This document shows positions 1-63,062 of a stretch of DNA of 63,062 nucleotides, one piece after another. Position numbers and translations under genes: made by a program. Source of the stretch: a virus (lineage: Duplodnaviria > Caudoviricetes); the IMG/VR virus record IMGVR_UViG_3300033429_000003, positions 1 to 63,062 of that record; one strand, given 5' to 3'. Numbering within the stretch: position 1 is the first letter of the stretch; each line of letters opens with the position of its first letter. The notes under the pieces are model-generated. The model had not been told where the DNA came from and did no database searches. It saw only the letters and a program-made list of their open reading frames with translations.

Positions 1-948
1 GGCGTGCCCACCGAGTTTGTCTACGGTGGGATGCAGTTCTCTGGGTCCAACGTATCTATGCGGATACTGGAGAACCACTTCCTCGACCAGAAGGCTCAGC
101 GCAAGCAGCTCATCGACGACTTCATTCTGCCGAACGTCGGGGCGTACATGGGGTGGGACGTTGTCCCTTGCCACTACAAGCGTTTCAAGATGGCTGACGA
201 CCTTCAGCGGTCGGCTCTCTACCTCCAGCTCAACCAGGCCGGCAAGTTGTCCGACAAGAGCTTGCTTGAGGACCTGGACTGGGAGTCCAGCAAGGAGGCC
301 AACACCATCGAGGTCGAGCGCAACCAGGTGCTCGAGGCCCAGCGGCGCCAGGCCATTGCCCAAGCCAACATCCAGGGCGAGGCTCAGCTTGCAGCCATGA
401 AGTACCAGATGCGCGGGCAGAAGATGATGATGGAGCAGGCTCCCCCCGACGCGGCTGCCCAGGGCATGCCCGCCGAGCCCCCCAATCCTGCTGCTGGGGT
501 GCCGGGACAGATGAGCCCCATGGCCGCCGGCGGCATGCAGAACTCTGAGATGGGGATGATGAACCAGACGGGGCAGTTCCCGACCATGGAGGTCCCGCCG
601 GCAGGAGGACCTCAGGCAGGCGCGCCCCCTGGAGAAGCTCCTGCCCAACCTCAGCAAGCCCCGCAGGAAGCTGCCATGCAGCCCGCTCAATCTCAGCTGC
701 AGGCTGGACAGCAGGGTGGCGGGTATGATCTCCAGATGGTCGCGCAGCAGGTTGTGTCGTGGCTCGATCAGCTACCCGAGCACGAGCGCAACCACGAACT
801 CATCAACATGCAGCAACAGAACCCGCAGCTCTACTCCATGGTGCTGCAGATGCTGCAAACGCGTGCCGGCGCCGAGCAGAACTCAGCAGCGGCCCCACTA
901 CCCGAGCAGCGACCCCCTAGACGGGGACCTGAAGCAGCCATGGTGTGA
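1..948 (+). CDS. Portal protein, C-terminal part (5'-truncated), with Pro/Gln/Ala/Met-rich tail
   Basis: Frame open from the window edge. GVPTEFVYGG..SGSNVSMRILEN and a later GKLSDKSLLE helix resemble portal C-termini; head-module context. Confidence 0.6.
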   Translation, partial: GVPTEFVYGGMQFSGSNVSMRILENHFLDQKAQRKQLIDDFILPNVGAYMGWDVVPCHYKRFKMADDLQRSALYLQLNQAGKLSDKSLLEDLDWESSKEANTIEVERNQVLEAQRRQAIAQANIQGEAQLAAMKYQMRGQKMMMEQAPPDAAAQGMPAEPPNPAAGVPGQMSPMAAGGMQNSEMGMMNQTGQFPTMEVPPAGGPQAGAPPGEAPAQPQQAPQEAAMQPAQSQLQAGQQGGGYDLQMVAQQVVSWLDQLPEHERNHELINMQQQNPQLYSMVLQMLQTRAGAEQNSAAAPLPEQRPPRRGPEAAMV

Positions 949-1040
949 CCCTATAGGGGGCACCTTTCCTGCCCACAATTCTCTTTGACTCAACGCGTCA
1001 TGTAAGTGAGGGCTAAGAGAGGGCGCTGGGCCCCCTCGTG

Positions 1041-1280
1041 TTACGCGGTCTTCGTCCAGCAATCTGGGCAGAGCATAGTTCTCAGGCTGTCTACCTCCTT
1101 TTGGATTCGGTCGCTGTGGACCTCGTCGTATAGGTAGTCGGCTAGGCACTCGGCGCAGCAGAAGTCCATTTCGGTCTCAGTGGCTTGCTCGAAGAAGCGG
1201 TGGGTGATGCGGATGTGTTCTGTCTTGAGGGGCAGGGCACATCCGTCGCACACGAGTAAGCCCATCTTCCCTACCGACAT
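1041..1280 (-). CDS. Small Cys-rich (Zn-finger-like) hypothetical protein
   Basis: CDGC, FCCAEC and CPDC motifs; likely start MSVGK overlaps the upstream gene. Confidence 0.55.
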   Translation of the reverse strand: MSVGKMGLLVCDGCALPLKTEHIRITHRFFEQATETEMDFCCAECLADYLYDEVHSDRIQKEVDSLRTMLCPDCWTKTA

Positions 1281-1693
1281 GGCGGCACGTCTCTTTCCAG
1301 ACTCCAGTTCCAGATTGGGAGGTCCCAGTCGTCTACAACGCACATGATGTGCACGTGGCCCACGTTGAGACAGTCGTGGGCAAGAAGTCCTAACCGGTTC
1401 TGTCGAATCTTCAGCTCTTCTACCCTAACTACTACGTCTGGGCAGTCAGATTCCCCCTCCATCTCGAACTCCTGACTACACAGGGTGCAATACTCTTCAT
1501 CCAGGTAGAGGGTAAGGATGCCTCTTTCGTGTGCGCATGAAGTACATAGCCACTTGAGGGACTCTCCGTCTTCAAACCGGTCTTCTTCAAACTCCAGGCC
1601 GCTGTGGCCTAGGTAGAGTGATACTACTTGCAATCGGTGGAAGACGCTTCCTGGCGTAAGGTCTATTGGTTCTTGGCAGGCTAAACATTGCAT
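1271..1693 (-). CDS. Cys-rich hypothetical protein
   Basis: CLAC, CTSC, CTLC, HxxC motifs; GGAG before ATG. Confidence 0.6.
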   Translation of the reverse strand: MQCLACQEPIDLTPGSVFHRLQVVSLYLGHSGLEFEEDRFEDGESLKWLCTSCAHERGILTLYLDEEYCTLCSQEFEMEGESDCPDVVVRVEELKIRQNRLGLLAHDCLNVGHVHIMCVVDDWDLPIWNWSLERDVPPCR

Positions 1694-1703
1694 TACATCT
1701 CCG

Positions 1704-1754
1704 GTGAAAGACAGGAGGGCCGGTTCTCCAGTCCGACCCTCCTGGTTCTTTCAC
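1704..1754. other. Intergenic imperfect hairpin
   Basis: GTGAAAGA-CAGGAGGG...CCCTCCTG-gt-TCTTTCAC inverted arms between two - strand ORFs. Confidence 0.5.
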
Positions 1755-1763
1755 TGACGTGGA

Positions 1764-1874
1764 CTACATATCCTCCTCGTAGTCCTCTTCCTCCGGTTCC
1801 AGCTCTAGGTCAGGTTCTTCCTCCATAGTGAAGTCTGAGAAGTCATCGTCCAATTCATACTGGGCATCTGACAT
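1764..1874 (-). CDS. 36-aa highly acidic peptide
   Basis: MSDAQYELDDDFSDFTMEEEPDLELEPEEEDYEEDM; purine-rich RBS and a GGTATAAG motif upstream. Confidence 0.5.
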   Translation of the reverse strand: MSDAQYELDDDFSDFTMEEEPDLELEPEEEDYEEDM

Positions 1875-1917
1875 TCTATTTCCCCCAGACGGCAATCTAT
1901 TAGGGCCGTCTACTTTT

Positions 1918-1925
1918 CTTATACC
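1918..1925 (-). promoter_or_regulatory. Recurrent GGTATAAG motif, candidate promoter
   Basis: Also at 18192-18199 (-) and 59135-59142 (-), each just upstream of a gene start. Confidence 0.45.
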
Positions 1926-1948
1926 GAGTTTCCTTGCTTCCTTTCTGA

Positions 1949-1978
1949 TTGACCCGTATGGTTCAGCGCTCGTAAGAT
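1949..1978 (+). promoter_or_regulatory. Sigma70-like promoter for the RNAP gene
   Basis: TTGACC-N18-TAAGAT about 50 nt upstream of ATG 2025. Confidence 0.5.
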
Positions 1979-2024
1979 AGCGGAAGTCTGAGCTTCCGAG
2001 CCTAGACAGAGACCACTGTCCGGA

Positions 2025-5000
2025 ATGGCAAGAAGGGAGTCGGAGATGGCGCACCTGCAGCCGGTCGACGCATTTGAAACTCTCAAAGATAGAACTTCCA
2101 AGACAATATCGAGCTACTTCCCGATCGAGGGTAAGAAGAGTACCCTCCGGGCCAAGAAGGTGTGGGTGGACGACAACCTTGCATGGGGGGACTTGCGTAC
2201 TCAGAAAGACGCAAAGCTCAAGGGGCGCTCGTGGGCGGTACCTGTCCGGGCGGAGCTCGAGTTGGTCGACAAGACTACGGGGAAGGTGAAGGACACCCAG
2301 ACGGTCACTCTGGCGCAGATACCCAAGATAACAAATCGGTACAGCTACATCGTGGGCGGCAACGAGTACCAGGTGACCAACCAGTTCCGCTTGAAGGCGG
2401 GGGCGTACACTCGGGTGCGGGCCAACGGTGAGCTGACCACGCAGTGGAACCTTCCTGAGGGCGGGCTTGGGTTCGACGTCAACTTCGACCCTCGAACAAA
2501 GAAGATGACGATGCGACACGTGGGGAAGGGGTCCAACATTGCCCTGTACCCTGTGCTCAAATCCTTGGGGATGGACGACGACACGATAGAGAGGCAGTGG
2601 GGCCGGGAGATATTCAACGTCAACAAGAAGGAGAACGAAGAGGTGGCCCTCAAGAAGTTCTACAAGACCTTCAAGGGCACCAACCCCCCGAGCATGGATG
2701 CAGCGAAAAGCCTGGTAGTGGAGGAGATGGGGCGCACCAAGCTTCGTCCGGATGCCACGGCTCTCACCCTGGGTAAACCGTTCACACAGGTTACGGGCCC
2801 TGCTCTGATGGCGGGTTCCCGCAAGCTATTGCGCGTGTCCCGTCAGGAAGAGAAGCCAGACGACCGCGACGCGCTGCAGTTCAAAGACATTCTCTCCGCT
2901 GAAGACTTGGTGAGCGAGCGCTTGGAGCGTGGGCAGACCCGACGCGTCATCACTCGGAAGATAACCAACACGTTGGACAAGCGTACCAAGGTGAAAGAGA
3001 TCGTAAATCCCGACTTCTTTGGGAAGCCGGTCAGGTACTTCTTCACCAACTCTACCCTGTCAGAACGGTCTGACCAGACCAACCCGGTCAGTTTCCTCGT
3101 TGGGAACCGGCGGACAACCATAATGGGCGAGGGCGGCATCTCCAGCGACTTGCAGCTCAGCAACGAAGCCAAGTCCGTCAACCCCAGCCACATGGGTTTT
3201 CTCGATGTTATCCAAACTCCCGAGGGGGAAAAGACCGGTATTTCTCTGCAGTTAGCGATGGGCGCCCGGAAGTATGGGAAGGAGCTGAAGACTCAGGTCT
3301 ACGATGTCAAGAAGGGCAAGAACATCAACGTGACGCCGCTTCAGGCTTTGAAGGCCAACCTGGCGTTCCCCGATCAGTACAAGTGGAAGGGAAACAAGGC
3401 GACGCCTGTGGGCCCGTCCATCAAGGTGGCTGACAAGAATGGGGATATAACGACCGTCAAGCCCTCAGAGGTAGATTACGTCATGAAGTCGGCGAAGGGC
3501 GTCTTTGACATCGGGGCTAACATGATTCCCTTTCTGCAGAACGACCAAGGGAATCGAACGATGATGGGGGTGAAGCAGATCGAGCAGGCTATCGGCCTAG
3601 CAAGTAGGGAAGCTCCTCTGGTTCAGGCAGCCGGTGAGGGGGGCCGCACGGCTGAAAGGATCGTGGGTCGATTCGTGTCCCAGAGGTCCCCGGTAGACGG
3701 CGTGGTTTCCAGGGTAACCACGGAAGCCGTTTACGTGAAGGACGCGGCAGGCCGGGAGCACGAACGTCAGATCTACGACAACTTCCCGCTCAATGAGGAC
3801 AAGAGCAAGCTCCACTCCACCCCCTTGGTGAAAGTGGGAGACACCGTTAAGGCGGGGCAGACTTTGGCTGACTCCAACTTCACCCGTGGGGGTGACCTGG
3901 CGTTGGGCACCAACCTGCAGGTCGCCTACATGCCCTACAAAGGCTACAATTTCGAGGACGGAATTGTTGTCTCGGAGTCGGCAGCAAAGAAGCTGACCTC
4001 CGACCACATGTTTCGCCAGGGCATCACGGCTGAGAAGAACACCATCCTCAACAAGAAGAAGTTCCTTGCTGAGACGGCCGGGTCAGTTACGCAGGAACAG
4101 GCTGACAAGCTTGACGACTTCGCTATCGTCAAACCTGGGATGACGGTAAACCAGGGAGACGTTCTTATCGGGGCAATGAAGAAGCAGGAGGTCACCCCCG
4201 AGCAGAAGAAGCTTGGTATGTTCTCCAAATCCTTCCTACGGCCGGCTAGACCGAATGCTCTTCGGTGGGAGAAGGAAACACCGGGTGTTGTCACGCGAGT
4301 GGTCAAGCACGGGAAGGACACAACTGTCTACGTTAATACTCAGGCCCCTGCTACCATCGGGGACAAGATCGTGGGTCGGCACGGTAACAAGGGGATCATA
4401 ACGCACGTCTTGCCAGACCATGAAATGCCTAAGACCAAGAGTGGTAAGGTGGCGCAGGTACTGCTGAACCCAACTGGGATCCCCTGTTACGACGAGGAGA
4501 CGGAGTTCCTGACCACGGACGGTTGGGTGGCGGCCCAAGACATCTCTATGGACCATACCTTCGCCACCCTGAACACAAAGACGTTGGTCATGGAGTTCCA
4601 GGAACCTGAGGAGGTGTACCACATGCCCCACAAGGGGAGCATGTACTGCCTCAGGAACCAGCAGTTGGATATGATGGTGACCCCCAACCACAAGCAGTTC
4701 TCTGCTCGCCGGGGCAACCAAAAGCTGTACGGGTCCATTGACCTAGATGACCCGGAGCTGCCTTCCCTCTTCGAGTTGAAAGAGTCTAGGGAGATCGCAC
4801 GTGAGCCGCGAAGGTACTTGAAGGCTGCCAAGTGGCAAGGAGACCGAGAGTTCTTTTACTACATACCGTCCGGGTCTCCGTCAGGGGGTGGCAAGCCCGC
4901 AGCAGGGATCAATGTATCCTCGATAAGGTGGGCAGAGTTCATGGGCTGGTACCTCTCTGAGGGCAGCACCTATTTCAACCAGTCCAACTATGGGTACATC

Positions 5001-8000
5001 ACTGAGATATCTCAGAGTCGATACGCGAACCCCACGAAGTACGAGAGGGTAGAGGCCCTTGTCCAGTCGATGATGGGAGACGCCTACGAGGCGGTGGAGA
5101 GGGGCATAAGGATCAAGCACAAGGGGCTGTACGAAAAGCTATCTCCTCTGGGGAGGGCGAGGGACAAGTTCATACCTAGAGAGATTCTGGACATGCCGCC
5201 AGACCACTTGAGCGTGTTCTTGGGCGCTCTCATGGCAGGAGATGGTTCCGAATATTGGAATGAGGAGACCGGGCATTACGGGTGTAGGACGTACTGGACG
5301 TCGTCCAAGCTGCTTGCGGACGGCGTCCAAGAGGTTGCTGCAAAACTGGGGATAGCTGCCAACATCAAGAGGGAGACTCGGAATGGGGATGAGGCCTGCT
5401 ACTACCTCTCCTTGAGTGGCAGTCGCATAGCCCCTTGGGTGAACTGGTCTACCACTACCAAGGCGCACCAGTACGAAGAGTGGGTCCAGTACGACGGAAT
5501 GGTCCACTGTACTACGGTACCGAACGGAGTCTTGTTGGTACGCCGCAATGGCAAGGCCGTATTCAGCGGGAACAGCCGTATCAACGTGGGGCAGGTCTTG
5601 GAAACGGCTGCGGCCAAGATAGCGGAGAAGACGGGGAAGACTTACGAGGTCAACAACTTCGACCCTAACAACAAGGACTATACCAGGAATCTGTTGAAGG
5701 AGCTCAAAGCACACGGCATCAAGGACACTGAGGAGATGGTGGACCCGGCGACGGACAAGTCTTTTGGCCAGGTTCTCTTTGGCCCCCAATACATTCTCAA
5801 GCTCCACCACACTGCGGCCAAAGGTCTGATCGCTCGCTCACGGCACTCCTACGATTCGAACATGGTTCCTACCCGTGGTGGCCCGAAGGGTGGTCAGACC
5901 CTGGACGCCATGGGCATGTACGCTTTGCTGGCGCACAACGCTAGGGAAAATATCCGTGAGGCTCAGACCTACAAAAGCGACAATAACGACAAGTTTTGGG
6001 AGATGATTCAGTCTGGAGACTCACCACCGACGCCGAAGGTTCCTTTCGTCTTCAAGAAGTTTGAGGGGTACCTCCGGGGTATGGGCGTGGACACCGTTAA
6101 GGAGGGCAACGACTTAATCTTGCAGCCCTTGACGGACAAGAAGACTCTCGAGATGAGCAATGGCGAAATCAAGAACCCGAGCCATTCACTACGAGCGAAG
6201 GACCTAAACCCTGAACGCGGTGGTATATTCGACCCCAAGGTTACAGGGACAAAGAGTGTCACCAAAGGACTTGGCGCCAAGTGGTCTCACATAAAGCTGT
6301 CCGAGCGTATGCCGAACCCCGTCTTTGAGAAACCGATTGCTGCCTTGTTGGGCATCCCCGAGAAGCACGTGGGGGCCGTCGTGGCGGGAAGGAAGGAACT
6401 CGAAGGCAAAACGGGGCCAGAAGCTATCTCCAGCGCCTTGAACAAGATCAATGTCGACAAGGAGGCGGAGGCCTTAAGGGCTGCTCTGCCTACCATGCGA
6501 ACGTCGCACTTGAACAAGGCCAACAAGAAGATGAAGCACCTACGTGCTCTACAGAAGGCGGGAATGAGTCCTGTGGACGCGTACATGATGAGGCACCTGC
6601 CCGTGCTGCCACCTACTATGAGGCCCGTCAGCATACGGGACAGCGGAGACCTTGTATTCGACGACCTCAACAATCTCTACACCTCTATCGGGAAGACCAA
6701 CTACCAACTCAACACCATGGACCCGGCGATGCCGGAAGAGGAGAAGAGGCCTCTACAAGAGTCCATGTATGATGAGCTCAAGGCCCTTACCCTCACGGGG
6801 ACAGAGAGCCAGGGCAGACATCTAAACGGTATCGCTGAAACCATTGCGGGCAGGGGAAGCCCCAAGGAAGGGTTCTTCCAGCAGAAGGTGATCGGCCGTC
6901 GGCAAGACCTGTCGATGCGGGGCACCATTGTTCCTGAACCGTCTCTTTCCCTGGACGAGGTGGCTATTCCTCGCAAGGCTGCCGCCGAGCTCTACAAGCC
7001 TTTTGTCGTGGCCAACCTTGTGAGTCGCCGGGGCTACTCTCCACTTATGGCCCAACAGAAAGTGAAGGAAGACGGGGTGGAATCCAGGTCAGCTTTGGAC
7101 GAGGTGGCGGCAGAGCGCCCACTTTTACTCAAGCGCGACCCCGTACTTCACAAGTATGGCGTGCAGGCGTTCAAACCCAAGCTGGTGTCCGGGCAGGCAA
7201 TCAAGATCCATCCCCTGGCTACCACGGGATACAACGCAGACTTCGACGGGGACAAGATGTCTGCCTACGTCCCTGTCAGCCAGAAGGCCGTCCAAGAAGC
7301 CTGGAAGATGATACCTTCCAACAACTTGTTTAGTCCCTCTACCGGCTTCGTGATGTTCAAACCAACCCAGGAGTCCATGCAAGGGTTGTTCAAGCTGACA
7401 GAGATGGGCAAGAAGACCAACAAGTCCTTCAAGACTGCCGGTGCGGCCGCGCGGGCTGTAAAGAGTGGGGAGATAGGACTCGACGATGTAGTTACGATTC
7501 AAGACTTCAGTGGGGTGTCCAACTTGGACAAGCTGGCAGCGGCCCCCAAGCGGACGACGGTGGGCCGAATGATGGTCTACAACGCGCTCCCAGAAGAGGT
7601 CCGATCAGAGTCTATGCTGACTGACAAGAACTTCGTCCTCAATAAGGGAAACCTGCAAGACCTGCTGACGAACGTGGCTGCGATGGATAAGGGGAGCTTC
7701 GGCACGGTGTCCGACAAACTCAAAGACTTAGGCAACTCCCGGTCTACAGGGATGTCTATAAGCTTGGAGGACTTCCTGTCAGACCATGAAGACCGGGATA
7801 GGGTCATGAATCAAGCCCGTAAGGTGGAGAATCAGATCCGAGCTGACAAGAAGCTTTCCCCTGCAAAGAGGGATGAAAAGATAGTACAGCTCTACGTCGG
7901 CGCCGGGAAAGAGATAGACGCAAAGACCAAAGCAAGGGCTGACGCCAAGCCCAACCGGATGTACGATTGGGTACGGTCGGGGGCCAGAGGAAGTTGGGAC

Positions 8001-9308
8001 AACTACAAGCAGATGGTTGTGACTCCTCTCTTGGTTGCAGATACTAAAGGCAAGCCGATCCCTGTCCCCATCGACAGGTCCTACTCGGAAGGACTGGACA
8101 TCGGGTCCTACTGGGCTTCGATGTACGGGGCCCGCATGGGGACCCTCAGCAGGACAGAAGGGACCTGGCGCCCCGGGTACATGTCAAAGCAGATGATGGC
8201 CTCAACCATGAACCAGATGGTTGTCTCGGACGACTGCGGTACCAAGAAAGGGCTGGCGCTACCCCTCGATGAGCGGGACATACTCGGACGCTTCACCGCC
8301 AACGATATCCGCCTGAAGAAGGGCGGCAAGGCAGAGGTTATCCCCGCTGGGACCCTTGTTGATCCCGACGTGGTCAATCGCCTGAAGAACAACCGGGTCA
8401 CCGAGGTACCCGTACGCACCCCGCTCCGCTGCCTGCACGGGAAGGGGATGTGTGCAAAGTGCTATGGCCTGGACGAGAACGGGCAGCTGCCCCAGAAGGG
8501 GGTGAACGTTGGAGTGATAGCGGCCCACGCTCTAGGTGAGCCCGCCACTCAGCTCAGCATGAACGCGTTTCATACGGGAGGTATAGTAGGTGCCAAGGGG
8601 ACAGCAGCGCAGGGGACGTTTGACCGAGTGGACCAGCTGCTGCAAGTCCCCACCATCCTGCCGGGGTCTGCCACGCTCTCCAAGGTAGACGGCACGGTAG
8701 ACAAGGTCGACAAGGACCCCGCCGGTGGGTGGAGCGTCTACGTCAGCGGGCAGCGGCACTACGTCCCCCCGACAAGAGACCTGATTGTGAAGAAGGGGCA
8801 GCCCGTGAAGAGGGGGGAGTCTGTGTCCTCTGGCGTGAAGAACCCGAGAGAGATGCTACCTCTTACGGGCATGCCCACTGTTCAGCGGTACATCACCGAC
8901 GAGCTCCACGGCATCTACAAGGAAGTAGCCCCGGTGAAGCGCCGCAACACGGAGACCTTTGTCCGTGCGATGACCAACTTGAGCAAGGTGACCGACCCGG
9001 GCGACCACGACACCTATCTTCGTGGAGACACTGTTCCTGCTACGGAGGTGGCCCAGTACAACAGTCAGAAAGCATCGGACGCTAAGCCAGTACGCGCTGA
9101 CCCCATCCTACACGGTGTGTCCACCCTACCCCTGGAAGTACAGACGGACTGGCTGGCCCGCATGCAGGCTACCAACCTTCGACGTACCGTTCTGGACGCG
9201 GCGGCAGAGAGGTGGGGGTCCGCCCTGCATTCTACGCATCCGGTGCCCGGCATGGCTTACGGTGCGGAATTTGGTAAGGGGACCCCAGAGAAACCTTGGC
9301 TGTACTAG
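2025..9308 (+). CDS. rpoBC: DNA-directed RNA polymerase, fused beta-beta' single chain, intein-containing
   Basis: Beta motifs TPEGEKTG, GYNFEDG, GDKIVGRHGNKG, NPTGIP/SRINVGQ, KLHH; beta' motifs GRRQD, RDPVLH, catalytic NADFDGD, C-terminal Zn site (CGT...C...CAKCYG), trigger loop GEPATQLSMNAFHTGG. Confidence 0.97.
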   Translation: MARRESEMAHLQPVDAFETLKDRTSKTISSYFPIEGKKSTLRAKKVWVDDNLAWGDLRTQKDAKLKGRSWAVPVRAELELVDKTTGKVKDTQTVTLAQIPKITNRYSYIVGGNEYQVTNQFRLKAGAYTRVRANGELTTQWNLPEGGLGFDVNFDPRTKKMTMRHVGKGSNIALYPVLKSLGMDDDTIERQWGREIFNVNKKENEEVALKKFYKTFKGTNPPSMDAAKSLVVEEMGRTKLRPDATALTLGKPFTQVTGPALMAGSRKLLRVSRQEEKPDDRDALQFKDILSAEDLVSERLERGQTRRVITRKITNTLDKRTKVKEIVNPDFFGKPVRYFFTNSTLSERSDQTNPVSFLVGNRRTTIMGEGGISSDLQLSNEAKSVNPSHMGFLDVIQTPEGEKTGISLQLAMGARKYGKELKTQVYDVKKGKNINVTPLQALKANLAFPDQYKWKGNKATPVGPSIKVADKNGDITTVKPSEVDYVMKSAKGVFDIGANMIPFLQNDQGNRTMMGVKQIEQAIGLASREAPLVQAAGEGGRTAERIVGRFVSQRSPVDGVVSRVTTEAVYVKDAAGREHERQIYDNFPLNEDKSKLHSTPLVKVGDTVKAGQTLADSNFTRGGDLALGTNLQVAYMPYKGYNFEDGIVVSESAAKKLTSDHMFRQGITAEKNTILNKKKFLAETAGSVTQEQADKLDDFAIVKPGMTVNQGDVLIGAMKKQEVTPEQKKLGMFSKSFLRPARPNALRWEKETPGVVTRVVKHGKDTTVYVNTQAPATIGDKIVGRHGNKGIITHVLPDHEMPKTKSGKVAQVLLNPTGIPCYDEETEFLTTDGWVAAQDISMDHTFATLNTKTLVMEFQEPEEVYHMPHKGSMYCLRNQQLDMMVTPNHKQFSARRGNQKLYGSIDLDDPELPSLFELKESREIAREPRRYLKAAKWQGDREFFYYIPSGSPSGGGKPAAGINVSSIRWAEFMGWYLSEGSTYFNQSNYGYITEISQSRYANPTKYERVEALVQSMMGDAYEAVERGIRIKHKGLYEKLSPLGRARDKFIPREILDMPPDHLSVFLGALMAGDGSEYWNEETGHYGCRTYWTSSKLLADGVQEVAAKLGIAANIKRETRNGDEACYYLSLSGSRIAPWVNWSTTTKAHQYEEWVQYDGMVHCTTVPNGVLLVRRNGKAVFSGNSRINVGQVLETAAAKIAEKTGKTYEVNNFDPNNKDYTRNLLKELKAHGIKDTEEMVDPATDKSFGQVLFGPQYILKLHHTAAKGLIARSRHSYDSNMVPTRGGPKGGQTLDAMGMYALLAHNARENIREAQTYKSDNNDKFWEMIQSGDSPPTPKVPFVFKKFEGYLRGMGVDTVKEGNDLILQPLTDKKTLEMSNGEIKNPSHSLRAKDLNPERGGIFDPKVTGTKSVTKGLGAKWSHIKLSERMPNPVFEKPIAALLGIPEKHVGAVVAGRKELEGKTGPEAISSALNKINVDKEAEALRAALPTMRTSHLNKANKKMKHLRALQKAGMSPVDAYMMRHLPVLPPTMRPVSIRDSGDLVFDDLNNLYTSIGKTNYQLNTMDPAMPEEEKRPLQESMYDELKALTLTGTESQGRHLNGIAETIAGRGSPKEGFFQQKVIGRRQDLSMRGTIVPEPSLSLDEVAIPRKAAAELYKPFVVANLVSRRGYSPLMAQQKVKEDGVESRSALDEVAAERPLLLKRDPVLHKYGVQAFKPKLVSGQAIKIHPLATTGYNADFDGDKMSAYVPVSQKAVQEAWKMIPSNNLFSPSTGFVMFKPTQESMQGLFKLTEMGKKTNKSFKTAGAAARAVKSGEIGLDDVVTIQDFSGVSNLDKLAAAPKRTTVGRMMVYNALPEEVRSESMLTDKNFVLNKGNLQDLLTNVAAMDKGSFGTVSDKLKDLGNSRSTGMSISLEDFLSDHEDRDRVMNQARKVENQIRADKKLSPAKRDEKIVQLYVGAGKEIDAKTKARADAKPNRMYDWVRSGARGSWDNYKQMVVTPLLVADTKGKPIPVPIDRSYSEGLDIGSYWASMYGARMGTLSRTEGTWRPGYMSKQMMASTMNQMVVSDDCGTKKGLALPLDERDILGRFTANDIRLKKGGKAEVIPAGTLVDPDVVNRLKNNRVTEVPVRTPLRCLHGKGMCAKCYGLDENGQLPQKGVNVGVIAAHALGEPATQLSMNAFHTGGIVGAKGTAAQGTFDRVDQLLQVPTILPGSATLSKVDGTVDKVDKDPAGGWSVYVSGQRHYVPPTRDLIVKKGQPVKRGESVSSGVKNPREMLPLTGMPTVQRYITDELHGIYKEVAPVKRRNTETFVRAMTNLSKVTDPGDHDTYLRGDTVPATEVAQYNSQKASDAKPVRADPILHGVSTLPLEVQTDWLARMQATNLRRTVLDAAAERWGSALHSTHPVPGMAYGAEFGKGTPEKPWLY
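4485..5573 (+). mobile_element. Intein with LAGLIDADG-type endonuclease in the RNAP beta region
   Basis: Splits NPxGxP|SR; starts CYDEETEFLT, ends VFSGN before Ser; GWYLSEG and ALMAGDG endonuclease blocks; 363 aa. Confidence 0.92.
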
Positions 9309-9317
9309 GAGGGCCTC

Positions 9318-10451
9318 GTGTCCAGTAGCCACATAGAGTCCGGTTACCTGCCCGCCGTTGTTGAGACGGTGCGCGTTGTCAACGTGAACATCGACGCGTG
9401 GTCCGTGGACGTCGTCTCGGAGTACGGCAACAAGAGGTGGTTCGACATCCAGGTGATGACCCCCTACTTCCACTACGTGAACGGGGAGGGCATCTATGTC
9501 ATGCCAGAAGTAGGGGCCCTCGCATGGCTCTGCAAGAGTAGTGCGGGGGACCGAGCAGAGGCTTTCATCCTTGGGTTCCAGTCCCCCTACGATGAGAGTG
9601 AGGACGGGTTCAGAGATGGTAGGTCTGCGCTGAACCCGGGTGACATCATGATGGCTACACGGGATGAGAACTTCATCATCCTTCGGCGGGGAGGAGTTGT
9701 ACAGCTAGGTTCTACCCCCATCTGCCAGACGATGTATGTCCCCATCAACAACATTATCAGGCACTTCTGCGAGAAGTTTGAAATCAATGCCTTTGGTGGA
9801 GAGCTTCTATGGGAAACATGGAGGCGGGAGGAATCATCGGATGAAGATGTTTTCACCACCTTCTACCTCAATGCTAAAGAGAAAGCGGACGACCCGGGGC
9901 ACGTCGCTAAGTTGTCTATCGGTTCCCACGGGGACGGAGATCCTCTTAGACTACAACTGACCATGTACCCAGACGGTACGGAGGGCGCCGAGTTTGTGGC
10001 CGACTTGCAGATTGATAATGAAGGCAACGTGACGTGGGACTCCCGGTTCAACTACACCATAGTCGCTGCCAAGAACTTCACCGTGACAACGGAGGAGGAG
10101 AGCATAACCCTGGACTCGGCCAAGGATTTCTACGCCAAGTCTGCAGAGGCTATGAACATGGAGTCGGGGGGTGACATGGTGGCCGCCTCGGGAGGAAAGT
10201 CAGAGCTTACTGCCGCGAAGGGCATGACCGTGGATGGGCAGACAATCAAGATAGGGGCGGGCGCCTCGGCGGAGAAGATGGTCCTCGGGACCCAGCTCCA
10301 GAATGTGCTGAAGCAGCTGTGTATCGCCATCAAGAGCTTGGTATCAGTGCCGGGCGTCTCCGGTGGCCCTCTTCCCAACGCGGCCGCAGTGATTGCCCCT
10401 GTGGAAGCTAGTATTCAATTGATCATTTCGCAGAAGACCTCGGTGGAGTAG
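9318..10451 (+). CDS. Baseplate central spike (gpV/gp5-like)
   Basis: N-terminal OB-fold-like MPEVGALAWL motif, beta-helix-like middle, IKIG...MVLG.L tip. Confidence 0.7.
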   Translation: MSSSHIESGYLPAVVETVRVVNVNIDAWSVDVVSEYGNKRWFDIQVMTPYFHYVNGEGIYVMPEVGALAWLCKSSAGDRAEAFILGFQSPYDESEDGFRDGRSALNPGDIMMATRDENFIILRRGGVVQLGSTPICQTMYVPINNIIRHFCEKFEINAFGGELLWETWRREESSDEDVFTTFYLNAKEKADDPGHVAKLSIGSHGDGDPLRLQLTMYPDGTEGAEFVADLQIDNEGNVTWDSRFNYTIVAAKNFTVTTEEESITLDSAKDFYAKSAEAMNMESGGDMVAASGGKSELTAAKGMTVDGQTIKIGAGASAEKMVLGTQLQNVLKQLCIAIKSLVSVPGVSGGPLPNAAAVIAPVEASIQLIISQKTSVE

Positions 10452-10459
10452 GAGATACC

Positions 10460-12448
10460 ATGGACACCCAGCCTCTCTTTCTTGACCACGAGCTTCGCTT
10501 CCAGGGGGAAGAGAAGCTTGCAGGTACCTTGACACGCCTCAGCGATAACACTGACCTCTGGTCACAAGAGATCATGCAGGAGGCGTACAAGCAGCTCCCA
10601 TACCTGAGTCATTTCGAAGCGTCTGTTGCCCTCGACAAGGTAGACGAGGAGAGGGGGTATGCTCACGGCTCCATCGTGGTGCAGCCGAAGACGGCAATGA
10701 CCGTCGAGGAGCAGGAGAAGACCCCGCTCGACAAGGTTCACATCCCCATCTTCATCCGAGACCAGATGCTGGCCCCGCTCGACATCTTCCTCAAAGGGCA
10801 GCGCTACCAACACCTGACAGAAGGTAGGCTACGGGCTGCTCTTTTCCGCCCAGAAGCTTTTGACGCAGTGCGGCGCAAACCACTGGAGCCGAGCATCATC
10901 AACGAGCTTCGGCCGCCGTTGGACGACGTTGGGGGCTCGGCCAAGATGAGCTCGGCGGAGGTCTCGACTCTGCCCTTGCTTCCGCAACTTCAGGGCAGAG
11001 TGGGGCAGAGTCACGTGGACCGCTTGAAAGAGGCCATGGCAGATCCTGCTTTGGTTTCAGCGGTTTCGAACGGACATGCAGGGGTAGCAGCCGCATTTGA
11101 CTCTGCCCTTTCTCTGGCACCTACCGACCAGGAGAAGACTGCCCAGGTCCTTGCCGACCGTCTCCGGCCGAATGTGGTCCAGCTGCGAAAGTTGGCGAAC
11201 GGCAACGTGATGGTGAAGTGGGCCAACACCGGGGCGTTCGCACCCCAGCAGGAAGAGGTACCAGAGTCGGTGGCGCAGGACATGGCCGGCGACGTGGACA
11301 CCGTTCCTCAGATGGAGGCGGGTGGCACCATCACGGCGAGCCCGGATGCCGCGGTCAAGAAGACGCTCGAGGCCGAGGAGGTGAAGGTCGCCGACAGCTT
11401 TGGACTCTGGAAGGTCCAAGATGTCAATGGCAATACCATGATTGGTTGGGTGTTCCCCAAGGTCCTGTCTCTTGAGCTCACCCCGCTCCCTCTCTCCCTG
11501 TTCAACAACGGCTCCCAGTACGCCCTGCAGGAACACATCGCTGGGGAGATGGCGGGCAAGACCACAGACATCCCGAAGGGCATCCCGAAGGGGTACGGCT
11601 CGCTCTACTACATCGACCACGGGACGGCGAAGGCGCTGGTGCCTCTGCGTGTCACGTCCTCCTACCGGGACCCCAACGGAACAGTGAAGTACATGGGGGA
11701 CACGGACCTGGGCGACAAGGTCATGTTCTCCTTTGCTGACGGACTCAAGACGGTGGTGAAGGTCGGCCCCGGGGAGTACGCGGTCCCGGCCAGCTTTAAC
11801 TGGATGCCCCTGCGTGGGGAGTGCGAGCTGGTCAGTGAGCCCATGTCCTTCTCGAAGACGGCAGTGGCCAACTGGATGGGGCATGCCGAGCTGGTGGGGG
11901 ACGGTGACCTATTCTCCTTCCGTGGCCCTGCGGTAGCCAAGGTGAAGGAAGCCCACACCAAGTTCTTGGGCCGAGCCGAGACGGAGTTCATGGGGGTAGC
12001 CCTCGGGCTCCACCCGGTCTTCTGCAAGGAGGCTATGGACCGGGCGAGCAGAGGGGAGAGGATTGCCCTGAAGGGTTTGCGTTCGATCACTCCTCTTTCC
12101 GTGAAGCTAGCGTCTGCTCGAGCAGATATCCGCAAGGCGCTCGATGAGCTCGACCCCCCGATCCACAACTACTTCCTGGTTAAGGAAGCCGCCATCCTTG
12201 ACGACGCCTTGACGGCGGACAAGATCTTGGGCCTCGGCTTCCTGAACGCTGAGAACGTGGCGGCGTTCGTGGACATGCTCCCCGCCCTGGATGCCACCTC
12301 GAGCAAGCTGGCCGAGTTGCTCTTTGCCATCCGTATTGGGCTCAAGGAGGTTCCTGAGGTTGCGGTCGAGCGCATGCTTGTCGCCCTTGAAGACGTCATC
12401 CAAGGGCTCAAGGCCCTGCAACAGAAGGAAGTATCCTTCTCGAATTGA
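10460..12448 (+). CDS. Putative virion/head protein with many K-x-A motifs
   Basis: 662 aa, GGAG RBS; EKLA, EKTA, VKVA, SKTA, VKLA, VKEA. Confidence 0.6.
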   Translation: MDTQPLFLDHELRFQGEEKLAGTLTRLSDNTDLWSQEIMQEAYKQLPYLSHFEASVALDKVDEERGYAHGSIVVQPKTAMTVEEQEKTPLDKVHIPIFIRDQMLAPLDIFLKGQRYQHLTEGRLRAALFRPEAFDAVRRKPLEPSIINELRPPLDDVGGSAKMSSAEVSTLPLLPQLQGRVGQSHVDRLKEAMADPALVSAVSNGHAGVAAAFDSALSLAPTDQEKTAQVLADRLRPNVVQLRKLANGNVMVKWANTGAFAPQQEEVPESVAQDMAGDVDTVPQMEAGGTITASPDAAVKKTLEAEEVKVADSFGLWKVQDVNGNTMIGWVFPKVLSLELTPLPLSLFNNGSQYALQEHIAGEMAGKTTDIPKGIPKGYGSLYYIDHGTAKALVPLRVTSSYRDPNGTVKYMGDTDLGDKVMFSFADGLKTVVKVGPGEYAVPASFNWMPLRGECELVSEPMSFSKTAVANWMGHAELVGDGDLFSFRGPAVAKVKEAHTKFLGRAETEFMGVALGLHPVFCKEAMDRASRGERIALKGLRSITPLSVKLASARADIRKALDELDPPIHNYFLVKEAAILDDALTADKILGLGFLNAENVAAFVDMLPALDATSSKLAELLFAIRIGLKEVPEVAVERMLVALEDVIQGLKALQQKEVSFSN

Positions 12449-12456
12449 GGTAGCAA

Positions 12457-13344
12457 ATGGGCCACCCAGCAGAACACTACGTGAAGTACGCCCTGGCCGC
12501 CAAGTGGGGCACCTCGGGTCAGGAAGAGACCACGGACATCAATGAGCTCAACCAGTCCCTCAAGGTGTTGGGCATTCCTGGACTCCTGGAGAGGCACTTC
12601 AACCACATCTGGTCCCGCTTCGACCCGCCGGAGGGGTTCTGCCTGCAAGACCACTATCACGAGCCCACCGCCCAGTTCATGGAGGACCACAAGCTCACAG
12701 CCATGTGGCGGGGGGACCCCGAGCTGACCCGGGCCATCGACGAGGTCATAATCAAGAGGCCCCAACTCCAGTTCCGGGTCAACGTCCTGTTGCTGGGTCG
12801 TCTACCCTCGAAGGTCATAGCCGAGAAGCTCAGTGATAAGTTTCACATCTTCCCGTCGATGACCGAGAGGATGGTGGACCTGTACAAGCACTACTTCTGG
12901 AAGGTTGACCAGGCCGGCTACGATGAATGGGATGAGCTGCTGGCGACCAGCGCCTACCACGACCACTACATGTCCTCGCTCTACAACGGGGAGTCTCAGG
13001 CCATGTGGAGGGCGGGGTTCTCCCCCAAGGTGGACGTCAAGAAGGCTCTCAAGGAAGCCCAGAAACACATCTACTTCCGGCTCAAGGCGCTTGAGGCCCA
13101 GCCCAGCAGCAAGTTCGTTCTGGACCAGACCATCAAACTGGCCCGGGAGCTACGCTACCTCTACGCCGCTCTCTACGCCGAGGGGGAGGCGCTACCAGAG
13201 CGCCTGCGCGAGCTGCGGGTCTTCCTGATGAAGCACGACATCCCAGATGTCAAAGACCTCGAGCAGATTGTCGACAAGGAAGAAGGCGGCGGGTTCTCCG
13301 GTGACGGGGCCCATGAAGAGGAAGAGGAGGCACCGCTCCAATGA
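12457..13344 (+). CDS. Hypothetical protein
   Basis: 295 aa, GAGG RBS, tight operon packing. Confidence 0.75.
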   Translation: MGHPAEHYVKYALAAKWGTSGQEETTDINELNQSLKVLGIPGLLERHFNHIWSRFDPPEGFCLQDHYHEPTAQFMEDHKLTAMWRGDPELTRAIDEVIIKRPQLQFRVNVLLLGRLPSKVIAEKLSDKFHIFPSMTERMVDLYKHYFWKVDQAGYDEWDELLATSAYHDHYMSSLYNGESQAMWRAGFSPKVDVKKALKEAQKHIYFRLKALEAQPSSKFVLDQTIKLARELRYLYAALYAEGEALPERLRELRVFLMKHDIPDVKDLEQIVDKEEGGGFSGDGAHEEEEEAPLQ

Positions 13345-13898
13345 CATATGAACCAGCCCCTAGCATGCCGATGCCGGAGTGGGCAGACGAATCCAAAGGC
13401 AGCCTTCAAGAGATGATAGGAGATGTTGCCACACCTTTCTCGGTGAAGGAGATGCAACCCATCACCGACTTCAGCACTCACTTTGCTGAGTACTACGTCG
13501 AAGGGGGCGACTTCGTCCTCCACCTCTTCCCCCGCAACGGCCCAAGCGACCGTTGGGAGGAGGGCCACTACATCCCTCGGTGTCGGTCCTGCCGCAGCGA
13601 AGTGCCCTTGCCGGAAGGAAAGATGAAGCCCTGCCCCCGGTGCGGGCACGCCGGGTTGGTCTACATCCCGGGTCGGAAGGAGGAGAAGGCCACCGTGGTC
13701 TTCCCCGGCGACATGCGGGACAGGATCTTGAAGGCGGCCGACGCGAGCTGGATGGGGGACGTGGCGATCGACCTCGTTGTCGAGCTGGGCGCCTACGCGG
13801 TCCAGTTCCAGGGGGCCAAGGACGCCGCCCGCCTCTCCGGCTACGACCGGTTCGCTGACGGATTCTGTTCGGTGTTGGACGATCTGCTTGAGGAGTAG
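13341..13898 (+). CDS. Hypothetical protein with Zn ribbon
   Basis: ATGA overlap; CRSC...CPRC. Confidence 0.7.
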   Translation: MTYEPAPSMPMPEWADESKGSLQEMIGDVATPFSVKEMQPITDFSTHFAEYYVEGGDFVLHLFPRNGPSDRWEEGHYIPRCRSCRSEVPLPEGKMKPCPRCGHAGLVYIPGRKEEKATVVFPGDMRDRILKAADASWMGDVAIDLVVELGAYAVQFQGAKDAARLSGYDRFADGFCSVLDDLLEE

Positions 13899-13901
13899 AC
13901 C

Positions 13902-15398
13902 GTGGACCTACTGGCGTTCCAAGACGAGTTGGAGAAGATAGCTAGTCTTCGGTCGTCAGTTACCCTGCGACCTCACCAACAGGAGGCAGTTGACTTCATC
14001 CTAGACAATGGGGGTAGGGGCCTTCTGGCACACGCTACGGGCTCAGGAAAGACCTTTTCATCTCTAGCCGTCATAGAGAAGCTCAGGGAGAAAGGGGAGG
14101 CGGGCAAGACTCTCGTGGTGCTCCCCGCGTCCCTTAAAACCAACTTCTCCAAGCGAGGGGTAGAAAAGTTTACCGACCGTAGTCACGGGGACGTTGGCTC
14201 TGGGGCAGACTATCAGATTGTGTCTCTAGAGAAGTTCAGGAAGGACCCGTCCGGGGTCTTGGGGGCTTCAGGGGCTGACTCTGTGATCCTAGACGAGGTT
14301 CACAGAGCGAAGGACCCTTCTACAGCTACGCATAAGGCGTACAAGGAGATAGCCCCAAAAGTAAAGAACCTAGTAGGGCTTACCGGCTCCTTTATCTCCA
14401 ACCATCCTCGAGAGCTTGTACCGGTTATGGACATCATCAACCCGGAGCATACTCTGGGGTCTCAGGCAGGTTTCACCAAGAAGTACACGAAGCGGGAGAT
14501 GGTGTCTGGGGGCGGGTTCTTGAAAAGGAGCCCGAAGTACCGCACTACCCTGAAAAACCGCAGGCCTCTCCACGGTAAGATTAAGGGGAAGCTCCACTAC
14601 CTCGGCCATGACGAACTGAAAGATTTGCCGGCTCTGGACGTGCAGGATGTGCAAGTCCCCATGTCAGAGGAGCAGGACAAGCATTATAGGTTTGCGATGG
14701 GCTCGCTTTCTAGCAGGCAGAGGAAAATGATTAGGGATGGGCTTCCTGTCAGTCAGCGAGAGGCCCAGATGATTCTGCCCATGATTTTAAGGGCCCGGCA
14801 GGCGTCCAACTCTATCGGGGTGCACGCAAAAGTGCCCGACGCCGACGCCGCAGAGCTGACCCCCAAGCTCAAGAAGGTCATGGATGACATGGAGAAGCAC
14901 CTCAAGGAGACCAAGGATGGGCGGGCAATAGCCTACACGAACTTCGTTGACGGAGGGGCTAGGGAGCTCCATGCAGGACTGAAAGCCCGGGGGTTGAAAC
15001 CGGCTCTCTATTCGGGGGTCAACAAGAAGACCAGGGACAGCGAGCTAGAAGAGTTCAAGAAGGGGAAGCGGCGGGCTATCGTGCTGACACCTGCCGGCGG
15101 AGAGGGTATCAGTCTGGATAACGCTACCTTCTTTGCAGAGGTTGACCGGCACTACAACCCGGAGAGAAACCAACAGGCGGTAGCAAGAGGTAGGCGCCTA
15201 GGTGGGCTGGCGCATAGACTCCCTGAAGACCGGACCTTGCAGGTGCGGCGGTACTACTCTACTCCTAATACTTCCTGGTTCAGACGACTCATTGGGGCAG
15301 AGGACGTAGGAGTGGACGAGTGGGTCGGCATGGTAGCCAAGGAAAAAGACATCCTCAATGAGGAAATGAGGGCGGTTGCCAGAGGGAGCAAGTCGTGA
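13902..15398 (+). CDS. SNF2-like SF2 helicase/ATPase with AFQDELEKIA leader
   Basis: LRPHQ, HATGSGKT, DEVH, LTGS, GGEGISL, QAVARGRR. Confidence 0.9.
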   Translation: MDLLAFQDELEKIASLRSSVTLRPHQQEAVDFILDNGGRGLLAHATGSGKTFSSLAVIEKLREKGEAGKTLVVLPASLKTNFSKRGVEKFTDRSHGDVGSGADYQIVSLEKFRKDPSGVLGASGADSVILDEVHRAKDPSTATHKAYKEIAPKVKNLVGLTGSFISNHPRELVPVMDIINPEHTLGSQAGFTKKYTKREMVSGGGFLKRSPKYRTTLKNRRPLHGKIKGKLHYLGHDELKDLPALDVQDVQVPMSEEQDKHYRFAMGSLSSRQRKMIRDGLPVSQREAQMILPMILRARQASNSIGVHAKVPDADAAELTPKLKKVMDDMEKHLKETKDGRAIAYTNFVDGGARELHAGLKARGLKPALYSGVNKKTRDSELEEFKKGKRRAIVLTPAGGEGISLDNATFFAEVDRHYNPERNQQAVARGRRLGGLAHRLPEDRTLQVRRYYSTPNTSWFRRLIGAEDVGVDEWVGMVAKEKDILNEEMRAVARGSKS

Positions 15399-16339
15399 AC
15401 CTACGTCTGTCGGCTTTTCAGGACGAGTTGTCGGCCATGCAGAAGGAGGCGGCCAGGGATGAGGAAGAGGCCGAGAGGGAGGCCAAAGCCTTGGCCGGGG
15501 CTGCCATCGCCGCATCTGGGATGGTGGGAGGGGCCGCGGTGCTGGGGGTTCACCATGCGGTCAGCAAGTCTTTGGAGAAAGCCCCGACTCAAGCCCTAGG
15601 CACCTCGGTAGACGCCCTTGCGTTGAAGATGGGCATTAAGCCCCCGGCGCGAGCAAAGTACAAGAAGTTCGCCTACCTACACCCGAGCAGGGTCAAAGGT
15701 AAAGTGCTCAACAAGTTCAAGAACTTTACGGCGGGAGACCTAGCACGGGCTAGGGAGTCGGGCGTCATCCTTGGTCCGTGGCAGGGTCGCCCAGAATCGG
15801 TAGCGCACGAGATGGGTCATGCCGCCAACGCAGTGAAGAACAAGGTTCTGACTGCGCTGGCGAACACGACCCGAAGGATGGGGGCGGCGGTCCCTATGGC
15901 AGGCGCGGTGGCTGGGGGACTCATGGCAATAGCCCCAGAAGACGCAGAGTCCCTGGTGGTCAAGGCTGCGCCACTTATGCCAGTTTTGGCATACGCTCCG
16001 ATCCTTGCCGATGAGGCCCTTGCGTCTGTCCGGGCTGTCAAGGGGATGAAAGCTATGGGCACGCACAGCTCCAAGGTTCTTAGGAAGGCAAAGGGCAACC
16101 TCGTCAAAGCTTTTGGTACCTACCTGCTGGACGCGGCAGCTATGGCAGTACCCGTGGCTGCCGTAGCTGTTGGGCGCGTGGTGGGGTCTACGTCGAAGAA
16201 GGAGAAAACGGCGGGTGTCTCAGCCTACAGAAGAGTCCTACCCTCCCTCTTTGCACACGCCTACAAGGAAGACGAGGACTTCCGAAAGGTGGTGAGGAAC
16301 ACTCTCTCAACCGACCCCAACACCCGGAGATGGCAATGA
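15395..16339 (+). CDS. Putative membrane Zn-metallopeptidase with AFQDEL leader
   Basis: AHEMGH plus DEALASVRA (third-ligand Glu); hydrophobic Gly/Ala segments. Confidence 0.7.
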   Translation: MNLRLSAFQDELSAMQKEAARDEEEAEREAKALAGAAIAASGMVGGAAVLGVHHAVSKSLEKAPTQALGTSVDALALKMGIKPPARAKYKKFAYLHPSRVKGKVLNKFKNFTAGDLARARESGVILGPWQGRPESVAHEMGHAANAVKNKVLTALANTTRRMGAAVPMAGAVAGGLMAIAPEDAESLVVKAAPLMPVLAYAPILADEALASVRAVKGMKAMGTHSSKVLRKAKGNLVKAFGTYLLDAAAMAVPVAAVAVGRVVGSTSKKEKTAGVSAYRRVLPSLFAHAYKEDEDFRKVVRNTLSTDPNTRRWQ

Positions 16340-17262
16340 GGGGGCCCTTCCACGAGATTGAGAAGACAGCTTTTCTAGAAGAGCTGAAGGAGATAGTGAA
16401 GGAAAACCCCGTGGCCGTAGGAACCGCAGGGGTAGCGGGGGGAGCTGCTCTGGGGCTTGCCAGGAACCCCGGCATTCGCAGAGCAGTGTGGCATCACCTG
16501 AAGAGTCTTGCTACGGGGGTCGAGCCACGTGCTGCAGAAATGGGGGGTGCCATTCCTAAAGCGGTGGATGCCGCGGCCAAGGAGACGGTAAAGCTCCTGC
16601 GCAGACACGGGGTAGACCCCTCAAAGGTACGCATCGCCGTATCGGGCGCAGGAGGTACAGGCAAATCGACGTTTGCAAGAGCGCTGGAAAAGGAGACGGG
16701 CCTGGGAAGACTACACCTAGACCCGTATGTGCGGGCGCGGGACCTGTACGGCTCCCGTAAAGCGTATGGCCTGGGGTCCAAGGGATTCGAGCCCTCGGTG
16801 ATAGAGCAGAGTCACCTCATAAATAGGGTGAACCCTGACAAATTCGATGTTGTCGTGCACATGAGCAAAGACCCGAAAGTTGTTAAGAAGCAATTGTTCA
16901 GTCGGGGTAGGGGGGCTCAGCAGGCGGACCTGTATGATGACAAGAAACTGCGGAAGGCTCTTAGAGCGTCGTTTGATTCCATGGAAGGCAAGGCTTTTTC
17001 TCCTGCTCCTGGGGTGGAAGTAAAGCTAAAAGCTCAAGGTGGGTTTAAGTCCGAGCAGCGGCTGGCAGATTCATTGCGGCGTAAAGGGATAGACCCGGAG
17101 GGAATGACTCGTCAACAGATGGTCATCTCGGAGGGCACCGGTAAAAAGGAATGGTTGGACGGTATCCTTCCATTCCTCAAGCCGAAAGCTCTAGAAGCTG
17201 TTGTTTACCCCGTAGCATTTGGGGCCGCCGGGGTTGGTGCCTCCAAGGCCTTGAAGGACTAG
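16330..17262 (+). CDS. P-loop kinase-like protein with hydrophobic termini and KTAFLEEL leader
   Basis: Walker A GAGGTGKST, then LHLD. Confidence 0.7.
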   Translation: MAMRGPFHEIEKTAFLEELKEIVKENPVAVGTAGVAGGAALGLARNPGIRRAVWHHLKSLATGVEPRAAEMGGAIPKAVDAAAKETVKLLRRHGVDPSKVRIAVSGAGGTGKSTFARALEKETGLGRLHLDPYVRARDLYGSRKAYGLGSKGFEPSVIEQSHLINRVNPDKFDVVVHMSKDPKVVKKQLFSRGRGAQQADLYDDKKLRKALRASFDSMEGKAFSPAPGVEVKLKAQGGFKSEQRLADSLRRKGIDPEGMTRQQMVISEGTGKKEWLDGILPFLKPKALEAVVYPVAFGAAGVGASKALKD

Positions 17263-17868
17263 CTCCCCCCTCTTTATCATGTTCTTCAGGAATGTTATTC
17301 GGTGGTAGGGCGAGGGCCCTGCGGTTTTCAGCTGTGCGTAGTGCGCGGGAGTGGGATAGCCGACGTTCTTGGCCCAGCCATAGGCAGGGAACCGGGTGGC
17401 CATGTCCATCATATCCCTGTCGCGTATTGCTTTGGCGACTATGCTAGCGGCGCTCACGAACCAACAAGTGGCGTCGGCCTTCTTGACCGTTTCAACCGTG
17501 CCGACCCATTCTGCGGGTAGGTGGGTTGGTGCCACGACCCCATCTACAATCAGGGTCGTCCGGTTTGGTATTCGTGCCAGAGCTTGTTTCGCAGCAAACT
17601 GCCATGCTTCGGATATCCCCTTCTCATCTATTAGTTTGGGCCCTGCCCACCCCACTCCTACATAGACAGCCTCTTCCATGATGAGGGGGGTTAGTGCCTC
17701 TCTCTTGGTCCTAGTTAGCTTCTTGGAGTCTCGTACGCCTTCGATGGGGCAGCCGTCTTCTCCTACCTTGAAGACTGTAACTGCTACAACGACGGGGCCT
17801 GCCAGGGACCCCATGCCCACCTCATCTAGGCCTCCTTTCAAAGCGACGGCCTCCCTTGAATCTACCAT
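17191..17868 (-). CDS. rnhB: Ribonuclease HII
   Basis: GLDEVGMGSLAGP, DSKKL, IVDG, KAD, SAASIVAK, GYPT..H. Confidence 0.93.
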   Translation of the reverse strand: MVDSREAVALKGGLDEVGMGSLAGPVVVAVTVFKVGEDGCPIEGVRDSKKLTRTKREALTPLIMEEAVYVGVGWAGPKLIDEKGISEAWQFAAKQALARIPNRTTLIVDGVVAPTHLPAEWVGTVETVKKADATCWFVSAASIVAKAIRDRDMMDMATRFPAYGWAKNVGYPTPAHYAQLKTAGPSPYHRITFLKNMIKRGELVLQGLGGTNPGGPKCYGVNNSF

Positions 17869-18184
17869 GTGCGTCTCTCTCCAGATGTCTATGCTGGGTC
17901 AGGACCTCCGCCTGAACGTAGCTGTCAGTGATGTTGATGATCGGCAACTCGCAGCCCTCCATTTCAGCCCAGCACCGGAGGTAGGTGCGGAGCGGCTCCC
18001 GGGTTGCCTTACTGATCTTTCTTGTGAGCCGGAGCTTGAGGATAAGTCTGATAGGGTCCACAGTGGGAAAGATGCCCATCCTCTCGTCAATGACTGGGTC
18101 CCCGATGGCCCGGATGATGCCTTGCCTGGCAGGCTCGAGCCAGGTAAAGCGTTTCTCTATGATCTTTTTGCTAACATGGTCCAT
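17822..18184 (-). CDS. Hypothetical protein
   Basis: 120 aa, overlaps the rnhB start; GGTATAAG directly upstream. Confidence 0.65.
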   Translation of the reverse strand: MDHVSKKIIEKRFTWLEPARQGIIRAIGDPVIDERMGIFPTVDPIRLILKLRLTRKISKATREPLRTYLRCWAEMEGCELPIINITDSYVQAEVLTQHRHLERDAHGRFKGGRRFERRPR

Positions 18185-18210
18185 CTGTTACCTTATACCC
18201 GGAAAGTAGC

Positions 18211-21200
18211 ATGCCAATCGTTGAGCTCAAATCAGAAACCACTCCGTACGACTATATGGAAGAGGATGAGAGTGTTCATAGCGTCGAGTGGGCAGACGAG
18301 GAAGAGGAACGGCAGCACTACGACTTGGACGTGCCTGCGGGAGTCCGGCCGTCGGAGTTCGTGGAGTTCGCGGTTTACATGCCGGGGGGCGGGGACCTCC
18401 ATCAGTTTAGCTTCAGGGACCGCCAGTACCTGAAGACCATCTACAACTCGCCCGCAAAGCGCAAGCTCTTGATGGCGGGACGTCAGGTAGAAAAATGCGA
18501 GTGTTTACAAGGACTTACGTCACTCAACTCTGGGTACCTCAAGAAAGCCGGGGACGTCAAGATAGGTGATTGCCTGGCCTCGATGACTCGTCCGGACACA
18601 GAGATGGGCACGGGCCGTGTGTCATGGCTGTCGAAGATATACACCAAGCCATGTGTCAAGATAACTACCAGGCAGGGGCACGAGACGTGGGTGGCGAAGA
18701 CGCACCCCATGCGTCTGTTTGGTAGATGGGTGCCCGCAGGGGAATTGACGTCAGGTACTCGTCTGTCCGTGGTGCGGAAGTGCGGAGAGTTCCTCCAGCT
18801 CAAGGAAAGCGTCGAGCGCATCAAGGCCACGGCGTACTTGCTGGGAGACGGAGGCCTGGGAGGCCCCTGTGTCTTGTTCCATTCCAAGTCTGCTACGAGG
18901 ATGCAGGAGTTCAAGAGCCTGGTGGCGGGTGTTGGGGACACGGGTCGAGTGGAGGGCGACCACTCCTACCGCGTGCATCGGGGGATTATCCGAGGATGGC
19001 TAGAAGATGATGGTCTCCTAGGCAAGCTCTCTGCGGACAAGTTCATTCCCGAGTGGGTGTTCAACCTCTCTAGGAAAGACACCGCCCTGTTCCTACGCAC
19101 TCTCTGGTCCACAGATGGCCATATCAAGAAGGTCTCCCGGTCCAAGCACGACATTGTCTACTCCTCCATCGCCAAGCGCCTGGTCCTCGACGTTCAAGCC
19201 CTCTTGTGGAAGTTCGGCATCCCGACCGGGCTGCGCTCTTACGTGCCCGAGGTCTATGAGGGGGCTGACAAGGTGCACTGGATGCTGCGGGTTGAGACTC
19301 AGGATGGCATCAACCGTTTCCTCAGCGAGATATCTAATGTGGGCCGCGACGGGTACTTGGTGGCCTCTGCAGACATGCCCGAGAACAACAATCGGGACAC
19401 TTACCCGATCGAAATCAATGACCTGCTCGTGCGCATCCAGGAGAGCGGAGACGATTCGTGGCAGGGGCGCCGAGGTCGGAGCCTACATGCTTCGGGCCTA
19501 CGTAGGACGCTGAAGTCCCCGCCCACCCGGGGCAAGCTTGAGAAGTATTGGGACTTCTTCCTCGAAGGTGGATACGACCAGCAGCTAGTAGACGAGTTGA
19601 GAGCGCACATCTTCACAGACCTCTATTGGGATGAGATAGAAACCATCGAAGATGTAGGGGAGCAGGAGTGCGTAGACTTTGAGGTAGAGGACACGCACAA
19701 CTTCGTGCTGGATGGGTTCGTCACCCACAATAGCACCCTGCTGGGCAACGAGAACTTGGCGTACATGGCTATCACCAACTACTTCCGGTGCCTGTACGTT
19801 AGCCCTTCTAACACGCAGACCAAGGTCTTCAGCCGGGACCGCATTCAGGAGCCCATTGATACCTCTCCTGTGCTGAGCCAGTTTACCAATGGCAGGCTGC
19901 TCAAGAACGTCTTCGAGAAGAAGTTTGTCAACGGTTCTCAAATCACCATGCGGTTCGCGTTTCTCAACGCAGACCGCGTGCGCGGCATTCCTGCGGACAA
20001 GATTACGATCGACGAGTTCCAGGACATCCTCCTGGACAACGTGCCTGTCATTGAGGAGTGCGCTTCGCACTCCGAGTACAAGTTGTTCACCTATGCGGGC
20101 ACACCGAAGTCGTTGGACAACGCCATCGAGCACTACTGGGCCCGCTTCTCTACTCAGAACGAGTGGTCGGTCCCCTGCAAGCATCACGGCACGCCGAAGA
20201 ATTCGTCTTCGTGGTTCTGGAACGTCTTGGCGGAAGACAACATAGGAGACGACGGGCTTATCTGCAGCAAGTGCGGCAAACCCATTTCTCCGAAAGACCC
20301 CGACTGCTCATGGGTGTCACTCAACCCCAACCCGAAGGTGGAGAAGCCCTACGAGGGGTACCGCATCCCCCAGTTGATGGTTCCCTGGATAGATTTCAGC
20401 GACATCAAGGACAAGCAGAAGAAGTACAGCCGGGCCAAGTTCTACAACGAGGTGCTCGGCCGCAGCTACGACTCTGGTACCCGACCCCTCACGCGCACCG
20501 ACATGATTCGGAACTCCTGGTCTGAGCTGTCGATGACGTACTACCGAGAAGTCATCCAATATTGCCAGCAATATCCAGTATTTATGGGACTTGACTGGGG
20601 CACGGGAGAGGGCTCGTACACGGTGATGTCGCTTGGTGGGTACCTTCCGTTTGCCCCGGATCTCTTCACGTTCTTCTACCTCTACCGGTTCGAAGGGATG
20701 GAGTCCGAGCCCAAGGAGCAACTCCGCATCATCAAGCAGCACGCGCGAGAGTTCAATGTGCGCTACATCGGGGTTGACTACGGCGGCGGTTTCTGGCCCA
20801 ACGACGAATTGGTACGTGAGTTCGGTGCAGACAAGATCAAGAAGTACCAGTGGGTTGGCAACGTCAAGAAGAAGATTCAGTTCGACCCTAAGCTAGGCGT
20901 CCCACGGTTCTTGTGTCACCGTACTGAGGTCATGTCGGACATGTTCAACGCCGTCAAGCGGGGCAACGTGTTCCGCTTCCCTCGGTGGGAGGAATTCGAG
21001 GACCCCTACGCCAGGGATTTTCTCAACATCTTCTCGGAGTACAATGAGCGAATGCGGATAAACGTCTACAAGCATGCTCCGGGGAGCCCGGATGACACGT
21101 TCCACTCATGCTGTTTCGGATTTTTGGCTTCCTTCTATTATCGTGCGCGCCCAGACGTTATCCTACCCTCAAAGGAAGTGGAGAGGGAATACAGGTCCAA

Positions 21201-21222
21201 TGAACCGAATGACATCACGTGA
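18211..21222 (+). CDS. terL: Terminase large subunit (lambda gpA-like ATPase), intein-containing
   Basis: GRQVEK|ST Walker A, RVRGI, IDEFQD Walker B, GTPK, Zn finger, FYNEVLG, nuclease MGLDWG and DDTFH. Confidence 0.92.
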   Translation: MPIVELKSETTPYDYMEEDESVHSVEWADEEEERQHYDLDVPAGVRPSEFVEFAVYMPGGGDLHQFSFRDRQYLKTIYNSPAKRKLLMAGRQVEKCECLQGLTSLNSGYLKKAGDVKIGDCLASMTRPDTEMGTGRVSWLSKIYTKPCVKITTRQGHETWVAKTHPMRLFGRWVPAGELTSGTRLSVVRKCGEFLQLKESVERIKATAYLLGDGGLGGPCVLFHSKSATRMQEFKSLVAGVGDTGRVEGDHSYRVHRGIIRGWLEDDGLLGKLSADKFIPEWVFNLSRKDTALFLRTLWSTDGHIKKVSRSKHDIVYSSIAKRLVLDVQALLWKFGIPTGLRSYVPEVYEGADKVHWMLRVETQDGINRFLSEISNVGRDGYLVASADMPENNNRDTYPIEINDLLVRIQESGDDSWQGRRGRSLHASGLRRTLKSPPTRGKLEKYWDFFLEGGYDQQLVDELRAHIFTDLYWDEIETIEDVGEQECVDFEVEDTHNFVLDGFVTHNSTLLGNENLAYMAITNYFRCLYVSPSNTQTKVFSRDRIQEPIDTSPVLSQFTNGRLLKNVFEKKFVNGSQITMRFAFLNADRVRGIPADKITIDEFQDILLDNVPVIEECASHSEYKLFTYAGTPKSLDNAIEHYWARFSTQNEWSVPCKHHGTPKNSSSWFWNVLAEDNIGDDGLICSKCGKPISPKDPDCSWVSLNPNPKVEKPYEGYRIPQLMVPWIDFSDIKDKQKKYSRAKFYNEVLGRSYDSGTRPLTRTDMIRNSWSELSMTYYREVIQYCQQYPVFMGLDWGTGEGSYTVMSLGGYLPFAPDLFTFFYLYRFEGMESEPKEQLRIIKQHAREFNVRYIGVDYGGGFWPNDELVREFGADKIKKYQWVGNVKKKIQFDPKLGVPRFLCHRTEVMSDMFNAVKRGNVFRFPRWEEFEDPYARDFLNIFSEYNERMRINVYKHAPGSPDDTFHSCCFGFLASFYYRARPDVILPSKEVEREYRSNEPNDIT
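18496..19731 (+). mobile_element. Intein with LAGLIDADG-type endonuclease in the terminase Walker A
   Basis: Starts Cys after GRQVEK, ends FVTHN before Ser; YLLGDG and LWSTDG blocks; 412 aa. Confidence 0.93.
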
Positions 21223-21469
21223 ACATCCAGGGGAGCACTTTCTCGATTTCTCTTCTTCTCTGGAGTGGAGTCCCTCCAAGGGAGCTTTTATTCTTGGAGG
21301 ATTGATACCTGTGGACGCTGTCTAGAGTGATATAGGTCTTGCTGTCGTCGGGGAAAGTAGCTTTGACAAGGACACCGTTGGCTAGAAGCCGATGAATAGT
21401 AGCTTTCGACTTCTTCAGGATCTTCATCGCCTCGGACTTCGTGACGACATTGTCGTTCCTTCCCACCAA
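21215..21469 (-). CDS. Small HTH DNA-binding protein (excisionase/MerR-like)
   Basis: VTKSEAMKILKKSKATIHRLLANGVL pattern. Confidence 0.65.
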   Translation of the reverse strand: MVGRNDNVVTKSEAMKILKKSKATIHRLLANGVLVKATFPDDSKTYITLDSVHRYQSSKNKSSLGGTPLQRRREIEKVLPWMFT

Positions 21470-21542
21470 AAAACCCCCATGCTAGGTTTGATGGACACGG
21501 TATCCCTTAGGATGGCAGTCCACAAGCCTTTGTGAGGTAGCG

Positions 21543-23300
21543 ATGCACGACGAAATGCCCTTCGGCTTGGCTCGACAGACGAAGTACGCGGCTCTCAGCT
21601 CTGAAGACCTCAACACCATGGGGAAGCAGGCTGCGAACTCCTACCTGTCGTGTGGTGTTCCACTGAACAAGGCTGTGGTGAAGCTGGCCCAGGAACACCC
21701 GAGCATTTCCCCCCACCAGGTCAAGCGCGTAGTTGAGTACGCGAACCAGGAGACCTTCCAGCGTCTCTTCGATGACAACGAGAAATACGCCTGTGACAAG
21801 AACATCGATTTCCCGCTGGCTGACCCTCGCATCGTCCTCCACGAGCTCAACGACGGGGCTCGAGCCCACATCATGACCCCGCCGCCAGACGACTACTCCC
21901 AGGCGCCCGTGAAGTTGGCCCATGCAGACGTCGAGGCTGACCTTGAACTCTGCCGGGTCTTCGGGGTGGAGCCCGAGTCTCCTGGGATGGAAAAGGAAGC
22001 GAAGGCCCGGTACCTCAAGGATATAGTTAAGAGGTACTCGCGGAACCCGGACTACGTACATGAGGGCTCGTTGGCAGTCCATAAGGGGGCGATGAAGCTC
22101 CTAGGAGGGCGGAGAGCGGGTAAGGACATCTCAAAGCTGCGCAGTTGGGGCTCCAAAGGTGGGAGCGTTCGCAAGGGGGTGGCAAAGGCCACTGAGAGGG
22201 TACTTGCCAAGGGCACTGCCAAGCTCGGTTCTGCCGACCTAGAAGTGGTGGATCGCATCCTTGGTGTGGAGAAAGACGCGGGCGTGGCGGCCCTAAAGGG
22301 TCTTGGAAAAGGCCTCTGGGCTGCTGGTAGGGCCGCAGGTCGGGGGCGATTCGGAATGGCCGGTAAGGCTCTGGGCGCCGGGGCTCGCCGCTTTGGTGCC
22401 TCCCCCGGTTCTGGGATGCTGGCGGGGGCGGGCATAGGCGCTGCCACGGGGGCTGCCGCAGCGGGCCCAGACCGACGTCTCAAGGGGGCTCTTACCGGGG
22501 GCCTCCTGGGGGCTGCCGGCGGTGCTGCGGCAGGAACGGGGGCTGGGAGCCTGAAGAACTTGTGGAGCAAGGGGAAGGTCACTACGCCCTTTGCCGCCAT
22601 GAAGCCTGGGTGGCGCTCAGCGGCTGGTGCCGGGGCTGCTGGTTTGGGCGGTGGGGTGCTCATGCAGAAGGGCTCGAGCGCCGAGTTTGCCAAGGAAGCC
22701 ATGGACTACGCCAAGGTCGGCGGTTCCAAAGCCGGGCTCGTCTTGGACGACATGCGGGCAGCGACCGCCGTTGAGCGCATCAAGCAGGCCACCGCTGACC
22801 GGGGGGCTTATCCGGAAGCCAATCCTTACGGAGAGCTCATCCGGACCAAGCAGCGGCTCACCAAGATGGCCCAGGGCGCCCGGGACGCCGTCGCAAAGAA
22901 TGAGTCGCTCTACCACGAGGCCCTGGAGAAGCTGGCCTTCGAGGTCAAGCAGCACTTGCTCCGGGGTGGAAACCTGGGGTCTGTCACCCACGCGATGAGC
23001 TCTGTGACTCCGCCCGACGCCGTCAAGATTGCAATGCGGGCTATCCTCCCCAACCTGAAAGACCACGGGCTGGACCCCGCCCTAGCGCAGGCCGAGATGG
23101 TGAAGTACGAGATGGTCAAGGGGGCCAGCGCTAGGGTCCTGAACCCGGGGCACCCCGTCGTTCAGGCGTATGCCAACATGGTCAAGCTGGCTGAGGGGCA
23201 GGCGACGCTCGAGCACAGCTTTGGCCAGCTCCACAGTGCCCTGTCCGAGGTGGAGAGCACCCTGAAGGAAGCGATGGTGAACCATGCTACTGCGTGCTAG
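21543..23300 (+). CDS. Putative head/core protein with K-x-A sites and Gly-zipper insert
   Basis: GAGG RBS; more than 12 K-x-A motifs; central basic Gly/Ala-rich hydrophobic segment. Confidence 0.65.
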   Translation: MHDEMPFGLARQTKYAALSSEDLNTMGKQAANSYLSCGVPLNKAVVKLAQEHPSISPHQVKRVVEYANQETFQRLFDDNEKYACDKNIDFPLADPRIVLHELNDGARAHIMTPPPDDYSQAPVKLAHADVEADLELCRVFGVEPESPGMEKEAKARYLKDIVKRYSRNPDYVHEGSLAVHKGAMKLLGGRRAGKDISKLRSWGSKGGSVRKGVAKATERVLAKGTAKLGSADLEVVDRILGVEKDAGVAALKGLGKGLWAAGRAAGRGRFGMAGKALGAGARRFGASPGSGMLAGAGIGAATGAAAAGPDRRLKGALTGGLLGAAGGAAAGTGAGSLKNLWSKGKVTTPFAAMKPGWRSAAGAGAAGLGGGVLMQKGSSAEFAKEAMDYAKVGGSKAGLVLDDMRAATAVERIKQATADRGAYPEANPYGELIRTKQRLTKMAQGARDAVAKNESLYHEALEKLAFEVKQHLLRGGNLGSVTHAMSSVTPPDAVKIAMRAILPNLKDHGLDPALAQAEMVKYEMVKGASARVLNPGHPVVQAYANMVKLAEGQATLEHSFGQLHSALSEVESTLKEAMVNHATAC

Positions 23301-23577
23301 TCGGGCCACCGAAGTACTTACCAAGGAAGCCATCACGGGGGCCCTCGCCCGGATTGGTAGGGTTGGCAGGAAGGTGGGGGGCTTCACGTGGAAGCACAAG
23401 AAAGGTTTGGGCGTAGGGGGTATGGTGGCGGGCATGGGGGGCATGGGTGCCGCCGAAGCCATGAGAAGGGGCAACGTTGGTATGAGCCGTGGGTGGACTG
23501 CCGCTCGTATGCGCGGTCAAGTTCCTATGGCTCCTGGCATGTCTAGCTTTAACCGCGGCTGGGGACGTACGAGGTAA
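23284..23577 (+). CDS. Small basic Gly-rich protein
   Basis: LTKEA followed by a cationic amphipathic stretch and Gly zipper. Confidence 0.6.
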   Translation: MLLRASRATEVLTKEAITGALARIGRVGRKVGGFTWKHKKGLGVGGMVAGMGGMGAAEAMRRGNVGMSRGWTAARMRGQVPMAPGMSSFNRGWGRTR

Positions 23578-23580
23578 TTC

Positions 23581-24366
23581 ATGAACCCACTTCTTGAGAA
23601 GCTGGCCCAGAGCGGCCTTACCGAGGAGCAAGTCCAACGGGCCCAGGAGCGGGCAGAGGACTTCCTGAAGGCCGCTAGTAGCAACGGGTCTTTGAGGAAA
23701 GAGCTCATGGAGAAGATGGGCTTCTCCCCCTGGTCTACCGTGAAGTCGGTTGGACAGACGGCTGGGAAGATGTTTGCCCCCGTGATGGGGCAAACTCTTG
23801 CCTACACCGCTGCTGGTGCTGCTCTCGGTGGGGGTGCTTTTGCTGCCCGGAGGGGATACGAGGCGATTGAGAGTCGGCTGGGTAAAGCCAAAGCCTACAA
23901 GGAGATGGTGGAGGCTCGTCCGGAGCTGAAAGACCGGGACCCCAAGGCGGTTCAGAGGGCCTTTGACAGCTTGTACCGGTTCAACCCCCGCTACGCCAAG
24001 GACCCGCTCGTGGCCGGCTCGTTCGTGGACTCAGTGTCCTCCAGTGAGCGGCTGGACCTCGGGACCGTCAACGCTCTTGTCTCCGCCCGTAAGGGTCTGG
24101 ACGGGGCCCCGTTCGACCCGAGCAAGTATGTGTCCATGAAGGTTCCTGGGCCGGAAGAAATGTCCATCCGGCAACAGCAGGAAGGGCGGAGTGCGGAGGA
24201 GCACAAGGCCAAGATGGAGCAATACGACCAATTGCAGCGTCATAGGGGAGAAGAGCACCCGGTCAAGATGGAGGACTACGCTAGGAAAGAAGAGAAGCAT
24301 GAGTGGGATAGGCCCAAAGAGAAGCATGTAGACCCTATGACCACGATGTATACGGGCGGGAAATGA
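23581..24366 (+). CDS. Putative virion protein with K-x-A motifs and one hydrophobic segment
   Basis: EKLA, LKAA; AAGAALGGGAFA; ATGA overlap with the next gene. Confidence 0.65.
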   Translation: MNPLLEKLAQSGLTEEQVQRAQERAEDFLKAASSNGSLRKELMEKMGFSPWSTVKSVGQTAGKMFAPVMGQTLAYTAAGAALGGGAFAARRGYEAIESRLGKAKAYKEMVEARPELKDRDPKAVQRAFDSLYRFNPRYAKDPLVAGSFVDSVSSSERLDLGTVNALVSARKGLDGAPFDPSKYVSMKVPGPEEMSIRQQQEGRSAEEHKAKMEQYDQLQRHRGEEHPVKMEDYARKEEKHEWDRPKEKHVDPMTTMYTGGK

Positions 24367-27300
24367 TCACAAAGCTAGCCACTTTCCGCGGGGTGACCGA
24401 CCGAGGGGACCCGCTCGTCCAGGTTTTCCGCCAGGGGAGCTCGGTCACCAAGGTGGCGGGCAACCTCATGCAGCCCATTCAGGACTGGCTGGGCGCCTAC
24501 AAGTCTGACTCCCGGAAGATAGCTATCCTAGTCAATGCCCTTGGCGCCTCAGAGTTCTGGGGGCAGAACGTCAACGGGGACATCTTCCCAGAAAGCGCTC
24601 TCATCCACGACTGCCGCTGCCACCCTGGCGAGCAGCACCCCGTGGATGACTTCTCGGGTAAAGTGGTTCCTCCCTACGGCTATTGGACCTTCCTCAACGC
24701 GTTCCCCTACGTCCACCACCGGAACAAAGACCCGACGAGGGCCTTCGGGAAGGTGGCGGTGGCTTGTTGGAACCCGAAGATGAAGCGGGTCGAGCTCGTC
24801 GTGCTCATTGACCGCCACCTGGCAATGCAACATGACGCTCAGCACATAGTCGACCGCGTCGACCGCGGAGATTATCCAGATGTTTCAATGGGTTGTAGGG
24901 TACCGTATGACGTCTGCACCTGCTGTGGCAACAAGTCTAAGACCCGCAACGATTACTGCTCGTGCATCAAGAACATCGGCATGGGCAAAATCCTCGACGA
25001 CGGGAGACAAATCGGGGTCGTCAACACCTACCCGAGGTTCTTCGACATCAGCTTTGTTTTCATCGGGGCGGACAAGACCGCCAAGATGATGTGCAAGTTG
25101 GGGTCCGCCGGGGCGCCCCAATCTGTTCTCGACGCCGAGCGCGTCTACAACTTCGAGGAGACCCCGGAAGGCCTCATCAAGGCAGCTTGCGGCCGGAAGG
25201 GTGGGTGTTCTGAGTGCCCCGGTAAGTGTAAGGTCGCCGAGCCTCGTATTGCGGGAGTCTCCTTGGAAGAGTCGGACAGGATACTCTCGGGATTGAGGGG
25301 GGCGGCTGCAGGGGCGGTGCAGGGGCACACTCCTGCGGACGCGGCGCTGAAAGCAGCTCGAGGGGCGGCCAAGCGCATTGGCCTGGACAAGGCAACCAGG
25401 CCCGCCTCTCTCAAGGTTAAGGGGGTGCCCAAGCGTATGTCCCAGAAGCGGGAGGCGCAAATGGCCGAGAAGCTCCTCAAGAAGGTCTCTGCCGAGCAGT
25501 CCCGGTTCACCGCCGAGGTGTATTCCGAGGGCACCGGCGAGCCTACCCAGCATAAGAAGCTGACCAAGGAGACCGAGGACGGTCTGAGCAAGACCATCCT
25601 CCGGCGATTCGCCCCGCCGCCCCCGTCTTCCCAGACCGTCTATGGGAGGGAGGACCCCCAGGACGATGAGGGGATGCGTGTCCTGCCTACGAATGAGAAC
25701 ACTCCAACCGACGGGGTAGACGACGACACCAAGTTGTCAAGCGCCGTATCCCACGTGCTGCCCCACGCCGTCGAGCGCGTCTATCATCTGCGGGGTCACC
25801 CGGAGACCCTGGAGAACCTGGACAAGCAGCTTTTGATGATGCAAGCGGCAGGTAGCTGGGGGGCCAGTAGGGGCATTCGGAGCTCGATTGACGGCGACGG
25901 ACATGAGTGGCTGAAGGTCAAAGGGGCCCCTGGCAGTCTGGAAAAGGAAAAGCTCAAGAAGGAGATGGACAAGAGCGAGGTCGATGTCCACTCCCTCAAG
26001 AAGGAAGCGAAGATAGTAGGGGAAGGGGGAGGCACCTCAAGCGGCGAAAAGACCTATCTTACGGAATTCAGGACGGGTAAGAGATTCAAGTACGGCGACG
26101 ATTTCATAGTCGAAGAGATGTTGCCTGCAGACTCTGATATCAAGAGGAGGAAGGCCTACATGCTGCGGTCGTCTAAGGACGGGCAGCTGTTGGCCCAGAC
26201 GGGCACTGACGACTTTGGCTCCTATATACGACTAGCATTTCAGCACACCCCAAAAGAGCACAGGCGTAAAGGGTACGGGACAAGCCTCCTAGCAGCGGTT
26301 GGCAGGCTCAACCCGGACAAGAAGTTTGTGGCGGTTCCTGACCCCTTCATGGACAGGTCTGCCTCTGTAGAGGACCTGACCAAGTTCTACAAGGAGAGCG
26401 GTTTTGGGGTAGCAGGCGACTATGGTGATGGACGACCTCTCATGGTTCGGGCCTCCTACAATGCTGCAAGGAACTACCACAAGGAGAAGAGCGCCGCCTT
26501 CAAGATGGGCCCTCCGCCGAGCCCGAACAGGGACAAGTTCCCGTTCGTTGGCACCATCAACTTTCGTGGGCTGCTCATCTACGTCGAGAACGCCCCGGGC
26601 ACCTGGCGCACCGGACCTGGCTGGAAGACTCTGATGAAGGTCCCCTACGGGGAGTTCGCCCGGTCACTGGGGACAGACGGGGACAAGCTGGACGTCTACG
26701 TGGGACCGGACAGGAACTGCGAGAACGTCTTCATCGTCCACCAGAACTTTGTTCGTGGGCCAAAGAAGGGCGAGTACGACGAGGACAAGACGCTTCTAGG
26801 TTTTTCCTCCCCAAAAGATGCCAAGAGTGCGTACTTGGCTCACTATGACAGCCCGGACTTCTTTGGCTGTATGTCCATGATGCCTTTTTCTGAGTTCAAG
26901 AGGCGGTTGGACCGCTCGAAGGGGGGATATGTAGAGCATTCAGAGTATTCCCATCCGTTTGAACCCAGCGCGGATCGCTTGCACGGTAACCCCGAACTTG
27001 CTCGCGATTTCGTCAATAGTATGTTTCTCTTTGTAGAGGGCCGCCGCCTCATCTCTGTCCCAAAGTCTGCGCTCGGGGCACGTACGGTTTTCACGAGAGG
27101 TGGGAAGCCCCCGTCTGGAGAATACTCTGAACACCGCAGAGGTGCTTACCCCGAGCTTCCTCGCGACCTTCTCGATAGAAAGACCCTCATCCCAAAGAAC
27201 CAGCGCCTCCTCCATCGACCAAAGACGCGGGCCTCCGTGAAGACGGCGGTGCTCGGATTGAGTGATTATTTCCAGGTTGTCAACGGCGTTGTTAAGCCCA

Positions 27301-28772
27301 TTCCCATCGCGGTGGTGGACAATCTCGGTGCGGCACAGCTTGCGCCCAAGTACCCGCTCCATGACAACCCGGTGCTCCAAGCGTTGTACACGGTCAACGT
27401 AAATCAACCTGTACTGTGTGTTACCCCCAAGGGTTCTGGTATGCGCCATGAATCTGGGCATTACATTACGATCGTTGAGGGTCAAGAGAAAAAGGCAGCT
27501 GCTCATCTTGAGGAGCTCGCAGCAGACACCGCTTTGGGGGGCCTGTTCCAGGGAGAAGTAGATGGTGAGAAAGTGGCCAGCCGGCGTGGAGAGATCATGG
27601 CCTTCTATCTCGCAAGGGCGCGAGGGGAATCACCTACTCCCCCAGGAGGGGTAGATCGCCGAGGTGAGGTAGTATCCCACTACTTAGAGAAGACGGCTGA
27701 AAGCTTGAGGCTGGAAGACCTCTTTGACTCAGCTACTACGGAGAACTCGGTCAGAAGAGAGCGGACCTGGCGGGACAAGACCACGAACAAGGAGACCAAC
27801 GTCACCGGTTCGGGGATGGGTAGCTGGGAGAAGACGAAGACGGCGTCCGTCAAAGTCTGCAGCCCAATGGACCTCTACAAGCTGTCGACGGAGGACAAGG
27901 AGGCGGCGAAGAGGAAGTGGGCTGAGATCATAAAAGAGGTAGGCCCGAGTAAGGCAGTGGGGCAAACGTCACCGTTGCTGTCGGACTCGGAGCCCAGTAT
28001 TCCCCGAGAGGCACTAGATGCCATGGGGGCAAAGGGACTGGAGTCGGCTCTAGCAACTCCATCTCTCATGGGTATGGTACTGAAGCCGAAAGAGTTCCAG
28101 AGGATCTCTCTTGTCCATATGGGCAAGAAGGACCTAGCGGACCAGCTGGATGACGCGGGTGCATGCTTCAGGCCTCGAATGGGAGAGGAGGGTCCTTGTA
28201 CTAGCTTGGAGCCCCATCATGCGGACATGGATCTCTTGAAGATGCTATTGCCGCTCCTCTCCCAGCGCTCTTACTTTGGTCCGGTGGTGCGACGTCGCAT
28301 CATCCGCATCACCATGGTGAAGCCCAAGCCTCAGGTTCCGGAGCAGGAAGTAGATTCTCCTCTTCTCTCGAAAGTGGCATCTGCCTACAATTGGTATCGT
28401 CGAGAGCAGATGAAGGTAGCGACCGACTCTTTGGATAGGGTAACAGCCATCCCAGAGCTCCACGCTGCCATTTACGGGCTGGAGGATGCAGACCTGTTCA
28501 AGACGGCGGGGCTGCCAGACAGAACAACGATGGGGATGATGTTGGGGGCCATACCCCTCACGCTGATGTATTCAGCCCATCTCCGTTCTGAACAAGAGCA
28601 AGGAAGAGATGTTGGTACCATAGGGAGGTTCGTAGCAGATCATCCATGGCTTACGTCCATGGCGGCCGTATCTGGGACTCGGGCCCTTATGGAGACACCG
28701 GCGGTTAGGCAGCACATCGACGAGGGGATAGACAGGGCCGCAAGAGCGGGCCAAGCCCTTCGTGGTCACTGA
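24363..28772 (+). CDS. Prohead maturation protease polyprotein (protease, GNAT, inorganic-pyrophosphatase-like domain, C-terminal domain)
   Basis: NVNGDIF, VHHRN, VSMGC, CTCC, DISFV..GAD (HK97/assemblin-type protease with Zn insert); RRKGYGT...FYKESGF (GNAT); VENAPG..YG..DGDKLDVYVG..DEDK..GF (InPase-like). Confidence 0.8.
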   Translation: MITKLATFRGVTDRGDPLVQVFRQGSSVTKVAGNLMQPIQDWLGAYKSDSRKIAILVNALGASEFWGQNVNGDIFPESALIHDCRCHPGEQHPVDDFSGKVVPPYGYWTFLNAFPYVHHRNKDPTRAFGKVAVACWNPKMKRVELVVLIDRHLAMQHDAQHIVDRVDRGDYPDVSMGCRVPYDVCTCCGNKSKTRNDYCSCIKNIGMGKILDDGRQIGVVNTYPRFFDISFVFIGADKTAKMMCKLGSAGAPQSVLDAERVYNFEETPEGLIKAACGRKGGCSECPGKCKVAEPRIAGVSLEESDRILSGLRGAAAGAVQGHTPADAALKAARGAAKRIGLDKATRPASLKVKGVPKRMSQKREAQMAEKLLKKVSAEQSRFTAEVYSEGTGEPTQHKKLTKETEDGLSKTILRRFAPPPPSSQTVYGREDPQDDEGMRVLPTNENTPTDGVDDDTKLSSAVSHVLPHAVERVYHLRGHPETLENLDKQLLMMQAAGSWGASRGIRSSIDGDGHEWLKVKGAPGSLEKEKLKKEMDKSEVDVHSLKKEAKIVGEGGGTSSGEKTYLTEFRTGKRFKYGDDFIVEEMLPADSDIKRRKAYMLRSSKDGQLLAQTGTDDFGSYIRLAFQHTPKEHRRKGYGTSLLAAVGRLNPDKKFVAVPDPFMDRSASVEDLTKFYKESGFGVAGDYGDGRPLMVRASYNAARNYHKEKSAAFKMGPPPSPNRDKFPFVGTINFRGLLIYVENAPGTWRTGPGWKTLMKVPYGEFARSLGTDGDKLDVYVGPDRNCENVFIVHQNFVRGPKKGEYDEDKTLLGFSSPKDAKSAYLAHYDSPDFFGCMSMMPFSEFKRRLDRSKGGYVEHSEYSHPFEPSADRLHGNPELARDFVNSMFLFVEGRRLISVPKSALGARTVFTRGGKPPSGEYSEHRRGAYPELPRDLLDRKTLIPKNQRLLHRPKTRASVKTAVLGLSDYFQVVNGVVKPIPIAVVDNLGAAQLAPKYPLHDNPVLQALYTVNVNQPVLCVTPKGSGMRHESGHYITIVEGQEKKAAAHLEELAADTALGGLFQGEVDGEKVASRRGEIMAFYLARARGESPTPPGGVDRRGEVVSHYLEKTAESLRLEDLFDSATTENSVRRERTWRDKTTNKETNVTGSGMGSWEKTKTASVKVCSPMDLYKLSTEDKEAAKRKWAEIIKEVGPSKAVGQTSPLLSDSEPSIPREALDAMGAKGLESALATPSLMGMVLKPKEFQRISLVHMGKKDLADQLDDAGACFRPRMGEEGPCTSLEPHHADMDLLKMLLPLLSQRSYFGPVVRRRIIRITMVKPKPQVPEQEVDSPLLSKVASAYNWYRREQMKVATDSLDRVTAIPELHAAIYGLEDADLFKTAGLPDRTTMGMMLGAIPLTLMYSAHLRSEQEQGRDVGTIGRFVADHPWLTSMAAVSGTRALMETPAVRQHIDEGIDRAARAGQALRGH
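26940..27461 (-). CDS. HNH homing endonuclease with two HTH domains, nested antisense in the protease gene
   Basis: EHRVVME..LGR.L...EIVHHRDGNGLNN..NL....SEH; SIEKVARKLGVS and TIDEIASKFGVT HTHs. Start 27461 or 27449. Confidence 0.88.
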   Translation of the reverse strand: MPRFMAHTRTLGGNTQYRLIYVDRVQRLEHRVVMERVLGRKLCRTEIVHHRDGNGLNNAVDNLEIITQSEHRRLHGGPRLWSMEEALVLWDEGLSIEKVARKLGVSTSAVFRVFSRRGLPTSRENRTCPERRLWDRDEAAALYKEKHTIDEIASKFGVTVQAIRAGFKRMGIL

Positions 28773-28869
28773 AAGAAGGCAGCCGAGGCATGAGAGGAAA
28801 ATTCATCCTTGATGATGTGCCAGGCGTTACTGGGAACGATACTTCCATTAAAACATCAAGGAGACCGTT

Positions 28870-29781
28870 GTGATGAACGAGTTCCTGGCAGAAATGTACA
28901 ACACCCGCGAGAACATTGGTGCGGAGGGCAGCGCCAGCGACATCGAGAAGATGGCGGAAGCCCAAATCCTCTCTGACGAGCTGGCCGCCGAGGGCTATGA
29001 TGCCAGCCAACTTCCCTCTGAAACCCTCATGAAGGTCGCCTACGAATTGTGGGGCGAGGACAGTGCCATCGTCAAGTCTGCGGCGGAAGGCATGAAGGCC
29101 GAGGAGGAAGAGGAGGAAGAGGAGGAGGAGGAAGAGGGTGAGGAGAAAGAAGGCTCCTTCGAGACGAAAGTCGCCGAAGCTGACTTCCTGGGCCGCGTGA
29201 TGGCTCACTCGTTCGTCAACGAGCAAAACTCCATGGAGAAGGAAGCTCTGGGGAAGGCTCAGGCGGCTAAGGCCGTCCGGTCCATTTTCGGCGGCGGCGG
29301 CAACATCTCCCCAAGGGCGGCTAAGGCGTTTGAGAGCGCCACCAAGGCAGAGCGCGCAGCGGCTCGTTCCGCGGGGGCATACGGGGGCGCGGCAAGGGCC
29401 GGCAGTGGCGCCAGTGGGGCTACGAATATTGGCCCCACGGTCAAAGAGCGGCTCCAACAGTTTGCCAAGACGGCCCCGGGCCGGGCTAAGGAGAAGGGCC
29501 TTGCAGCCGGCAAGAAGAGCTGGGAGCACGTCAAGGCCAACAAGGGCAAGTACATGGCCGGCGGCGCCGGCGGTGCAGGGGCCTTGGGTCTGGCCGGAGG
29601 GGCGTACGCTCTTGGCAAGAAGAAGGCAGCCTCGGCTCTCGACGCCCTGGCTGAGCAGCGCGCCATGGAGATGCTGAAGGAAGCCGGCTACGAAACGGAG
29701 AGCGAGGAGGACCGTCTCAAGGAAGCGGTCGACCATCGTGCCCTGGAGATGCTGGCGGAAGCGGGATACCTCAAGGAGTAG
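28870..29781 (+). CDS. Scaffold-like protein with poly-Glu tract and Gly-zipper insert
   Basis: AAGGAG RBS; acidic helices with K-x-A sites; duplicated RAxEMLxEAGY. Confidence 0.6.
   Translation: MMNEFLAEMYNTRENIGAEGSASDIEKMAEAQILSDELAAEGYDASQLPSETLMKVAYELWGEDSAIVKSAAEGMKAEEEEEEEEEEEEGEEKEGSFETKVAEADFLGRVMAHSFVNEQNSMEKEALGKAQAAKAVRSIFGGGGNISPRAAKAFESATKAERAAARSAGAYGGAARAGSGASGATNIGPTVKERLQQFAKTAPGRAKEKGLAAGKKSWEHVKANKGKYMAGGAGGAGALGLAGGAYALGKKKAASALDALAEQRAMEMLKEAGYETESEEDRLKEAVDHRALEMLAEAGYLKE
29101..29145 (+). repeat. (GAG/GAA)n poly-Glu coding tract
   Basis: gaggaggaagaggaggaagaggaggaggaggaagagggtgaggag. Confidence 0.8.
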
Positions 29782-29787
29782 GCGGCA

Positions 29788-30027
29788 ATGAACCCTGAGA
29801 TGCTAGCAGCGTTCGCGGATGAGTTGGCAAAGGTGGCCGCCTTGAACATCGCGGTTCCACAGCCGGCTTCCCCTGCCAAACCGCCGCCATCGCCCGGCAT
29901 CAGTATGGGGAAGAATCCGGCTGCCAAGCCCACGAACTATTCCGTTGTCCACTCCGTGTCCCCTCCGGCAGCATTCGGGTCGTCAGCCCCTGCAAAGGCT
30001 ACGCCCCCGCCACCGGTTAGGACCTGA
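29788..30027 (+). CDS. Small Pro-rich protein with AFADELAKVA leader
   Basis: MNPEMLAAFADELAKVAA. Confidence 0.65.
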   Translation: MNPEMLAAFADELAKVAALNIAVPQPASPAKPPPSPGISMGKNPAAKPTNYSVVHSVSPPAAFGSSAPAKATPPPPVRT

Positions 30028-30041
30028 GAAGGAGACCGAGC

Positions 30042-31712
30042 ATGCGAAAGTCAGTCTTTGAAATGGTCGGCGAGGTTCTCCAGGAGTCGCGCGAGAAGCT
30101 TGAGAAGGAAGCTTCTGCGGCCCCCGAGAATCCTCCGGTCAGCTTCGACGACGATGCCGGCTCCTCTGAGAAGATTGCGGGTCACTACACCTTGGAGGAT
30201 CTTGACAAGATCTCTGCAGCGTGTGACCACTTGGCGGACAACCTCCACCTTGTGGTCGACGACCGAACTCCTCAAGAGAAGCTGGCGGAATACGCCCTCA
30301 TCCACCAGGCCCTCACCAAGAAGGCCTTTGAGGGTGGGGACAAAGCCCACCAGACACAGCAAGCCAACCCCGAGAGCGATCCACCGACCAACCCGCCCCT
30401 GGATTCAGGGGGGGTGAACCCGGGTGGGCCGTCATCGGCAATGGCTGCGGGTGAGACCAACACCCCTGGCACGTCACTCGACGCCGGTGAGTCAGGTCAG
30501 GCTACGCCTGGCAACATGCCTGACAAGGTGACGGCGCCTTCGGAGAAGCCGAATCCTTTGGATGCCGGTAATGCGATGGCGACCAACAAAGAGATGATGA
30601 TGCCGGAGCAGCCTGAGGATGTCCTCAAGCAGGCGGCCGCCGCCCGCAAAGCAGAGCTCGTGGAAGCCATGAAGAAGGAGTCCATGGGCTGGATGATGCG
30701 GATGGGCGGTAGGGGACTCAGAGCTGCGGGCGGGGCTGCTGCGAAGAGGTCTTCGCAAGTGAAATCGCTAGCGCGGAAGGCTCAGGCGTCCGGAGGGGCG
30801 GCTGCAGCTCCTAAGCGCATGACCATGGGGGAAGCCTTCAAGCCGGTTGGCGCCATGCCTAAGGCGGCGTCGGCGGCTGAGGTTCTGAAGTGGAAGTACG
30901 CTCAGGCCAGGGCCAAGTTGGCTGAGGACGCCATCAACCCAGCCACTATCTCCAGCGGGACGGCACCCCTACTTCAGTCCAACCCTGGTTCCCCCAGTGT
31001 GCATAGCCAGGGGTCTGAGGTGGGCGTCAACACCCCAAGGGAAACGGCGCCGACGACCGGTGAGGCTTCCGGCCGTCAGCACCTGCAGAGCAATGAGTCG
31101 GCCATTGCAGCGACGAAGGGCGGCACCAAAAAGCCCAACGTCCTGTCGGCCATGAATGAGCTGCTCACGGAGCCGGCGATGTCGTCGGCTCACGACAAAA
31201 CGCTCCAGCAGTCGCTGGATAACGCCTCCGGAGCAGGCGTGAAAATTTCTGCGGCGAGGGAGCTCATTGAGCGGTTTGCCAACCAATCGCTTGAGCACAG
31301 GCACTACGTGGACTCACTCGTGAAGCGAGCCGAGGGTGAGGAGGCGGCGGCAACGACCGGCGCAGATTCTGAGGTACCGCCAGAAGCGGCGATGCCTCCA
31401 GAAGCTGCGGGCGGGGAGTTGCCCGTCTCTGAGGAGGCCCTGCAAGCGGCGGCGGCGGGAGTGAACCCGGAGGACCTGGCGCAGGCGAAGGTGCTTTTGG
31501 ACGCCGCTGCTGAAGAGGAAGCTGCTGCAGCCGAGGCTGCTCCGGCTGCTCCTCCACCGGCAGCGCCCCCAGTAGCACCGCCGGCAGCCGCCCCTGGGGA
31601 GGAAGAGAAGGTCAGCCAAGGCATGATGGGTGGGTTGTCGGGCGCCGGTATGGGCTCGGTGGACTCAGCCAGTGCCAACGCTGGGGCTTCGACGCCTCCT
31701 CCGACGATGTAG
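30042..31712 (+). CDS. Scaffold-like low-complexity protein
   Basis: AAGGAG RBS; many K-x-A/S sites; upstream of capsid genes. Confidence 0.6.
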   Translation: MRKSVFEMVGEVLQESREKLEKEASAAPENPPVSFDDDAGSSEKIAGHYTLEDLDKISAACDHLADNLHLVVDDRTPQEKLAEYALIHQALTKKAFEGGDKAHQTQQANPESDPPTNPPLDSGGVNPGGPSSAMAAGETNTPGTSLDAGESGQATPGNMPDKVTAPSEKPNPLDAGNAMATNKEMMMPEQPEDVLKQAAAARKAELVEAMKKESMGWMMRMGGRGLRAAGGAAAKRSSQVKSLARKAQASGGAAAAPKRMTMGEAFKPVGAMPKAASAAEVLKWKYAQARAKLAEDAINPATISSGTAPLLQSNPGSPSVHSQGSEVGVNTPRETAPTTGEASGRQHLQSNESAIAATKGGTKKPNVLSAMNELLTEPAMSSAHDKTLQQSLDNASGAGVKISAARELIERFANQSLEHRHYVDSLVKRAEGEEAAATTGADSEVPPEAAMPPEAAGGELPVSEEALQAAAAGVNPEDLAQAKVLLDAAAEEEAAAAEAAPAAPPPAAPPVAPPAAAPGEEEKVSQGMMGGLSGAGMGSVDSASANAGASTPPPTM

Positions 31713-31737
31713 GCCCACGTCAGAAGGAGATACGGCC

Positions 31738-32088
31738 ATGGAAAAGATCAGTTCTCAGGACGCAAAGGCCCTCCTCAAGACGGCGGGGGCCGCGATCCGG
31801 GCAGTGACTGAGGAGAACGCTTCTCTTCGAGAGAAGGTGGCGTCCTACGAGCGTTACACCCGAGTCGAGAAGATTGCCCGGGACATGGAGGACAAGGGTT
31901 TGAACCCAGACCTCGACTTTCAGCAGAAGGTCGCGGCTCTGAGTCACGCCCAGAACCTCGATGTCACCGAGGAAGCCATCAAGATGGCCGCCCCACAGGG
32001 TCGGGTCTTGGGCGACGTCGGTGAGGTGCCGGGGCAGGGGATGAGTTCCTTCGAGTCCTACATTATGACCGGTGAAGACCCGGCGTAG
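31738..32088 (+). CDS. Coiled-coil scaffold-like protein
   Basis: AAGGAG RBS at MEKISS; KTA, KVA, KIA, KVA, KMA. Confidence 0.65.
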   Translation: MEKISSQDAKALLKTAGAAIRAVTEENASLREKVASYERYTRVEKIARDMEDKGLNPDLDFQQKVAALSHAQNLDVTEEAIKMAAPQGRVLGDVGEVPGQGMSSFESYIMTGEDPA

Positions 32089-32121
32089 GCTCGACGCAGA
32101 AACCACGGAGGTAAAAGACTC

Positions 32122-32592
32122 ATGTTGGACTTCGATCTCAAGAGCGAGTTCCAGACGATCCAGCGCCGATCCTTCGAGCTGGCGACGCCTGCAATCCTCA
32201 ACCCGAACAACGCCAACCCAATCGTTATGGGCGAGTTCCTGCAGCTCGACACGGCGTACAAGATGGCGCGTGGTTCGGCGGATGGTCTGTTGCCGGCGTT
32301 CTGCTACTTTGCGGAGCAGGGTCGGTACGAGACCCAGGCCATTCAGAAGGGCCCGTTCCTCTACCTGGGGGCCTACGAGGCAGACACCAAGATCATGGAC
32401 ACCACCCTGGAGGCGACCATCACTGCCGTTGGGCAGGCCCTGATGGTCAACGACGTCTCCATCGGTGGCGTGAACAAGCGTGGTCTGAGCGCCCTGCCTG
32501 CTAGTCCGGCGGGGACAGAGTACGTCGTCGGTTTCGTCACGAGGCTGCCGGCCAACAACAACGGCTACCTGCGGTTCATCCGTACGCTGTAG
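32122..32592 (+). CDS. Probable capsid decoration/cement protein
   Basis: 156-aa beta-rich protein directly before the capsid gene; GGAGG RBS. Confidence 0.6.
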   Translation: MLDFDLKSEFQTIQRRSFELATPAILNPNNANPIVMGEFLQLDTAYKMARGSADGLLPAFCYFAEQGRYETQAIQKGPFLYLGAYEADTKIMDTTLEATITAVGQALMVNDVSIGGVNKRGLSALPASPAGTEYVVGFVTRLPANNNGYLRFIRTL

Positions 32593-32649
32593 CAGAACTG
32601 TAGGACCGTTGGCTGAGTAACCCTCGAAGGAACCCAAAGGAGTAACCCG

Positions 32650-33765
32650 ATGAGTATCGTTCAAGCAAGCATCGAGCTCTTCAATCAGCGGCTCGATAGC
32701 CAGGAAGGCAAGACCAAGATTGCAGAACTGGGCGGGTCCTGGATCCGTGACAGGCTGCGTGAAGTGGCGTACTCGCGTCACATCTTGCCGCCAGAGCAAG
32801 TCACCCGTGCCGACTGCCAGCGCTCGGTCAACCACGACACGTTGGTCAAGATCGTGGACGTCGAGCCCCAGAGCCGTGCCATGGCTATCACGTTCCGTGA
32901 CCAGCCGACGGCTCGGTTCATCCGTGGCCCCAAGGCGGAGATCCCCTTCTTCACCATCTCCTCGGAGAAGTTCGAGAAGACGGAGCAGGAGCTCCTCGCC
33001 TACGAGATGCCCATCACCAAGGTCATCGAAGACAACTCGGTGAAGGACATCCAGGAGATCGAGGACCATCAGTTCACCCGTCACATCGAGACGGCGGTCC
33101 AAGCTCTCCAGCTGGAAGTCAACGGCACAGGCACGGGCTACAACGCCACGGCCGTCAGGGCCGGCACAGAGGTGGCAGTGTCCATCGTCAAGGGCGAGCT
33201 TGCCCTGGCGGCGGACGGTATCACCTTCACCGACTTCCCCATCCAGCGCCCGGACTTCGTGGCCCTCTTCAAGCTGCTCGACAACAACCGCTTGCGGTCG
33301 GAGCGAGTGCTCATCACAGAGGGTGACCACGACGACGTGCTGCAGTGGACCACGGAAGACTTCGGCGACAAGATTGCGTCGGAGACGGTGGTCGACGGCT
33401 ACAAGTACAACACGCTGCTCGGCCGCAAGGTCGTCCGGACCATCAAGACGGACATCCTCCGGGTCGGCAACGTGTACTGCTTCGCCGCTCCACAGTTCTT
33501 CGGCAAGTTCTACATCCTCAACAACACCAAGTTCTACATCGACAAGATCGCCAACGTCATCACCTGGCAGAGCTGGGAAGACATCGGCATGGGCTTGGTC
33601 AACATCTCCGCCGTGCGCAAGCTCGAGCTCTACAGAGGCTCGGTCAAGCCGTCCGACACCGACACCGGCTTCGCAGCCAAACTGCCGCTGGCGGAAGAGG
33701 ATCTTGGCGCAGAAAACAATCGGGTTGATCAGGGGCTCCATTACCCTGACGTGCAACAATACTAG
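32650..33765 (+). CDS. Major capsid protein (HK97 fold)
   Basis: 371 aa, strong codon bias, AAGGAG RBS; IRDRLRE..SRHILPP, IPFFTISS, DIQEIED patterns; canonical position. Confidence 0.8.
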   Translation: MSIVQASIELFNQRLDSQEGKTKIAELGGSWIRDRLREVAYSRHILPPEQVTRADCQRSVNHDTLVKIVDVEPQSRAMAITFRDQPTARFIRGPKAEIPFFTISSEKFEKTEQELLAYEMPITKVIEDNSVKDIQEIEDHQFTRHIETAVQALQLEVNGTGTGYNATAVRAGTEVAVSIVKGELALAADGITFTDFPIQRPDFVALFKLLDNNRLRSERVLITEGDHDDVLQWTTEDFGDKIASETVVDGYKYNTLLGRKVVRTIKTDILRVGNVYCFAAPQFFGKFYILNNTKFYIDKIANVITWQSWEDIGMGLVNISAVRKLELYRGSVKPSDTDTGFAAKLPLAEEDLGAENNRVDQGLHYPDVQQY

Positions 33766-33859
33766 CAATTCCGGGTAGTTAGGCACACGGGAGGTTTGGT
33801 TGTTTTCAGACTGCTAGCAGTTATTGACGACACCACTCCCGTGTGCTAGCCCGGGGTTC

Positions 33860-34699
33860 ATGAAAACTTGCTCAACTTGCTCTAAGAGTCTTCCGGATGA
33901 CGCTTTCTACGCTAAGTACAATCAGTGCAAAGTCTGCAGGAAGAAGAAGGCAGACGAGCGTAGGGAGCGCCTCAAAGCGCTCGGTTCCTGTCCTCGGTGT
34001 AGGAAACCTACGGGCGACGGAAAGCACGTCCTGTGCGCTAGCTGCCAAGAGTACGGCAAGTTCTACTACCGCCAGAAACACGGCCTGTCTGAGCGGGACA
34101 AGATCCTGCAGGGCGCTCCTCCGGGCACCCGGTACTGCACGACGTGTGAGGACTACCTCCCCCTGGAGGAGTTCCATGCTAGTGACAATCGGGGGGTCAC
34201 AAGGTGTGCACGCTGCAAGGCCAAGAAGGTTGCTGAGTACCATCAGCGTCTCAAGGAAGACCGCAGGTGTTACCACTGCCGAGTGCCTCTTGAGGAGGAT
34301 GACGAGAGCCTCTGTGACCTTTGCAGGGCTCGAGCCCGTAAGAGGTACCACGAGAATGGGGACGAGCGCAGGGCTGGGAACAGGGAGCGTAAGCGTCGAC
34401 TCAAGGCTCTGGTGTTCGACGCTTACGGTGGCCCAAAGTGCGTCTGCTGCGGCGAGGAGACCTTGGACTTCTTGTCCATCGACCACATCAATGACGATGG
34501 GGCCGACCACCGTAGGAAGTTGAAAGAGAGGCACGGCTACACCATGGACATGTACCGCTGGCTCAAGAACCATAACTTCCCGGAGGGGTTCCAGGTCCTG
34601 TGCTTCAACTGCAATTTCGCCAAGGGCCATTTTGGCATTTGCCCGCATGAAGTTGAGCGCCGCCGGGCGAACATGAGAACGGTTAGGAGTAACCTGTGA
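33860..34699 (+). CDS. Free-standing HNH endonuclease with multiple Zn fingers
   Basis: Repeated CxxC; YGGPKCVCCG...SIDHI...VLCFNCNFAKG. Confidence 0.88.
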   Translation: MKTCSTCSKSLPDDAFYAKYNQCKVCRKKKADERRERLKALGSCPRCRKPTGDGKHVLCASCQEYGKFYYRQKHGLSERDKILQGAPPGTRYCTTCEDYLPLEEFHASDNRGVTRCARCKAKKVAEYHQRLKEDRRCYHCRVPLEEDDESLCDLCRARARKRYHENGDERRAGNRERKRRLKALVFDAYGGPKCVCCGEETLDFLSIDHINDDGADHRRKLKERHGYTMDMYRWLKNHNFPEGFQVLCFNCNFAKGHFGICPHEVERRRANMRTVRSNL

Positions 34700-34718
34700 C
34701 TTTTGAAGGAGACCCCAG

Positions 34719-35276
34719 ATGACATCTGCTGCGAGTCCCGAGAAGACGGAGGCCATTAGCGTGGTCGACGCGGTCAATTGGGCACGAGAGGACGGCTACG
34801 TCCTAGTGCGTCACATGTGCCGCAGCCCTCTTACTCGAACCAAACGAGCAGCCCGCGCCGGTCATCGCCGGCAGGGCGTGGTGCTTGCGCATGGCAAGCG
34901 CATCCGCAAGAGGAGTCGCCGCCAGCTGGACGTGGTTGGGCTGGCCGAGCTCATTGCGGGCGCTGAACGGGTGCTGGAGTACGTTCGGGTTGGGACGTTG
35001 GAGGTCTGCGACCCCCGAACCATCACAGTCATCCCCTACGAGATGCTCCCTGCACTTCTCTGCCCGGGTGCGGCTGTCCAACCTGCGCCTCCCCCAGCGT
35101 CCAAGCCTCCTCCACCCCCGGCGGCCGAAGGGTACACGGAGGAGGAGCTCGAGAAGAAGACTCGAGGCGAGCTCAACAAGATCGCAATGGAGTTTGGTAT
35201 CAAGGAACCTGACAGGCTGCCCAACAAACCTGCAGTCATTGACGCCATCTTCACCGCGTCCACTGGAGAGGAGTGA
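34719..35276 (+). CDS. Hypothetical protein with C-terminal Rho-N/HeH-like motif
   Basis: ELEKKTRGELNKIAMEFGI...KPAVIDAI after a Pro linker. Confidence 0.6.
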   Translation: MTSAASPEKTEAISVVDAVNWAREDGYVLVRHMCRSPLTRTKRAARAGHRRQGVVLAHGKRIRKRSRRQLDVVGLAELIAGAERVLEYVRVGTLEVCDPRTITVIPYEMLPALLCPGAAVQPAPPPASKPPPPPAAEGYTEEELEKKTRGELNKIAMEFGIKEPDRLPNKPAVIDAIFTASTGEE

Positions 35277-35281
35277 GAGCC

Positions 35282-35665
35282 ATGGCACAGAAGGTCTGGA
35301 ATGTCAGTGATGACCCGAGTACCGAGGTTCCGGCACGAACCCTCATGGTCCTCGGGAAAACCGTCCTGCCTGGCCGCTTCATCTACGTGGATGACAAACG
35401 GCTGGCGCGGGCCCACAAGGTCAAGAAGGATGTCGAGGCTGGTCTACTCTTCGTAGGGCCCCGGCTACCGGCGAACTACCTGGCCTCCAAACAGTCTAAG
35501 GTCCACCTCAAGATGCCCGCCGGCCACAAGCGAGCCCACGGGCCCGATAAGGTCGCCCCTAAAGTCAAGGCGGCCAAACCGGCGAAGCCAGCCCCCGAGG
35601 CCCCGCCGCCGCCGAAGGTTGGGAAGACTGAGGACAAGAAGAAAGACAAGTCCTGGAAGGAGTAG
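35282..35665 (+). CDS. Hypothetical basic protein
   Basis: GAGGAG RBS; operon packing. Confidence 0.6.
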   Translation: MAQKVWNVSDDPSTEVPARTLMVLGKTVLPGRFIYVDDKRLARAHKVKKDVEAGLLFVGPRLPANYLASKQSKVHLKMPAGHKRAHGPDKVAPKVKAAKPAKPAPEAPPPPKVGKTEDKKKDKSWKE

Positions 35666-35668
35666 CCC

Positions 35669-36157
35669 GTGGCGGTCAGCTTGAACGACCCCAACCTCGT
35701 GATGCTGGCGGCCTACGCCCGTGAGTTCATGAGGGACCATCCGGAGCTCAATCGGCTGACCGCTGGCTACGACCATAGTACGCGGCTCCTGAAATGGGCG
35801 GTGCTCGACACGCTCAGTGACTGGTCGAGCACCCCTCCATTTCTTGGTCAGGACCTTAGCTTGGTCGTAGAACGGAACTTCGTCAGCATCTTCACGCGTG
35901 GTGTCGTCATCACAGCCCTGGAGTCGCTGGGTATCCTTCACATGCGCAACCACCTCTCCTACTCTGACGGCGGGGTGAACGTGCAGACGGAGAACCCTCA
36001 GATGATTCAGGCCTGGCTGCAGATGATGAAGGGTGAGTACGAGAACAAGAAACAGAGGGCTCTGATAGCTCTTAACTTGGAGAACGCCCTGAGCACGCAA
36101 ACACACGGAGTTCACTCGGAATTGTATTTTGTGAACAGTTTCTACGGTCTTTTGTGA
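35669..36157 (+). CDS. Putative head-tail adaptor/neck protein
   Basis: Helical; YSDGGVNV motif; lies after the capsid gene. Confidence 0.55.
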   Translation: MAVSLNDPNLVMLAAYAREFMRDHPELNRLTAGYDHSTRLLKWAVLDTLSDWSSTPPFLGQDLSLVVERNFVSIFTRGVVITALESLGILHMRNHLSYSDGGVNVQTENPQMIQAWLQMMKGEYENKKQRALIALNLENALSTQTHGVHSELYFVNSFYGLL

Positions 36158-36200
36158 AACAGTTTCTTTGACAACTATCACTTTGGCCAGGGGATAAACG

Positions 36201-36326
36201 GTGACTGCGATCAGCTTTGGAAGCCCGGACGAGTTGGCCGACTATGTGACGACCAGCGCAATCCCGAACTCGGACATTGCAGCTATCGTCGTCAAGGATG
36301 GTCGCTGGCACCTGTTCCACTACTAG
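36201..36326 (+). CDS. 41-aa protein not in the ORF track, paralog of the next gene
   Basis: GTG start; TAISFGSPDELADY...DIAAIVVKDGRWHLFHY. Confidence 0.7.
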   Translation: MTAISFGSPDELADYVTTSAIPNSDIAAIVVKDGRWHLFHY

Positions 36327-36334
36327 GGGGTGGC

Positions 36335-36712
36335 ATGCCACTGCGGGTTCTACAGTTCGACTCCCCCGACGACCTGGCAGCGTTCACCAACGTGGCACAG
36401 GAGGCCCTGACCGCGGCAGTTGCGTCAGGGGGCATCGGCTACCAGGTGGGTGACATCCTCCACGTGGTTGGTGGGGCCTTCGAGGCCCCAGTTCGTCTCG
36501 AAGTCACCGCTGAGGTGGGCAACGTCATCACGGGCGTTTCCATCGATGTTGAGGGCGCTTATTCTTCGGCCCCGTCTAGCCCAGTCTCAGTGACGGGGGG
36601 TTCAGGTGCGGGTGCCACGTTCAACCTCACCTGGGGCCCTGCGGTTCAACAGGCTGACGTGTGCCGTATCAAGCACGTCGATGGCCGATGGTACCTAGCC
36701 TACGAGGTGTAG
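36335..36712 (+). CDS. Small structural protein with GxGYxxGD beta insert
   Basis: FDSPDDLAAF...DGRWYLAY flanking SGGIGYQVGD...TGGSGAGATF. Confidence 0.7.
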   Translation: MPLRVLQFDSPDDLAAFTNVAQEALTAAVASGGIGYQVGDILHVVGGAFEAPVRLEVTAEVGNVITGVSIDVEGAYSSAPSSPVSVTGGSGAGATFNLTWGPAVQQADVCRIKHVDGRWYLAYEV

Positions 36713-36713
36713 C

Positions 36714-37964
36714 ATGTACGAGAAGAGGGGCAACGGCTCTGAGGAGTCGGGGGGAAAGGCTCCCTCCATTGGAAGAGTGGCCCATTTCCTGAAGGAGAAC
36801 CCAAGCCCTACGGACGACCAGTTCCACGAATGGGCAGAGGCGCATGGGTTCAACGTCCATCGGGCGGAGGAGAAGGTCTACCAGCTTGCGTCGTCAATGG
36901 CGAAATCATCCGGGGTGAACCTCGTTGGGGAGGCCGACAAAAAAGGTCTTACAAAATCTCAGGTCCGGGCCAGCGAGCTCAAAAAGGGCGTCAAGGTTGA
37001 GCTCGAGCACACCAGCGACCGTGGTTTGGCCAAGCAGATAGCCATGGACCACCTGGCCGAGATGCCCGACTACTACACGCGCCTCCACAAGATGGAGCAA
37101 GAGGGCAAGAAAAAGACCTCCGCGGCGCTTGATGCTCTGTGGTTGGAGTACGGGCCGGGGCTGCAGAAGCATGCTGCCGCCGACTACCTCTACCGGGTAA
37201 CCAAGCCAGAGAGGGATGCTGAAGCCCTTACTCCGCAGTTCTGCAAGCTGTCCTCTGCCTTTGGCATGGACCCTTGGGCGCTGGCAGACGAGGTGGCCGA
37301 GAACATCAGCGACTTTTCCTACGTGGCCAAGCACGCTTCGGACCCTAGAGCCCAGGAGATGGCTAAGTTCTATGTGACTTGGGCCAAGGACCTTGAGAAG
37401 CGCGCGGGTCTGGCCCTGCTGAAAGGTATCGGGGGCGCTATCCGAGGCGGGGCTAAGGCCTTGAAGGCAGGGGGTGGAGTGGCTCGCCCGTCATTCAAGA
37501 CTCTCACTTCGACGGGCGGTGTGAAGCCTACGATGCTCCAAGGCATGTCAAGCGGCTACCGCAAGGGGGTACAAAGGCACGCTTTCCGCACGGCGCAGGG
37601 TGGTGGTAGCGCTGCTCGGGGTGGAAAGGTGGTACAACAGCGGGCTGCCCGGATGAAGCCTCACCAAGGGCCTCCACCTCGGGCCCCGGTGCAACAGCGT
37701 CCCCCACCTCCTGCTCCTGCAGGCCAGGCGGCGGCACCCGCTGGGGCCCCGGCAAGCATGCCAGCGGGCACCTCGGCAGGGACTGTCACGAAGGCCCCAT
37801 CGAACGCTCCTGTCAACACGCCGGCCGGGTCTCCAACCCAGAGTGCGGCTGCTGCGAAGGCTCCCAAGCACGACTGGAGAGATGTAGCCCTTGGTGGTGG
37901 TATTGTGGGTGTGCCCACTGCAGCATACCTTACGAGCGGCCCCAGTGGGGCCCCGACTTACTAG
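36714..37964 (+). CDS. DUF5661-like domain polyprotein with K-x-A sites and cationic tail
   Basis: ELKKGVKVELEH...IAMDHLAEMPDYYTRL; EKRA followed by GLALLKGIGG. Confidence 0.6.
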   Translation: MYEKRGNGSEESGGKAPSIGRVAHFLKENPSPTDDQFHEWAEAHGFNVHRAEEKVYQLASSMAKSSGVNLVGEADKKGLTKSQVRASELKKGVKVELEHTSDRGLAKQIAMDHLAEMPDYYTRLHKMEQEGKKKTSAALDALWLEYGPGLQKHAAADYLYRVTKPERDAEALTPQFCKLSSAFGMDPWALADEVAENISDFSYVAKHASDPRAQEMAKFYVTWAKDLEKRAGLALLKGIGGAIRGGAKALKAGGGVARPSFKTLTSTGGVKPTMLQGMSSGYRKGVQRHAFRTAQGGGSAARGGKVVQQRAARMKPHQGPPPRAPVQQRPPPPAPAGQAAAPAGAPASMPAGTSAGTVTKAPSNAPVNTPAGSPTQSAAAAKAPKHDWRDVALGGGIVGVPTAAYLTSGPSGAPTY

Positions 37965-37973
37965 GAGAAGACG

Positions 37974-38867
37974 ATGTCGTTGGACAGCTATCTCGAGGGC
38001 CTCACCAAGGAGGCTGAGCAGCAGAAAGTGGAGCAGGTCTATCTCAAGACGGCATCCGTCGACGAGCTTAAGGCGCTGCTTGGCATGAGCAAGACGGCCA
38101 AGAAGAAGGAGTCTGCCCTGAACTTGGGCACCATCAGTGGTGCCATGGAGGCTGGGGAAGGCCGTAGGTTCGCTGGTGGTGTTGCTGGCACCGCGGGGGG
38201 CGTAGTAGGGGGCGCTGCCGGTGGGTTGGCAGGTATGGGCGCTGGCGCCGCGTTGGGGGCTTTGGTCCGAAGACCTAGACTGGGGGCTATTTTAGGTGGC
38301 ATTCCGGGCTCCTTGGCTGGGCAGTGGAAAGGCGGAAAGTCTCTTGGCCAAGCCATGAAGAAACCGGAGGTGCCCAGCAAGACGGCCGCCCTCGAGGTTG
38401 GCGATGCTGCGGGTCGAATCCTTGCCAAGATGGCGGCAATCGGTACTCCCCAGATGACTCCCGAGGAACTTCAGGAAGCCTACCAGGCTGCCGTAGCACG
38501 GGAAGACATCCCTGGCCGAGCCAAGAGGTGGGGGCGCGCCGGTGGGGCTCTCGGGGCTGGGGTCGGAGCAGGGGCTGGGGCCACCCTGGGGCACTACGTC
38601 AGCAAGGCCCTCGGGGCGAAGAGCGGGCTGCCCGGGTTGATAGCCGGCGGGGTCGGATTGGGCGCTGCTGGTGGGTTGCTGGGCGCGCGTGTTGGCCGAG
38701 CCGAGGGCGCCGAGGAGGCAGCGGCTGACCGTCTTCTCTCTCAGATGAGGGCCCGACATAGTATGCAGCGCGGAGCAAGGTTGGGGTACATGGCTGGTGC
38801 GGGGCGCGCAGCGGCGCAACAGGCTGCACAGCATGTAGGAGGCCGCCCTTTTCCCCAAGGACGCTAG
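37974..38867 (+). CDS. Gly-zipper membrane-type virion protein
   Basis: Several GxxxG hydrophobic segments; KEA, KTA, KMA sites. Confidence 0.7.
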   Translation: MSLDSYLEGLTKEAEQQKVEQVYLKTASVDELKALLGMSKTAKKKESALNLGTISGAMEAGEGRRFAGGVAGTAGGVVGGAAGGLAGMGAGAALGALVRRPRLGAILGGIPGSLAGQWKGGKSLGQAMKKPEVPSKTAALEVGDAAGRILAKMAAIGTPQMTPEELQEAYQAAVAREDIPGRAKRWGRAGGALGAGVGAGAGATLGHYVSKALGAKSGLPGLIAGGVGLGAAGGLLGARVGRAEGAEEAAADRLLSQMRARHSMQRGARLGYMAGAGRAAAQQAAQHVGGRPFPQGR

Positions 38868-38907
38868 CGAAAGAGGGTGGGGTCGGTAAGGCCCTGCTAG
38901 GCGTCCT
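38846..38907 (+). promoter_or_regulatory. -1 programmed ribosomal frameshift signal
   Basis: In-frame C CCT TTT (38846-38852), 5-nt spacer, stem AGGACGCTAGC (38858-38868) with GCTAGgCGTCCT (38896-38907). Confidence 0.7.
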
Positions 38908-39169
38908 GAAACACCCTGCAACCATTGGTGCCGGTGTTGGCGGTGCTGGTGGCGCTGGAATTGGTGCTCTGTCCGCCGACGAAGGCGAACGGATGCGTGG
39001 GGCTGCAGTGGGAGGGGGGGCTGGTGCTTTGATGGGGACCGGCTTTGGCGCCCTGATTGGGGGCGGCAAACGTCTGGTCACTGAGGCAGAGGTTCGCAAC
39101 AGAGCTAGGGAAGCTGCACAGAGGGGCTATGACCTAGCAATCTCGCACGTACAGCGGGGACTTGCGTGA
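38846..39169 (+). CDS. Start-less -1 frame extension (Gly-zipper module)
   Basis: PRTLAKEGGVGKALLGVLKHPATIGAGVGGAGGAGIGALSADEGERMRGA...VQRGLA*; its stop overlaps the next GTG start. Confidence 0.7.
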   Translation, partial: PFSPRTLAKEGGVGKALLGVLKHPATIGAGVGGAGGAGIGALSADEGERMRGAAVGGGAGALMGTGFGALIGGGKRLVTEAEVRNRAREAAQRGYDLAISHVQRGLA

Positions 39170-40044
39170 TTACGGTCACTTCGCTGAAGGTGAGGAGCTT
39201 TGACCTCGACCACCTCGACCTCTACTGGGAGATCCCAGAGACGGACGAGGTGATAGAGCAGTACGACTTCTTCGTCCTTCGTAGTGGCGATGGGGCCGGC
39301 GGGCCCTACGAAACTCTCGCCGGCCCCTTCTACAACGTCTACCACTTCCGGGATTCAAACGTTCACCAGCTACACCGGTGGCGCGACTACTACTACAAGG
39401 TCCGGGTTGTCCACCGGGCCAGTGGGGATGCGCAGGAGTTCGGGCCCGAGTGGCTGAGAGCTCCTCCGGACTTGATCGGGCTGGAGATACAGCGCAGAGA
39501 GCGCCACCTGTTCCAAGAATGGGCGGGGAGGTCGGCTCTTGTTTTCCCTCGGCTCACATTCGGGCAACGATGCGGGCACTGCTGGGACGCCGGTAGTCGG
39601 GGAAACACCATAGGTAGGGTCAAGCAGCAGAACTGTGCCACTTGCTTCGACAGTTCCTTCGTGGGGGGCTATGCTACCCCCATGAGGGTCTTCATCCAAA
39701 TTGACCCTGCGCCAATTCAACCCCAGCGCACGGACTTGAAGGAGCATCAGTTCGTTGAGACGTCGGCTAGGACCACCGCGTTTCCTCCCATCTTCCCCAA
39801 GGCGATGCTCGTCGAGGCGGAGAACAAGAGGTGGGAGGTTCAGCGGGTGAGCTACACGCAGAAGCACCGAGCAGTGGTAAGGCAGGAGCTGGTGCTATGG
39901 GAGGTCCCCAAGGGGGATGTCCGCTACAAGGTTCCGATCAACTACGACACACTGGCTGACTTCACGCCCCCCAAATCGATGAAGAGACTCCACAGCCTCC
40001 AGACGGACGTGAGTGAGCCACTACCTGACCTGTTTGGAGAGTAG
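39166..40044 (+). CDS. Putative neck/head-closure protein
   Basis: FN3-like N-terminus, CGHC and CATC, position before the sheath. Confidence 0.55.
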   Translation: MITVTSLKVRSFDLDHLDLYWEIPETDEVIEQYDFFVLRSGDGAGGPYETLAGPFYNVYHFRDSNVHQLHRWRDYYYKVRVVHRASGDAQEFGPEWLRAPPDLIGLEIQRRERHLFQEWAGRSALVFPRLTFGQRCGHCWDAGSRGNTIGRVKQQNCATCFDSSFVGGYATPMRVFIQIDPAPIQPQRTDLKEHQFVETSARTTAFPPIFPKAMLVEAENKRWEVQRVSYTQKHRAVVRQELVLWEVPKGDVRYKVPINYDTLADFTPPKSMKRLHSLQTDVSEPLPDLFGE

Positions 40045-40045
40045 G

Positions 40046-40417
40046 ATGGACCCCAACTTCAAGACATTCACCGACCAGCTCCTTCTGATAAAGCTATCGG
40101 CGGAACGCCCCGAGGACATGGAACGTCCAGATGTTGTCAATCCCTTCTACAAGAGGATTGGCAAGAACGCCCTAGCTTTCAGTGCCGGGGCCGGCTTGGG
40201 CATGGGTGGGGCGGTCTTGCTGAGCGACAAACTGCTTCCCAAGATCTTGCCCAAGCTGAGCCCGAAGCAGCGGTCCGTCCTAGCAGCAGGGGCGGCCTTG
40301 TTGTCTGGAGCCGCCACGGGCCTTACTACCCTAACGGCGTCGAGAACTTTGCAACAAGCGGAGAAGGAAGAGGACGAGTGGTTGGGGAAAAAGAAGTTGT
40401 GGAAAGGTCAGAAATGA
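40046..40417 (+). CDS. Small two-TM protein with FTDQL..KLS leader
   Basis: GGAG RBS; two Gly/Ala hydrophobic segments. Confidence 0.6.
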   Translation: MDPNFKTFTDQLLLIKLSAERPEDMERPDVVNPFYKRIGKNALAFSAGAGLGMGGAVLLSDKLLPKILPKLSPKQRSVLAAGAALLSGAATGLTTLTASRTLQQAEKEEDEWLGKKKLWKGQK

Positions 40418-41197
40418 ATGGTCAAGAGCGCCACATCACGGCCCTTCTCTCCCATAGACGACCCTGGGCTAGATAACGACCCCGTTGTCCACCTCACGCG
40501 CGTCTTCGTCTACTTCCTACAAAACCTGTTCCGCGACTTCCCCGAAGGGTGCGGGATGACTTGGAGGCCTCAGGAAGAGAACACGGAGATTATTATCACT
40601 GCCGAGAAACCTCGGTGTGACGCCATTGAGAAGTTACCACATATAACGTGTGTACTGGGGGCGAGTCGATGGTCTGGCGTGGGCATGGACCAAATGCAGT
40701 TCCTCCGGTACTCGGACGCACAGCGAACTCATACAGACCTCATGCCTGTGACGATGACTTATCATTGCCAGGCAAAGGAGGGCCTAGTAGCTCGCAGAAT
40801 CGCGTGGAATGCGTCTTTCTACACCGTTGTCCTGCGTCGCTTTATCATGCGGGTAGGTGGTATCTTTCAGGTAGGTGGTAACCACGATATCAGCGCCGAG
40901 ACTCCTCCCACGGCATTCACGGGACCCAAGGCTTCGGACGAACTTGTGGCCGTCACAGTAACAGTTCCGTTCTATTGGCAACCCCAGTGGCGTATAAGAA
41001 AGGCATCCGAGGTTTGGCGGAACATGAAGATGTCCTTTCACATCAATGGGGCGGCGCCGATGTACAGTGCGGGCAGAACGAACGCTTTACGCCCTCCGAT
41101 GGTGAACGGCGTGCCTGTCAATACACGTCCTCTAGATCCGCCTTCCGAATCGTTTGTCCAAGAAGTGCGTGAAAGCAATTACCTTGGAGAGGAGTAA
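40418..41197 (+). CDS. Putative tail terminator/completion protein
   Basis: Directly upstream of the sheath; size and alpha/beta pattern fit. Confidence 0.5.
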   Translation: MVKSATSRPFSPIDDPGLDNDPVVHLTRVFVYFLQNLFRDFPEGCGMTWRPQEENTEIIITAEKPRCDAIEKLPHITCVLGASRWSGVGMDQMQFLRYSDAQRTHTDLMPVTMTYHCQAKEGLVARRIAWNASFYTVVLRRFIMRVGGIFQVGGNHDISAETPPTAFTGPKASDELVAVTVTVPFYWQPQWRIRKASEVWRNMKMSFHINGAAPMYSAGRTNALRPPMVNGVPVNTRPLDPPSESFVQEVRESNYLGEE

Positions 41198-41200
41198 ACC

Positions 41201-44200
41201 ATGGCGGGTGCAGCAGAGCTTCCTCGTCCCGGAGTAGAGGTAATCCAGGAGTTCACCTCGACCACTCCAACCATCGTCACACCGACGTTGGTCCCGTGCA
41301 ACGTAGCCCCGTTCTTTGAGGTCATTGATGCCTTGGAGTCCGACGGTACGTTGAACGAGGACGCGAAGTTGGAGGACCAGTACGAGCAACTGGAGCTGAC
41401 CGTTGCCCAGTCGTCGTTTCCGTCCCCACGCGGAAACATCGATGAGGTGGACGTGCTCGAAGATTCCGTTCGGGTCTTCTTCGAGTTCGGCGGTTCGCTT
41501 CTGGAGCTCGAGAGGGATTCAGCATTCCTGACATCCTTCGTGGACCCCACGGTATCCAAGCAACCTTGGATCCTGGGAACTGTGACTGAGCCGGTGAGTG
41601 GCTATGACATCGACGGGCGGACGTTGGTCGTCCAGTTCGACAGCCACAACGCTTTGCCGCCGACGGCTGCCGACGTGCCAGCCGCGGAAAAGGTCACCAT
41701 CACGTTCGCCGGCGCGACTCCGGGCGCCAAGCTCACGCTGGACCAAGTCATCGATCAGATCAATGCGGTCATTCCCGGTATCGCCTCGAAGGGGGGTGTG
41801 GGAACTGATCAGCTTCTCCTCTCCTCTACAGCGTATGGCGCAGGCGCCTCAGTCTGCGTGCGGGCAGAAGGAACGGCCAACCCGGCTACCCTTCCGGGCT
41901 CCGAGGAAGGTCTGGGCTTCAGCTCCACGGCCGACCAGATTGCCATCGGTTCGGGCTTCTACGCCTATGATGACAACGACGGAGATCGGACCAGCCCCCG
42001 GCTGCGCATTTACGAGGGCACCTCGGAGGTGGATATCCCGCCCAGCGGGGCCATCACGGCTTCGCCACTCATTGCCCCCTCGAGCTTCAAGTTCACGGAT
42101 GCCTCGATCCAGCCGGGCGATGCAGTGGTTGCTGACGGGGTAGACATTGGTGAGGTCGTCGAGGTCGAGAGTCTGCAGCTCACCATGGCAGTGGAGCAAA
42201 ACTTGCCACTGCACGACAACCCCTTCGCGCCTCGGAGAGTGGCTGTCCAGGCCAACGGGCTCGTTTACCCCGCGCCCGCCTCCAGTGCAGCTGCCACAGT
42301 CACCGGCACCAGGCAGACGGCTGCGGCCACTGCAGCCTACATTGTGGGCACGACGGCCCCGACCTACGGCCCCATCCCTCTGGGTGAGGCCTTCACGGTC
42401 GAGGTGTACGCGGCGGGTGTGAGCTTGGGTCAAGAGTCCGTGACGGTCACCGGCACGGCCTGGTCAACCCTGGCGAATGTGACGAGCGGCATCAACGCTG
42501 CTGCCACGACCTTCGAGGCTTATGCCTGCAACGAGAATGGCGTCGAGCAGGCGGACGGCACCTTCCTCGGGTTGCGGACGAAGGCGGACAATACGGGCAG
42601 CGATGCCAGTATCACCTTCGTGAGTCAGACCAGCGGCATGACCATAGGGTTTGACTCGGGCCCGTACGCCGACGTTGGTGAGAACATCCGGTTCTTGCCG
42701 GGGACCCCCGCGGCCATGACCAGCCGGGATACCTGGGCCAATCTCTTGACGGCAGGCTTGGTCATCACGGATGTCACGGCGACAACCGTGCACGTCAAGA
42801 ACCCCATCACTGGGGTCTGGGGGGACGAGACAGACAGTGTCACCTGGAATGACGCTAGCTCGGTCCCGGCCACCGTCGACGATGCAGTGACGTTCTGGAA
42901 CGCGAATGCCCAGTACACCACTGCGTACAAGTCGGACTCGGCCGGCGTTGCGAGCTCGACCGGCACCTACCTCTCCATCAAGACACACGGGGAGAGCGTG
43001 GGAGCGGACGCCCAGATTGACACCACAGCAGATACGGTTGCCGGGGGCTCCCCAGGTGTGTTTGGCGCGGCCCCGCAGACAGCCAACGGCTCCGACGACG
43101 ACTTGGACGGCACCACCTTCAAGTGGTCGCTTGACAACAACCCTCATGTCTACATGGTGACTCTCATCGCCGACGAAGACGACGGGGGCACCTCGCTCCA
43201 GCAAATCCTGGACAAGGTCAACGACCTTACCCCCGGGGTTGCCAGTGCGAGTGCGGACTCTCCGCCCTACCTCAAGCTGGACAGCCAGAAGAAGGGTGAA
43301 GCGTCTAAGGTGGCAATCGTCGACGGGACGGCCAACAGCTCTCTAGGGCTCACCGACGACAGCAACACAGTCGGTGCCGGGCGGCCGGAACCGGACCTGG
43401 CGGTGGACATCAGTGGCAACGTGGTCATCCAGAGCCAAATCCTGCGGGACGGCCTGACCAGCGTGCCATTCGACCAAGGCTTCGCACCCATCGTTGTGTC
43501 GTACAAGGGCCTGCGCCTCGACCTCAGTCCAGACGCGGACAACCCGAGCTTGCTGGTGGTCAGCGATACGACGACCCTCGAGGAAGCCGCAGACCCCATC
43601 AGCACGGACAACCCTGGCGCCCTGATGACCTATCTGTCGCTCCTGAACGCCCCGACCGTCTCCGTGGCGGCCATCGGCGTACCGGAAATCTCGGCAGACG
43701 CCCCCGAGGGTACCCCGCTTGGTTACTCTAAGTGTGCGGACTTCCTGGAAAATGAGGAAGTCTACGCCATCGCAACGGGTACTCACAGTCCTGTCGTGCA
43801 TCAGGCATTCATGACGCACGTCAATGCGATGAGCGAGCCAGAGCAGAAGGGCGAGCGCATCTACTTCTTCAACCCGCAGATCCCGGACAGAGCCTTGCCG
43901 ACTCTGGTGGGCTCGGGCACGGATGCCAATTCGACGGCCAACGACAACGAGGTCACGGTCGAGGTCAACCTTGCTCCGACCCTCATTGCCAACGGCATCG
44001 ACCCGAACTTGGACATCAACCCGACCACCGGCGCCATCGAGAACGAGGTCTACCTGGACCTCGGAGGGGACGACCAATACTACCTCGTCCAGAAGGTGAC
44101 GGCCGGTACAACGGTCACGCTCCGGACTACCTTTGCTACCGGTGAGAACGCCGATGCCTTCTATTCGTCAACTACTTTGACGGGCAGCATCATCAGCGAC

Positions 44201-44899
44201 GACTGGTCGGTGAACATCCGGGGTGAGCCGCTGTTGCTTGCGGGCACGGACAAGCCGGACCGGGAGAGGATTGCAGAGACCATCCAGGCGTCTGCTCAGG
44301 CATACGGCTTCCGTCGTGGTTTCTACGTCCACCCGGACCAGTGCGGCATCAACGTCACTGGCCTAGAGCAACTGGTCGAAGGCTACTACGCCACCGCCTG
44401 CGTTGTGGGCATGGTGGGGCAGCAGCCGCCACAGCAGGGCTTCACGAACTTCCCCATTACGGGTCTGACACGGGTTGTCGGGTCGAACGACAAGTACACG
44501 AACCGGCACCTCAACGTCATGGCAGCCGGCGGGGTCTACATCCTGGTGCAGGACGCTCAAGGGGCGCCGGTCACAAGCCGGCATCAGCTCTCGACGGACC
44601 TCACGTCCATCGAGGCCCGCGAGCTCTCCATCACCAAGGTGGTCGACTTCACCGCCAAGTTCATGAGAACCGGGCTGCGGAACTACATCGGCCGGTCCAA
44701 CATCACCCAACCGTTCCTGGACAACCTCTCAACGGTCATCCAGGGCCAGATTGGGTTCCTGGAGGACACCGGTGTGCTCATCGGAGGCGCAATCAACAAC
44801 ATCATCCAGGACGCCGACGCCCCGGATACCGTGTTGGTGGACGTCACTTTGGACATTCCGTACCCTTGCAATTACATTCGCCTTACCTTGGTGGTGTGA
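41201..44899 (+). CDS. Contractile tail sheath protein with large insertions
   Basis: RPGVEVIQEF N-terminus; RHQLSTD..ELSI..VDF...YIG...PYPCNYIRLTL C-terminus. Confidence 0.88.
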   Translation: MAGAAELPRPGVEVIQEFTSTTPTIVTPTLVPCNVAPFFEVIDALESDGTLNEDAKLEDQYEQLELTVAQSSFPSPRGNIDEVDVLEDSVRVFFEFGGSLLELERDSAFLTSFVDPTVSKQPWILGTVTEPVSGYDIDGRTLVVQFDSHNALPPTAADVPAAEKVTITFAGATPGAKLTLDQVIDQINAVIPGIASKGGVGTDQLLLSSTAYGAGASVCVRAEGTANPATLPGSEEGLGFSSTADQIAIGSGFYAYDDNDGDRTSPRLRIYEGTSEVDIPPSGAITASPLIAPSSFKFTDASIQPGDAVVADGVDIGEVVEVESLQLTMAVEQNLPLHDNPFAPRRVAVQANGLVYPAPASSAAATVTGTRQTAAATAAYIVGTTAPTYGPIPLGEAFTVEVYAAGVSLGQESVTVTGTAWSTLANVTSGINAAATTFEAYACNENGVEQADGTFLGLRTKADNTGSDASITFVSQTSGMTIGFDSGPYADVGENIRFLPGTPAAMTSRDTWANLLTAGLVITDVTATTVHVKNPITGVWGDETDSVTWNDASSVPATVDDAVTFWNANAQYTTAYKSDSAGVASSTGTYLSIKTHGESVGADAQIDTTADTVAGGSPGVFGAAPQTANGSDDDLDGTTFKWSLDNNPHVYMVTLIADEDDGGTSLQQILDKVNDLTPGVASASADSPPYLKLDSQKKGEASKVAIVDGTANSSLGLTDDSNTVGAGRPEPDLAVDISGNVVIQSQILRDGLTSVPFDQGFAPIVVSYKGLRLDLSPDADNPSLLVVSDTTTLEEAADPISTDNPGALMTYLSLLNAPTVSVAAIGVPEISADAPEGTPLGYSKCADFLENEEVYAIATGTHSPVVHQAFMTHVNAMSEPEQKGERIYFFNPQIPDRALPTLVGSGTDANSTANDNEVTVEVNLAPTLIANGIDPNLDINPTTGAIENEVYLDLGGDDQYYLVQKVTAGTTVTLRTTFATGENADAFYSSTTLTGSIISDDWSVNIRGEPLLLAGTDKPDRERIAETIQASAQAYGFRRGFYVHPDQCGINVTGLEQLVEGYYATACVVGMVGQQPPQQGFTNFPITGLTRVVGSNDKYTNRHLNVMAAGGVYILVQDAQGAPVTSRHQLSTDLTSIEARELSITKVVDFTAKFMRTGLRNYIGRSNITQPFLDNLSTVIQGQIGFLEDTGVLIGGAINNIIQDADAPDTVLVDVTLDIPYPCNYIRLTLVV

Positions 44900-44981
44900 C
44901 ACTAAGTGTGCTGAATCCGGGGAGAATGCTGACAACTTTCTCAGGGTGTGAGATGATACTCTGAGTTTGAGGGAGTTTTAG

Positions 44982-45683
44982 ATGTCACGAGCAATGAGAG
45001 ATCAGGGGGCGGCGATTCCCCATCTGAGTAAGGGGGAGATCCGGGACCTACGCTTGGACGTGGATGAGGCGTTTGGTGTGCTTGAGGACCGTCCGGTTCT
45101 CACTCGCATCACTGGTGGTTCAACGGCGCTGTCGATTACGGGCCTACCCACCGCCAAACCGTTGGTGGGGGTCGGGCTGCTGGTAGGGAAGGCAAAGGCA
45201 TCCCTTGTCATCAATGCGGGGACCACGGCGGAGCTCACGTTCACGGCCCAGCGCCCTGGCAGCGATGGCAACGACATCACCGTGGCCATCGTGGACTCGG
45301 CTGGGGGTGGCTTGGCTGTCTCCGTGGTGGGTACGGACATCGAGATCGACCTTGGTGGCGCTACGCCGGACGCGGCGACCATCCTGGCCGCTCTTGACGC
45401 CGACGCCGACATCCTCAATCTCATCGACACGGCGCATGACGGGGTGGCCGGTGCTGGACTCCCCGGAGTCGAGGCGCAGGCCAACTTGGCTGGCGGCACG
45501 GGGGACGGGTTCTCGGTGAAGGTGAACGGCATCGAGCAGAAGGTGAACGGCCCGGTGACGGATACCGCCGTACCGATGCTGGTCGATGACCTCACCGGTG
45601 CGGCGAACCTGGATGAAGCCAGGGTCGTTGTCACCACGGATGGAATTGAGCTTGCGTCCATGCAGATCGCTGTCGTCACCTGA
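44982..45683 (+). CDS. Structural protein with sheath-like beta insert
   Basis: LTFTAQRPGSDGNDITVAIV and LAGG motifs. Confidence 0.55.
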   Translation: MSRAMRDQGAAIPHLSKGEIRDLRLDVDEAFGVLEDRPVLTRITGGSTALSITGLPTAKPLVGVGLLVGKAKASLVINAGTTAELTFTAQRPGSDGNDITVAIVDSAGGGLAVSVVGTDIEIDLGGATPDAATILAALDADADILNLIDTAHDGVAGAGLPGVEAQANLAGGTGDGFSVKVNGIEQKVNGPVTDTAVPMLVDDLTGAANLDEARVVVTTDGIELASMQIAVVT

Positions 45684-45730
45684 TGGAGCGAGGCTCTTGC
45701 AAGGAAGTGGAAACCTGAGAAAAAGGAGTC

Positions 45731-46456
45731 GTGCTCATGGCTAGGTTGTCGGAGTGGTCACCATACACCAGGTATGTGCAAGCTGGCCTGGTTGATGGCC
45801 AGTTCCTGAATGCGTCGTTCACCCTGCTGGCAGCGGGCCCGCCGAGGCTTGCCAACGTGGGTGGGGCGACGGCGATTGGCGCCGAAGGTTCTGCCAACGA
45901 GCTGGTGTTTCCCATCGGCATCGTCCAGAACTTCAATCTCGGCCACAACCGGCAGTTCAACCGGGTGTGGGAGGTTGGTTCTGAGCGAAGCTTCTTCATC
46001 AGTGGCAGGACCATGGGGCAGCTCAGTTTGAGCCGCATCATGTATCATGGCCCATCGCTGCTGCGCGTGCTGTACGCCTACTACCAGGACTTGTTCCCGC
46101 CGACGTTGATCCCCTCAGCCATCGGCGCGAACAACCTGGGGGCTTTGACGGTGGCGAACGCCCACAACGTCAAGATCCCTGCCGGCTTCGAGAACATGTA
46201 TCTGAACCTCGCTTCAGACCTGTTCGGTCAGCCAATCGGGATGATGGTGTACTTCCGGGACAGCAACGAAGACACGATGGGCTCCATCTACCTTGAGGGC
46301 TGTGTCATCCCGAACCACTCTTTGGGCACAGACGCCCAGGGAACCATCATCCAGGAGAACGCCGGGGTGCAGTTCGAGCGGACAGTGCCTGTTGCGGTGA
46401 GCGCGCTTGCACTGGTCGGGCTCAACGCCTCGGATGAAGCACTCGCCGGTTTCTAG
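45731..46456 (+). CDS. Tail tube protein
   Basis: IGIVQNF...RVWEVGS..F..GRT, YLEGC, IIQEN; follows the sheath. Confidence 0.75.
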   Translation: MLMARLSEWSPYTRYVQAGLVDGQFLNASFTLLAAGPPRLANVGGATAIGAEGSANELVFPIGIVQNFNLGHNRQFNRVWEVGSERSFFISGRTMGQLSLSRIMYHGPSLLRVLYAYYQDLFPPTLIPSAIGANNLGALTVANAHNVKIPAGFENMYLNLASDLFGQPIGMMVYFRDSNEDTMGSIYLEGCVIPNHSLGTDAQGTIIQENAGVQFERTVPVAVSALALVGLNASDEALAGF

Positions 46457-46465
46457 GGGTAACTG

Positions 46466-46678
46466 ATGCTCTTGAAGCTGTCACGCCTGGCGGCGAAGTT
46501 GGCCGCTAGTGTACCCGGTATCCCCAACTTGGCTGGGGAGAACGGGGCGCACTTGCTTGGCCAGAACCCCCACGGCACGGAAGGCCGCCTTCAGCGCTTG
46601 GCTGCCCCGAGAGCAAAGCTCAAGAAGATGGAGGGCCCTCGGGCCTATGCTCCCAGGCTGGGGGCGCCCAGTCCTTAA
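46466..46678 (+). CDS. Small basic protein with KLA motif
   Basis: MLLKLSRLAAKLAAS. Confidence 0.45.
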   Translation: MLLKLSRLAAKLAASVPGIPNLAGENGAHLLGQNPHGTEGRLQRLAAPRAKLKKMEGPRAYAPRLGAPSP

Positions 46679-46729
46679 GATCGGGGTCTCCTTTTGTCAT
46701 GGTCTCCCAACCAGGATAAGCTGACCCTC

Positions 46730-46778
46730 CCCCAGACCGAGTGACTCCATCCTCTCGGTCTGGGGACTTCTCTTTCTC
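46730..46778 (+). terminator. Probable terminator ending the structural operon
   Basis: 12-bp stem CCCCAGACCGAG/CTCGGTCTGGGG then a pyrimidine-rich tract. Confidence 0.55.
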
Positions 46779-46868
46779 CTGTGAAAACATTTGATAGTTG
46801 CGCGGGATAAGACTTGTGTACGTCTTACCTGTATAACTGACGTTCTCACGGTTCTCATAGGAGATCAC

Positions 46869-47216
46869 ATGGCCGAAAAGAAAGAAGAAAAGAGAATAGA
46901 CGTCCGCAAGGACCACCTGTCCAACCCCCGGACCCGGCTGTGGTTGGGGGCTCTGGTGTCTGTACAACTGCAAGCGGTGGGTACTATTACTTTATTCCTG
47001 GGAGAGGACGGAAAGGTTAGAGTTGCCAACCCCTTACACGTTTACCTTGGGCCACAGGCAATGATAGATGACGAATCTGAAGATGAAAGACCTTTCAGGT
47101 GGGTGAGGCCGGTGATAGGGGAGGCCAAGCCCCAGTTCGCAGCGTGGCGGGACGACACTCTTTGGGAGATAGAGTTCACAGATGGGCACAGCAGCAAGGA
47201 AGAAACAGGCGACTGA
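46869..47216 (+). CDS. Hypothetical protein
   Basis: AGGAG RBS at MAEKKEE. Confidence 0.6.
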   Translation: MAEKKEEKRIDVRKDHLSNPRTRLWLGALVSVQLQAVGTITLFLGEDGKVRVANPLHVYLGPQAMIDDESEDERPFRWVRPVIGEAKPQFAAWRDDTLWEIEFTDGHSSKEETGD

Positions 47217-47592
47217 CATCATCACCAGCGTGTTCAGGGGCATCAAAGAGGCGGAAGTGGGGGTGGCGGGCGTCCACATTACGATAGACGCGCGGCTTGC
47301 CGGTAGGATGATGGTGAGCATCTATCGGCTCTTGACGGGAGAAATGCCTCAGTCGCCGGGCATTGAGATTGAATTCCGGGCCGACGAGCTACCTGCCGTG
47401 GAACTTGCCTCTCCTACTGAGAGGGGCCCGAACCGGGCGTTGTACGTTCAGGCAGGAGGAGGACCTGGCGAGCCGGACGTCATTTGGGAAGAGGGAGACC
47501 ATGCCGAAGAAGGAATCGGAAGTAGCTTGGACGGAGCTCGACCATATCAGGGTGCAAGAGGGCTTCAACCTCCGAAGAAAGGTAAAGCCTGA
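47182..47592 (+). CDS. Hypothetical protein
   Basis: Overlapping operon ORF. Confidence 0.5.
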   Translation: MGTAARKKQATDIITSVFRGIKEAEVGVAGVHITIDARLAGRMMVSIYRLLTGEMPQSPGIEIEFRADELPAVELASPTERGPNRALYVQAGGGPGEPDVIWEEGDHAEEGIGSSLDGARPYQGARGLQPPKKGKA

Positions 47593-48343
47593 CCCGGAGT
47601 TGGTGACGAGGATCAAGAAGGATGGAGTCCTTCATCCGATCCATATCCGCAACGTCCCCGAAGGCACGCACTACCTGCTCGTTGACGGTGAGCGCCGCTA
47701 CCGAGCCGCCAAGGAGGCGGGGCTCAAGAGTATTCCTGTCATCCTTCACGACTCGATGTCGGATGAAGAGGCGATGCTCTTCTCTTACCGGGCGAACGAG
47801 GCACAGAAACCTTGGACGACAGGTCAGAAGTTCAAGATGTTCCTGCGGCTGAGCGAGCTCGGGTGGGAACCAGACAAAATTGGAGAGGCCTTGCTGGTGA
47901 GCAGCAAGACCGTGCTGGAGTACCTCAGAACCAAGGAGAAGGGCTCTCTGAAGATCAAGGAGGCCCTGGAGAACGATGAGGTCTCCTCAAGGGTATCTTC
48001 GAGGGTATCCGGCCTCCCGAAGAGGAAACAGGTCAAGGTTCTGGGGAAGATAGCAGGTAAGAAGACGAAGGAATCCCTGCAGCTGGTGCAGGAAGAGGAA
48101 CTCAAGGAGAAGTCCAAGGGAAAGGATAGGTCGAAGGTAGAACACAACTACCATTTGCCCGAAGACGTGGTTGACCGCTTCCGCGAGCTAGAGAAGCTGA
48201 TCCACCAACAACTGGACCTGGCACCACGTCACAAGGTGCTTAAAGGTCAGTTAGACGTGATACGAGTACTGAAGGGTAAAAAGACGTTGGAGGACATATT
48301 CCCCGACTACGTTATGGAACTCAGGAGAAGTCATGGCGGGTAA
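47501..48343 (+). CDS. ParB/Srx-like N-domain protein with HTH
   Basis: FNLR, GVLHPI, LVDGERRYRAA, then IGEALLVS. Confidence 0.85.
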   Translation: MPKKESEVAWTELDHIRVQEGFNLRRKVKPDPELVTRIKKDGVLHPIHIRNVPEGTHYLLVDGERRYRAAKEAGLKSIPVILHDSMSDEEAMLFSYRANEAQKPWTTGQKFKMFLRLSELGWEPDKIGEALLVSSKTVLEYLRTKEKGSLKIKEALENDEVSSRVSSRVSGLPKRKQVKVLGKIAGKKTKESLQLVQEEELKEKSKGKDRSKVEHNYHLPEDVVDRFRELEKLIHQQLDLAPRHKVLKGQLDVIRVLKGKKTLEDIFPDYVMELRRSHGG

Positions 48344-48713
48344 CACGAAACTCATCGGGTTTATGGGTAGCCAGGTGGTACTCGAGCGGTGGGGTGAGAA
48401 AGTGACGGTGGAAGTGGGCAAAGAGGCCGTGCAAGCCATTCACAAGGCTTGCGCCGATGACCTTCCTCGAAGGCCTCTTTCTCATCAGGTAGGGCGTTTC
48501 AATCTAAGCGTGGAGTACGACACCCTCTACGGGCAAGGTGTGTTGAGGATGAACCCGAAGGTCTTGGACCTGTTCGAGGACTTCCTGCATCAAACCATGG
48601 CGGAGGTACCCCCCGGCTTTGCCCAGTACCACCGAGAAATGGTGTCGGATGTAGAGAGGGTGCTGAAGGAGCACCGAGAGTACACCAGCACTGATGAGCC
48701 GGGGTTGCCATGA
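48333..48713 (+). CDS. Hypothetical protein
   Basis: AGGAG RBS; coupled to neighbours. Confidence 0.6.
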   Translation: MAGNTKLIGFMGSQVVLERWGEKVTVEVGKEAVQAIHKACADDLPRRPLSHQVGRFNLSVEYDTLYGQGVLRMNPKVLDLFEDFLHQTMAEVPPGFAQYHREMVSDVERVLKEHREYTSTDEPGLP

Positions 48714-49240
48714 AGATACTGATGGACGTGGATGGGGTGGTGGCCGACACTGCCAACCATTTGTTTGACTTACTGGGCATCAGTCAGGAGGAAAGGAAGA
48801 AGTTCAGGAAGTGGGCGTTCCTGTCTGAGCTGAGCGAGGAAGATGAGAAGAGGGGGCGGGCGCTGCTCAAGGACCCACACTTCTGGGAGACCATCCCCCT
48901 CATGGAGGGGGCGAAGCGGGGCATTAGAGAGATCAAGCACCTAGGACACCGCATCACGTGGCTGACCGCTCCGTATACCTCTTGTCCAGAGTGGGGAGCG
49001 GTGAGGAGAAGGTGGGTAAACAGGAACTTTGGGGGTGGCGAGCCGGTCATCATCGAGAAGGAGAAGGAGAAGATAGATGGGGACGCCCTGATCGATGACA
49101 AGCCAGACAACATTCGAAAATGGTACAAGGCCCGCCCTCTCGGCCATGCGGTCCTTTTTGACACGCAGTTCAACCGAGACTTCGAGTGGCGCACTCGGGC
49201 GAACTGGTCGAACATGATCAAGACGCTAAAGTGGCTATGA
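48710..49240 (+). CDS. 5'(3')-deoxyribonucleotidase (HAD family)
   Basis: MDVDGVVAD, LTAP, LIDDKPDN. Confidence 0.88.
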   Translation: MKILMDVDGVVADTANHLFDLLGISQEERKKFRKWAFLSELSEEDEKRGRALLKDPHFWETIPLMEGAKRGIREIKHLGHRITWLTAPYTSCPEWGAVRRRWVNRNFGGGEPVIIEKEKEKIDGDALIDDKPDNIRKWYKARPLGHAVLFDTQFNRDFEWRTRANWSNMIKTLKWL

Positions 49241-49656
49241 ACCCACTTGACGCCTCGTGGGCCCGCAAGAAGCGCCCTCCCAAGAAGGAAGAGCCCGCCA
49301 AGGGCGACGCCCCGTTCTTGGGGGTCCGCAACGAGGCTCAGGTAGCCTGCGGGGAAGTAGTAGTCTTCGAGGTGCGGGGAGTCTCTGGGCTCCAGTCTGG
49401 GCACTACAAGCTGCGCTACAGCCCCGGTGCGTCACTCAGGTGGTATCTTAGGTGCCTGAGAATGCTCAACGTCGCCACTAGAGTAGCCATTTACGATGTG
49501 GGCCTGCCGGGCAAGGGTAGGCTCCGGCTGCGCTACCGGCCCGCCCCCACCTCCAAGATCCTCCTCCTGCCCCCCGGGCTCAGCCCGAGCACGCATCTTC
49601 AGAGGTCCTCGGTGGACGCCCAACGAGTGGCGTCCAAGATGGATACAGACCAGTAG
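49237..49656 (+). CDS. Hypothetical protein
   Basis: ATGA overlap. Confidence 0.55.
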   Translation: MNPLDASWARKKRPPKKEEPAKGDAPFLGVRNEAQVACGEVVVFEVRGVSGLQSGHYKLRYSPGASLRWYLRCLRMLNVATRVAIYDVGLPGKGRLRLRYRPAPTSKILLLPPGLSPSTHLQRSSVDAQRVASKMDTDQ

Positions 49657-49678
49657 TACAACCCAAAAGGATGGAAGA

Positions 49679-50758
49679 ATGATTAACCGGAAAAAGGCAC
49701 AAGAACGTCTACAAGACCTGGTCAACCAGGGTAAGAGTCAGGGCGTCAAGCTTCTTCAGCACCTACGAGACAACATACCGAAAGACTACAAGGTTCCTCA
49801 CAACAAGCTGGACTTCCGGTGTACTGGGATAAAATGGGACTCGGTGAAGTTGGAGGTAGGAGGTGGTGGCGGGCTGAGCCTGCATAGGAACGCCCTGAGC
49901 CAGATTTGCCAGAAGGCTGGAGTCCCTAAGAAGTATGCGGACACACTTCTGGCTGACGGTCAGGCGGACCTCCTTGCTCATAACCTCTACAACCGATTCC
50001 ACCGTATGGTGCCGGGCAAGAGAGGAGAAATCCCCACATTTCTTGTGAGAGAGGTGAACGGCGAAGTCCGTGGGTTCCTGAGTGACAGGTACAAGCGTTG
50101 GGACTCATGCGGCATCATCGAGGCTTTCACGGGTGTTGCGGGCGCGGTGAGAGCAGTACCAGTCCAGGCTAGCGCCCTGGATACCAAGTTCTTCCTCAAG
50201 GTTGTGATGGATAAGATTTTCGACGTGGGGAAGGACCTATTCCTGTTTGGTGTCTGCTTGCGGCACAGCGACTTCGGGGATGGGGCGCTCAGCTTGATGT
50301 CCTACATCACCCGGCTCGTCTGCAACAACGGCATGCTCGGGGACGACAAGTTCAGGAAGATTCACCTGGGTGCTCGCATTGACGACAACGTGGATTTGAG
50401 CGAGAGGACCTATCAGCTTGACTCCCAGACGATGATAAGTGCGGTCAAGGATATTACTTCTGCGATGCTGAATGAGGACATGGTCGCGGTCAAGCTGCAG
50501 AGGATAAAGGAGGCACAAGAGAGGGTAATAGACGCCACCGAGAAGCTCCAGGTGTTGCGCAAGAGCAGCAAGATCACAAAGCCGGAAGAGGAGAAGATTT
50601 CAGAGCTCTACCGCTCGGCCGAGGTCGAGCTCCTCCCTCCGGGCAACTCCGTCTGGCGGCTCTCCAACGCTGTCAGCCTGTTCGCGCAGGACGTTGAGCC
50701 CGCCCGTGGGCTCGAGCTCGAGTCCCTGGCTGGTTCCCTGATTGGCATGGCCGCGTAG
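49679..50758 (+). CDS. DUF932-like phage protein
   Basis: RGFLSDRY, HSDFG, RLVCNNG, IHLG, W.L.NAV. Confidence 0.75.
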   Translation: MINRKKAQERLQDLVNQGKSQGVKLLQHLRDNIPKDYKVPHNKLDFRCTGIKWDSVKLEVGGGGGLSLHRNALSQICQKAGVPKKYADTLLADGQADLLAHNLYNRFHRMVPGKRGEIPTFLVREVNGEVRGFLSDRYKRWDSCGIIEAFTGVAGAVRAVPVQASALDTKFFLKVVMDKIFDVGKDLFLFGVCLRHSDFGDGALSLMSYITRLVCNNGMLGDDKFRKIHLGARIDDNVDLSERTYQLDSQTMISAVKDITSAMLNEDMVAVKLQRIKEAQERVIDATEKLQVLRKSSKITKPEEEKISELYRSAEVELLPPGNSVWRLSNAVSLFAQDVEPARGLELESLAGSLIGMAA

Positions 50759-50767
50759 GAGAATGAG

Positions 50768-51019
50768 ATGGAATTGAAACACTGCGTCATGGACCTCGAG
50801 GACATCGTTCGGGGAATGCATGAGCGCATACAGCACAACGTAGACGATGTCAGAAAGATGGACAGGGCCCTGACCCCGGTGGAAGACGCCCGCTTTGAGG
50901 TGGGCACCCTGCTGCTGAAGGACGTCGTGGACGACCTCGAACAAGTCATAGCTGCGTGGAAAGACAATGCGCCTGCTAGGCGCGTGACAGAAATAGCTAT
51001 CAAAGAGGAAGGAACCTAG
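50768..51019 (+). CDS. Hypothetical protein
   Basis: AGGAG RBS. Confidence 0.6.
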   Translation: MELKHCVMDLEDIVRGMHERIQHNVDDVRKMDRALTPVEDARFEVGTLLLKDVVDDLEQVIAAWKDNAPARRVTEIAIKEEGT

Positions 51020-51031
51020 AAACTGTTGGGG

Positions 51032-51057
51032 AGAGAGGGGGCTACGGCCCCCTCTCT
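51032..51057 (+). terminator. Hairpin with cUACGg tetraloop, no U-tract
   Basis: AGAGAGGGGGC-TACG-GCCCCCTCTCT, 11-bp perfect stem. Confidence 0.55.
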
Positions 51058-51072
51058 GTCCGGGAGACCGTT

Positions 51073-53082
51073 ATGGGAAAATCGTTAGAGTTCAGCCGTT
51101 TGGAGGAAAATGACGTACCGCGGGTGAGTAATATCATTCAGGAAGGAGGGCTTCTCTCAAAACACTTAGTGGGCTACAGGCCTCGGCCGGGTCAGCGTGA
51201 GTTGGCTGAGGCGGTAGAGACGTCCATAGCAGGTCGCCATCACCTCCTGGCGGAGGCTGCAACCGGTGTGGGAAAAAGCTGTGGGTACGGGCTGCCAGCG
51301 GCCCTACACGCCGTCGTCAACGTGGAGACCGTCGTCATCGCCACAGCCAACATCACCCTGCAAGAGCAACTCAGCGGCAAGGACCTGCCTTTAATTGCTG
51401 AGATCGTGGAAGAAGCCACCGGAAAAGACCTAAACTTCAAACTTATCAAGGGGATGAGTAATTATCTCTGTCTTGACAGGCTGAGCGAGGCTACGGGCGA
51501 GGAGGAGTGGTATGACGACGTTCGGGGGTGGGCTGAGGACACGGAGACCGGAGACAAGAGCGAGCTGGAGGTGGAGTACCCGCCGGCCGTCTGGGGCAAG
51601 CTCTCCACTAATTCGGAGGATTGCCTGCGGGGCAAGTGCAAATTCATCGAGCAATGCTTCGTGTACAAAGCAAGGGGAGCCGAGGAGTTCCCCCATATCG
51701 TAGTGACCAACTACCATATGCTTTTTACGGACCTGGCGGTGCGGGAGGCGACTGAAGGTCACGTAGGCGTGCTGCCGCCCTACGACATCCTCATCATGGA
51801 CGAGGCGCACGAGGCCAAGGACATCGCCATGGCCTTTCAGGGGTTCGAGTTTACTGGGGGCAAGGTCCGGTGGCTGGCCAACCGGCTACGGGGGACGAAG
51901 ATTGAGGGGGCCTCTGCCCGCGCGGACCGCCTGCTCAACATCTCGGAGCATTTCTTTAACCGCCTGGTGTCGTATCAGGACCCACAGAGGAGGGACGCCA
52001 TCATTCGTGGGCCCCTCGGGTGGGATGAGGGGTTGGTAGCGAGCCTGAAGAACACCTCTGACTTCCTGCGCAATCACGCCAAGAGCGAGAAGCCCGAGGA
52101 TGACGACGCCAAGAATGCCCTTGCGCGCATCGAGAAGCTTGGTGAGGTGTTCCTGCGGAGACATGCCGAGCTGAGCGGGGTGTGCTTTGGGATAGGAGAC
52201 CCTCCCGCGCTTCCCCCAGGGATGGTCTACTACGTGGAGAAGCGCCAGCGTGGGGACGTGAGCTTGTGCTGCAAGGGAGTGGAGGTACAGCAGTTCCTCC
52301 GAGACCACCTGTTCGACAAGAAGACGGTCATCGGTACGTCGGCGACGATGACGACGAATGGCCACTTCATGTTCATCGCTTCCGAGCTCGGGCTCGAGCA
52401 GGGGGACTACGCAGCTCTCGTAGTTTCTAGCCCCTTTGACCCCCAGAGAATGCTGGTGCTCCTTCCCTCGAGCATGCCTGACCCTCGGGACCGTGAAGCG
52501 CACATGCAGGCAGTTGCGGAGGCTGTGGTCTACCTGAAGGAGCAGTTGGGTGGGCAAATCATGGCCCTGTTCACCAGCTACAAGGCCATGAACCATGCAG
52601 CCCAACTCCTCAAGAGGCGGCGGCCCAAAGACTACATCCTGGTGCAAGGGGAGCTGCCCAAGTCTCGCATCATCGAGTGTTTCAAGAGTACCGACAAGGC
52701 GGTCATCATGGCTACTTCCTCTTTTTGGCAGGGAGTAGACATTCCTGGAAAAGCGTTGAGTTGTCTGATAATAGACAAGTTTCCCTTCCTTCCTCCGACA
52801 GACCCTGTACTGAAGTACATGGAGGACCGGTTGGGGTCAGACGGCATGTCTGCCTTCTTCGACTACAGCGTGCCGAAAGCGGTCATCTCGATGAAGCAGG
52901 GGGTTGGACGCCTGATCAGAACCGAAACTGACGTCGGGGTGGTGGTGCTGTGCGACAACCGCCTAACCACCAAGGGCTATGGAGCCCAGTTTGAGCGGGC
53001 CCTCCCCTATGGGCACTACAGGTCCAATAGACTATCTGATGCCAAAGCCTTCTTAGATGAAATGTCTGATAGCCTGTCGTAA
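51073..53082 (+). CDS. dinG: DinG/YoaA-family Fe-S helicase
   Basis: RPGQ, EAATGVGKS, Fe-S Cys, DEAH, SAT, FWQGVD, QGVGRLIR. Confidence 0.93.
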   Translation: MGKSLEFSRLEENDVPRVSNIIQEGGLLSKHLVGYRPRPGQRELAEAVETSIAGRHHLLAEAATGVGKSCGYGLPAALHAVVNVETVVIATANITLQEQLSGKDLPLIAEIVEEATGKDLNFKLIKGMSNYLCLDRLSEATGEEEWYDDVRGWAEDTETGDKSELEVEYPPAVWGKLSTNSEDCLRGKCKFIEQCFVYKARGAEEFPHIVVTNYHMLFTDLAVREATEGHVGVLPPYDILIMDEAHEAKDIAMAFQGFEFTGGKVRWLANRLRGTKIEGASARADRLLNISEHFFNRLVSYQDPQRRDAIIRGPLGWDEGLVASLKNTSDFLRNHAKSEKPEDDDAKNALARIEKLGEVFLRRHAELSGVCFGIGDPPALPPGMVYYVEKRQRGDVSLCCKGVEVQQFLRDHLFDKKTVIGTSATMTTNGHFMFIASELGLEQGDYAALVVSSPFDPQRMLVLLPSSMPDPRDREAHMQAVAEAVVYLKEQLGGQIMALFTSYKAMNHAAQLLKRRRPKDYILVQGELPKSRIIECFKSTDKAVIMATSSFWQGVDIPGKALSCLIIDKFPFLPPTDPVLKYMEDRLGSDGMSAFFDYSVPKAVISMKQGVGRLIRTETDVGVVVLCDNRLTTKGYGAQFERALPYGHYRSNRLSDAKAFLDEMSDSLS

Positions 53083-53148
53083 GGTCTTTCATTCATTGAT
53101 AAAGTGTGGTTAGGCTCATACGGATGAGAGGTCATGAAGAGGTTCTAG

Positions 53149-53697
53149 ATGAAAGGGAAGGTAGTCCATCTTCCTGATGAGGTTCACAAGCTGCTCAAGG
53201 AACGTTGTGAGGAAGCCGCCGTTTCGATGACGGAGTTCGTGACAGCTCTCATCAAGGATGAGCTTACCAAGCCGGCAGGAAGAGTAGGTTACCCCGTACC
53301 TAGAAAGAAGCTACTCACCTTGTCGGATGAACATGAGGAACTTCCTGTATACTCACTGCCCCCGTTTTGGGCAATGAGAGGGAGACCTAGGGAGGCCCGC
53401 AATGAGCAATCTGAAAGAGTTGAAGGCTGTGCAGGGGCGTTTGGTGAAGGACCGGAAGAGGGCCGAGGGCGAGGTGAAGAAGATCGAGTCTACCTTGCAG
53501 AAGATAGAGGCGGCTATTTCGGAGCTTCAGGGCGTGAGCAAGAAGGAGAAGAGCCCTTCGACGAAGGGTGCAAAGGGGGAGGTTGGACGACGGACTTGGA
53601 CGGAGGAGCAGAAGAGGGAGGCGGCGGAGCGGATGAAGAGGATTTGGGCGAAGAAGAAACGGGCGAAGAAGAAGGCGGAAAGAGACGGATTGTCTGA
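53149..53697 (+). CDS. Ribbon-helix-helix-like DNA-binding protein (C-terminal half doubtful)
   Basis: VVHLPDEVHKLLKERC...SMTEFVTALI; tail overlaps the next gene in another frame. Confidence 0.5.
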   Translation: MKGKVVHLPDEVHKLLKERCEEAAVSMTEFVTALIKDELTKPAGRVGYPVPRKKLLTLSDEHEELPVYSLPPFWAMRGRPREARNEQSERVEGCAGAFGEGPEEGRGRGEEDRVYLAEDRGGYFGASGREQEGEEPFDEGCKGGGWTTDLDGGAEEGGGGADEEDLGEEETGEEEGGKRRIV

Positions 53698-53764
53698 GTC
53701 CCAGGGAGGCGAGGGAGCCGCAGTGCGGCCAGAGATGGTTGTCCCGCCCCAGGCTGTAGCGTAG
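53402..53764 (+). CDS. Basic coiled-coil protein, possibly DNA-binding
   Basis: GGAGG RBS; RRTWTEEQKREAAERMKRIWAKKK. Confidence 0.65.
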   Translation: MSNLKELKAVQGRLVKDRKRAEGEVKKIESTLQKIEAAISELQGVSKKEKSPSTKGAKGEVGRRTWTEEQKREAAERMKRIWAKKKRAKKKAERDGLSESQGGEGAAVRPEMVVPPQAVA

Positions 53765-53794
53765 CCTTGGAGTGGTAACTTAGGCGTCAACTAG

Positions 53795-53832
53795 GGGCGC
53801 CCACTGATTGCCAGTGGGCGCCCTTTATTTTT
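53795..53832 (+). terminator. Rho-independent terminator
   Basis: 12-bp stem GGGCGCCCACTG/CAGTGGGCGCCC then TTTATTTTT. Confidence 0.85.
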
Positions 53833-54148
53833 GGGGGACATCGTGAAACACGAAGACGCGTCGTTGGACTACAAGGAGTTGGCACTAGAAGGGATGGAGA
53901 TCCTATCCAATCCTCGCATCAACAAGCAGCACAGAACCCGCCTGAGAGAAATCATACGAGACATCTGCTCCCAATTCGGTGAGACTGCTTGTGAGTTACG
54001 TTCTCTTGAGATGGCGGGCCTGAACGGCAAGGACAAGATCAAGCTAGCTAGGCTCCAGAGCTTGCACAACCGTGTGGTCAACATCCAGGTCTGCCCGGAG
54101 TGTAAAGAGCAATTTGATTCCTTGTTAGAGGAGTCCAGATACCTCTGA
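53831..54148 (+). CDS. Hypothetical protein
   Basis: CPEC near the C-terminus; start probably the downstream GTG. Confidence 0.55.
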   Translation: MGDIVKHEDASLDYKELALEGMEILSNPRINKQHRTRLREIIRDICSQFGETACELRSLEMAGLNGKDKIKLARLQSLHNRVVNIQVCPECKEQFDSLLEESRYL

Positions 54149-54156
54149 GGTATGAA

Positions 54157-54717
54157 ATGAAGCCAAGAGTCATAGGATTCGGGCATCAGGCCCGGGTGGG
54201 AAAAGACACTGCAGGCAGGTACCTACTTTACAAAATCATGGGTACTAAGCGTCGGGCCTTTGGGGACTCCATAAAAGAAGCCTGTGCCGCGATCTTTGGA
54301 TTTACTGACGCGCAACTCCATGGGAACATGAAGGAGGTGGTAGACCCTTTCTGGGGGGTGACCCCGAGAAGTATGCTCCAACGAGTAGGAACGGAAGCTA
54401 TAAGAAATGAGGTGGGCAAGGACGTTTGGGTGAAATCGTGGGAGAGCTACCTGAACAACCACAGTCATTTTAATAGACTGTGGGTTGTACCTGACGTGCG
54501 ATTTCCGAATGAAGCTGACGCTGTGAAGAGGGCGGGGGGTATAGTGGTAAGGATCGACCGACTGGCAAAGTTGAGAGACAAAGTTCCCGACCATGAATCG
54601 GAGAGGGCGCTCATTCACTACGATGACTGGGATTATGTTGTCAACAACGACGGGAGAACTCTGGACTCATTCTTCAAGAAGATGGACGAGTTCATAGAGG
54701 AGTTCCGCCTTTTGTAG
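54157..54717 (+). CDS. Deoxynucleoside monophosphate kinase
   Basis: GHQARVGKDT, TPRSMLQRVGTE, DVRFPNE, HESE. Confidence 0.9.
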   Translation: MKPRVIGFGHQARVGKDTAGRYLLYKIMGTKRRAFGDSIKEACAAIFGFTDAQLHGNMKEVVDPFWGVTPRSMLQRVGTEAIRNEVGKDVWVKSWESYLNNHSHFNRLWVVPDVRFPNEADAVKRAGGIVVRIDRLAKLRDKVPDHESERALIHYDDWDYVVNNDGRTLDSFFKKMDEFIEEFRLL

Positions 54718-54729
54718 CGGGGTCTGTTA

Positions 54730-54951
54730 ATGATCAAAGCTCTGGGTAGTACCGAAGGTAAGCCCTGTGTGCTCTTGGGCATGACTCTAGAAGACCTAGA
54801 ACCGCTGAAGCCTGGTGGCGGGGGGCACTGGTTGAGGATCGACCTGCAAGACTTAGGGATGGAATTGTGTGTGACACTGATAGTAGGTGAAGACCTCGAG
54901 TCCCTTGTTGGGCAGTTCGATTCGATGAAGAGCCCCCAGACCTTGAATTGA
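54730..54951 (+). CDS. Hypothetical protein
   Basis: Operon packing. Confidence 0.5.
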   Translation: MIKALGSTEGKPCVLLGMTLEDLEPLKPGGGGHWLRIDLQDLGMELCVTLIVGEDLESLVGQFDSMKSPQTLN

Positions 54952-55199
54952 CACTTTTGGAGGCCGCCATGCCCCAAGTCACGTACAAGTTTGACCTGCC
55001 AGAGGAAGTAGAAGAACTGGATGACTTCTCGAAGGGCCCTAGCTACCGAAAAGCATTCCGTGAAGTGTGGTTTAGGGTGCGAGACAAATGTAAATACGGG
55101 GGCGACTCTTTGTCAGAGGATGAGCTCAAAGCGTACAACCAGGTGAGGGACTGGATTTGCGGCTCTTGCAGTGATGAAGGGGTAGAGGTGCCCTGGTGA
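54948..55199 (+). CDS. Hypothetical protein
   Basis: FDLPEE...RDKCKYG; GGAGG before the internal MPQ start. Confidence 0.6.
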   Translation: MTLLEAAMPQVTYKFDLPEEVEELDDFSKGPSYRKAFREVWFRVRDKCKYGGDSLSEDELKAYNQVRDWICGSCSDEGVEVPW

Positions 55200-55702
55200 G
55201 CACTTGGGAGATAATCCTGTTGGTGGTTGCCATCAACTGGCTGTCGCCCTTGCTGCTGTGGCTCTACCCACTGGTGATGCTCCTGCGCAAGGAGTTCGTC
55301 TTTGACGGCTTCTACGGCCCATGGGCGAAGTTCAAGCTGGCCAGCCCAGCTACGGACTCATGGCACACCAGGCGGTGGAGAGGATGGGGAGGAGTGGGTC
55401 TGTATGGCTTCATGTGCTACCGACTTATTCCCAACTGGAACATCTTCACGAGACAGAGGATAATACTCCATGAGGCAGCGCACTGCCGGCAATGGGCAGT
55501 ACTTGGTTTGAGCTTCCTCTTGTTCTACGCAGCGCACGTGGCTTGGATCCTGGTCACCCAGAAGTTGAAAGGACCACCGTACACAAGGCACCCCTACTTC
55601 GATTGCTGGTTTGAGGAGCGTGCTCGGAAAGCTGCAGGTCAAAGGGTTGTTATCCCGCCGCGCGACTGGCCCGGAGGTAAAGAAGACCTGTGGCCCTGGT
55701 AA
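55196..55702 (+). CDS. Membrane protein with HExxH motif (DUF4157-like)
   Basis: ILHEAAHCRQW...WFEERAR; TM helices. Confidence 0.65.
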   Translation: MSTWEIILLVVAINWLSPLLLWLYPLVMLLRKEFVFDGFYGPWAKFKLASPATDSWHTRRWRGWGGVGLYGFMCYRLIPNWNIFTRQRIILHEAAHCRQWAVLGLSFLLFYAAHVAWILVTQKLKGPPYTRHPYFDCWFEERARKAAGQRVVIPPRDWPGGKEDLWPW

Positions 55703-55714
55703 CGAAAGGACCGC

Positions 55715-55894
55715 ATGAAACCAACCACCCTCAACAAAATCCTCGCCCACGGGACATCCTGTTCCAACAAATCGTTTGTCAGACGTGAACAACTGAAGGA
55801 GGGCACAAAGCTCATCCACGTCTTCTGCTGTGACAAGTGCGGGTGGAAAACGACGGAGCTAGTGGGAGTCTACGAAAGCAAGACCGCAGCATAG
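55715..55894 (+). CDS. 59-aa protein not in the ORF track
   Basis: AAGGA RBS; MKPTTLNK...FCCDKCGW...KTAA. Confidence 0.55.
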   Translation: MKPTTLNKILAHGTSCSNKSFVRREQLKEGTKLIHVFCCDKCGWKTTELVGVYESKTAA

Positions 55895-55909
55895 TGCTTC
55901 TCAGGCGGC

Positions 55910-56113
55910 ATGCAGGGACCTAGCATGGACTGCATGCCGCCTGTGTCTCTCCCACTGTATAAGTGCCCCTTCTGCAAGGCGCTCTTCTACGACAGAGAGA
56001 CGGCCAAGAGCCATATCAAGGAGAAGCACTACTCGCAAATGACGAAACAAGCGGCCTCAACGGCTTCTTTTTTTAACCGGAGTTCATATGCCACGAAAGG
56101 ACCAAGCGAGTAG
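55910..56113 (+). CDS. C2H2 Zn-finger protein
   Basis: YKCPFC..F......SHIKEKH. Confidence 0.6.
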   Translation: MQGPSMDCMPPVSLPLYKCPFCKALFYDRETAKSHIKEKHYSQMTKQAASTASFFNRSSYATKGPSE

Positions 56114-56402
56114 GCACGTCAAAGCGCATGGTGGAAGCTACCTCAAGGTGGCAGCGGCAGTGGGGGCCTTGGCCACTGCAATCAACGGCTACGTGGACCT
56201 GCAGAAGAACCAGGAAGCCCTCCTGCAGACGATTGCCGTTAGGATCAATTCCCTCACGGCCAAGGTGTCCTACCTAGAGGGGCAACTGGGAAGGCGCGTT
56301 GGGCCCCCCAGGCCGATCACAGATGATGGGGCATACCGGAAGGTACCCAAGAACTTCAAGGAGCTCAGAAAGAGCCTCCAGGGCCCTCAGGAGGGGAAAT
56401 GA
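56088..56402 (+). CDS. Hypothetical protein (hydrophobic segment plus coiled coil)
   Basis: GGAG RBS; ATGA overlap with the next gene. Confidence 0.55.
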   Translation: MPRKDQASRHVKAHGGSYLKVAAAVGALATAINGYVDLQKNQEALLQTIAVRINSLTAKVSYLEGQLGRRVGPPRPITDDGAYRKVPKNFKELRKSLQGPQEGK

Positions 56403-56839
56403 CCCTGGAAGATATGGAAGACCGCCTCTACTGCTACAGGGCTACCTGTAGGACGGTCGTGGACGGTGACACGCTCGACCTCTACATCGACCTGGGACTG
56501 CGTATGTCCTGCCGGCAACGGTGCCGCTTGCTCGGGCTCGATGCACCAGAGATCCATGGGGTAAAAAAAGGTACCAAGGAGTTCCAAAAAGGGGTTGACG
56601 CAGCCAGCGAATTGGCGGGCCTGCTCCAGCCCGAATACCTGGGTCACGGGTTGGACAAGCACATCCCCCCAGAGTTGTACTCAGGCCCAAGCGCCCCTCT
56701 ATGGGTTGAGACGGTCAAGGATAAGGTAGGGAAATACGGACGCTTTTTGGTAAAGGTGTGGGTCTGGCAGGGCAGCGAAATACTCTACCTCAACCAGCAT
56801 CTCATAGATAAGGGGTTTGCCGAGAAGAGGCGGTACTGA
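56399..56839 (+). CDS. Thermonuclease (SNase-like)
   Basis: VVDGDT, RLLGLDAPE, GKYGRFL, LN..LI..G.A. Confidence 0.9.
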   Translation: MTLEDMEDRLYCYRATCRTVVDGDTLDLYIDLGLRMSCRQRCRLLGLDAPEIHGVKKGTKEFQKGVDAASELAGLLQPEYLGHGLDKHIPPELYSGPSAPLWVETVKDKVGKYGRFLVKVWVWQGSEILYLNQHLIDKGFAEKRRY

Positions 56840-57160
56840 TACCTACCCACCCTTCGATTCCCCTTGGCGACCGCCCCTTTACGCTCGAGCGTACGTCATA
56901 TGTATCTTGCAAAATCTGTGTAATCTAATAGAATAAGGGCAGGTGATTGTCATGTTGATGAGAGAACCGAAAGTCTGGTCGCACGTTGGGGCGGGTGAGC
57001 TGAAGAAGCTGACGAAGGAAGCTCAGGATGAGCTGACGCGTGAGCATCTCAGGAAGCTCCAGGTTGCGTGGAAAAAGCCGAGGCGGGCCAAGAAGCTCGA
57101 AGCTGCCTGACCCACCGCGGCCCGGGAGACTAGGCTGCACCTGCCAGCAGCCATGCTCCC

Positions 57161-57382
57161 CTATTCCCAACCATGGTCTTCAGCTAGCCAACGGGGGATG
57201 GATACTTCCCCAGGTGTCTTTTTGTCGTGTTCCTCGATGTCCTCGAGGTTATCGATTTGACTCTTGGGGATCCATTCTTCCGACCCCTCAATCTCAAAGA
57301 GCACGGCTCTGTCTGTGATGTGGATAATGCGCTCGAACCCCACTTCAACAGGCTCTTTCCGTTCAGCCCATTTAGTGCTCAT
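57161..57382 (-). CDS. Small phage protein
   Basis: TDRAVLF...EEWIPKSQI...IPRWLA. Confidence 0.7.
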   Translation of the reverse strand: MSTKWAERKEPVEVGFERIIHITDRAVLFEIEGSEEWIPKSQIDNLEDIEEHDKKTPGEVSIPRWLAEDHGWE

Positions 57383-57936
57383 GCTGCCCCCGCTACGGAC
57401 ATCTTCTTCTGGACATCTGCCGCTCTCTCCTCAAGGACTTCAACCGCCCGCCTGTGCTCTTCCTTGAGGGTCTCTAAGGCTTCGCTACGTTCATTCTCGC
57501 AACCTGCTATGTCGCTATTGTACTTCTTTGTCAGGATATTAGAATGCCTGTTGAACTCTTCGAGTGCCTTCTCGATCTCTCTCTGGCACGTGTCAATAGC
57601 TTTTACCTTGCCATCCTTGAAAGCCTGCTCTGCCGCCTTGACCGCTTTCTTCCTCTCTTCGTCCAACCCGTTGAGCCTGGAGACAAGAGAAGCTTGAGCT
57701 TTCTCCTGGGCTTTCTTCTTGTCTACCTGGAAGGGCTTGATGCGGTTGGTTGCCGTAACTCTGACGTAGGACAGCTTCTCCTTCCACTGTCGGTGGAAGT
57801 CATCCAAAGCCTTCTCTTGAACAGCCCTCAGCCGGGCTTGCTCCCTTGATAGCTCTCGTAGTTCTTGCCTCATACCTTCGAGCTCTGCCCTGGTAACCAT
57901 ATCCCCTCCGATGGTCTCACAAAATGAGACCCCCAA
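57379..57936 (-). CDS. Coiled-coil protein
   Basis: E/K/A-rich; likely start at MVTR after GGAGG. Confidence 0.65.
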   Translation of the reverse strand: MGVSFCETIGGDMVTRAELEGMRQELRELSREQARLRAVQEKALDDFHRQWKEKLSYVRVTATNRIKPFQVDKKKAQEKAQASLVSRLNGLDEERKKAVKAAEQAFKDGKVKAIDTCQREIEKALEEFNRHSNILTKKYNSDIAGCENERSEALETLKEEHRRAVEVLEERAADVQKKMSVAGAA

Positions 57937-57967
57937 TCCTAGTAAAATCAGCTACTTAACTAATAGC

Positions 57968-58168
57968 CTAACTGTTACTTGTAGTCTCATGAGACAGGGT
58001 TAATGTCAAGGTCTGTCCGTCGTCCAATACCACGTGCAGCTTTTCTGGGTCCTCTATCAGGGCGGCTTCTACTCGTCTCCCGTCGAAGGTCCAGTCCGTG
58101 CGGTTGTACAGCTCATTGGCTATGGTGTTTAGCACCTCGTTATATACCCCTGGTAGATTATGCTCCAT
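57968..58168 (-). CDS. Hypothetical protein
   Basis: Packed - strand operon. Confidence 0.5.
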   Translation of the reverse strand: MEHNLPGVYNEVLNTIANELYNRTDWTFDGRRVEAALIEDPEKLHVVLDDGQTLTLTLSHETTSNS

Positions 58169-58514
58169 CTTCTACGACCCCCAACTTAGCACACCAGTCT
58201 TGTAGTAGCTCCGAGAACCTCTCAGCTTCTTGCCGGGACGGTACGGGTACTCTCTCGTCCCGTGTTCGCATCCACAGGTCGTCAGCATACCGCTTCATAT
58301 CTTCTAGCAACGGGTTGACGGTGCTCCTCGCGTTTTCCTTCCAGTCTTCCAGGTCTCCCAGCTTGTCACTGTCAACTTCGAACCGGTCCCTCGCTTCCCG
58401 AAGCTCAGTCAGTTCCCTGTCCATGTCCAACTGCGCTCTGGACAGAGACTCTACTTGGTTTCTGAGGTACCCTATTACCTCCTTTAGCCTCTCCATTACA
58501 TCACGGTCTTCCAT
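58158..58514 (-). CDS. Hypothetical coiled-coil protein
   Basis: GAGG RBS. Confidence 0.6.
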   Translation of the reverse strand: MEDRDVMERLKEVIGYLRNQVESLSRAQLDMDRELTELREARDRFEVDSDKLGDLEDWKENARSTVNPLLEDMKRYADDLWMRTRDERVPVPSRQEAERFSELLQDWCAKLGVVEDGA

Positions 58515-58533
58515 GGCCCCCTCGCACGGTGAA

Positions 58534-58755
58534 TTATCTTCGGTGAACTACCAAGTCTTCCCTTCTACCTGGGTGTTCCTTACCCGTCTTCGATAACCTT
58601 ATCCAGTAGACATTCCCCCTAGCATACGGCTCTATTCGAGTTACCACCCCTTCACCACCAGGAGCTCTGTGCTTTGTCCCCTCGCCGAATACACCTATCA
58701 GAGCCCTACGACGAAGGCGAACGAAGGAGCCCACCTCAATGCTTGTCTTTGTCAT
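58534..58755 (-). CDS. Small SH3-like hypothetical protein
   Basis: IEVGSFVRL...GVVTRI...YWIRL. Confidence 0.55.
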   Translation of the reverse strand: MTKTSIEVGSFVRLRRRALIGVFGEGTKHRAPGGEGVVTRIEPYARGNVYWIRLSKTGKEHPGRREDLVVHRR

Positions 58756-58787
58756 ATTTGTAGCTCCACTTCCTCAATATTGTGATC

Positions 58788-59099
58788 TTAGGTTCTTCCG
58801 GTGGAGGGCGCACCGTTATCACTCCGATTACCGCCTCTCCTACCTTCCTTGCTTCCTTTTCCATCTTCTTGAGTTGTTCCCACATCTCTCTGTAGTCTGT
58901 CACTCTCTTCCCCCGTCCATGCTTGTTCCAGCGTCTGCTTTATAGCATCCAGCGTTGCTGCCCACTTATCCGGATCGAACCCACTCATAGGGTCGAAGTC
59001 CCCATAGTGCCTCTCCCGAACAAGGTAAGCCTTACTAGATACCGCCGAGATTAACTCCACCCATTCACCCTCACTCAATTCCAACTCAACCTTTGCCAT
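58788..59099 (-). CDS. Hypothetical protein
   Basis: GGAGGGGAG RBS at MAKVEL; GGTATAAG upstream. Confidence 0.55.
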   Translation of the reverse strand: MAKVELELSEGEWVELISAVSSKAYLVRERHYGDFDPMSGFDPDKWAATLDAIKQTLEQAWTGEESDRLQRDVGTTQEDGKGSKEGRRGGNRSDNGAPSTGRT

Positions 59100-59197
59100 C
59101 TCCCCTCCAGTTACCCGTAAGGACGCCCACAAGCCTTATACCCGATTGGTATTTTCCTTTATCACTGATGTGCTAGCATTAGGTAAAGGAGGCTGTC

Positions 59198-59422
59198 ATG
59201 GTAACAGGTCTTAGCTTGGCTGTCCTTGCCCTGATCGTAGCCTTGGCCGTTAGCTGGAAAGAATCCACAGCGGTAAGAAAGGAGTTAGAAGCCCTGTGGG
59301 AAAGGACTAGGGACTTGCACAACAAGGTGGAAGGTCTAGAAGAAAAGCATTGTTCATCAGCCGGAGAGCTTAAGAGGGTTAGGGAGTTCACCCTCAGACT
59401 GCAGAAGGACATACATCAATGA
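59198..59422 (+). CDS. Small membrane-anchored coiled-coil protein
   Basis: AAGGAGG RBS; N-terminal TM helix. Confidence 0.65.
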   Translation: MVTGLSLAVLALIVALAVSWKESTAVRKELEALWERTRDLHNKVEGLEEKHCSSAGELKRVREFTLRLQKDIHQ

Positions 59423-59613
59423 GAGAGATACTCGTGTTAGACGGAGAGACCGGGATGCCCAAACGAATAGATGGTACGATACCTGAGTGGGCATTAGACC
59501 GTAAACGCCGAGCAGAAGCTTATTGTGATAACAAAGGTTGGCCTTCCGACCTCAAGATGCTGACACTCGAGCAGCTACACGAGCTCCAAGACGCCATCGG
59601 GAACACTCCGTAG
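59419..59613 (+). CDS. Hypothetical protein
   Basis: ATGA overlap. Confidence 0.55.
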   Translation: MREILVLDGETGMPKRIDGTIPEWALDRKRRAEAYCDNKGWPSDLKMLTLEQLHELQDAIGNTP

Positions 59614-59652
59614 ACGCACAAATCGCCACCCACCAAAAAACAAGCACTTACA

Positions 59653-59784
59653 CGTTTTGGTCGATTGAAACGGTCGAAGTCGTTGAATTGAAAGAGGAAT
59701 CACGGATCCCACGGACACGTGTCCGTGGGATCCCGAATTTCCCTTTAGGCACAAGGAGTTTCGCCGTTTCGATCGACCAAAATG
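59653..59784. repeat. Extended inverted repeat with perfect 30-bp central palindrome
   Basis: GGATCCCACGGACAC|GTGTCCGTGGGATCC (59704-59733); outer arms TTTTGGTCGATTGAAACGG and CCGTTTCGATCGACCAAAA. Confidence 0.9.
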
Positions 59785-59799
59785 GCCTATTCCCCCCCA

Positions 59800-60546
59800 C
59801 CCCTGCCTTGCAGGACCCGCCAACCCGCGACCTCCTAGCCTTGCCTGCCCTGCCTCGACCACCGTGCCGCGACTCGCCTACCGCTCCTAGCCCTGCCTTG
59901 CCTGCCACGTGCGCCTTGCCTTGAACCGCCTCGCCGAGCCTGCCGTGCCGTGCACTCCTTACGCCGCCGCAGCCCGCCTTGCCTGCCCAGCCTTACCTCT
60001 CATGCCTAACCTAGCCCGCCCCACCACACCGCGCATCGCCGAGCCCCTCGAGCCATGCCCGCCGAGCCAACCCCGACCCGCCGGGCCGCGCCTTGCCATC
60101 GCGGCCACGCCTGCCCTGACTTGCCACTCCAAGAGTGCCCAAACTCGCCCGTCCTTGCCTGCCTTGCCTCCCCTTCCATGCCAGGCCTGGACTCGCCTCG
60201 ACCCGCCTCACCTTCCATGCCATGCCGGCCCCGCCCAGCCTCAGTGCGCCTCGCCGTTCATGCCTCGCCCCAAGCACCATGCCACACCTGCCATGTATCG
60301 CCCCGCCGCTCCCTACCTTCCTGACCACGACAAGCCTCGCCTGCCACGTCTAACCATGACACGTCCACCGAAACGTACCTCAACATGCCTTGCCTGCCAG
60401 AACACACCAAGCCTCAACAGACCATGAGAGCCTAGCCTTACCAGCCCCACCCAGCGTACCTTACCTTGCCAAGCCTCGCCGGCCCTCCACGCCTAGACGT
60501 ACCCGGCCTCTACAAGCCTAGCCACCCAAGCCTCGCCTGCCTCACC
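59800..60546 (-). repeat. Array of GGY-NN pentamers in ~14 units (candidate guide-RNA array)
   Basis: - strand reads GGC-GA-GGC-TT-GGC-AA-GGT-AA-GGT...; GGY-N-GGY delimiters (mostly GGCAGGC) every 33-67 nt. Confidence 0.85.
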
Positions 60547-60820
60547 ATCCTGCGAGTTCTAGCGACTCGACCACGGAGTTGCCCTCCGGCTCGGTTGGAG
60601 TTGCATCGGACAAAGCCACACAGACGCTGCTGCCGTTCTCCCAGATGCGGAGGTTGGCATCCAAAGGAGTTCCCCCTGGGGCGTCGAAGAGACGAAAGAT
60701 TTGGCCCTTCTTGATGTCCGAGAAATGCACGGCCTTCCAGGTCCCCATCATCTTGTCCGCTATCTGATCGTGCCTGATGTTTGACAGCACCTCGCACCGC
60801 CTGAGTTCGAGCTCTCCCAT
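60542..60820 (-). CDS. Small hypothetical protein between the RAMP-like gene and the array
   Basis: WKAVHFSDIKKGQIFRLFD; stop abuts the first repeat. Confidence 0.6.
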   Translation of the reverse strand: MGELELRRCEVLSNIRHDQIADKMMGTWKAVHFSDIKKGQIFRLFDAPGGTPLDANLRIWENGSSVCVALSDATPTEPEGNSVVESLELAGW

Positions 60821-60825
60821 TTGCC

Positions 60826-61455
60826 CTAACCCCCTGTCTGGTACTTCTTGGCCTCTTCTGCGCCAGCCACATGGAAGCGACCGTTGCGCCCATCCTTCTC
60901 AGGGCGCCACTCACCCACGCCCACGCCAAAACCCGCCGTATTGAAGATGTTGACAAGCTGGTCTCGGCTGATGGCGCTGGCGTTGTACTCTATGTCAATG
61001 GTGGCCCACCACTTCTTGAACTCGCCACGGTAGCGCAGGTCGGCAGTGCCCATGCCTACACGCACCATGTCTTCACGCATGACAGGCTCACCACCGTGTA
61101 TCTGAATGAGGTCACCTCCGAGGATGTGGAAGGTCTGGCGGGCGAACACTTTCTTCACCCCGTCAATCTGGCTGCAGGCAGTGACGGCCGCTGCCTTGAA
61201 GGCCACGGCAGGGAAACCGTAGCCGCCCTCCATATGGTAGAGGGACTCTTGGAAATCCTTCTCGGGGTCTCGGATCTCCTTGCCCTTGCTAGCTTTCTTC
61301 TGCTGTTTGTCTAGCATCGCTTGCTTGGCCTTCTTCGACCAAGCGTGGACGATGAGAGGGGAGTCACCTACGAGGGTGAGAGTGAGCTTCCTAATGTTGA
61401 GGGTGGGAACTTTGATTTCTTGCTCTGAAGCTGTCTTTGCTTTTGCAGTTGCCAT
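60826..61455 (-). CDS. Stand-alone RAMP/Cas7-like RRM protein
   Basis: LTLVGDSPLIVH, FPAVAFKAA, RYRGEF, G-rich loop GFGVGVGEWRPEKDGRNGRF; AAGGAG RBS at 61455. Confidence 0.75.
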   Translation of the reverse strand: MATAKAKTASEQEIKVPTLNIRKLTLTLVGDSPLIVHAWSKKAKQAMLDKQQKKASKGKEIRDPEKDFQESLYHMEGGYGFPAVAFKAAAVTACSQIDGVKKVFARQTFHILGGDLIQIHGGEPVMREDMVRVGMGTADLRYRGEFKKWWATIDIEYNASAISRDQLVNIFNTAGFGVGVGEWRPEKDGRNGRFHVAGAEEAKKYQTGG

Positions 61456-61515
61456 TGAGGTCTCCTTGGTTGCCATGTCTCCCGAGCGGGGTAATAGCAA
61501 CCAAGGAGGTTATGT

Positions 61516-61743
61516 TCAAGGCCTGCTTTTATCTCTTATCGCTAATAGGACGTCTACCAACTCTCTTATTAGCTTGGTGTCCTCCCTATTTCGGCAATCA
61601 AAGCCGAGTTCGATCTCTAGGCTCAGCCCCACATGCGGGTTGAACCTGAACCTCGTTGGCCGCCCCCAGTCCTTGCCTCTGCCGTACTCAGGGGTGGGCT
61701 TGGCCCGACTCTGCGAGTACTTCCACTTGCGGATGTCGAACAC
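61516..61743 (-). CDS. Hypothetical protein
   Basis: GAGGAGG RBS. Confidence 0.5.
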   Translation of the reverse strand: MFDIRKWKYSQSRAKPTPEYGRGKDWGRPTRFRFNPHVGLSLEIELGFDCRNREDTKLIRELVDVLLAIRDKSRP

Positions 61744-61880
61744 ACCCGTCCTCCTCTCTAGCTCCTTGATGAGCCCCTAACCGCATTCCAATCCTAGGGC
61801 CCTTGCTATCAGGAAGGCCGCGCTCAGGAGCGTGCTAGAACACACCACACCGGCCACAACCCCTAACCAGAACTGTTCAT

Positions 61881-62111
61881 TCATCCTGTGCCCCTCTCGT
61901 AGACCTCTACCAGGTTCCCACGCTCGAGGATGAACCTGGTAGCCTGCGCCCTCCCCATGTCCTTGAGCGTCCTGTCAGAGACTTCTACGATGGCGTAGGA
62001 GGGGAGGTCGAGTGGGTCCTCGAACCCCACCACGATGCCTACCCTCTTGCCTCGCCAACGGATGTGCTCTGTACGCCGGTAGGTCCGGTCAGCCAGCAGG
62101 CGTATCCGCAT
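61881..62111 (-). CDS. Hypothetical protein
   Basis: Packed operon. Confidence 0.5.
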   Translation of the reverse strand: MRIRLLADRTYRRTEHIRWRGKRVGIVVGFEDPLDLPSYAIVEVSDRTLKDMGRAQATRFILERGNLVEVYERGTG

Positions 62112-62445
62112 CGCTATTTCCTTCCCACGTCATCTCTCTCCCAGGTGCCCCTACGAAGTCGTGGCGGGCGTAGAATGCCCTCTGTACCTCATAGGGGACG
62201 TCATACCCCCCAGGAGCCACTACAATCGGCTCAGAGCTCATCTCTCGCACCAGCTCGACGGCGCGCATGAGGCACCGTGAGCCGAAGCCCTGGCGCCTGA
62301 AAGGCTCCTTGACCACCACCCTCGAGACCCACCAATGGTCTACCACATGGTCGATGCTTGCATTGGCTACCCCCACGTGGCCTACCTGCAAGTTGACCGA
62401 CACGTGCTCAGGCTGCTGTACCTCTATTGCCCTCGGCTCCTTCAT
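62089..62445 (-). CDS. GNAT acetyltransferase
   Basis: VSRVVVKEPFRRQGFGS...AFYARHDF. Confidence 0.8.
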   Translation of the reverse strand: MKEPRAIEVQQPEHVSVNLQVGHVGVANASIDHVVDHWWVSRVVVKEPFRRQGFGSRCLMRAVELVREMSSEPIVVAPGGYDVPYEVQRAFYARHDFVGAPGREMTWEGNSDADTPAG

Positions 62446-63061
62446 GTTTGGCTTCCTCCCTAGCCATAGCCTTCTTGAACCAGTTTTCTGGTAGGTCCAA
62501 GCCCTTCACTGCTTTCTCCATGAACTTCTTGGCCTCTTCGGTCTCTGCCCTTTTCCTCATGCACCAGACCAGCATCAGGGGCAGAGGTGTCGTCAGCGAG
62601 CTATTCGTGGCCTGCACGCACAATCCCAGTGTAGCTCTCCTGAACTGCCTGTTGTCCAGCATGGCTACCTTCTTCGTCGTGTTGAGCTTTGGGTCACACA
62701 GCTCTACAGGTGACGACACGTAGTACCACCGGCAGGGCCCGGGCCGAAACTCATAGAGCATGCAGTCGTTCGAGCTCTGGTTCAGCAAGGGGCAGGTGAT
62801 GTCCAGCTTGAAGTACTCCCTGCTGTCATAGATGCCCTGCCCTGCAATGGAAGCTTCCCTGGCAGACATGGCGACCCGCTTCCAGTCTGGAAGCTTGAGG
62901 GCGTTGTCTGCTAGCAGGAGCCCCTCCAGAAGGTGGACAGTGGCCATCATGCTGCAGCAGTGGGTGCAGCCGCGCTTGCACGTGGGCCCTATGCCTGACT
63001 TCCTCATGAATTGGTGGAGGAGCGGGCCCAGCCCCTCCCAGAGCTTTAATAGCTCTCCAGT
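62408..63061 (-). CDS. YkgJ/FliB-like CxxCxxCC cysteine-cluster protein (frame open to window end)
   Basis: CKRGCTHCC, CPLL, C.LYEFRPGPCR; no in-frame stop up to the edge. Confidence 0.8.
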   Translation of the reverse strand, partial: TGELLKLWEGLGPLLHQFMRKSGIGPTCKRGCTHCCSMMATVHLLEGLLLADNALKLPDWKRVAMSAREASIAGQGIYDSREYFKLDITCPLLNQSSNDCMLYEFRPGPCRWYYVSSPVELCDPKLNTTKKVAMLDNRQFRRATLGLCVQATNSSLTTPLPLMLVWCMRKRAETEEAKKFMEKAVKGLDLPENWFKKAMAREEAKHEGAEGNRGTAA

Positions 63062-63062
63062 C

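What the first reader, a model, noticed from the sequence alone, without database searches (positions are those of the whole stretch)
26925..27500. HNH endonuclease gene nested antisense and frame-preserving in an essential gene
Seen: a complete HNH+2xHTH gene on the - strand while the + frame stays open for ~190 codons of non-protein-like sequence, rejoining at EKKAAA. No intein motifs or obvious intron. A TTGACC-N16-TAATGC element lies 8 nt before ATG 27449. Inference: the element avoids splicing because host K-x-A proteolysis discards the junk peptide. Caveat: the two frames are codon-aligned, where stop-free antisense frames are common at high GC.
Basis: partly seen in the sequence, partly recalled or inferred. 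Interest (0 to 1): 0.75.

Follow-up and report, generated by a model that had tools for sequence, protein, structure and literature searches.

The report
Read-through antisense homing endonuclease gene
A selfish nuclease gene sits backwards inside a phage head-protein gene and, like its relatives in other phages, avoids the three codons that would read as stops on the opposite strand, so the host's ribosomes can apparently read straight through it without any splicing.

Summary
A complete HNH plus two-HTH endonuclease gene (26940-27461/27506, minus strand) lies codon-aligned inside a 1469-aa plus-strand ORF (24363-28772). That ORF encodes a T4 gp21-like prohead protease fused to cargo modules. 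Seven close orthologs and an about 93%-identical metagenomic contig lack the element and have the two flanks fused in frame. The insertion is 630 nt, directly after the InPase (PF18823) domain. The 45 codons upstream of it appear to have been replaced along with it. No intron model and no intein domain was found.

For this window alone, the open frame could be chance (5-9%). The family evidence argues otherwise. Of 15 distinct relatives (GC 0.32-0.64), 14 have no TTA, CTA or TCA codon, about 0.9 of the first 14 analysed being expected. Eleven of the 15, counting the window, are embedded in frame in long host ORFs. Four form bridge ORFs between the upstream gene's stop and the downstream gene's start. 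The translated antisense peptide also occurs inside 23 protein clusters, 18 of them with InPase.

Best reading: a homing endonuclease lineage selected to be translationally transparent. Translation of the insert itself has not been shown.

The parts
24363..28772 (+). Host gene: a 1469-aa prohead protease and cargo polyprotein. It contains an N-terminal protease, variable modules, an InPase domain and a conserved C-terminal domain. The frame stays open through the insertion.
   Evidence: ORF. 102 homologs. Alignments A1 and A4. Head-module context.
24363..25067 (+). N-terminal prohead-protease-like domain, about aa 1-235.
   Evidence: AF2 model with pLDDT 73.9 and pTM 0.70. The top PDB fold match is T4 gp21, 5JBL: E 3.8e-4, prob 1.00, TMt 0.58. 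Weak hit to phrog_18299, head maturation protease, E 3e-4.
26550..26906 (+). InPase domain (PF18823), aa 730-848. It covers profile positions 12-133 of 135, so it is complete.
   Evidence: E 9e-27.
26790..26924 (+). The last 45 codons of the InPase region (aa 810-854), replaced or co-converted together with the element. Identity to the closest ortholog drops here.
   Evidence: Against P0002: 23/41 identical here, 92/95 just upstream and 92/98 just downstream of the insert. The DNA joint of the empty allele starts at 26789.
26925..27554 (.). A 630-nt (210-codon) insertion absent from orthologs. On the plus strand it reads as a stop-free, domain-less peptide.
   Evidence: Alignment A1. No Pfam family at E <= 1. 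23 protein clusters elsewhere hold a similar peptide.
26940..27461 (-). HNH homing-type endonuclease gene: HNH_3 plus two HTH modules, 173 aa from Met16. The longest ORF runs to 27506, and an alternative start lies at 27449. It contains no TTA, CTA or TCA codon.
   Evidence: Start placed by alignment with relatives. Codon counts.
27458..27485 (-). It is present but weak.
   Evidence: Read. The scan finds 0 promoter-like sites.
27555..28772 (+). Conserved C-terminal part of the host protein (aa 1065-1469), in the same frame as the upstream part.
   Evidence: 217/268 identical to P0002 over aa 1200-1469. Invariant columns in A1.

Best explanation
A freestanding HNH homing endonuclease gene has invaded the phage's prohead protease and cargo polyprotein gene, directly after its InPase module. 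It is in antisense orientation and codon-aligned with the host frame. The transferred unit is 630 nt, and about 135 nt of donor InPase coding sequence was co-converted with it.

The endonuclease gene uses none of the three codons (TTA, CTA, TCA) whose reverse complements are stop codons. Its own start and stop codons read as His and Ser on the host strand. Host ribosomes can therefore translate straight across it and continue into the conserved C-terminal 405 residues. Neither RNA splicing nor protein splicing is needed.

This is a property of the whole endonuclease lineage. Its members sit antisense in or next to InPase-coding sequence of many unrelated phage virion proteins. They are either an in-frame insert or a stop-free bridge ORF that starts at the upstream gene's stop and ends at the downstream gene's start.

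Shown: the insertion and its presence/absence polymorphism, the mosaic flank, the stop-free frame, and its family-wide excess over expectation.

Inferred: that the insert is actually translated; that the benefit is continued translation (downstream domain made, coupling kept, polarity avoided); that the enzyme cleaves InPase-coding DNA of empty alleles.
For: (1) Insertion and polymorphism. Seven orthologs (54-87% identical) lack aa 855-1064 and join ...LLRR to EVDGEKVA in frame. Contigs of runs X3 and X4 (one study, 90-95% alike) skip 26790-27689 and have 159 nt there instead. That is a net 741 nt, or 3 x 247, and it matches P0002's 53 codons. A 250-nt contig from another study (X2) bridges the left junction at 99% or more.

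(2) Mosaic flank. Identity to P0002 is 92/95, then 23/41, then [insert], then 92/98.

(3) The HNH frame is the selected one. Catalytic-motif columns are invariant in 5 members. Pairwise differences at HNH codon positions 1, 2 and 3 are 0.47, 0.37 and 0.67.

(4) Family-wide stop-free frame. All 218 distinct HNH-like regions in the fetched loci were screened. Of the 12 at 40% identity or more over 140 aa or more, 11 have 0 aligned-antisense stops. The figures are 3 of 24 for other long matches and 34 of 182 for short core-only matches. Fifteen distinct members were examined by hand, including the window, the truncated L191 and the distant L196. Fourteen have 0 stops in the aligned frame, while the other two antisense frames hold 2-22. 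AT-rich members (GC 0.32, 0.39, 0.44) use TTG/CTT for Leu and no TTA, although they use ATA, GTA and TAT. From the flanking genes' codon usage, 0.94 of 14 are expected to be open and 13 are. The Poisson-binomial P is 7e-18, assuming independence. The closest pair is 62% identical in protein.

(5) Host ORFs run through the element for 430 to 2373 codons in L106, L107, L186, L187, L189, L191, L192, L193, L195 and L196.

(6) Bridge ORFs.
- L110: a GTG start overlaps the upstream stop, and the stop overlaps the next gene's ATG as ATGA.
- L109/L004: an ATG overlaps the upstream stop, and the stop forms TAATG with a downstream ATG.
- L267: the ORF ends 5 nt before the next ATG.
- L188, the one member with stops in the aligned frame, has another antisense frame open for 178 codons. 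That frame starts as TGATG on the InPase gene's stop.

(7) An unrestricted HMMER search with the 210-aa insert peptide finds 23 cluster representatives (85-3842 aa), in most of which the match lies internally. Eighteen of the 23 have InPase. In 11 the insert lies after the domain, and in 7 it splits the domain. Hosts include portal fusions and polyvalent proteins.
Against: - No expression data exist. No RNA run holds the stretch, so translation of the insert is inferred.
- For this window alone, the open frame has a 5-9% chance probability. The phage also has a 688-codon aligned antisense ORF over its major head protein gene that is surely spurious.
- The search with the insert peptide can only find cases where a gene caller kept the frame open, so it says nothing about frequency.
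- Family members share ancestry, so the P value overstates independence.
- Three embedded members (L192, L193, L196) show no InPase next to the insert on reading the flanking translation; no profile search was run on them. Targeting is therefore not exclusive to InPase.
- A possible internal restart (GGAG, 5 nt, ATG at 27597) could make the C-terminal part independently of read-through.
- The cleavage specificity of the enzyme is unknown.
Confidence: 0.75

Rival explanations
1. Chance plus survivorship. An ordinary freestanding HNH gene happened to land in frame, and at about 57% GC the aligned antisense frame happened to be open. Nothing is adapted.
For: P(open) is 0.05 from codon usage. 9% of 211-codon windows in this phage's genes are open. 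Long spurious aligned antisense ORFs exist in the window, for example 31720..33786. Of 80 HNH ORFs, 3 have no such codons, and all 3 are GC-rich.
Against: Fourteen of 15 family members are stop-free, including members at GC 0.32-0.44 whose neighbouring genes use TTA or CTA for up to 38% of Leu codons. 0.94 of 14 are expected and 13 are observed. Non-family HNH genes of similar GC carry 6-12 such codons. The bridge ORFs begin and end at neighbouring genes' stop and start codons.
Confidence: 0.07
2. The insert is translated, but the phage's own head protease then cuts at K-x-A motifs and discards the junk peptide. This proteolysis is what makes the insertion harmless.
For: The N-terminal domain folds like T4 gp21 protease. 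K-x-A occurs 25 times against 8.8 expected in the polyprotein, 17 against 7.5 in the upstream 585-aa protein, and 10 against 5.1 in the downstream acidic protein. Variable modules in orthologs are bounded by EKVA, EKTA, TKTA and KKEA. The insert contains K-x-A at aa 901, 960 and 1043/1044, and EKVA follows at 1070.
Against: No K-x-A lies between the InPase domain and the start of the insert; the nearest upstream are at 818 and 821, inside the domain. At least the first 46 insert residues would therefore stay on InPase. About 1 K-x-A is expected in the insert from its composition (my hand count of K and A, no call) against 4 seen, which is marginal. Relatives sit in portal fusions, polyvalent proteins and bridge ORFs with no such protease evident. 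The cleavage specificity is untested.
Confidence: 0.12
3. The insert is removed by an unrecognised intron (RNA) or an intein-like reaction (protein).
For: Twenty-three of 102 homologs of the host protein carry intein or Hint domains, so the gene family is a hot spot for self-splicing elements.
Against: There is no Rfam hit. Only 15 nt and 93 nt lie outside the HNH coding sequence, which is too little for a ribozyme core. There is no intein or Hint Pfam hit in the host protein or in the insert. The insert boundaries lack the usual splice residues (read). An intron would not need an open frame, yet the frame is kept open across the family.
Confidence: 0.03
4. The host gene is functionally split. 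Ribosomes may run into the insert, but the C-terminal part is made from an internal start. The upstream protein simply tolerates, or is inactivated by, a junk tail.
For: GGAG, 5 nt, ATG at 27597 could serve as a restart. Four relatives do have separate genes on either side of the element. Splitting by homing endonuclease genes is known in T4-like phages (recalled, not from a call).
Against: No stop codon ends the upstream part, which a clean split would have. The GGAG-ATG is also present at protein level (GEIM) in the HNH-free ortholog P0005, so it is not linked to the element. The stop-free frame is under selection even in the split cases.
Confidence: 0.08

Closest known systems
Freestanding HNH homing endonuclease genes of phages (HNH_3 / I-HmuI-like catalytic domain with HTH DNA-binding modules). 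The nearest isolates are Flavobacterium phage genes, e.g. in NC_048832.
   Same: Same catalytic and DNA-binding domains. Presence/absence polymorphism between close relatives, and a diverged flank consistent with co-conversion.
   Different: The isolates' genes (31% identical) lie on the same strand as their neighbours, between genes. The present lineage lies antisense inside or between host ORFs and keeps one antisense frame free of stops.
Homing endonuclease genes that split a host gene into two functional pieces, such as mobE in the nrdA gene of phage Aeh1 and split gp43 in T4-like phages (recalled, not from a call).
   Same: A freestanding endonuclease gene inside an important phage gene, with no intron or intein, while the host function is kept.
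   Different: There the host gene becomes two separately translated genes and the endonuclease gene is in sense orientation. Here the host frame is continuous through the element (11 of 15) or is linked by a bridge ORF (4 of 15).
Inteins with homing endonuclease domains.
   Same: In-frame, translated insertion in a conserved protein. The same host gene family carries inteins in 23 of 102 homologs.
   Different: An intein's endonuclease is read on the sense strand and excises itself. Here the endonuclease is read from the opposite strand, the sense-strand peptide has no Hint or intein domain, and no excision is indicated.
Group I intron-encoded HNH endonucleases, such as I-HmuI of phage SPO1 (recalled).
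   Same: An HNH_3-type enzyme interrupting a phage gene.
   Different: No ribozyme was detected, and there is no room for one. An intron has no need for an open frame.
Rickettsia palindromic elements: selfish DNA inserted in frame into protein-coding genes and translated with them (recalled).
   Same: The cost of insertion is avoided by staying in frame and being translated as an extra peptide segment.
   Different: Those are short non-coding repeats. Here the translated insert is the reverse complement of a complete, conserved protein-coding gene.

Membership tests
HNH_3-type freestanding homing endonuclease | HNH catalytic motif | tested here: met
   PF13392 at aa 45-88, E 4e-9. PHROG HNH families at E 3e-19 and 7e-18. 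The H-H...N...N...H columns are invariant in 5 members.
HNH_3-type freestanding homing endonuclease | Separate DNA-binding module(s) | tested here: met
   HTH_23, HTH_7 and HTH_38 at aa 97-131. A second HTH at aa 155-180.
HNH_3-type freestanding homing endonuclease | Sporadic presence: alleles with and without the gene in close relatives | tested here: met
   Seven of 7 aligned orthologs lack it. The X3/X4 contigs, 90-95% alike, lack it.
HNH_3-type freestanding homing endonuclease | Co-conversion of flanking host sequence | tested here: inconclusive
   The 45 codons upstream are 56% identical to P0002, against 94-97% on either side. This is consistent with co-conversion, but the donor is unknown.
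HNH_3-type freestanding homing endonuclease | Cleaves the empty allele and promotes its own copying | not testable with these tools
   Needs enzyme assays and co-infection.
Intein | Hint-fold splicing domain encoded in the host frame | tested here: not met
   No intein or Hint family in the 1469-aa protein at E <= 0.01. No family in the 210-aa insert at E <= 1.
Group I / group II intron | Ribozyme core flanking the endonuclease ORF | tested here: not met
   No Rfam hit at gathering score, and only a chance snoRNA hit at E <= 10. Only 15 and 93 nt lie outside the HNH coding sequence.
Prohead (capsid maturation) protease, T4 gp21 / assemblin fold (host gene, N-terminal domain) | Assemblin-like fold | tested here: met
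   Foldseek top three hits are 5JBL chains, E 3.8e-4 to 8.7e-4, prob 1.00. The model has pLDDT 73.9.
Prohead (capsid maturation) protease, T4 gp21 / assemblin fold (host gene, N-terminal domain) | Catalytic His/Ser in place, and cleavage of head proteins | not tested
   Residues were not mapped. The K-x-A enrichment is only suggestive.
InPase domain of phage polyvalent/virion proteins (PF18823) | Profile match over the whole domain | tested here: met
   E 9e-27, profile positions 12-133 of 135. The domain's occurrence in virion polyvalent proteins, portal fusions and with NUDIX/GNAT is described in PMC5512222 (passages read).

The most novel reading that the evidence does not exclude
A lineage of homing endonuclease genes has evolved a further way, besides introns, inteins and gene splitting, to live inside essential genes. 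The gene is written on the antisense strand, codon-aligned, and purged of the three codons that would read as stops on the host strand. The host ribosome therefore translates the parasite's reverse complement, either as an inert peptide insert or as a coupling ORF between genes. The lineage specialises on the conserved InPase module of phage virion proteins and carries a replacement copy of that module's 3' end with it.
Probability: 0.6. Interest if true: 0.85.

Novelty: new variant of a known kind. Interest (0 to 1): 0.8.

Why it matters
Homing endonuclease genes are thought to survive in essential genes only by hiding in self-splicing introns or inteins, or by splitting the gene. A stop-free, antisense, translated-through arrangement would be a cheaper solution, because it needs only synonymous codon choice.

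It would also be a clear case of selection acting on the non-coding strand of a gene for the benefit of a different gene's translation.

There are practical consequences. Gene callers merge the reverse-complement peptide into host proteins: 23 clusters were found here. Domain annotation of phage polyvalent, portal and protease proteins is therefore contaminated by 180-210-residue pseudo-linkers.

The arrangement gives a directly testable system for translational coupling and polarity in phage late operons. It also points to a family of nucleases that probably recognise InPase-coding DNA.

Tried and rejected
- DNA search of the host gene against isolated phages found no match.
- The search for close relatives of the C-terminal part in viral contigs by peptide patterns gave none.
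- A PDB sequence search with the N-terminal 300 aa gave no hit at E <= 1. The fold search was needed instead.
- Sequencing runs: no RNA holder is listed, so splicing and expression could not be examined.
- In the contigs laid, X2 does not bridge the right junction, because its piece starts at 27552.
- The promoter scan gave 0 sites.
- Literature searches for an antisense or opposite-strand homing endonuclease gene kept in frame returned nothing relevant. I saw only the listings and abstract starts. PMC5512222 was read in passages only, and it has 0 occurrences of 'intein' or 'homing'.
- The following were considered and dropped because they belong to other architectures: L284 and L270 (HTH-first, and an intein-embedded HNH in a 1155-aa ORF), and L143 and L173 (32-34% identical, aligned antisense frame closed). 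They were not counted as members of the subfamily.
- I did not model the InPase domain to test whether the within-domain insertion site is a loop. That statement rests only on length variation in the alignments.
Full report
**What is there**

The window is a 63,062-base viral contig, with a CheckV completeness estimate of 34. Nearly all of its long ORFs are on the plus strand. One plus-strand ORF, 24363..28772, encodes 1469 aa. Inside it, on the minus strand and on the same triplet boundaries, lies a 188-aa ORF at 26940..27506.

The minus-strand product is a bona fide endonuclease:
- Pfam HNH_3 at aa 45-88, E 4e-9.
- HTH_23, HTH_7 and HTH_38 at aa 97-131, and a second HTH at about aa 155-180.
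- PHROG HNH endonuclease families at E 3e-19 and 7e-18.

Alignment with relatives puts its start at Met16 (27461) or Met20 (27449), not at 27506.

The plus-strand translation of the same DNA (26925-27554, 210 aa) matches no Pfam family even at E <= 1. Rfam finds no intron or other RNA family. The host protein has no intein or Hint domain.

**The host gene**

The gene lies between a large terminase (18211-21222, phrog_675) and the major head protein (32650-33765, phrog_2522).

Its first 300 residues were modelled with a 39-sequence alignment, giving pLDDT 73.9 and pTM 0.70. The closest solved structure is the T4 capsid assembly protease gp21 (5JBL, E 3.8e-4, prob 1.00). Herpesvirus proteases appear further down the list.

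After the protease come variable modules, a complete InPase domain (PF18823, aa 730-848, E 9e-27) and a conserved 405-aa C-terminal part.

A word-indexed search found 102 homologs of 829 to 2178 aa. Twenty-three of them carry intein or Hint domains, so this gene family is often invaded by selfish elements.

The InPase domain is described as a module of phage virion-packaged polyvalent proteins, fused to portals or linked with NUDIX and GNAT domains (PMC5512222, passages read). That description fits what I see here.

**It is an insertion, and empty alleles exist**

In an alignment with seven orthologs (54-87% identical), all seven lack aa 855-1064 and run ...LLRR straight into EVDGEKVA. The insert is therefore 26925-27554: 630 nt, or 210 codons. 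Of this, 15 nt lie beyond the HNH stop and 93 nt lie upstream of Met16.

Public contigs give the same answer at the DNA level. Two runs of one study (X3, X4) hold a contig 90-95% alike that skips 26790-27689 and has 159 nt in their place. The net difference is 741 nt, or 3 x 247. Those 53 codons correspond to the junction sequence of ortholog P0002.

A run from another study (X2) holds small contigs, 99% or more alike, of the occupied allele. One of them bridges the left junction.

The break in similarity starts 45 codons before the insert. Against P0002, identity is 92/95 for aa 715-809, 23/41 for aa 810-854, and 92/98 just after the insert. So the last part of the InPase region was replaced together with the endonuclease gene. 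This is the expected result of co-conversion during homing, although the donor is unknown.

**Is the open frame more than chance?**

For this window alone, not convincingly. Only TTA, CTA and TCA in the HNH gene would give stops in the aligned host frame. With the phage's codon usage, the probability of none is 0.05. In addition, 761 of 8354 (9%) 211-codon windows of the phage's genes are open in this way. A 688-codon aligned antisense ORF also lies over the major head protein gene.

**The relatives settle it**

Relatives were collected by similarity to the HNH protein, which is blind to the other strand. The sources were viral contigs, metagenome contigs and genome and MAG contigs.

A local tblastn over all fetched loci gave 218 distinct HNH-like regions:

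| Class of match | With no aligned-antisense stop |
|---|---|
| 40% identity or more over 140 aa or more | 11 of 12 |
| Other matches of 100 aa or more | 3 of 24 |
| Short, core-only matches | 34 of 182 |

I examined 15 distinct members by hand. These were the window, L106, L107, L109, L110, L186, L187, L188, L189, L192, L193, L195 and L267, plus L191 (a truncated HNH of 133 aa) and L196 (34% identical). Duplicates were dropped: L002=L106, L003/L004/L108=L109, L190=L107, and L194=L268=L110. The results were:

- Fourteen have 0 stops in the aligned antisense frame, against 2-22 in each of the other two antisense frames.
- Their GC content ranges from 0.32 to 0.64. The AT-rich members write Leu as TTG or CTT and never as TTA, although they use ATA, GTA and TAT freely.
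- From the codon usage of flanking host-strand ORFs, the per-locus probability of no such codon is 0.0002-0.19. That gives 0.94 open frames expected among 14, and 13 are seen. The Poisson-binomial P is 7e-18 if the loci are independent (L267 was found later and is not in that test).
- The closest pair is 62% identical in protein, so synonymous sites are probably near saturation (my inference). Shared ancestry still makes the P value optimistic.
- Differences between members are greatest at HNH codon position 3 (0.67, against 0.47 and 0.37 at positions 1 and 2). The HNH frame is therefore the one under protein-level selection.

**How the elements sit in their hosts**

All 15 are antisense to the neighbouring genes. 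In eleven, the stop-free frame is simply the host ORF, which runs on for hundreds of codons on both sides:

| Locus | Length of the open host frame (codons) |
|---|---|
| Window | 1469 |
| L106 | 640 |
| L107 | 2373 |
| L186 | 960 |
| L187 | 993 |
| L189 | 430 or more |
| L191 | 840 |
| L192 | 441 or more |
| L193 | 1817 |
| L195 | 834 |
| L196 | 532 or more |

In four, the frame is a separate bridge ORF:
- **L110.** Its GTG start overlaps the stop of a gene of more than 1631 aa that ends in InPase. Its stop overlaps the next gene's start as ATGA.
- **L109/L004.** An ATG overlaps the InPase gene's stop, and the stop forms TAATG with a downstream ATG. A better ribosome-binding site lies 21 nt further on.
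- **L267.** The ORF ends 5 nt before the ATG of a gene that begins with InPase.
- **L188.** This is the only member with stops (6) in the aligned frame. Another antisense frame is open for 178 codons, and it begins as TGATG on the stop of a stand-alone InPase gene.

**Target**

Twelve of the 15 lie in or beside InPase-coding sequence. L192, L193 and L196 show none next to the insert on reading the flanking translation, with no profile search run on them.

Independently, an exhaustive HMMER search of 1.84 billion representative proteins with the 210-aa insert peptide found 23 proteins of 85-3842 aa at E <= 1e-3, in most of which the match lies internally. Pfam finds InPase in 18 of the 23:
- In 11, the insert follows the domain, as in the window.
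- In 7, the insert splits the domain, between the VHQ strand and the DE(D/Q)K motif, as in L106 and L189.

The hosts include Mu-type and other portal fusions, and polyvalent proteins with RelA/SpoT, ART, ParB-like, RadC and LPD1 domains. This search can only find open frames, so it shows spread, not frequency.

Both insertion sites border the same 45-codon C-terminal segment of InPase that is replaced in the window. In L186 that segment is present on both sides of the element.

Among 50,697 isolated-phage records, only 31%-identical relatives exist. They are ordinary same-strand intergenic genes in Flavobacterium phages.

**Mechanism proposed**

The antisense, codon-aligned placement is the one geometry in which a complete gene, with its own start and stop codons, can lie inside another ORF without interrupting it. 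ATG reads as His on the other strand, and the three stop codons read as Ser or Leu. Only three synonymous-replaceable codons have to be avoided.

I infer that host ribosomes translate across the element. The downstream domain (embedded form) or downstream gene (bridge form) is then still made, and the late mRNA is not left untranslated. The benefit may be:
- production of the C-terminal domain;
- preserved translational coupling;
- avoidance of transcriptional polarity.

I cannot distinguish among these three.

K-x-A is enriched, at 25 against 8.8 expected. Ortholog modules are bounded by such motifs, and a gp21-like protease is at the N-terminus. However, no site precedes the insert, and the relatives manage without such a context.

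**What is missing, and verdict**

There are no RNA or protein data. Literature searches found no description of such an arrangement. They cover only the open-access library, and I saw only listings and abstract starts.

The case belongs to a previously unremarked, apparently adapted lifestyle of a homing endonuclease lineage.

Noticed in passing
window 33824-34699 (+): A second endonuclease gene (phrog_2255 HNH endonuclease, E 3e-13; also endonuclease VII-like) sits directly after the major head protein gene, on the same strand as its neighbours.
   Followed up: no
window 31720-33786 (-): A 688-aa antisense ORF, codon-aligned with the major head protein gene and the gene before it. It is almost certainly spurious and shows how easily aligned antisense frames stay open in this phage.
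   Followed up: partly
window 18211-21222 (+): The large terminase ORF is 1003 aa, but the terminase profile covers only aa 509-969. The N-terminal 500 aa are unexplained, apart from a weak helicase hit.
   Followed up: no
homologs of window 24363-28772 (P0027-P0097): Twenty-three of 102 homologs of the protease polyprotein carry intein, Hint or LAGLIDADG domains. Others carry NUDIX, GNAT, SET or cupin modules at the variable positions.
   Followed up: partly
window 21543-23300, 24363-28772, 28870-29781, 10460-12448: K-x-A tripeptides are 2-3 times more frequent than in shuffled sequence in these proteins (17 vs 7.5, 25 vs 8.8, 10 vs 5.1, 13 vs 4.4) but not in most others. This may be the head protease's cleavage motif.
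   Followed up: partly
L186 943-3822 (-): The C-terminal InPase segment occurs twice in one 960-codon frame: once before the antisense HNH, and once about 350 codons after it. It looks as if the element brought its own copy and the original was kept.
   Followed up: no
L188 2862-3398 (-): This is the only family member with stops in the aligned antisense frame. It has a different antisense frame open for 178 codons, starting as TGATG on the upstream InPase gene's stop.
   Followed up: partly
L042 3387-5429 (+) and 3971-4381 (+): An unrelated HNH ORF lies on the same strand, in another frame, inside a 680-aa DNA methylase-like ORF that stays open across it. This may be another kind of read-through nesting, or a high-GC accident.
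   Followed up: no
L191 743-1144 (+): The HNH gene is truncated to 133 aa (second HTH lost), yet the 840-codon host frame across it is still open. This may be a decaying element held in frame by the host gene.
   Followed up: no
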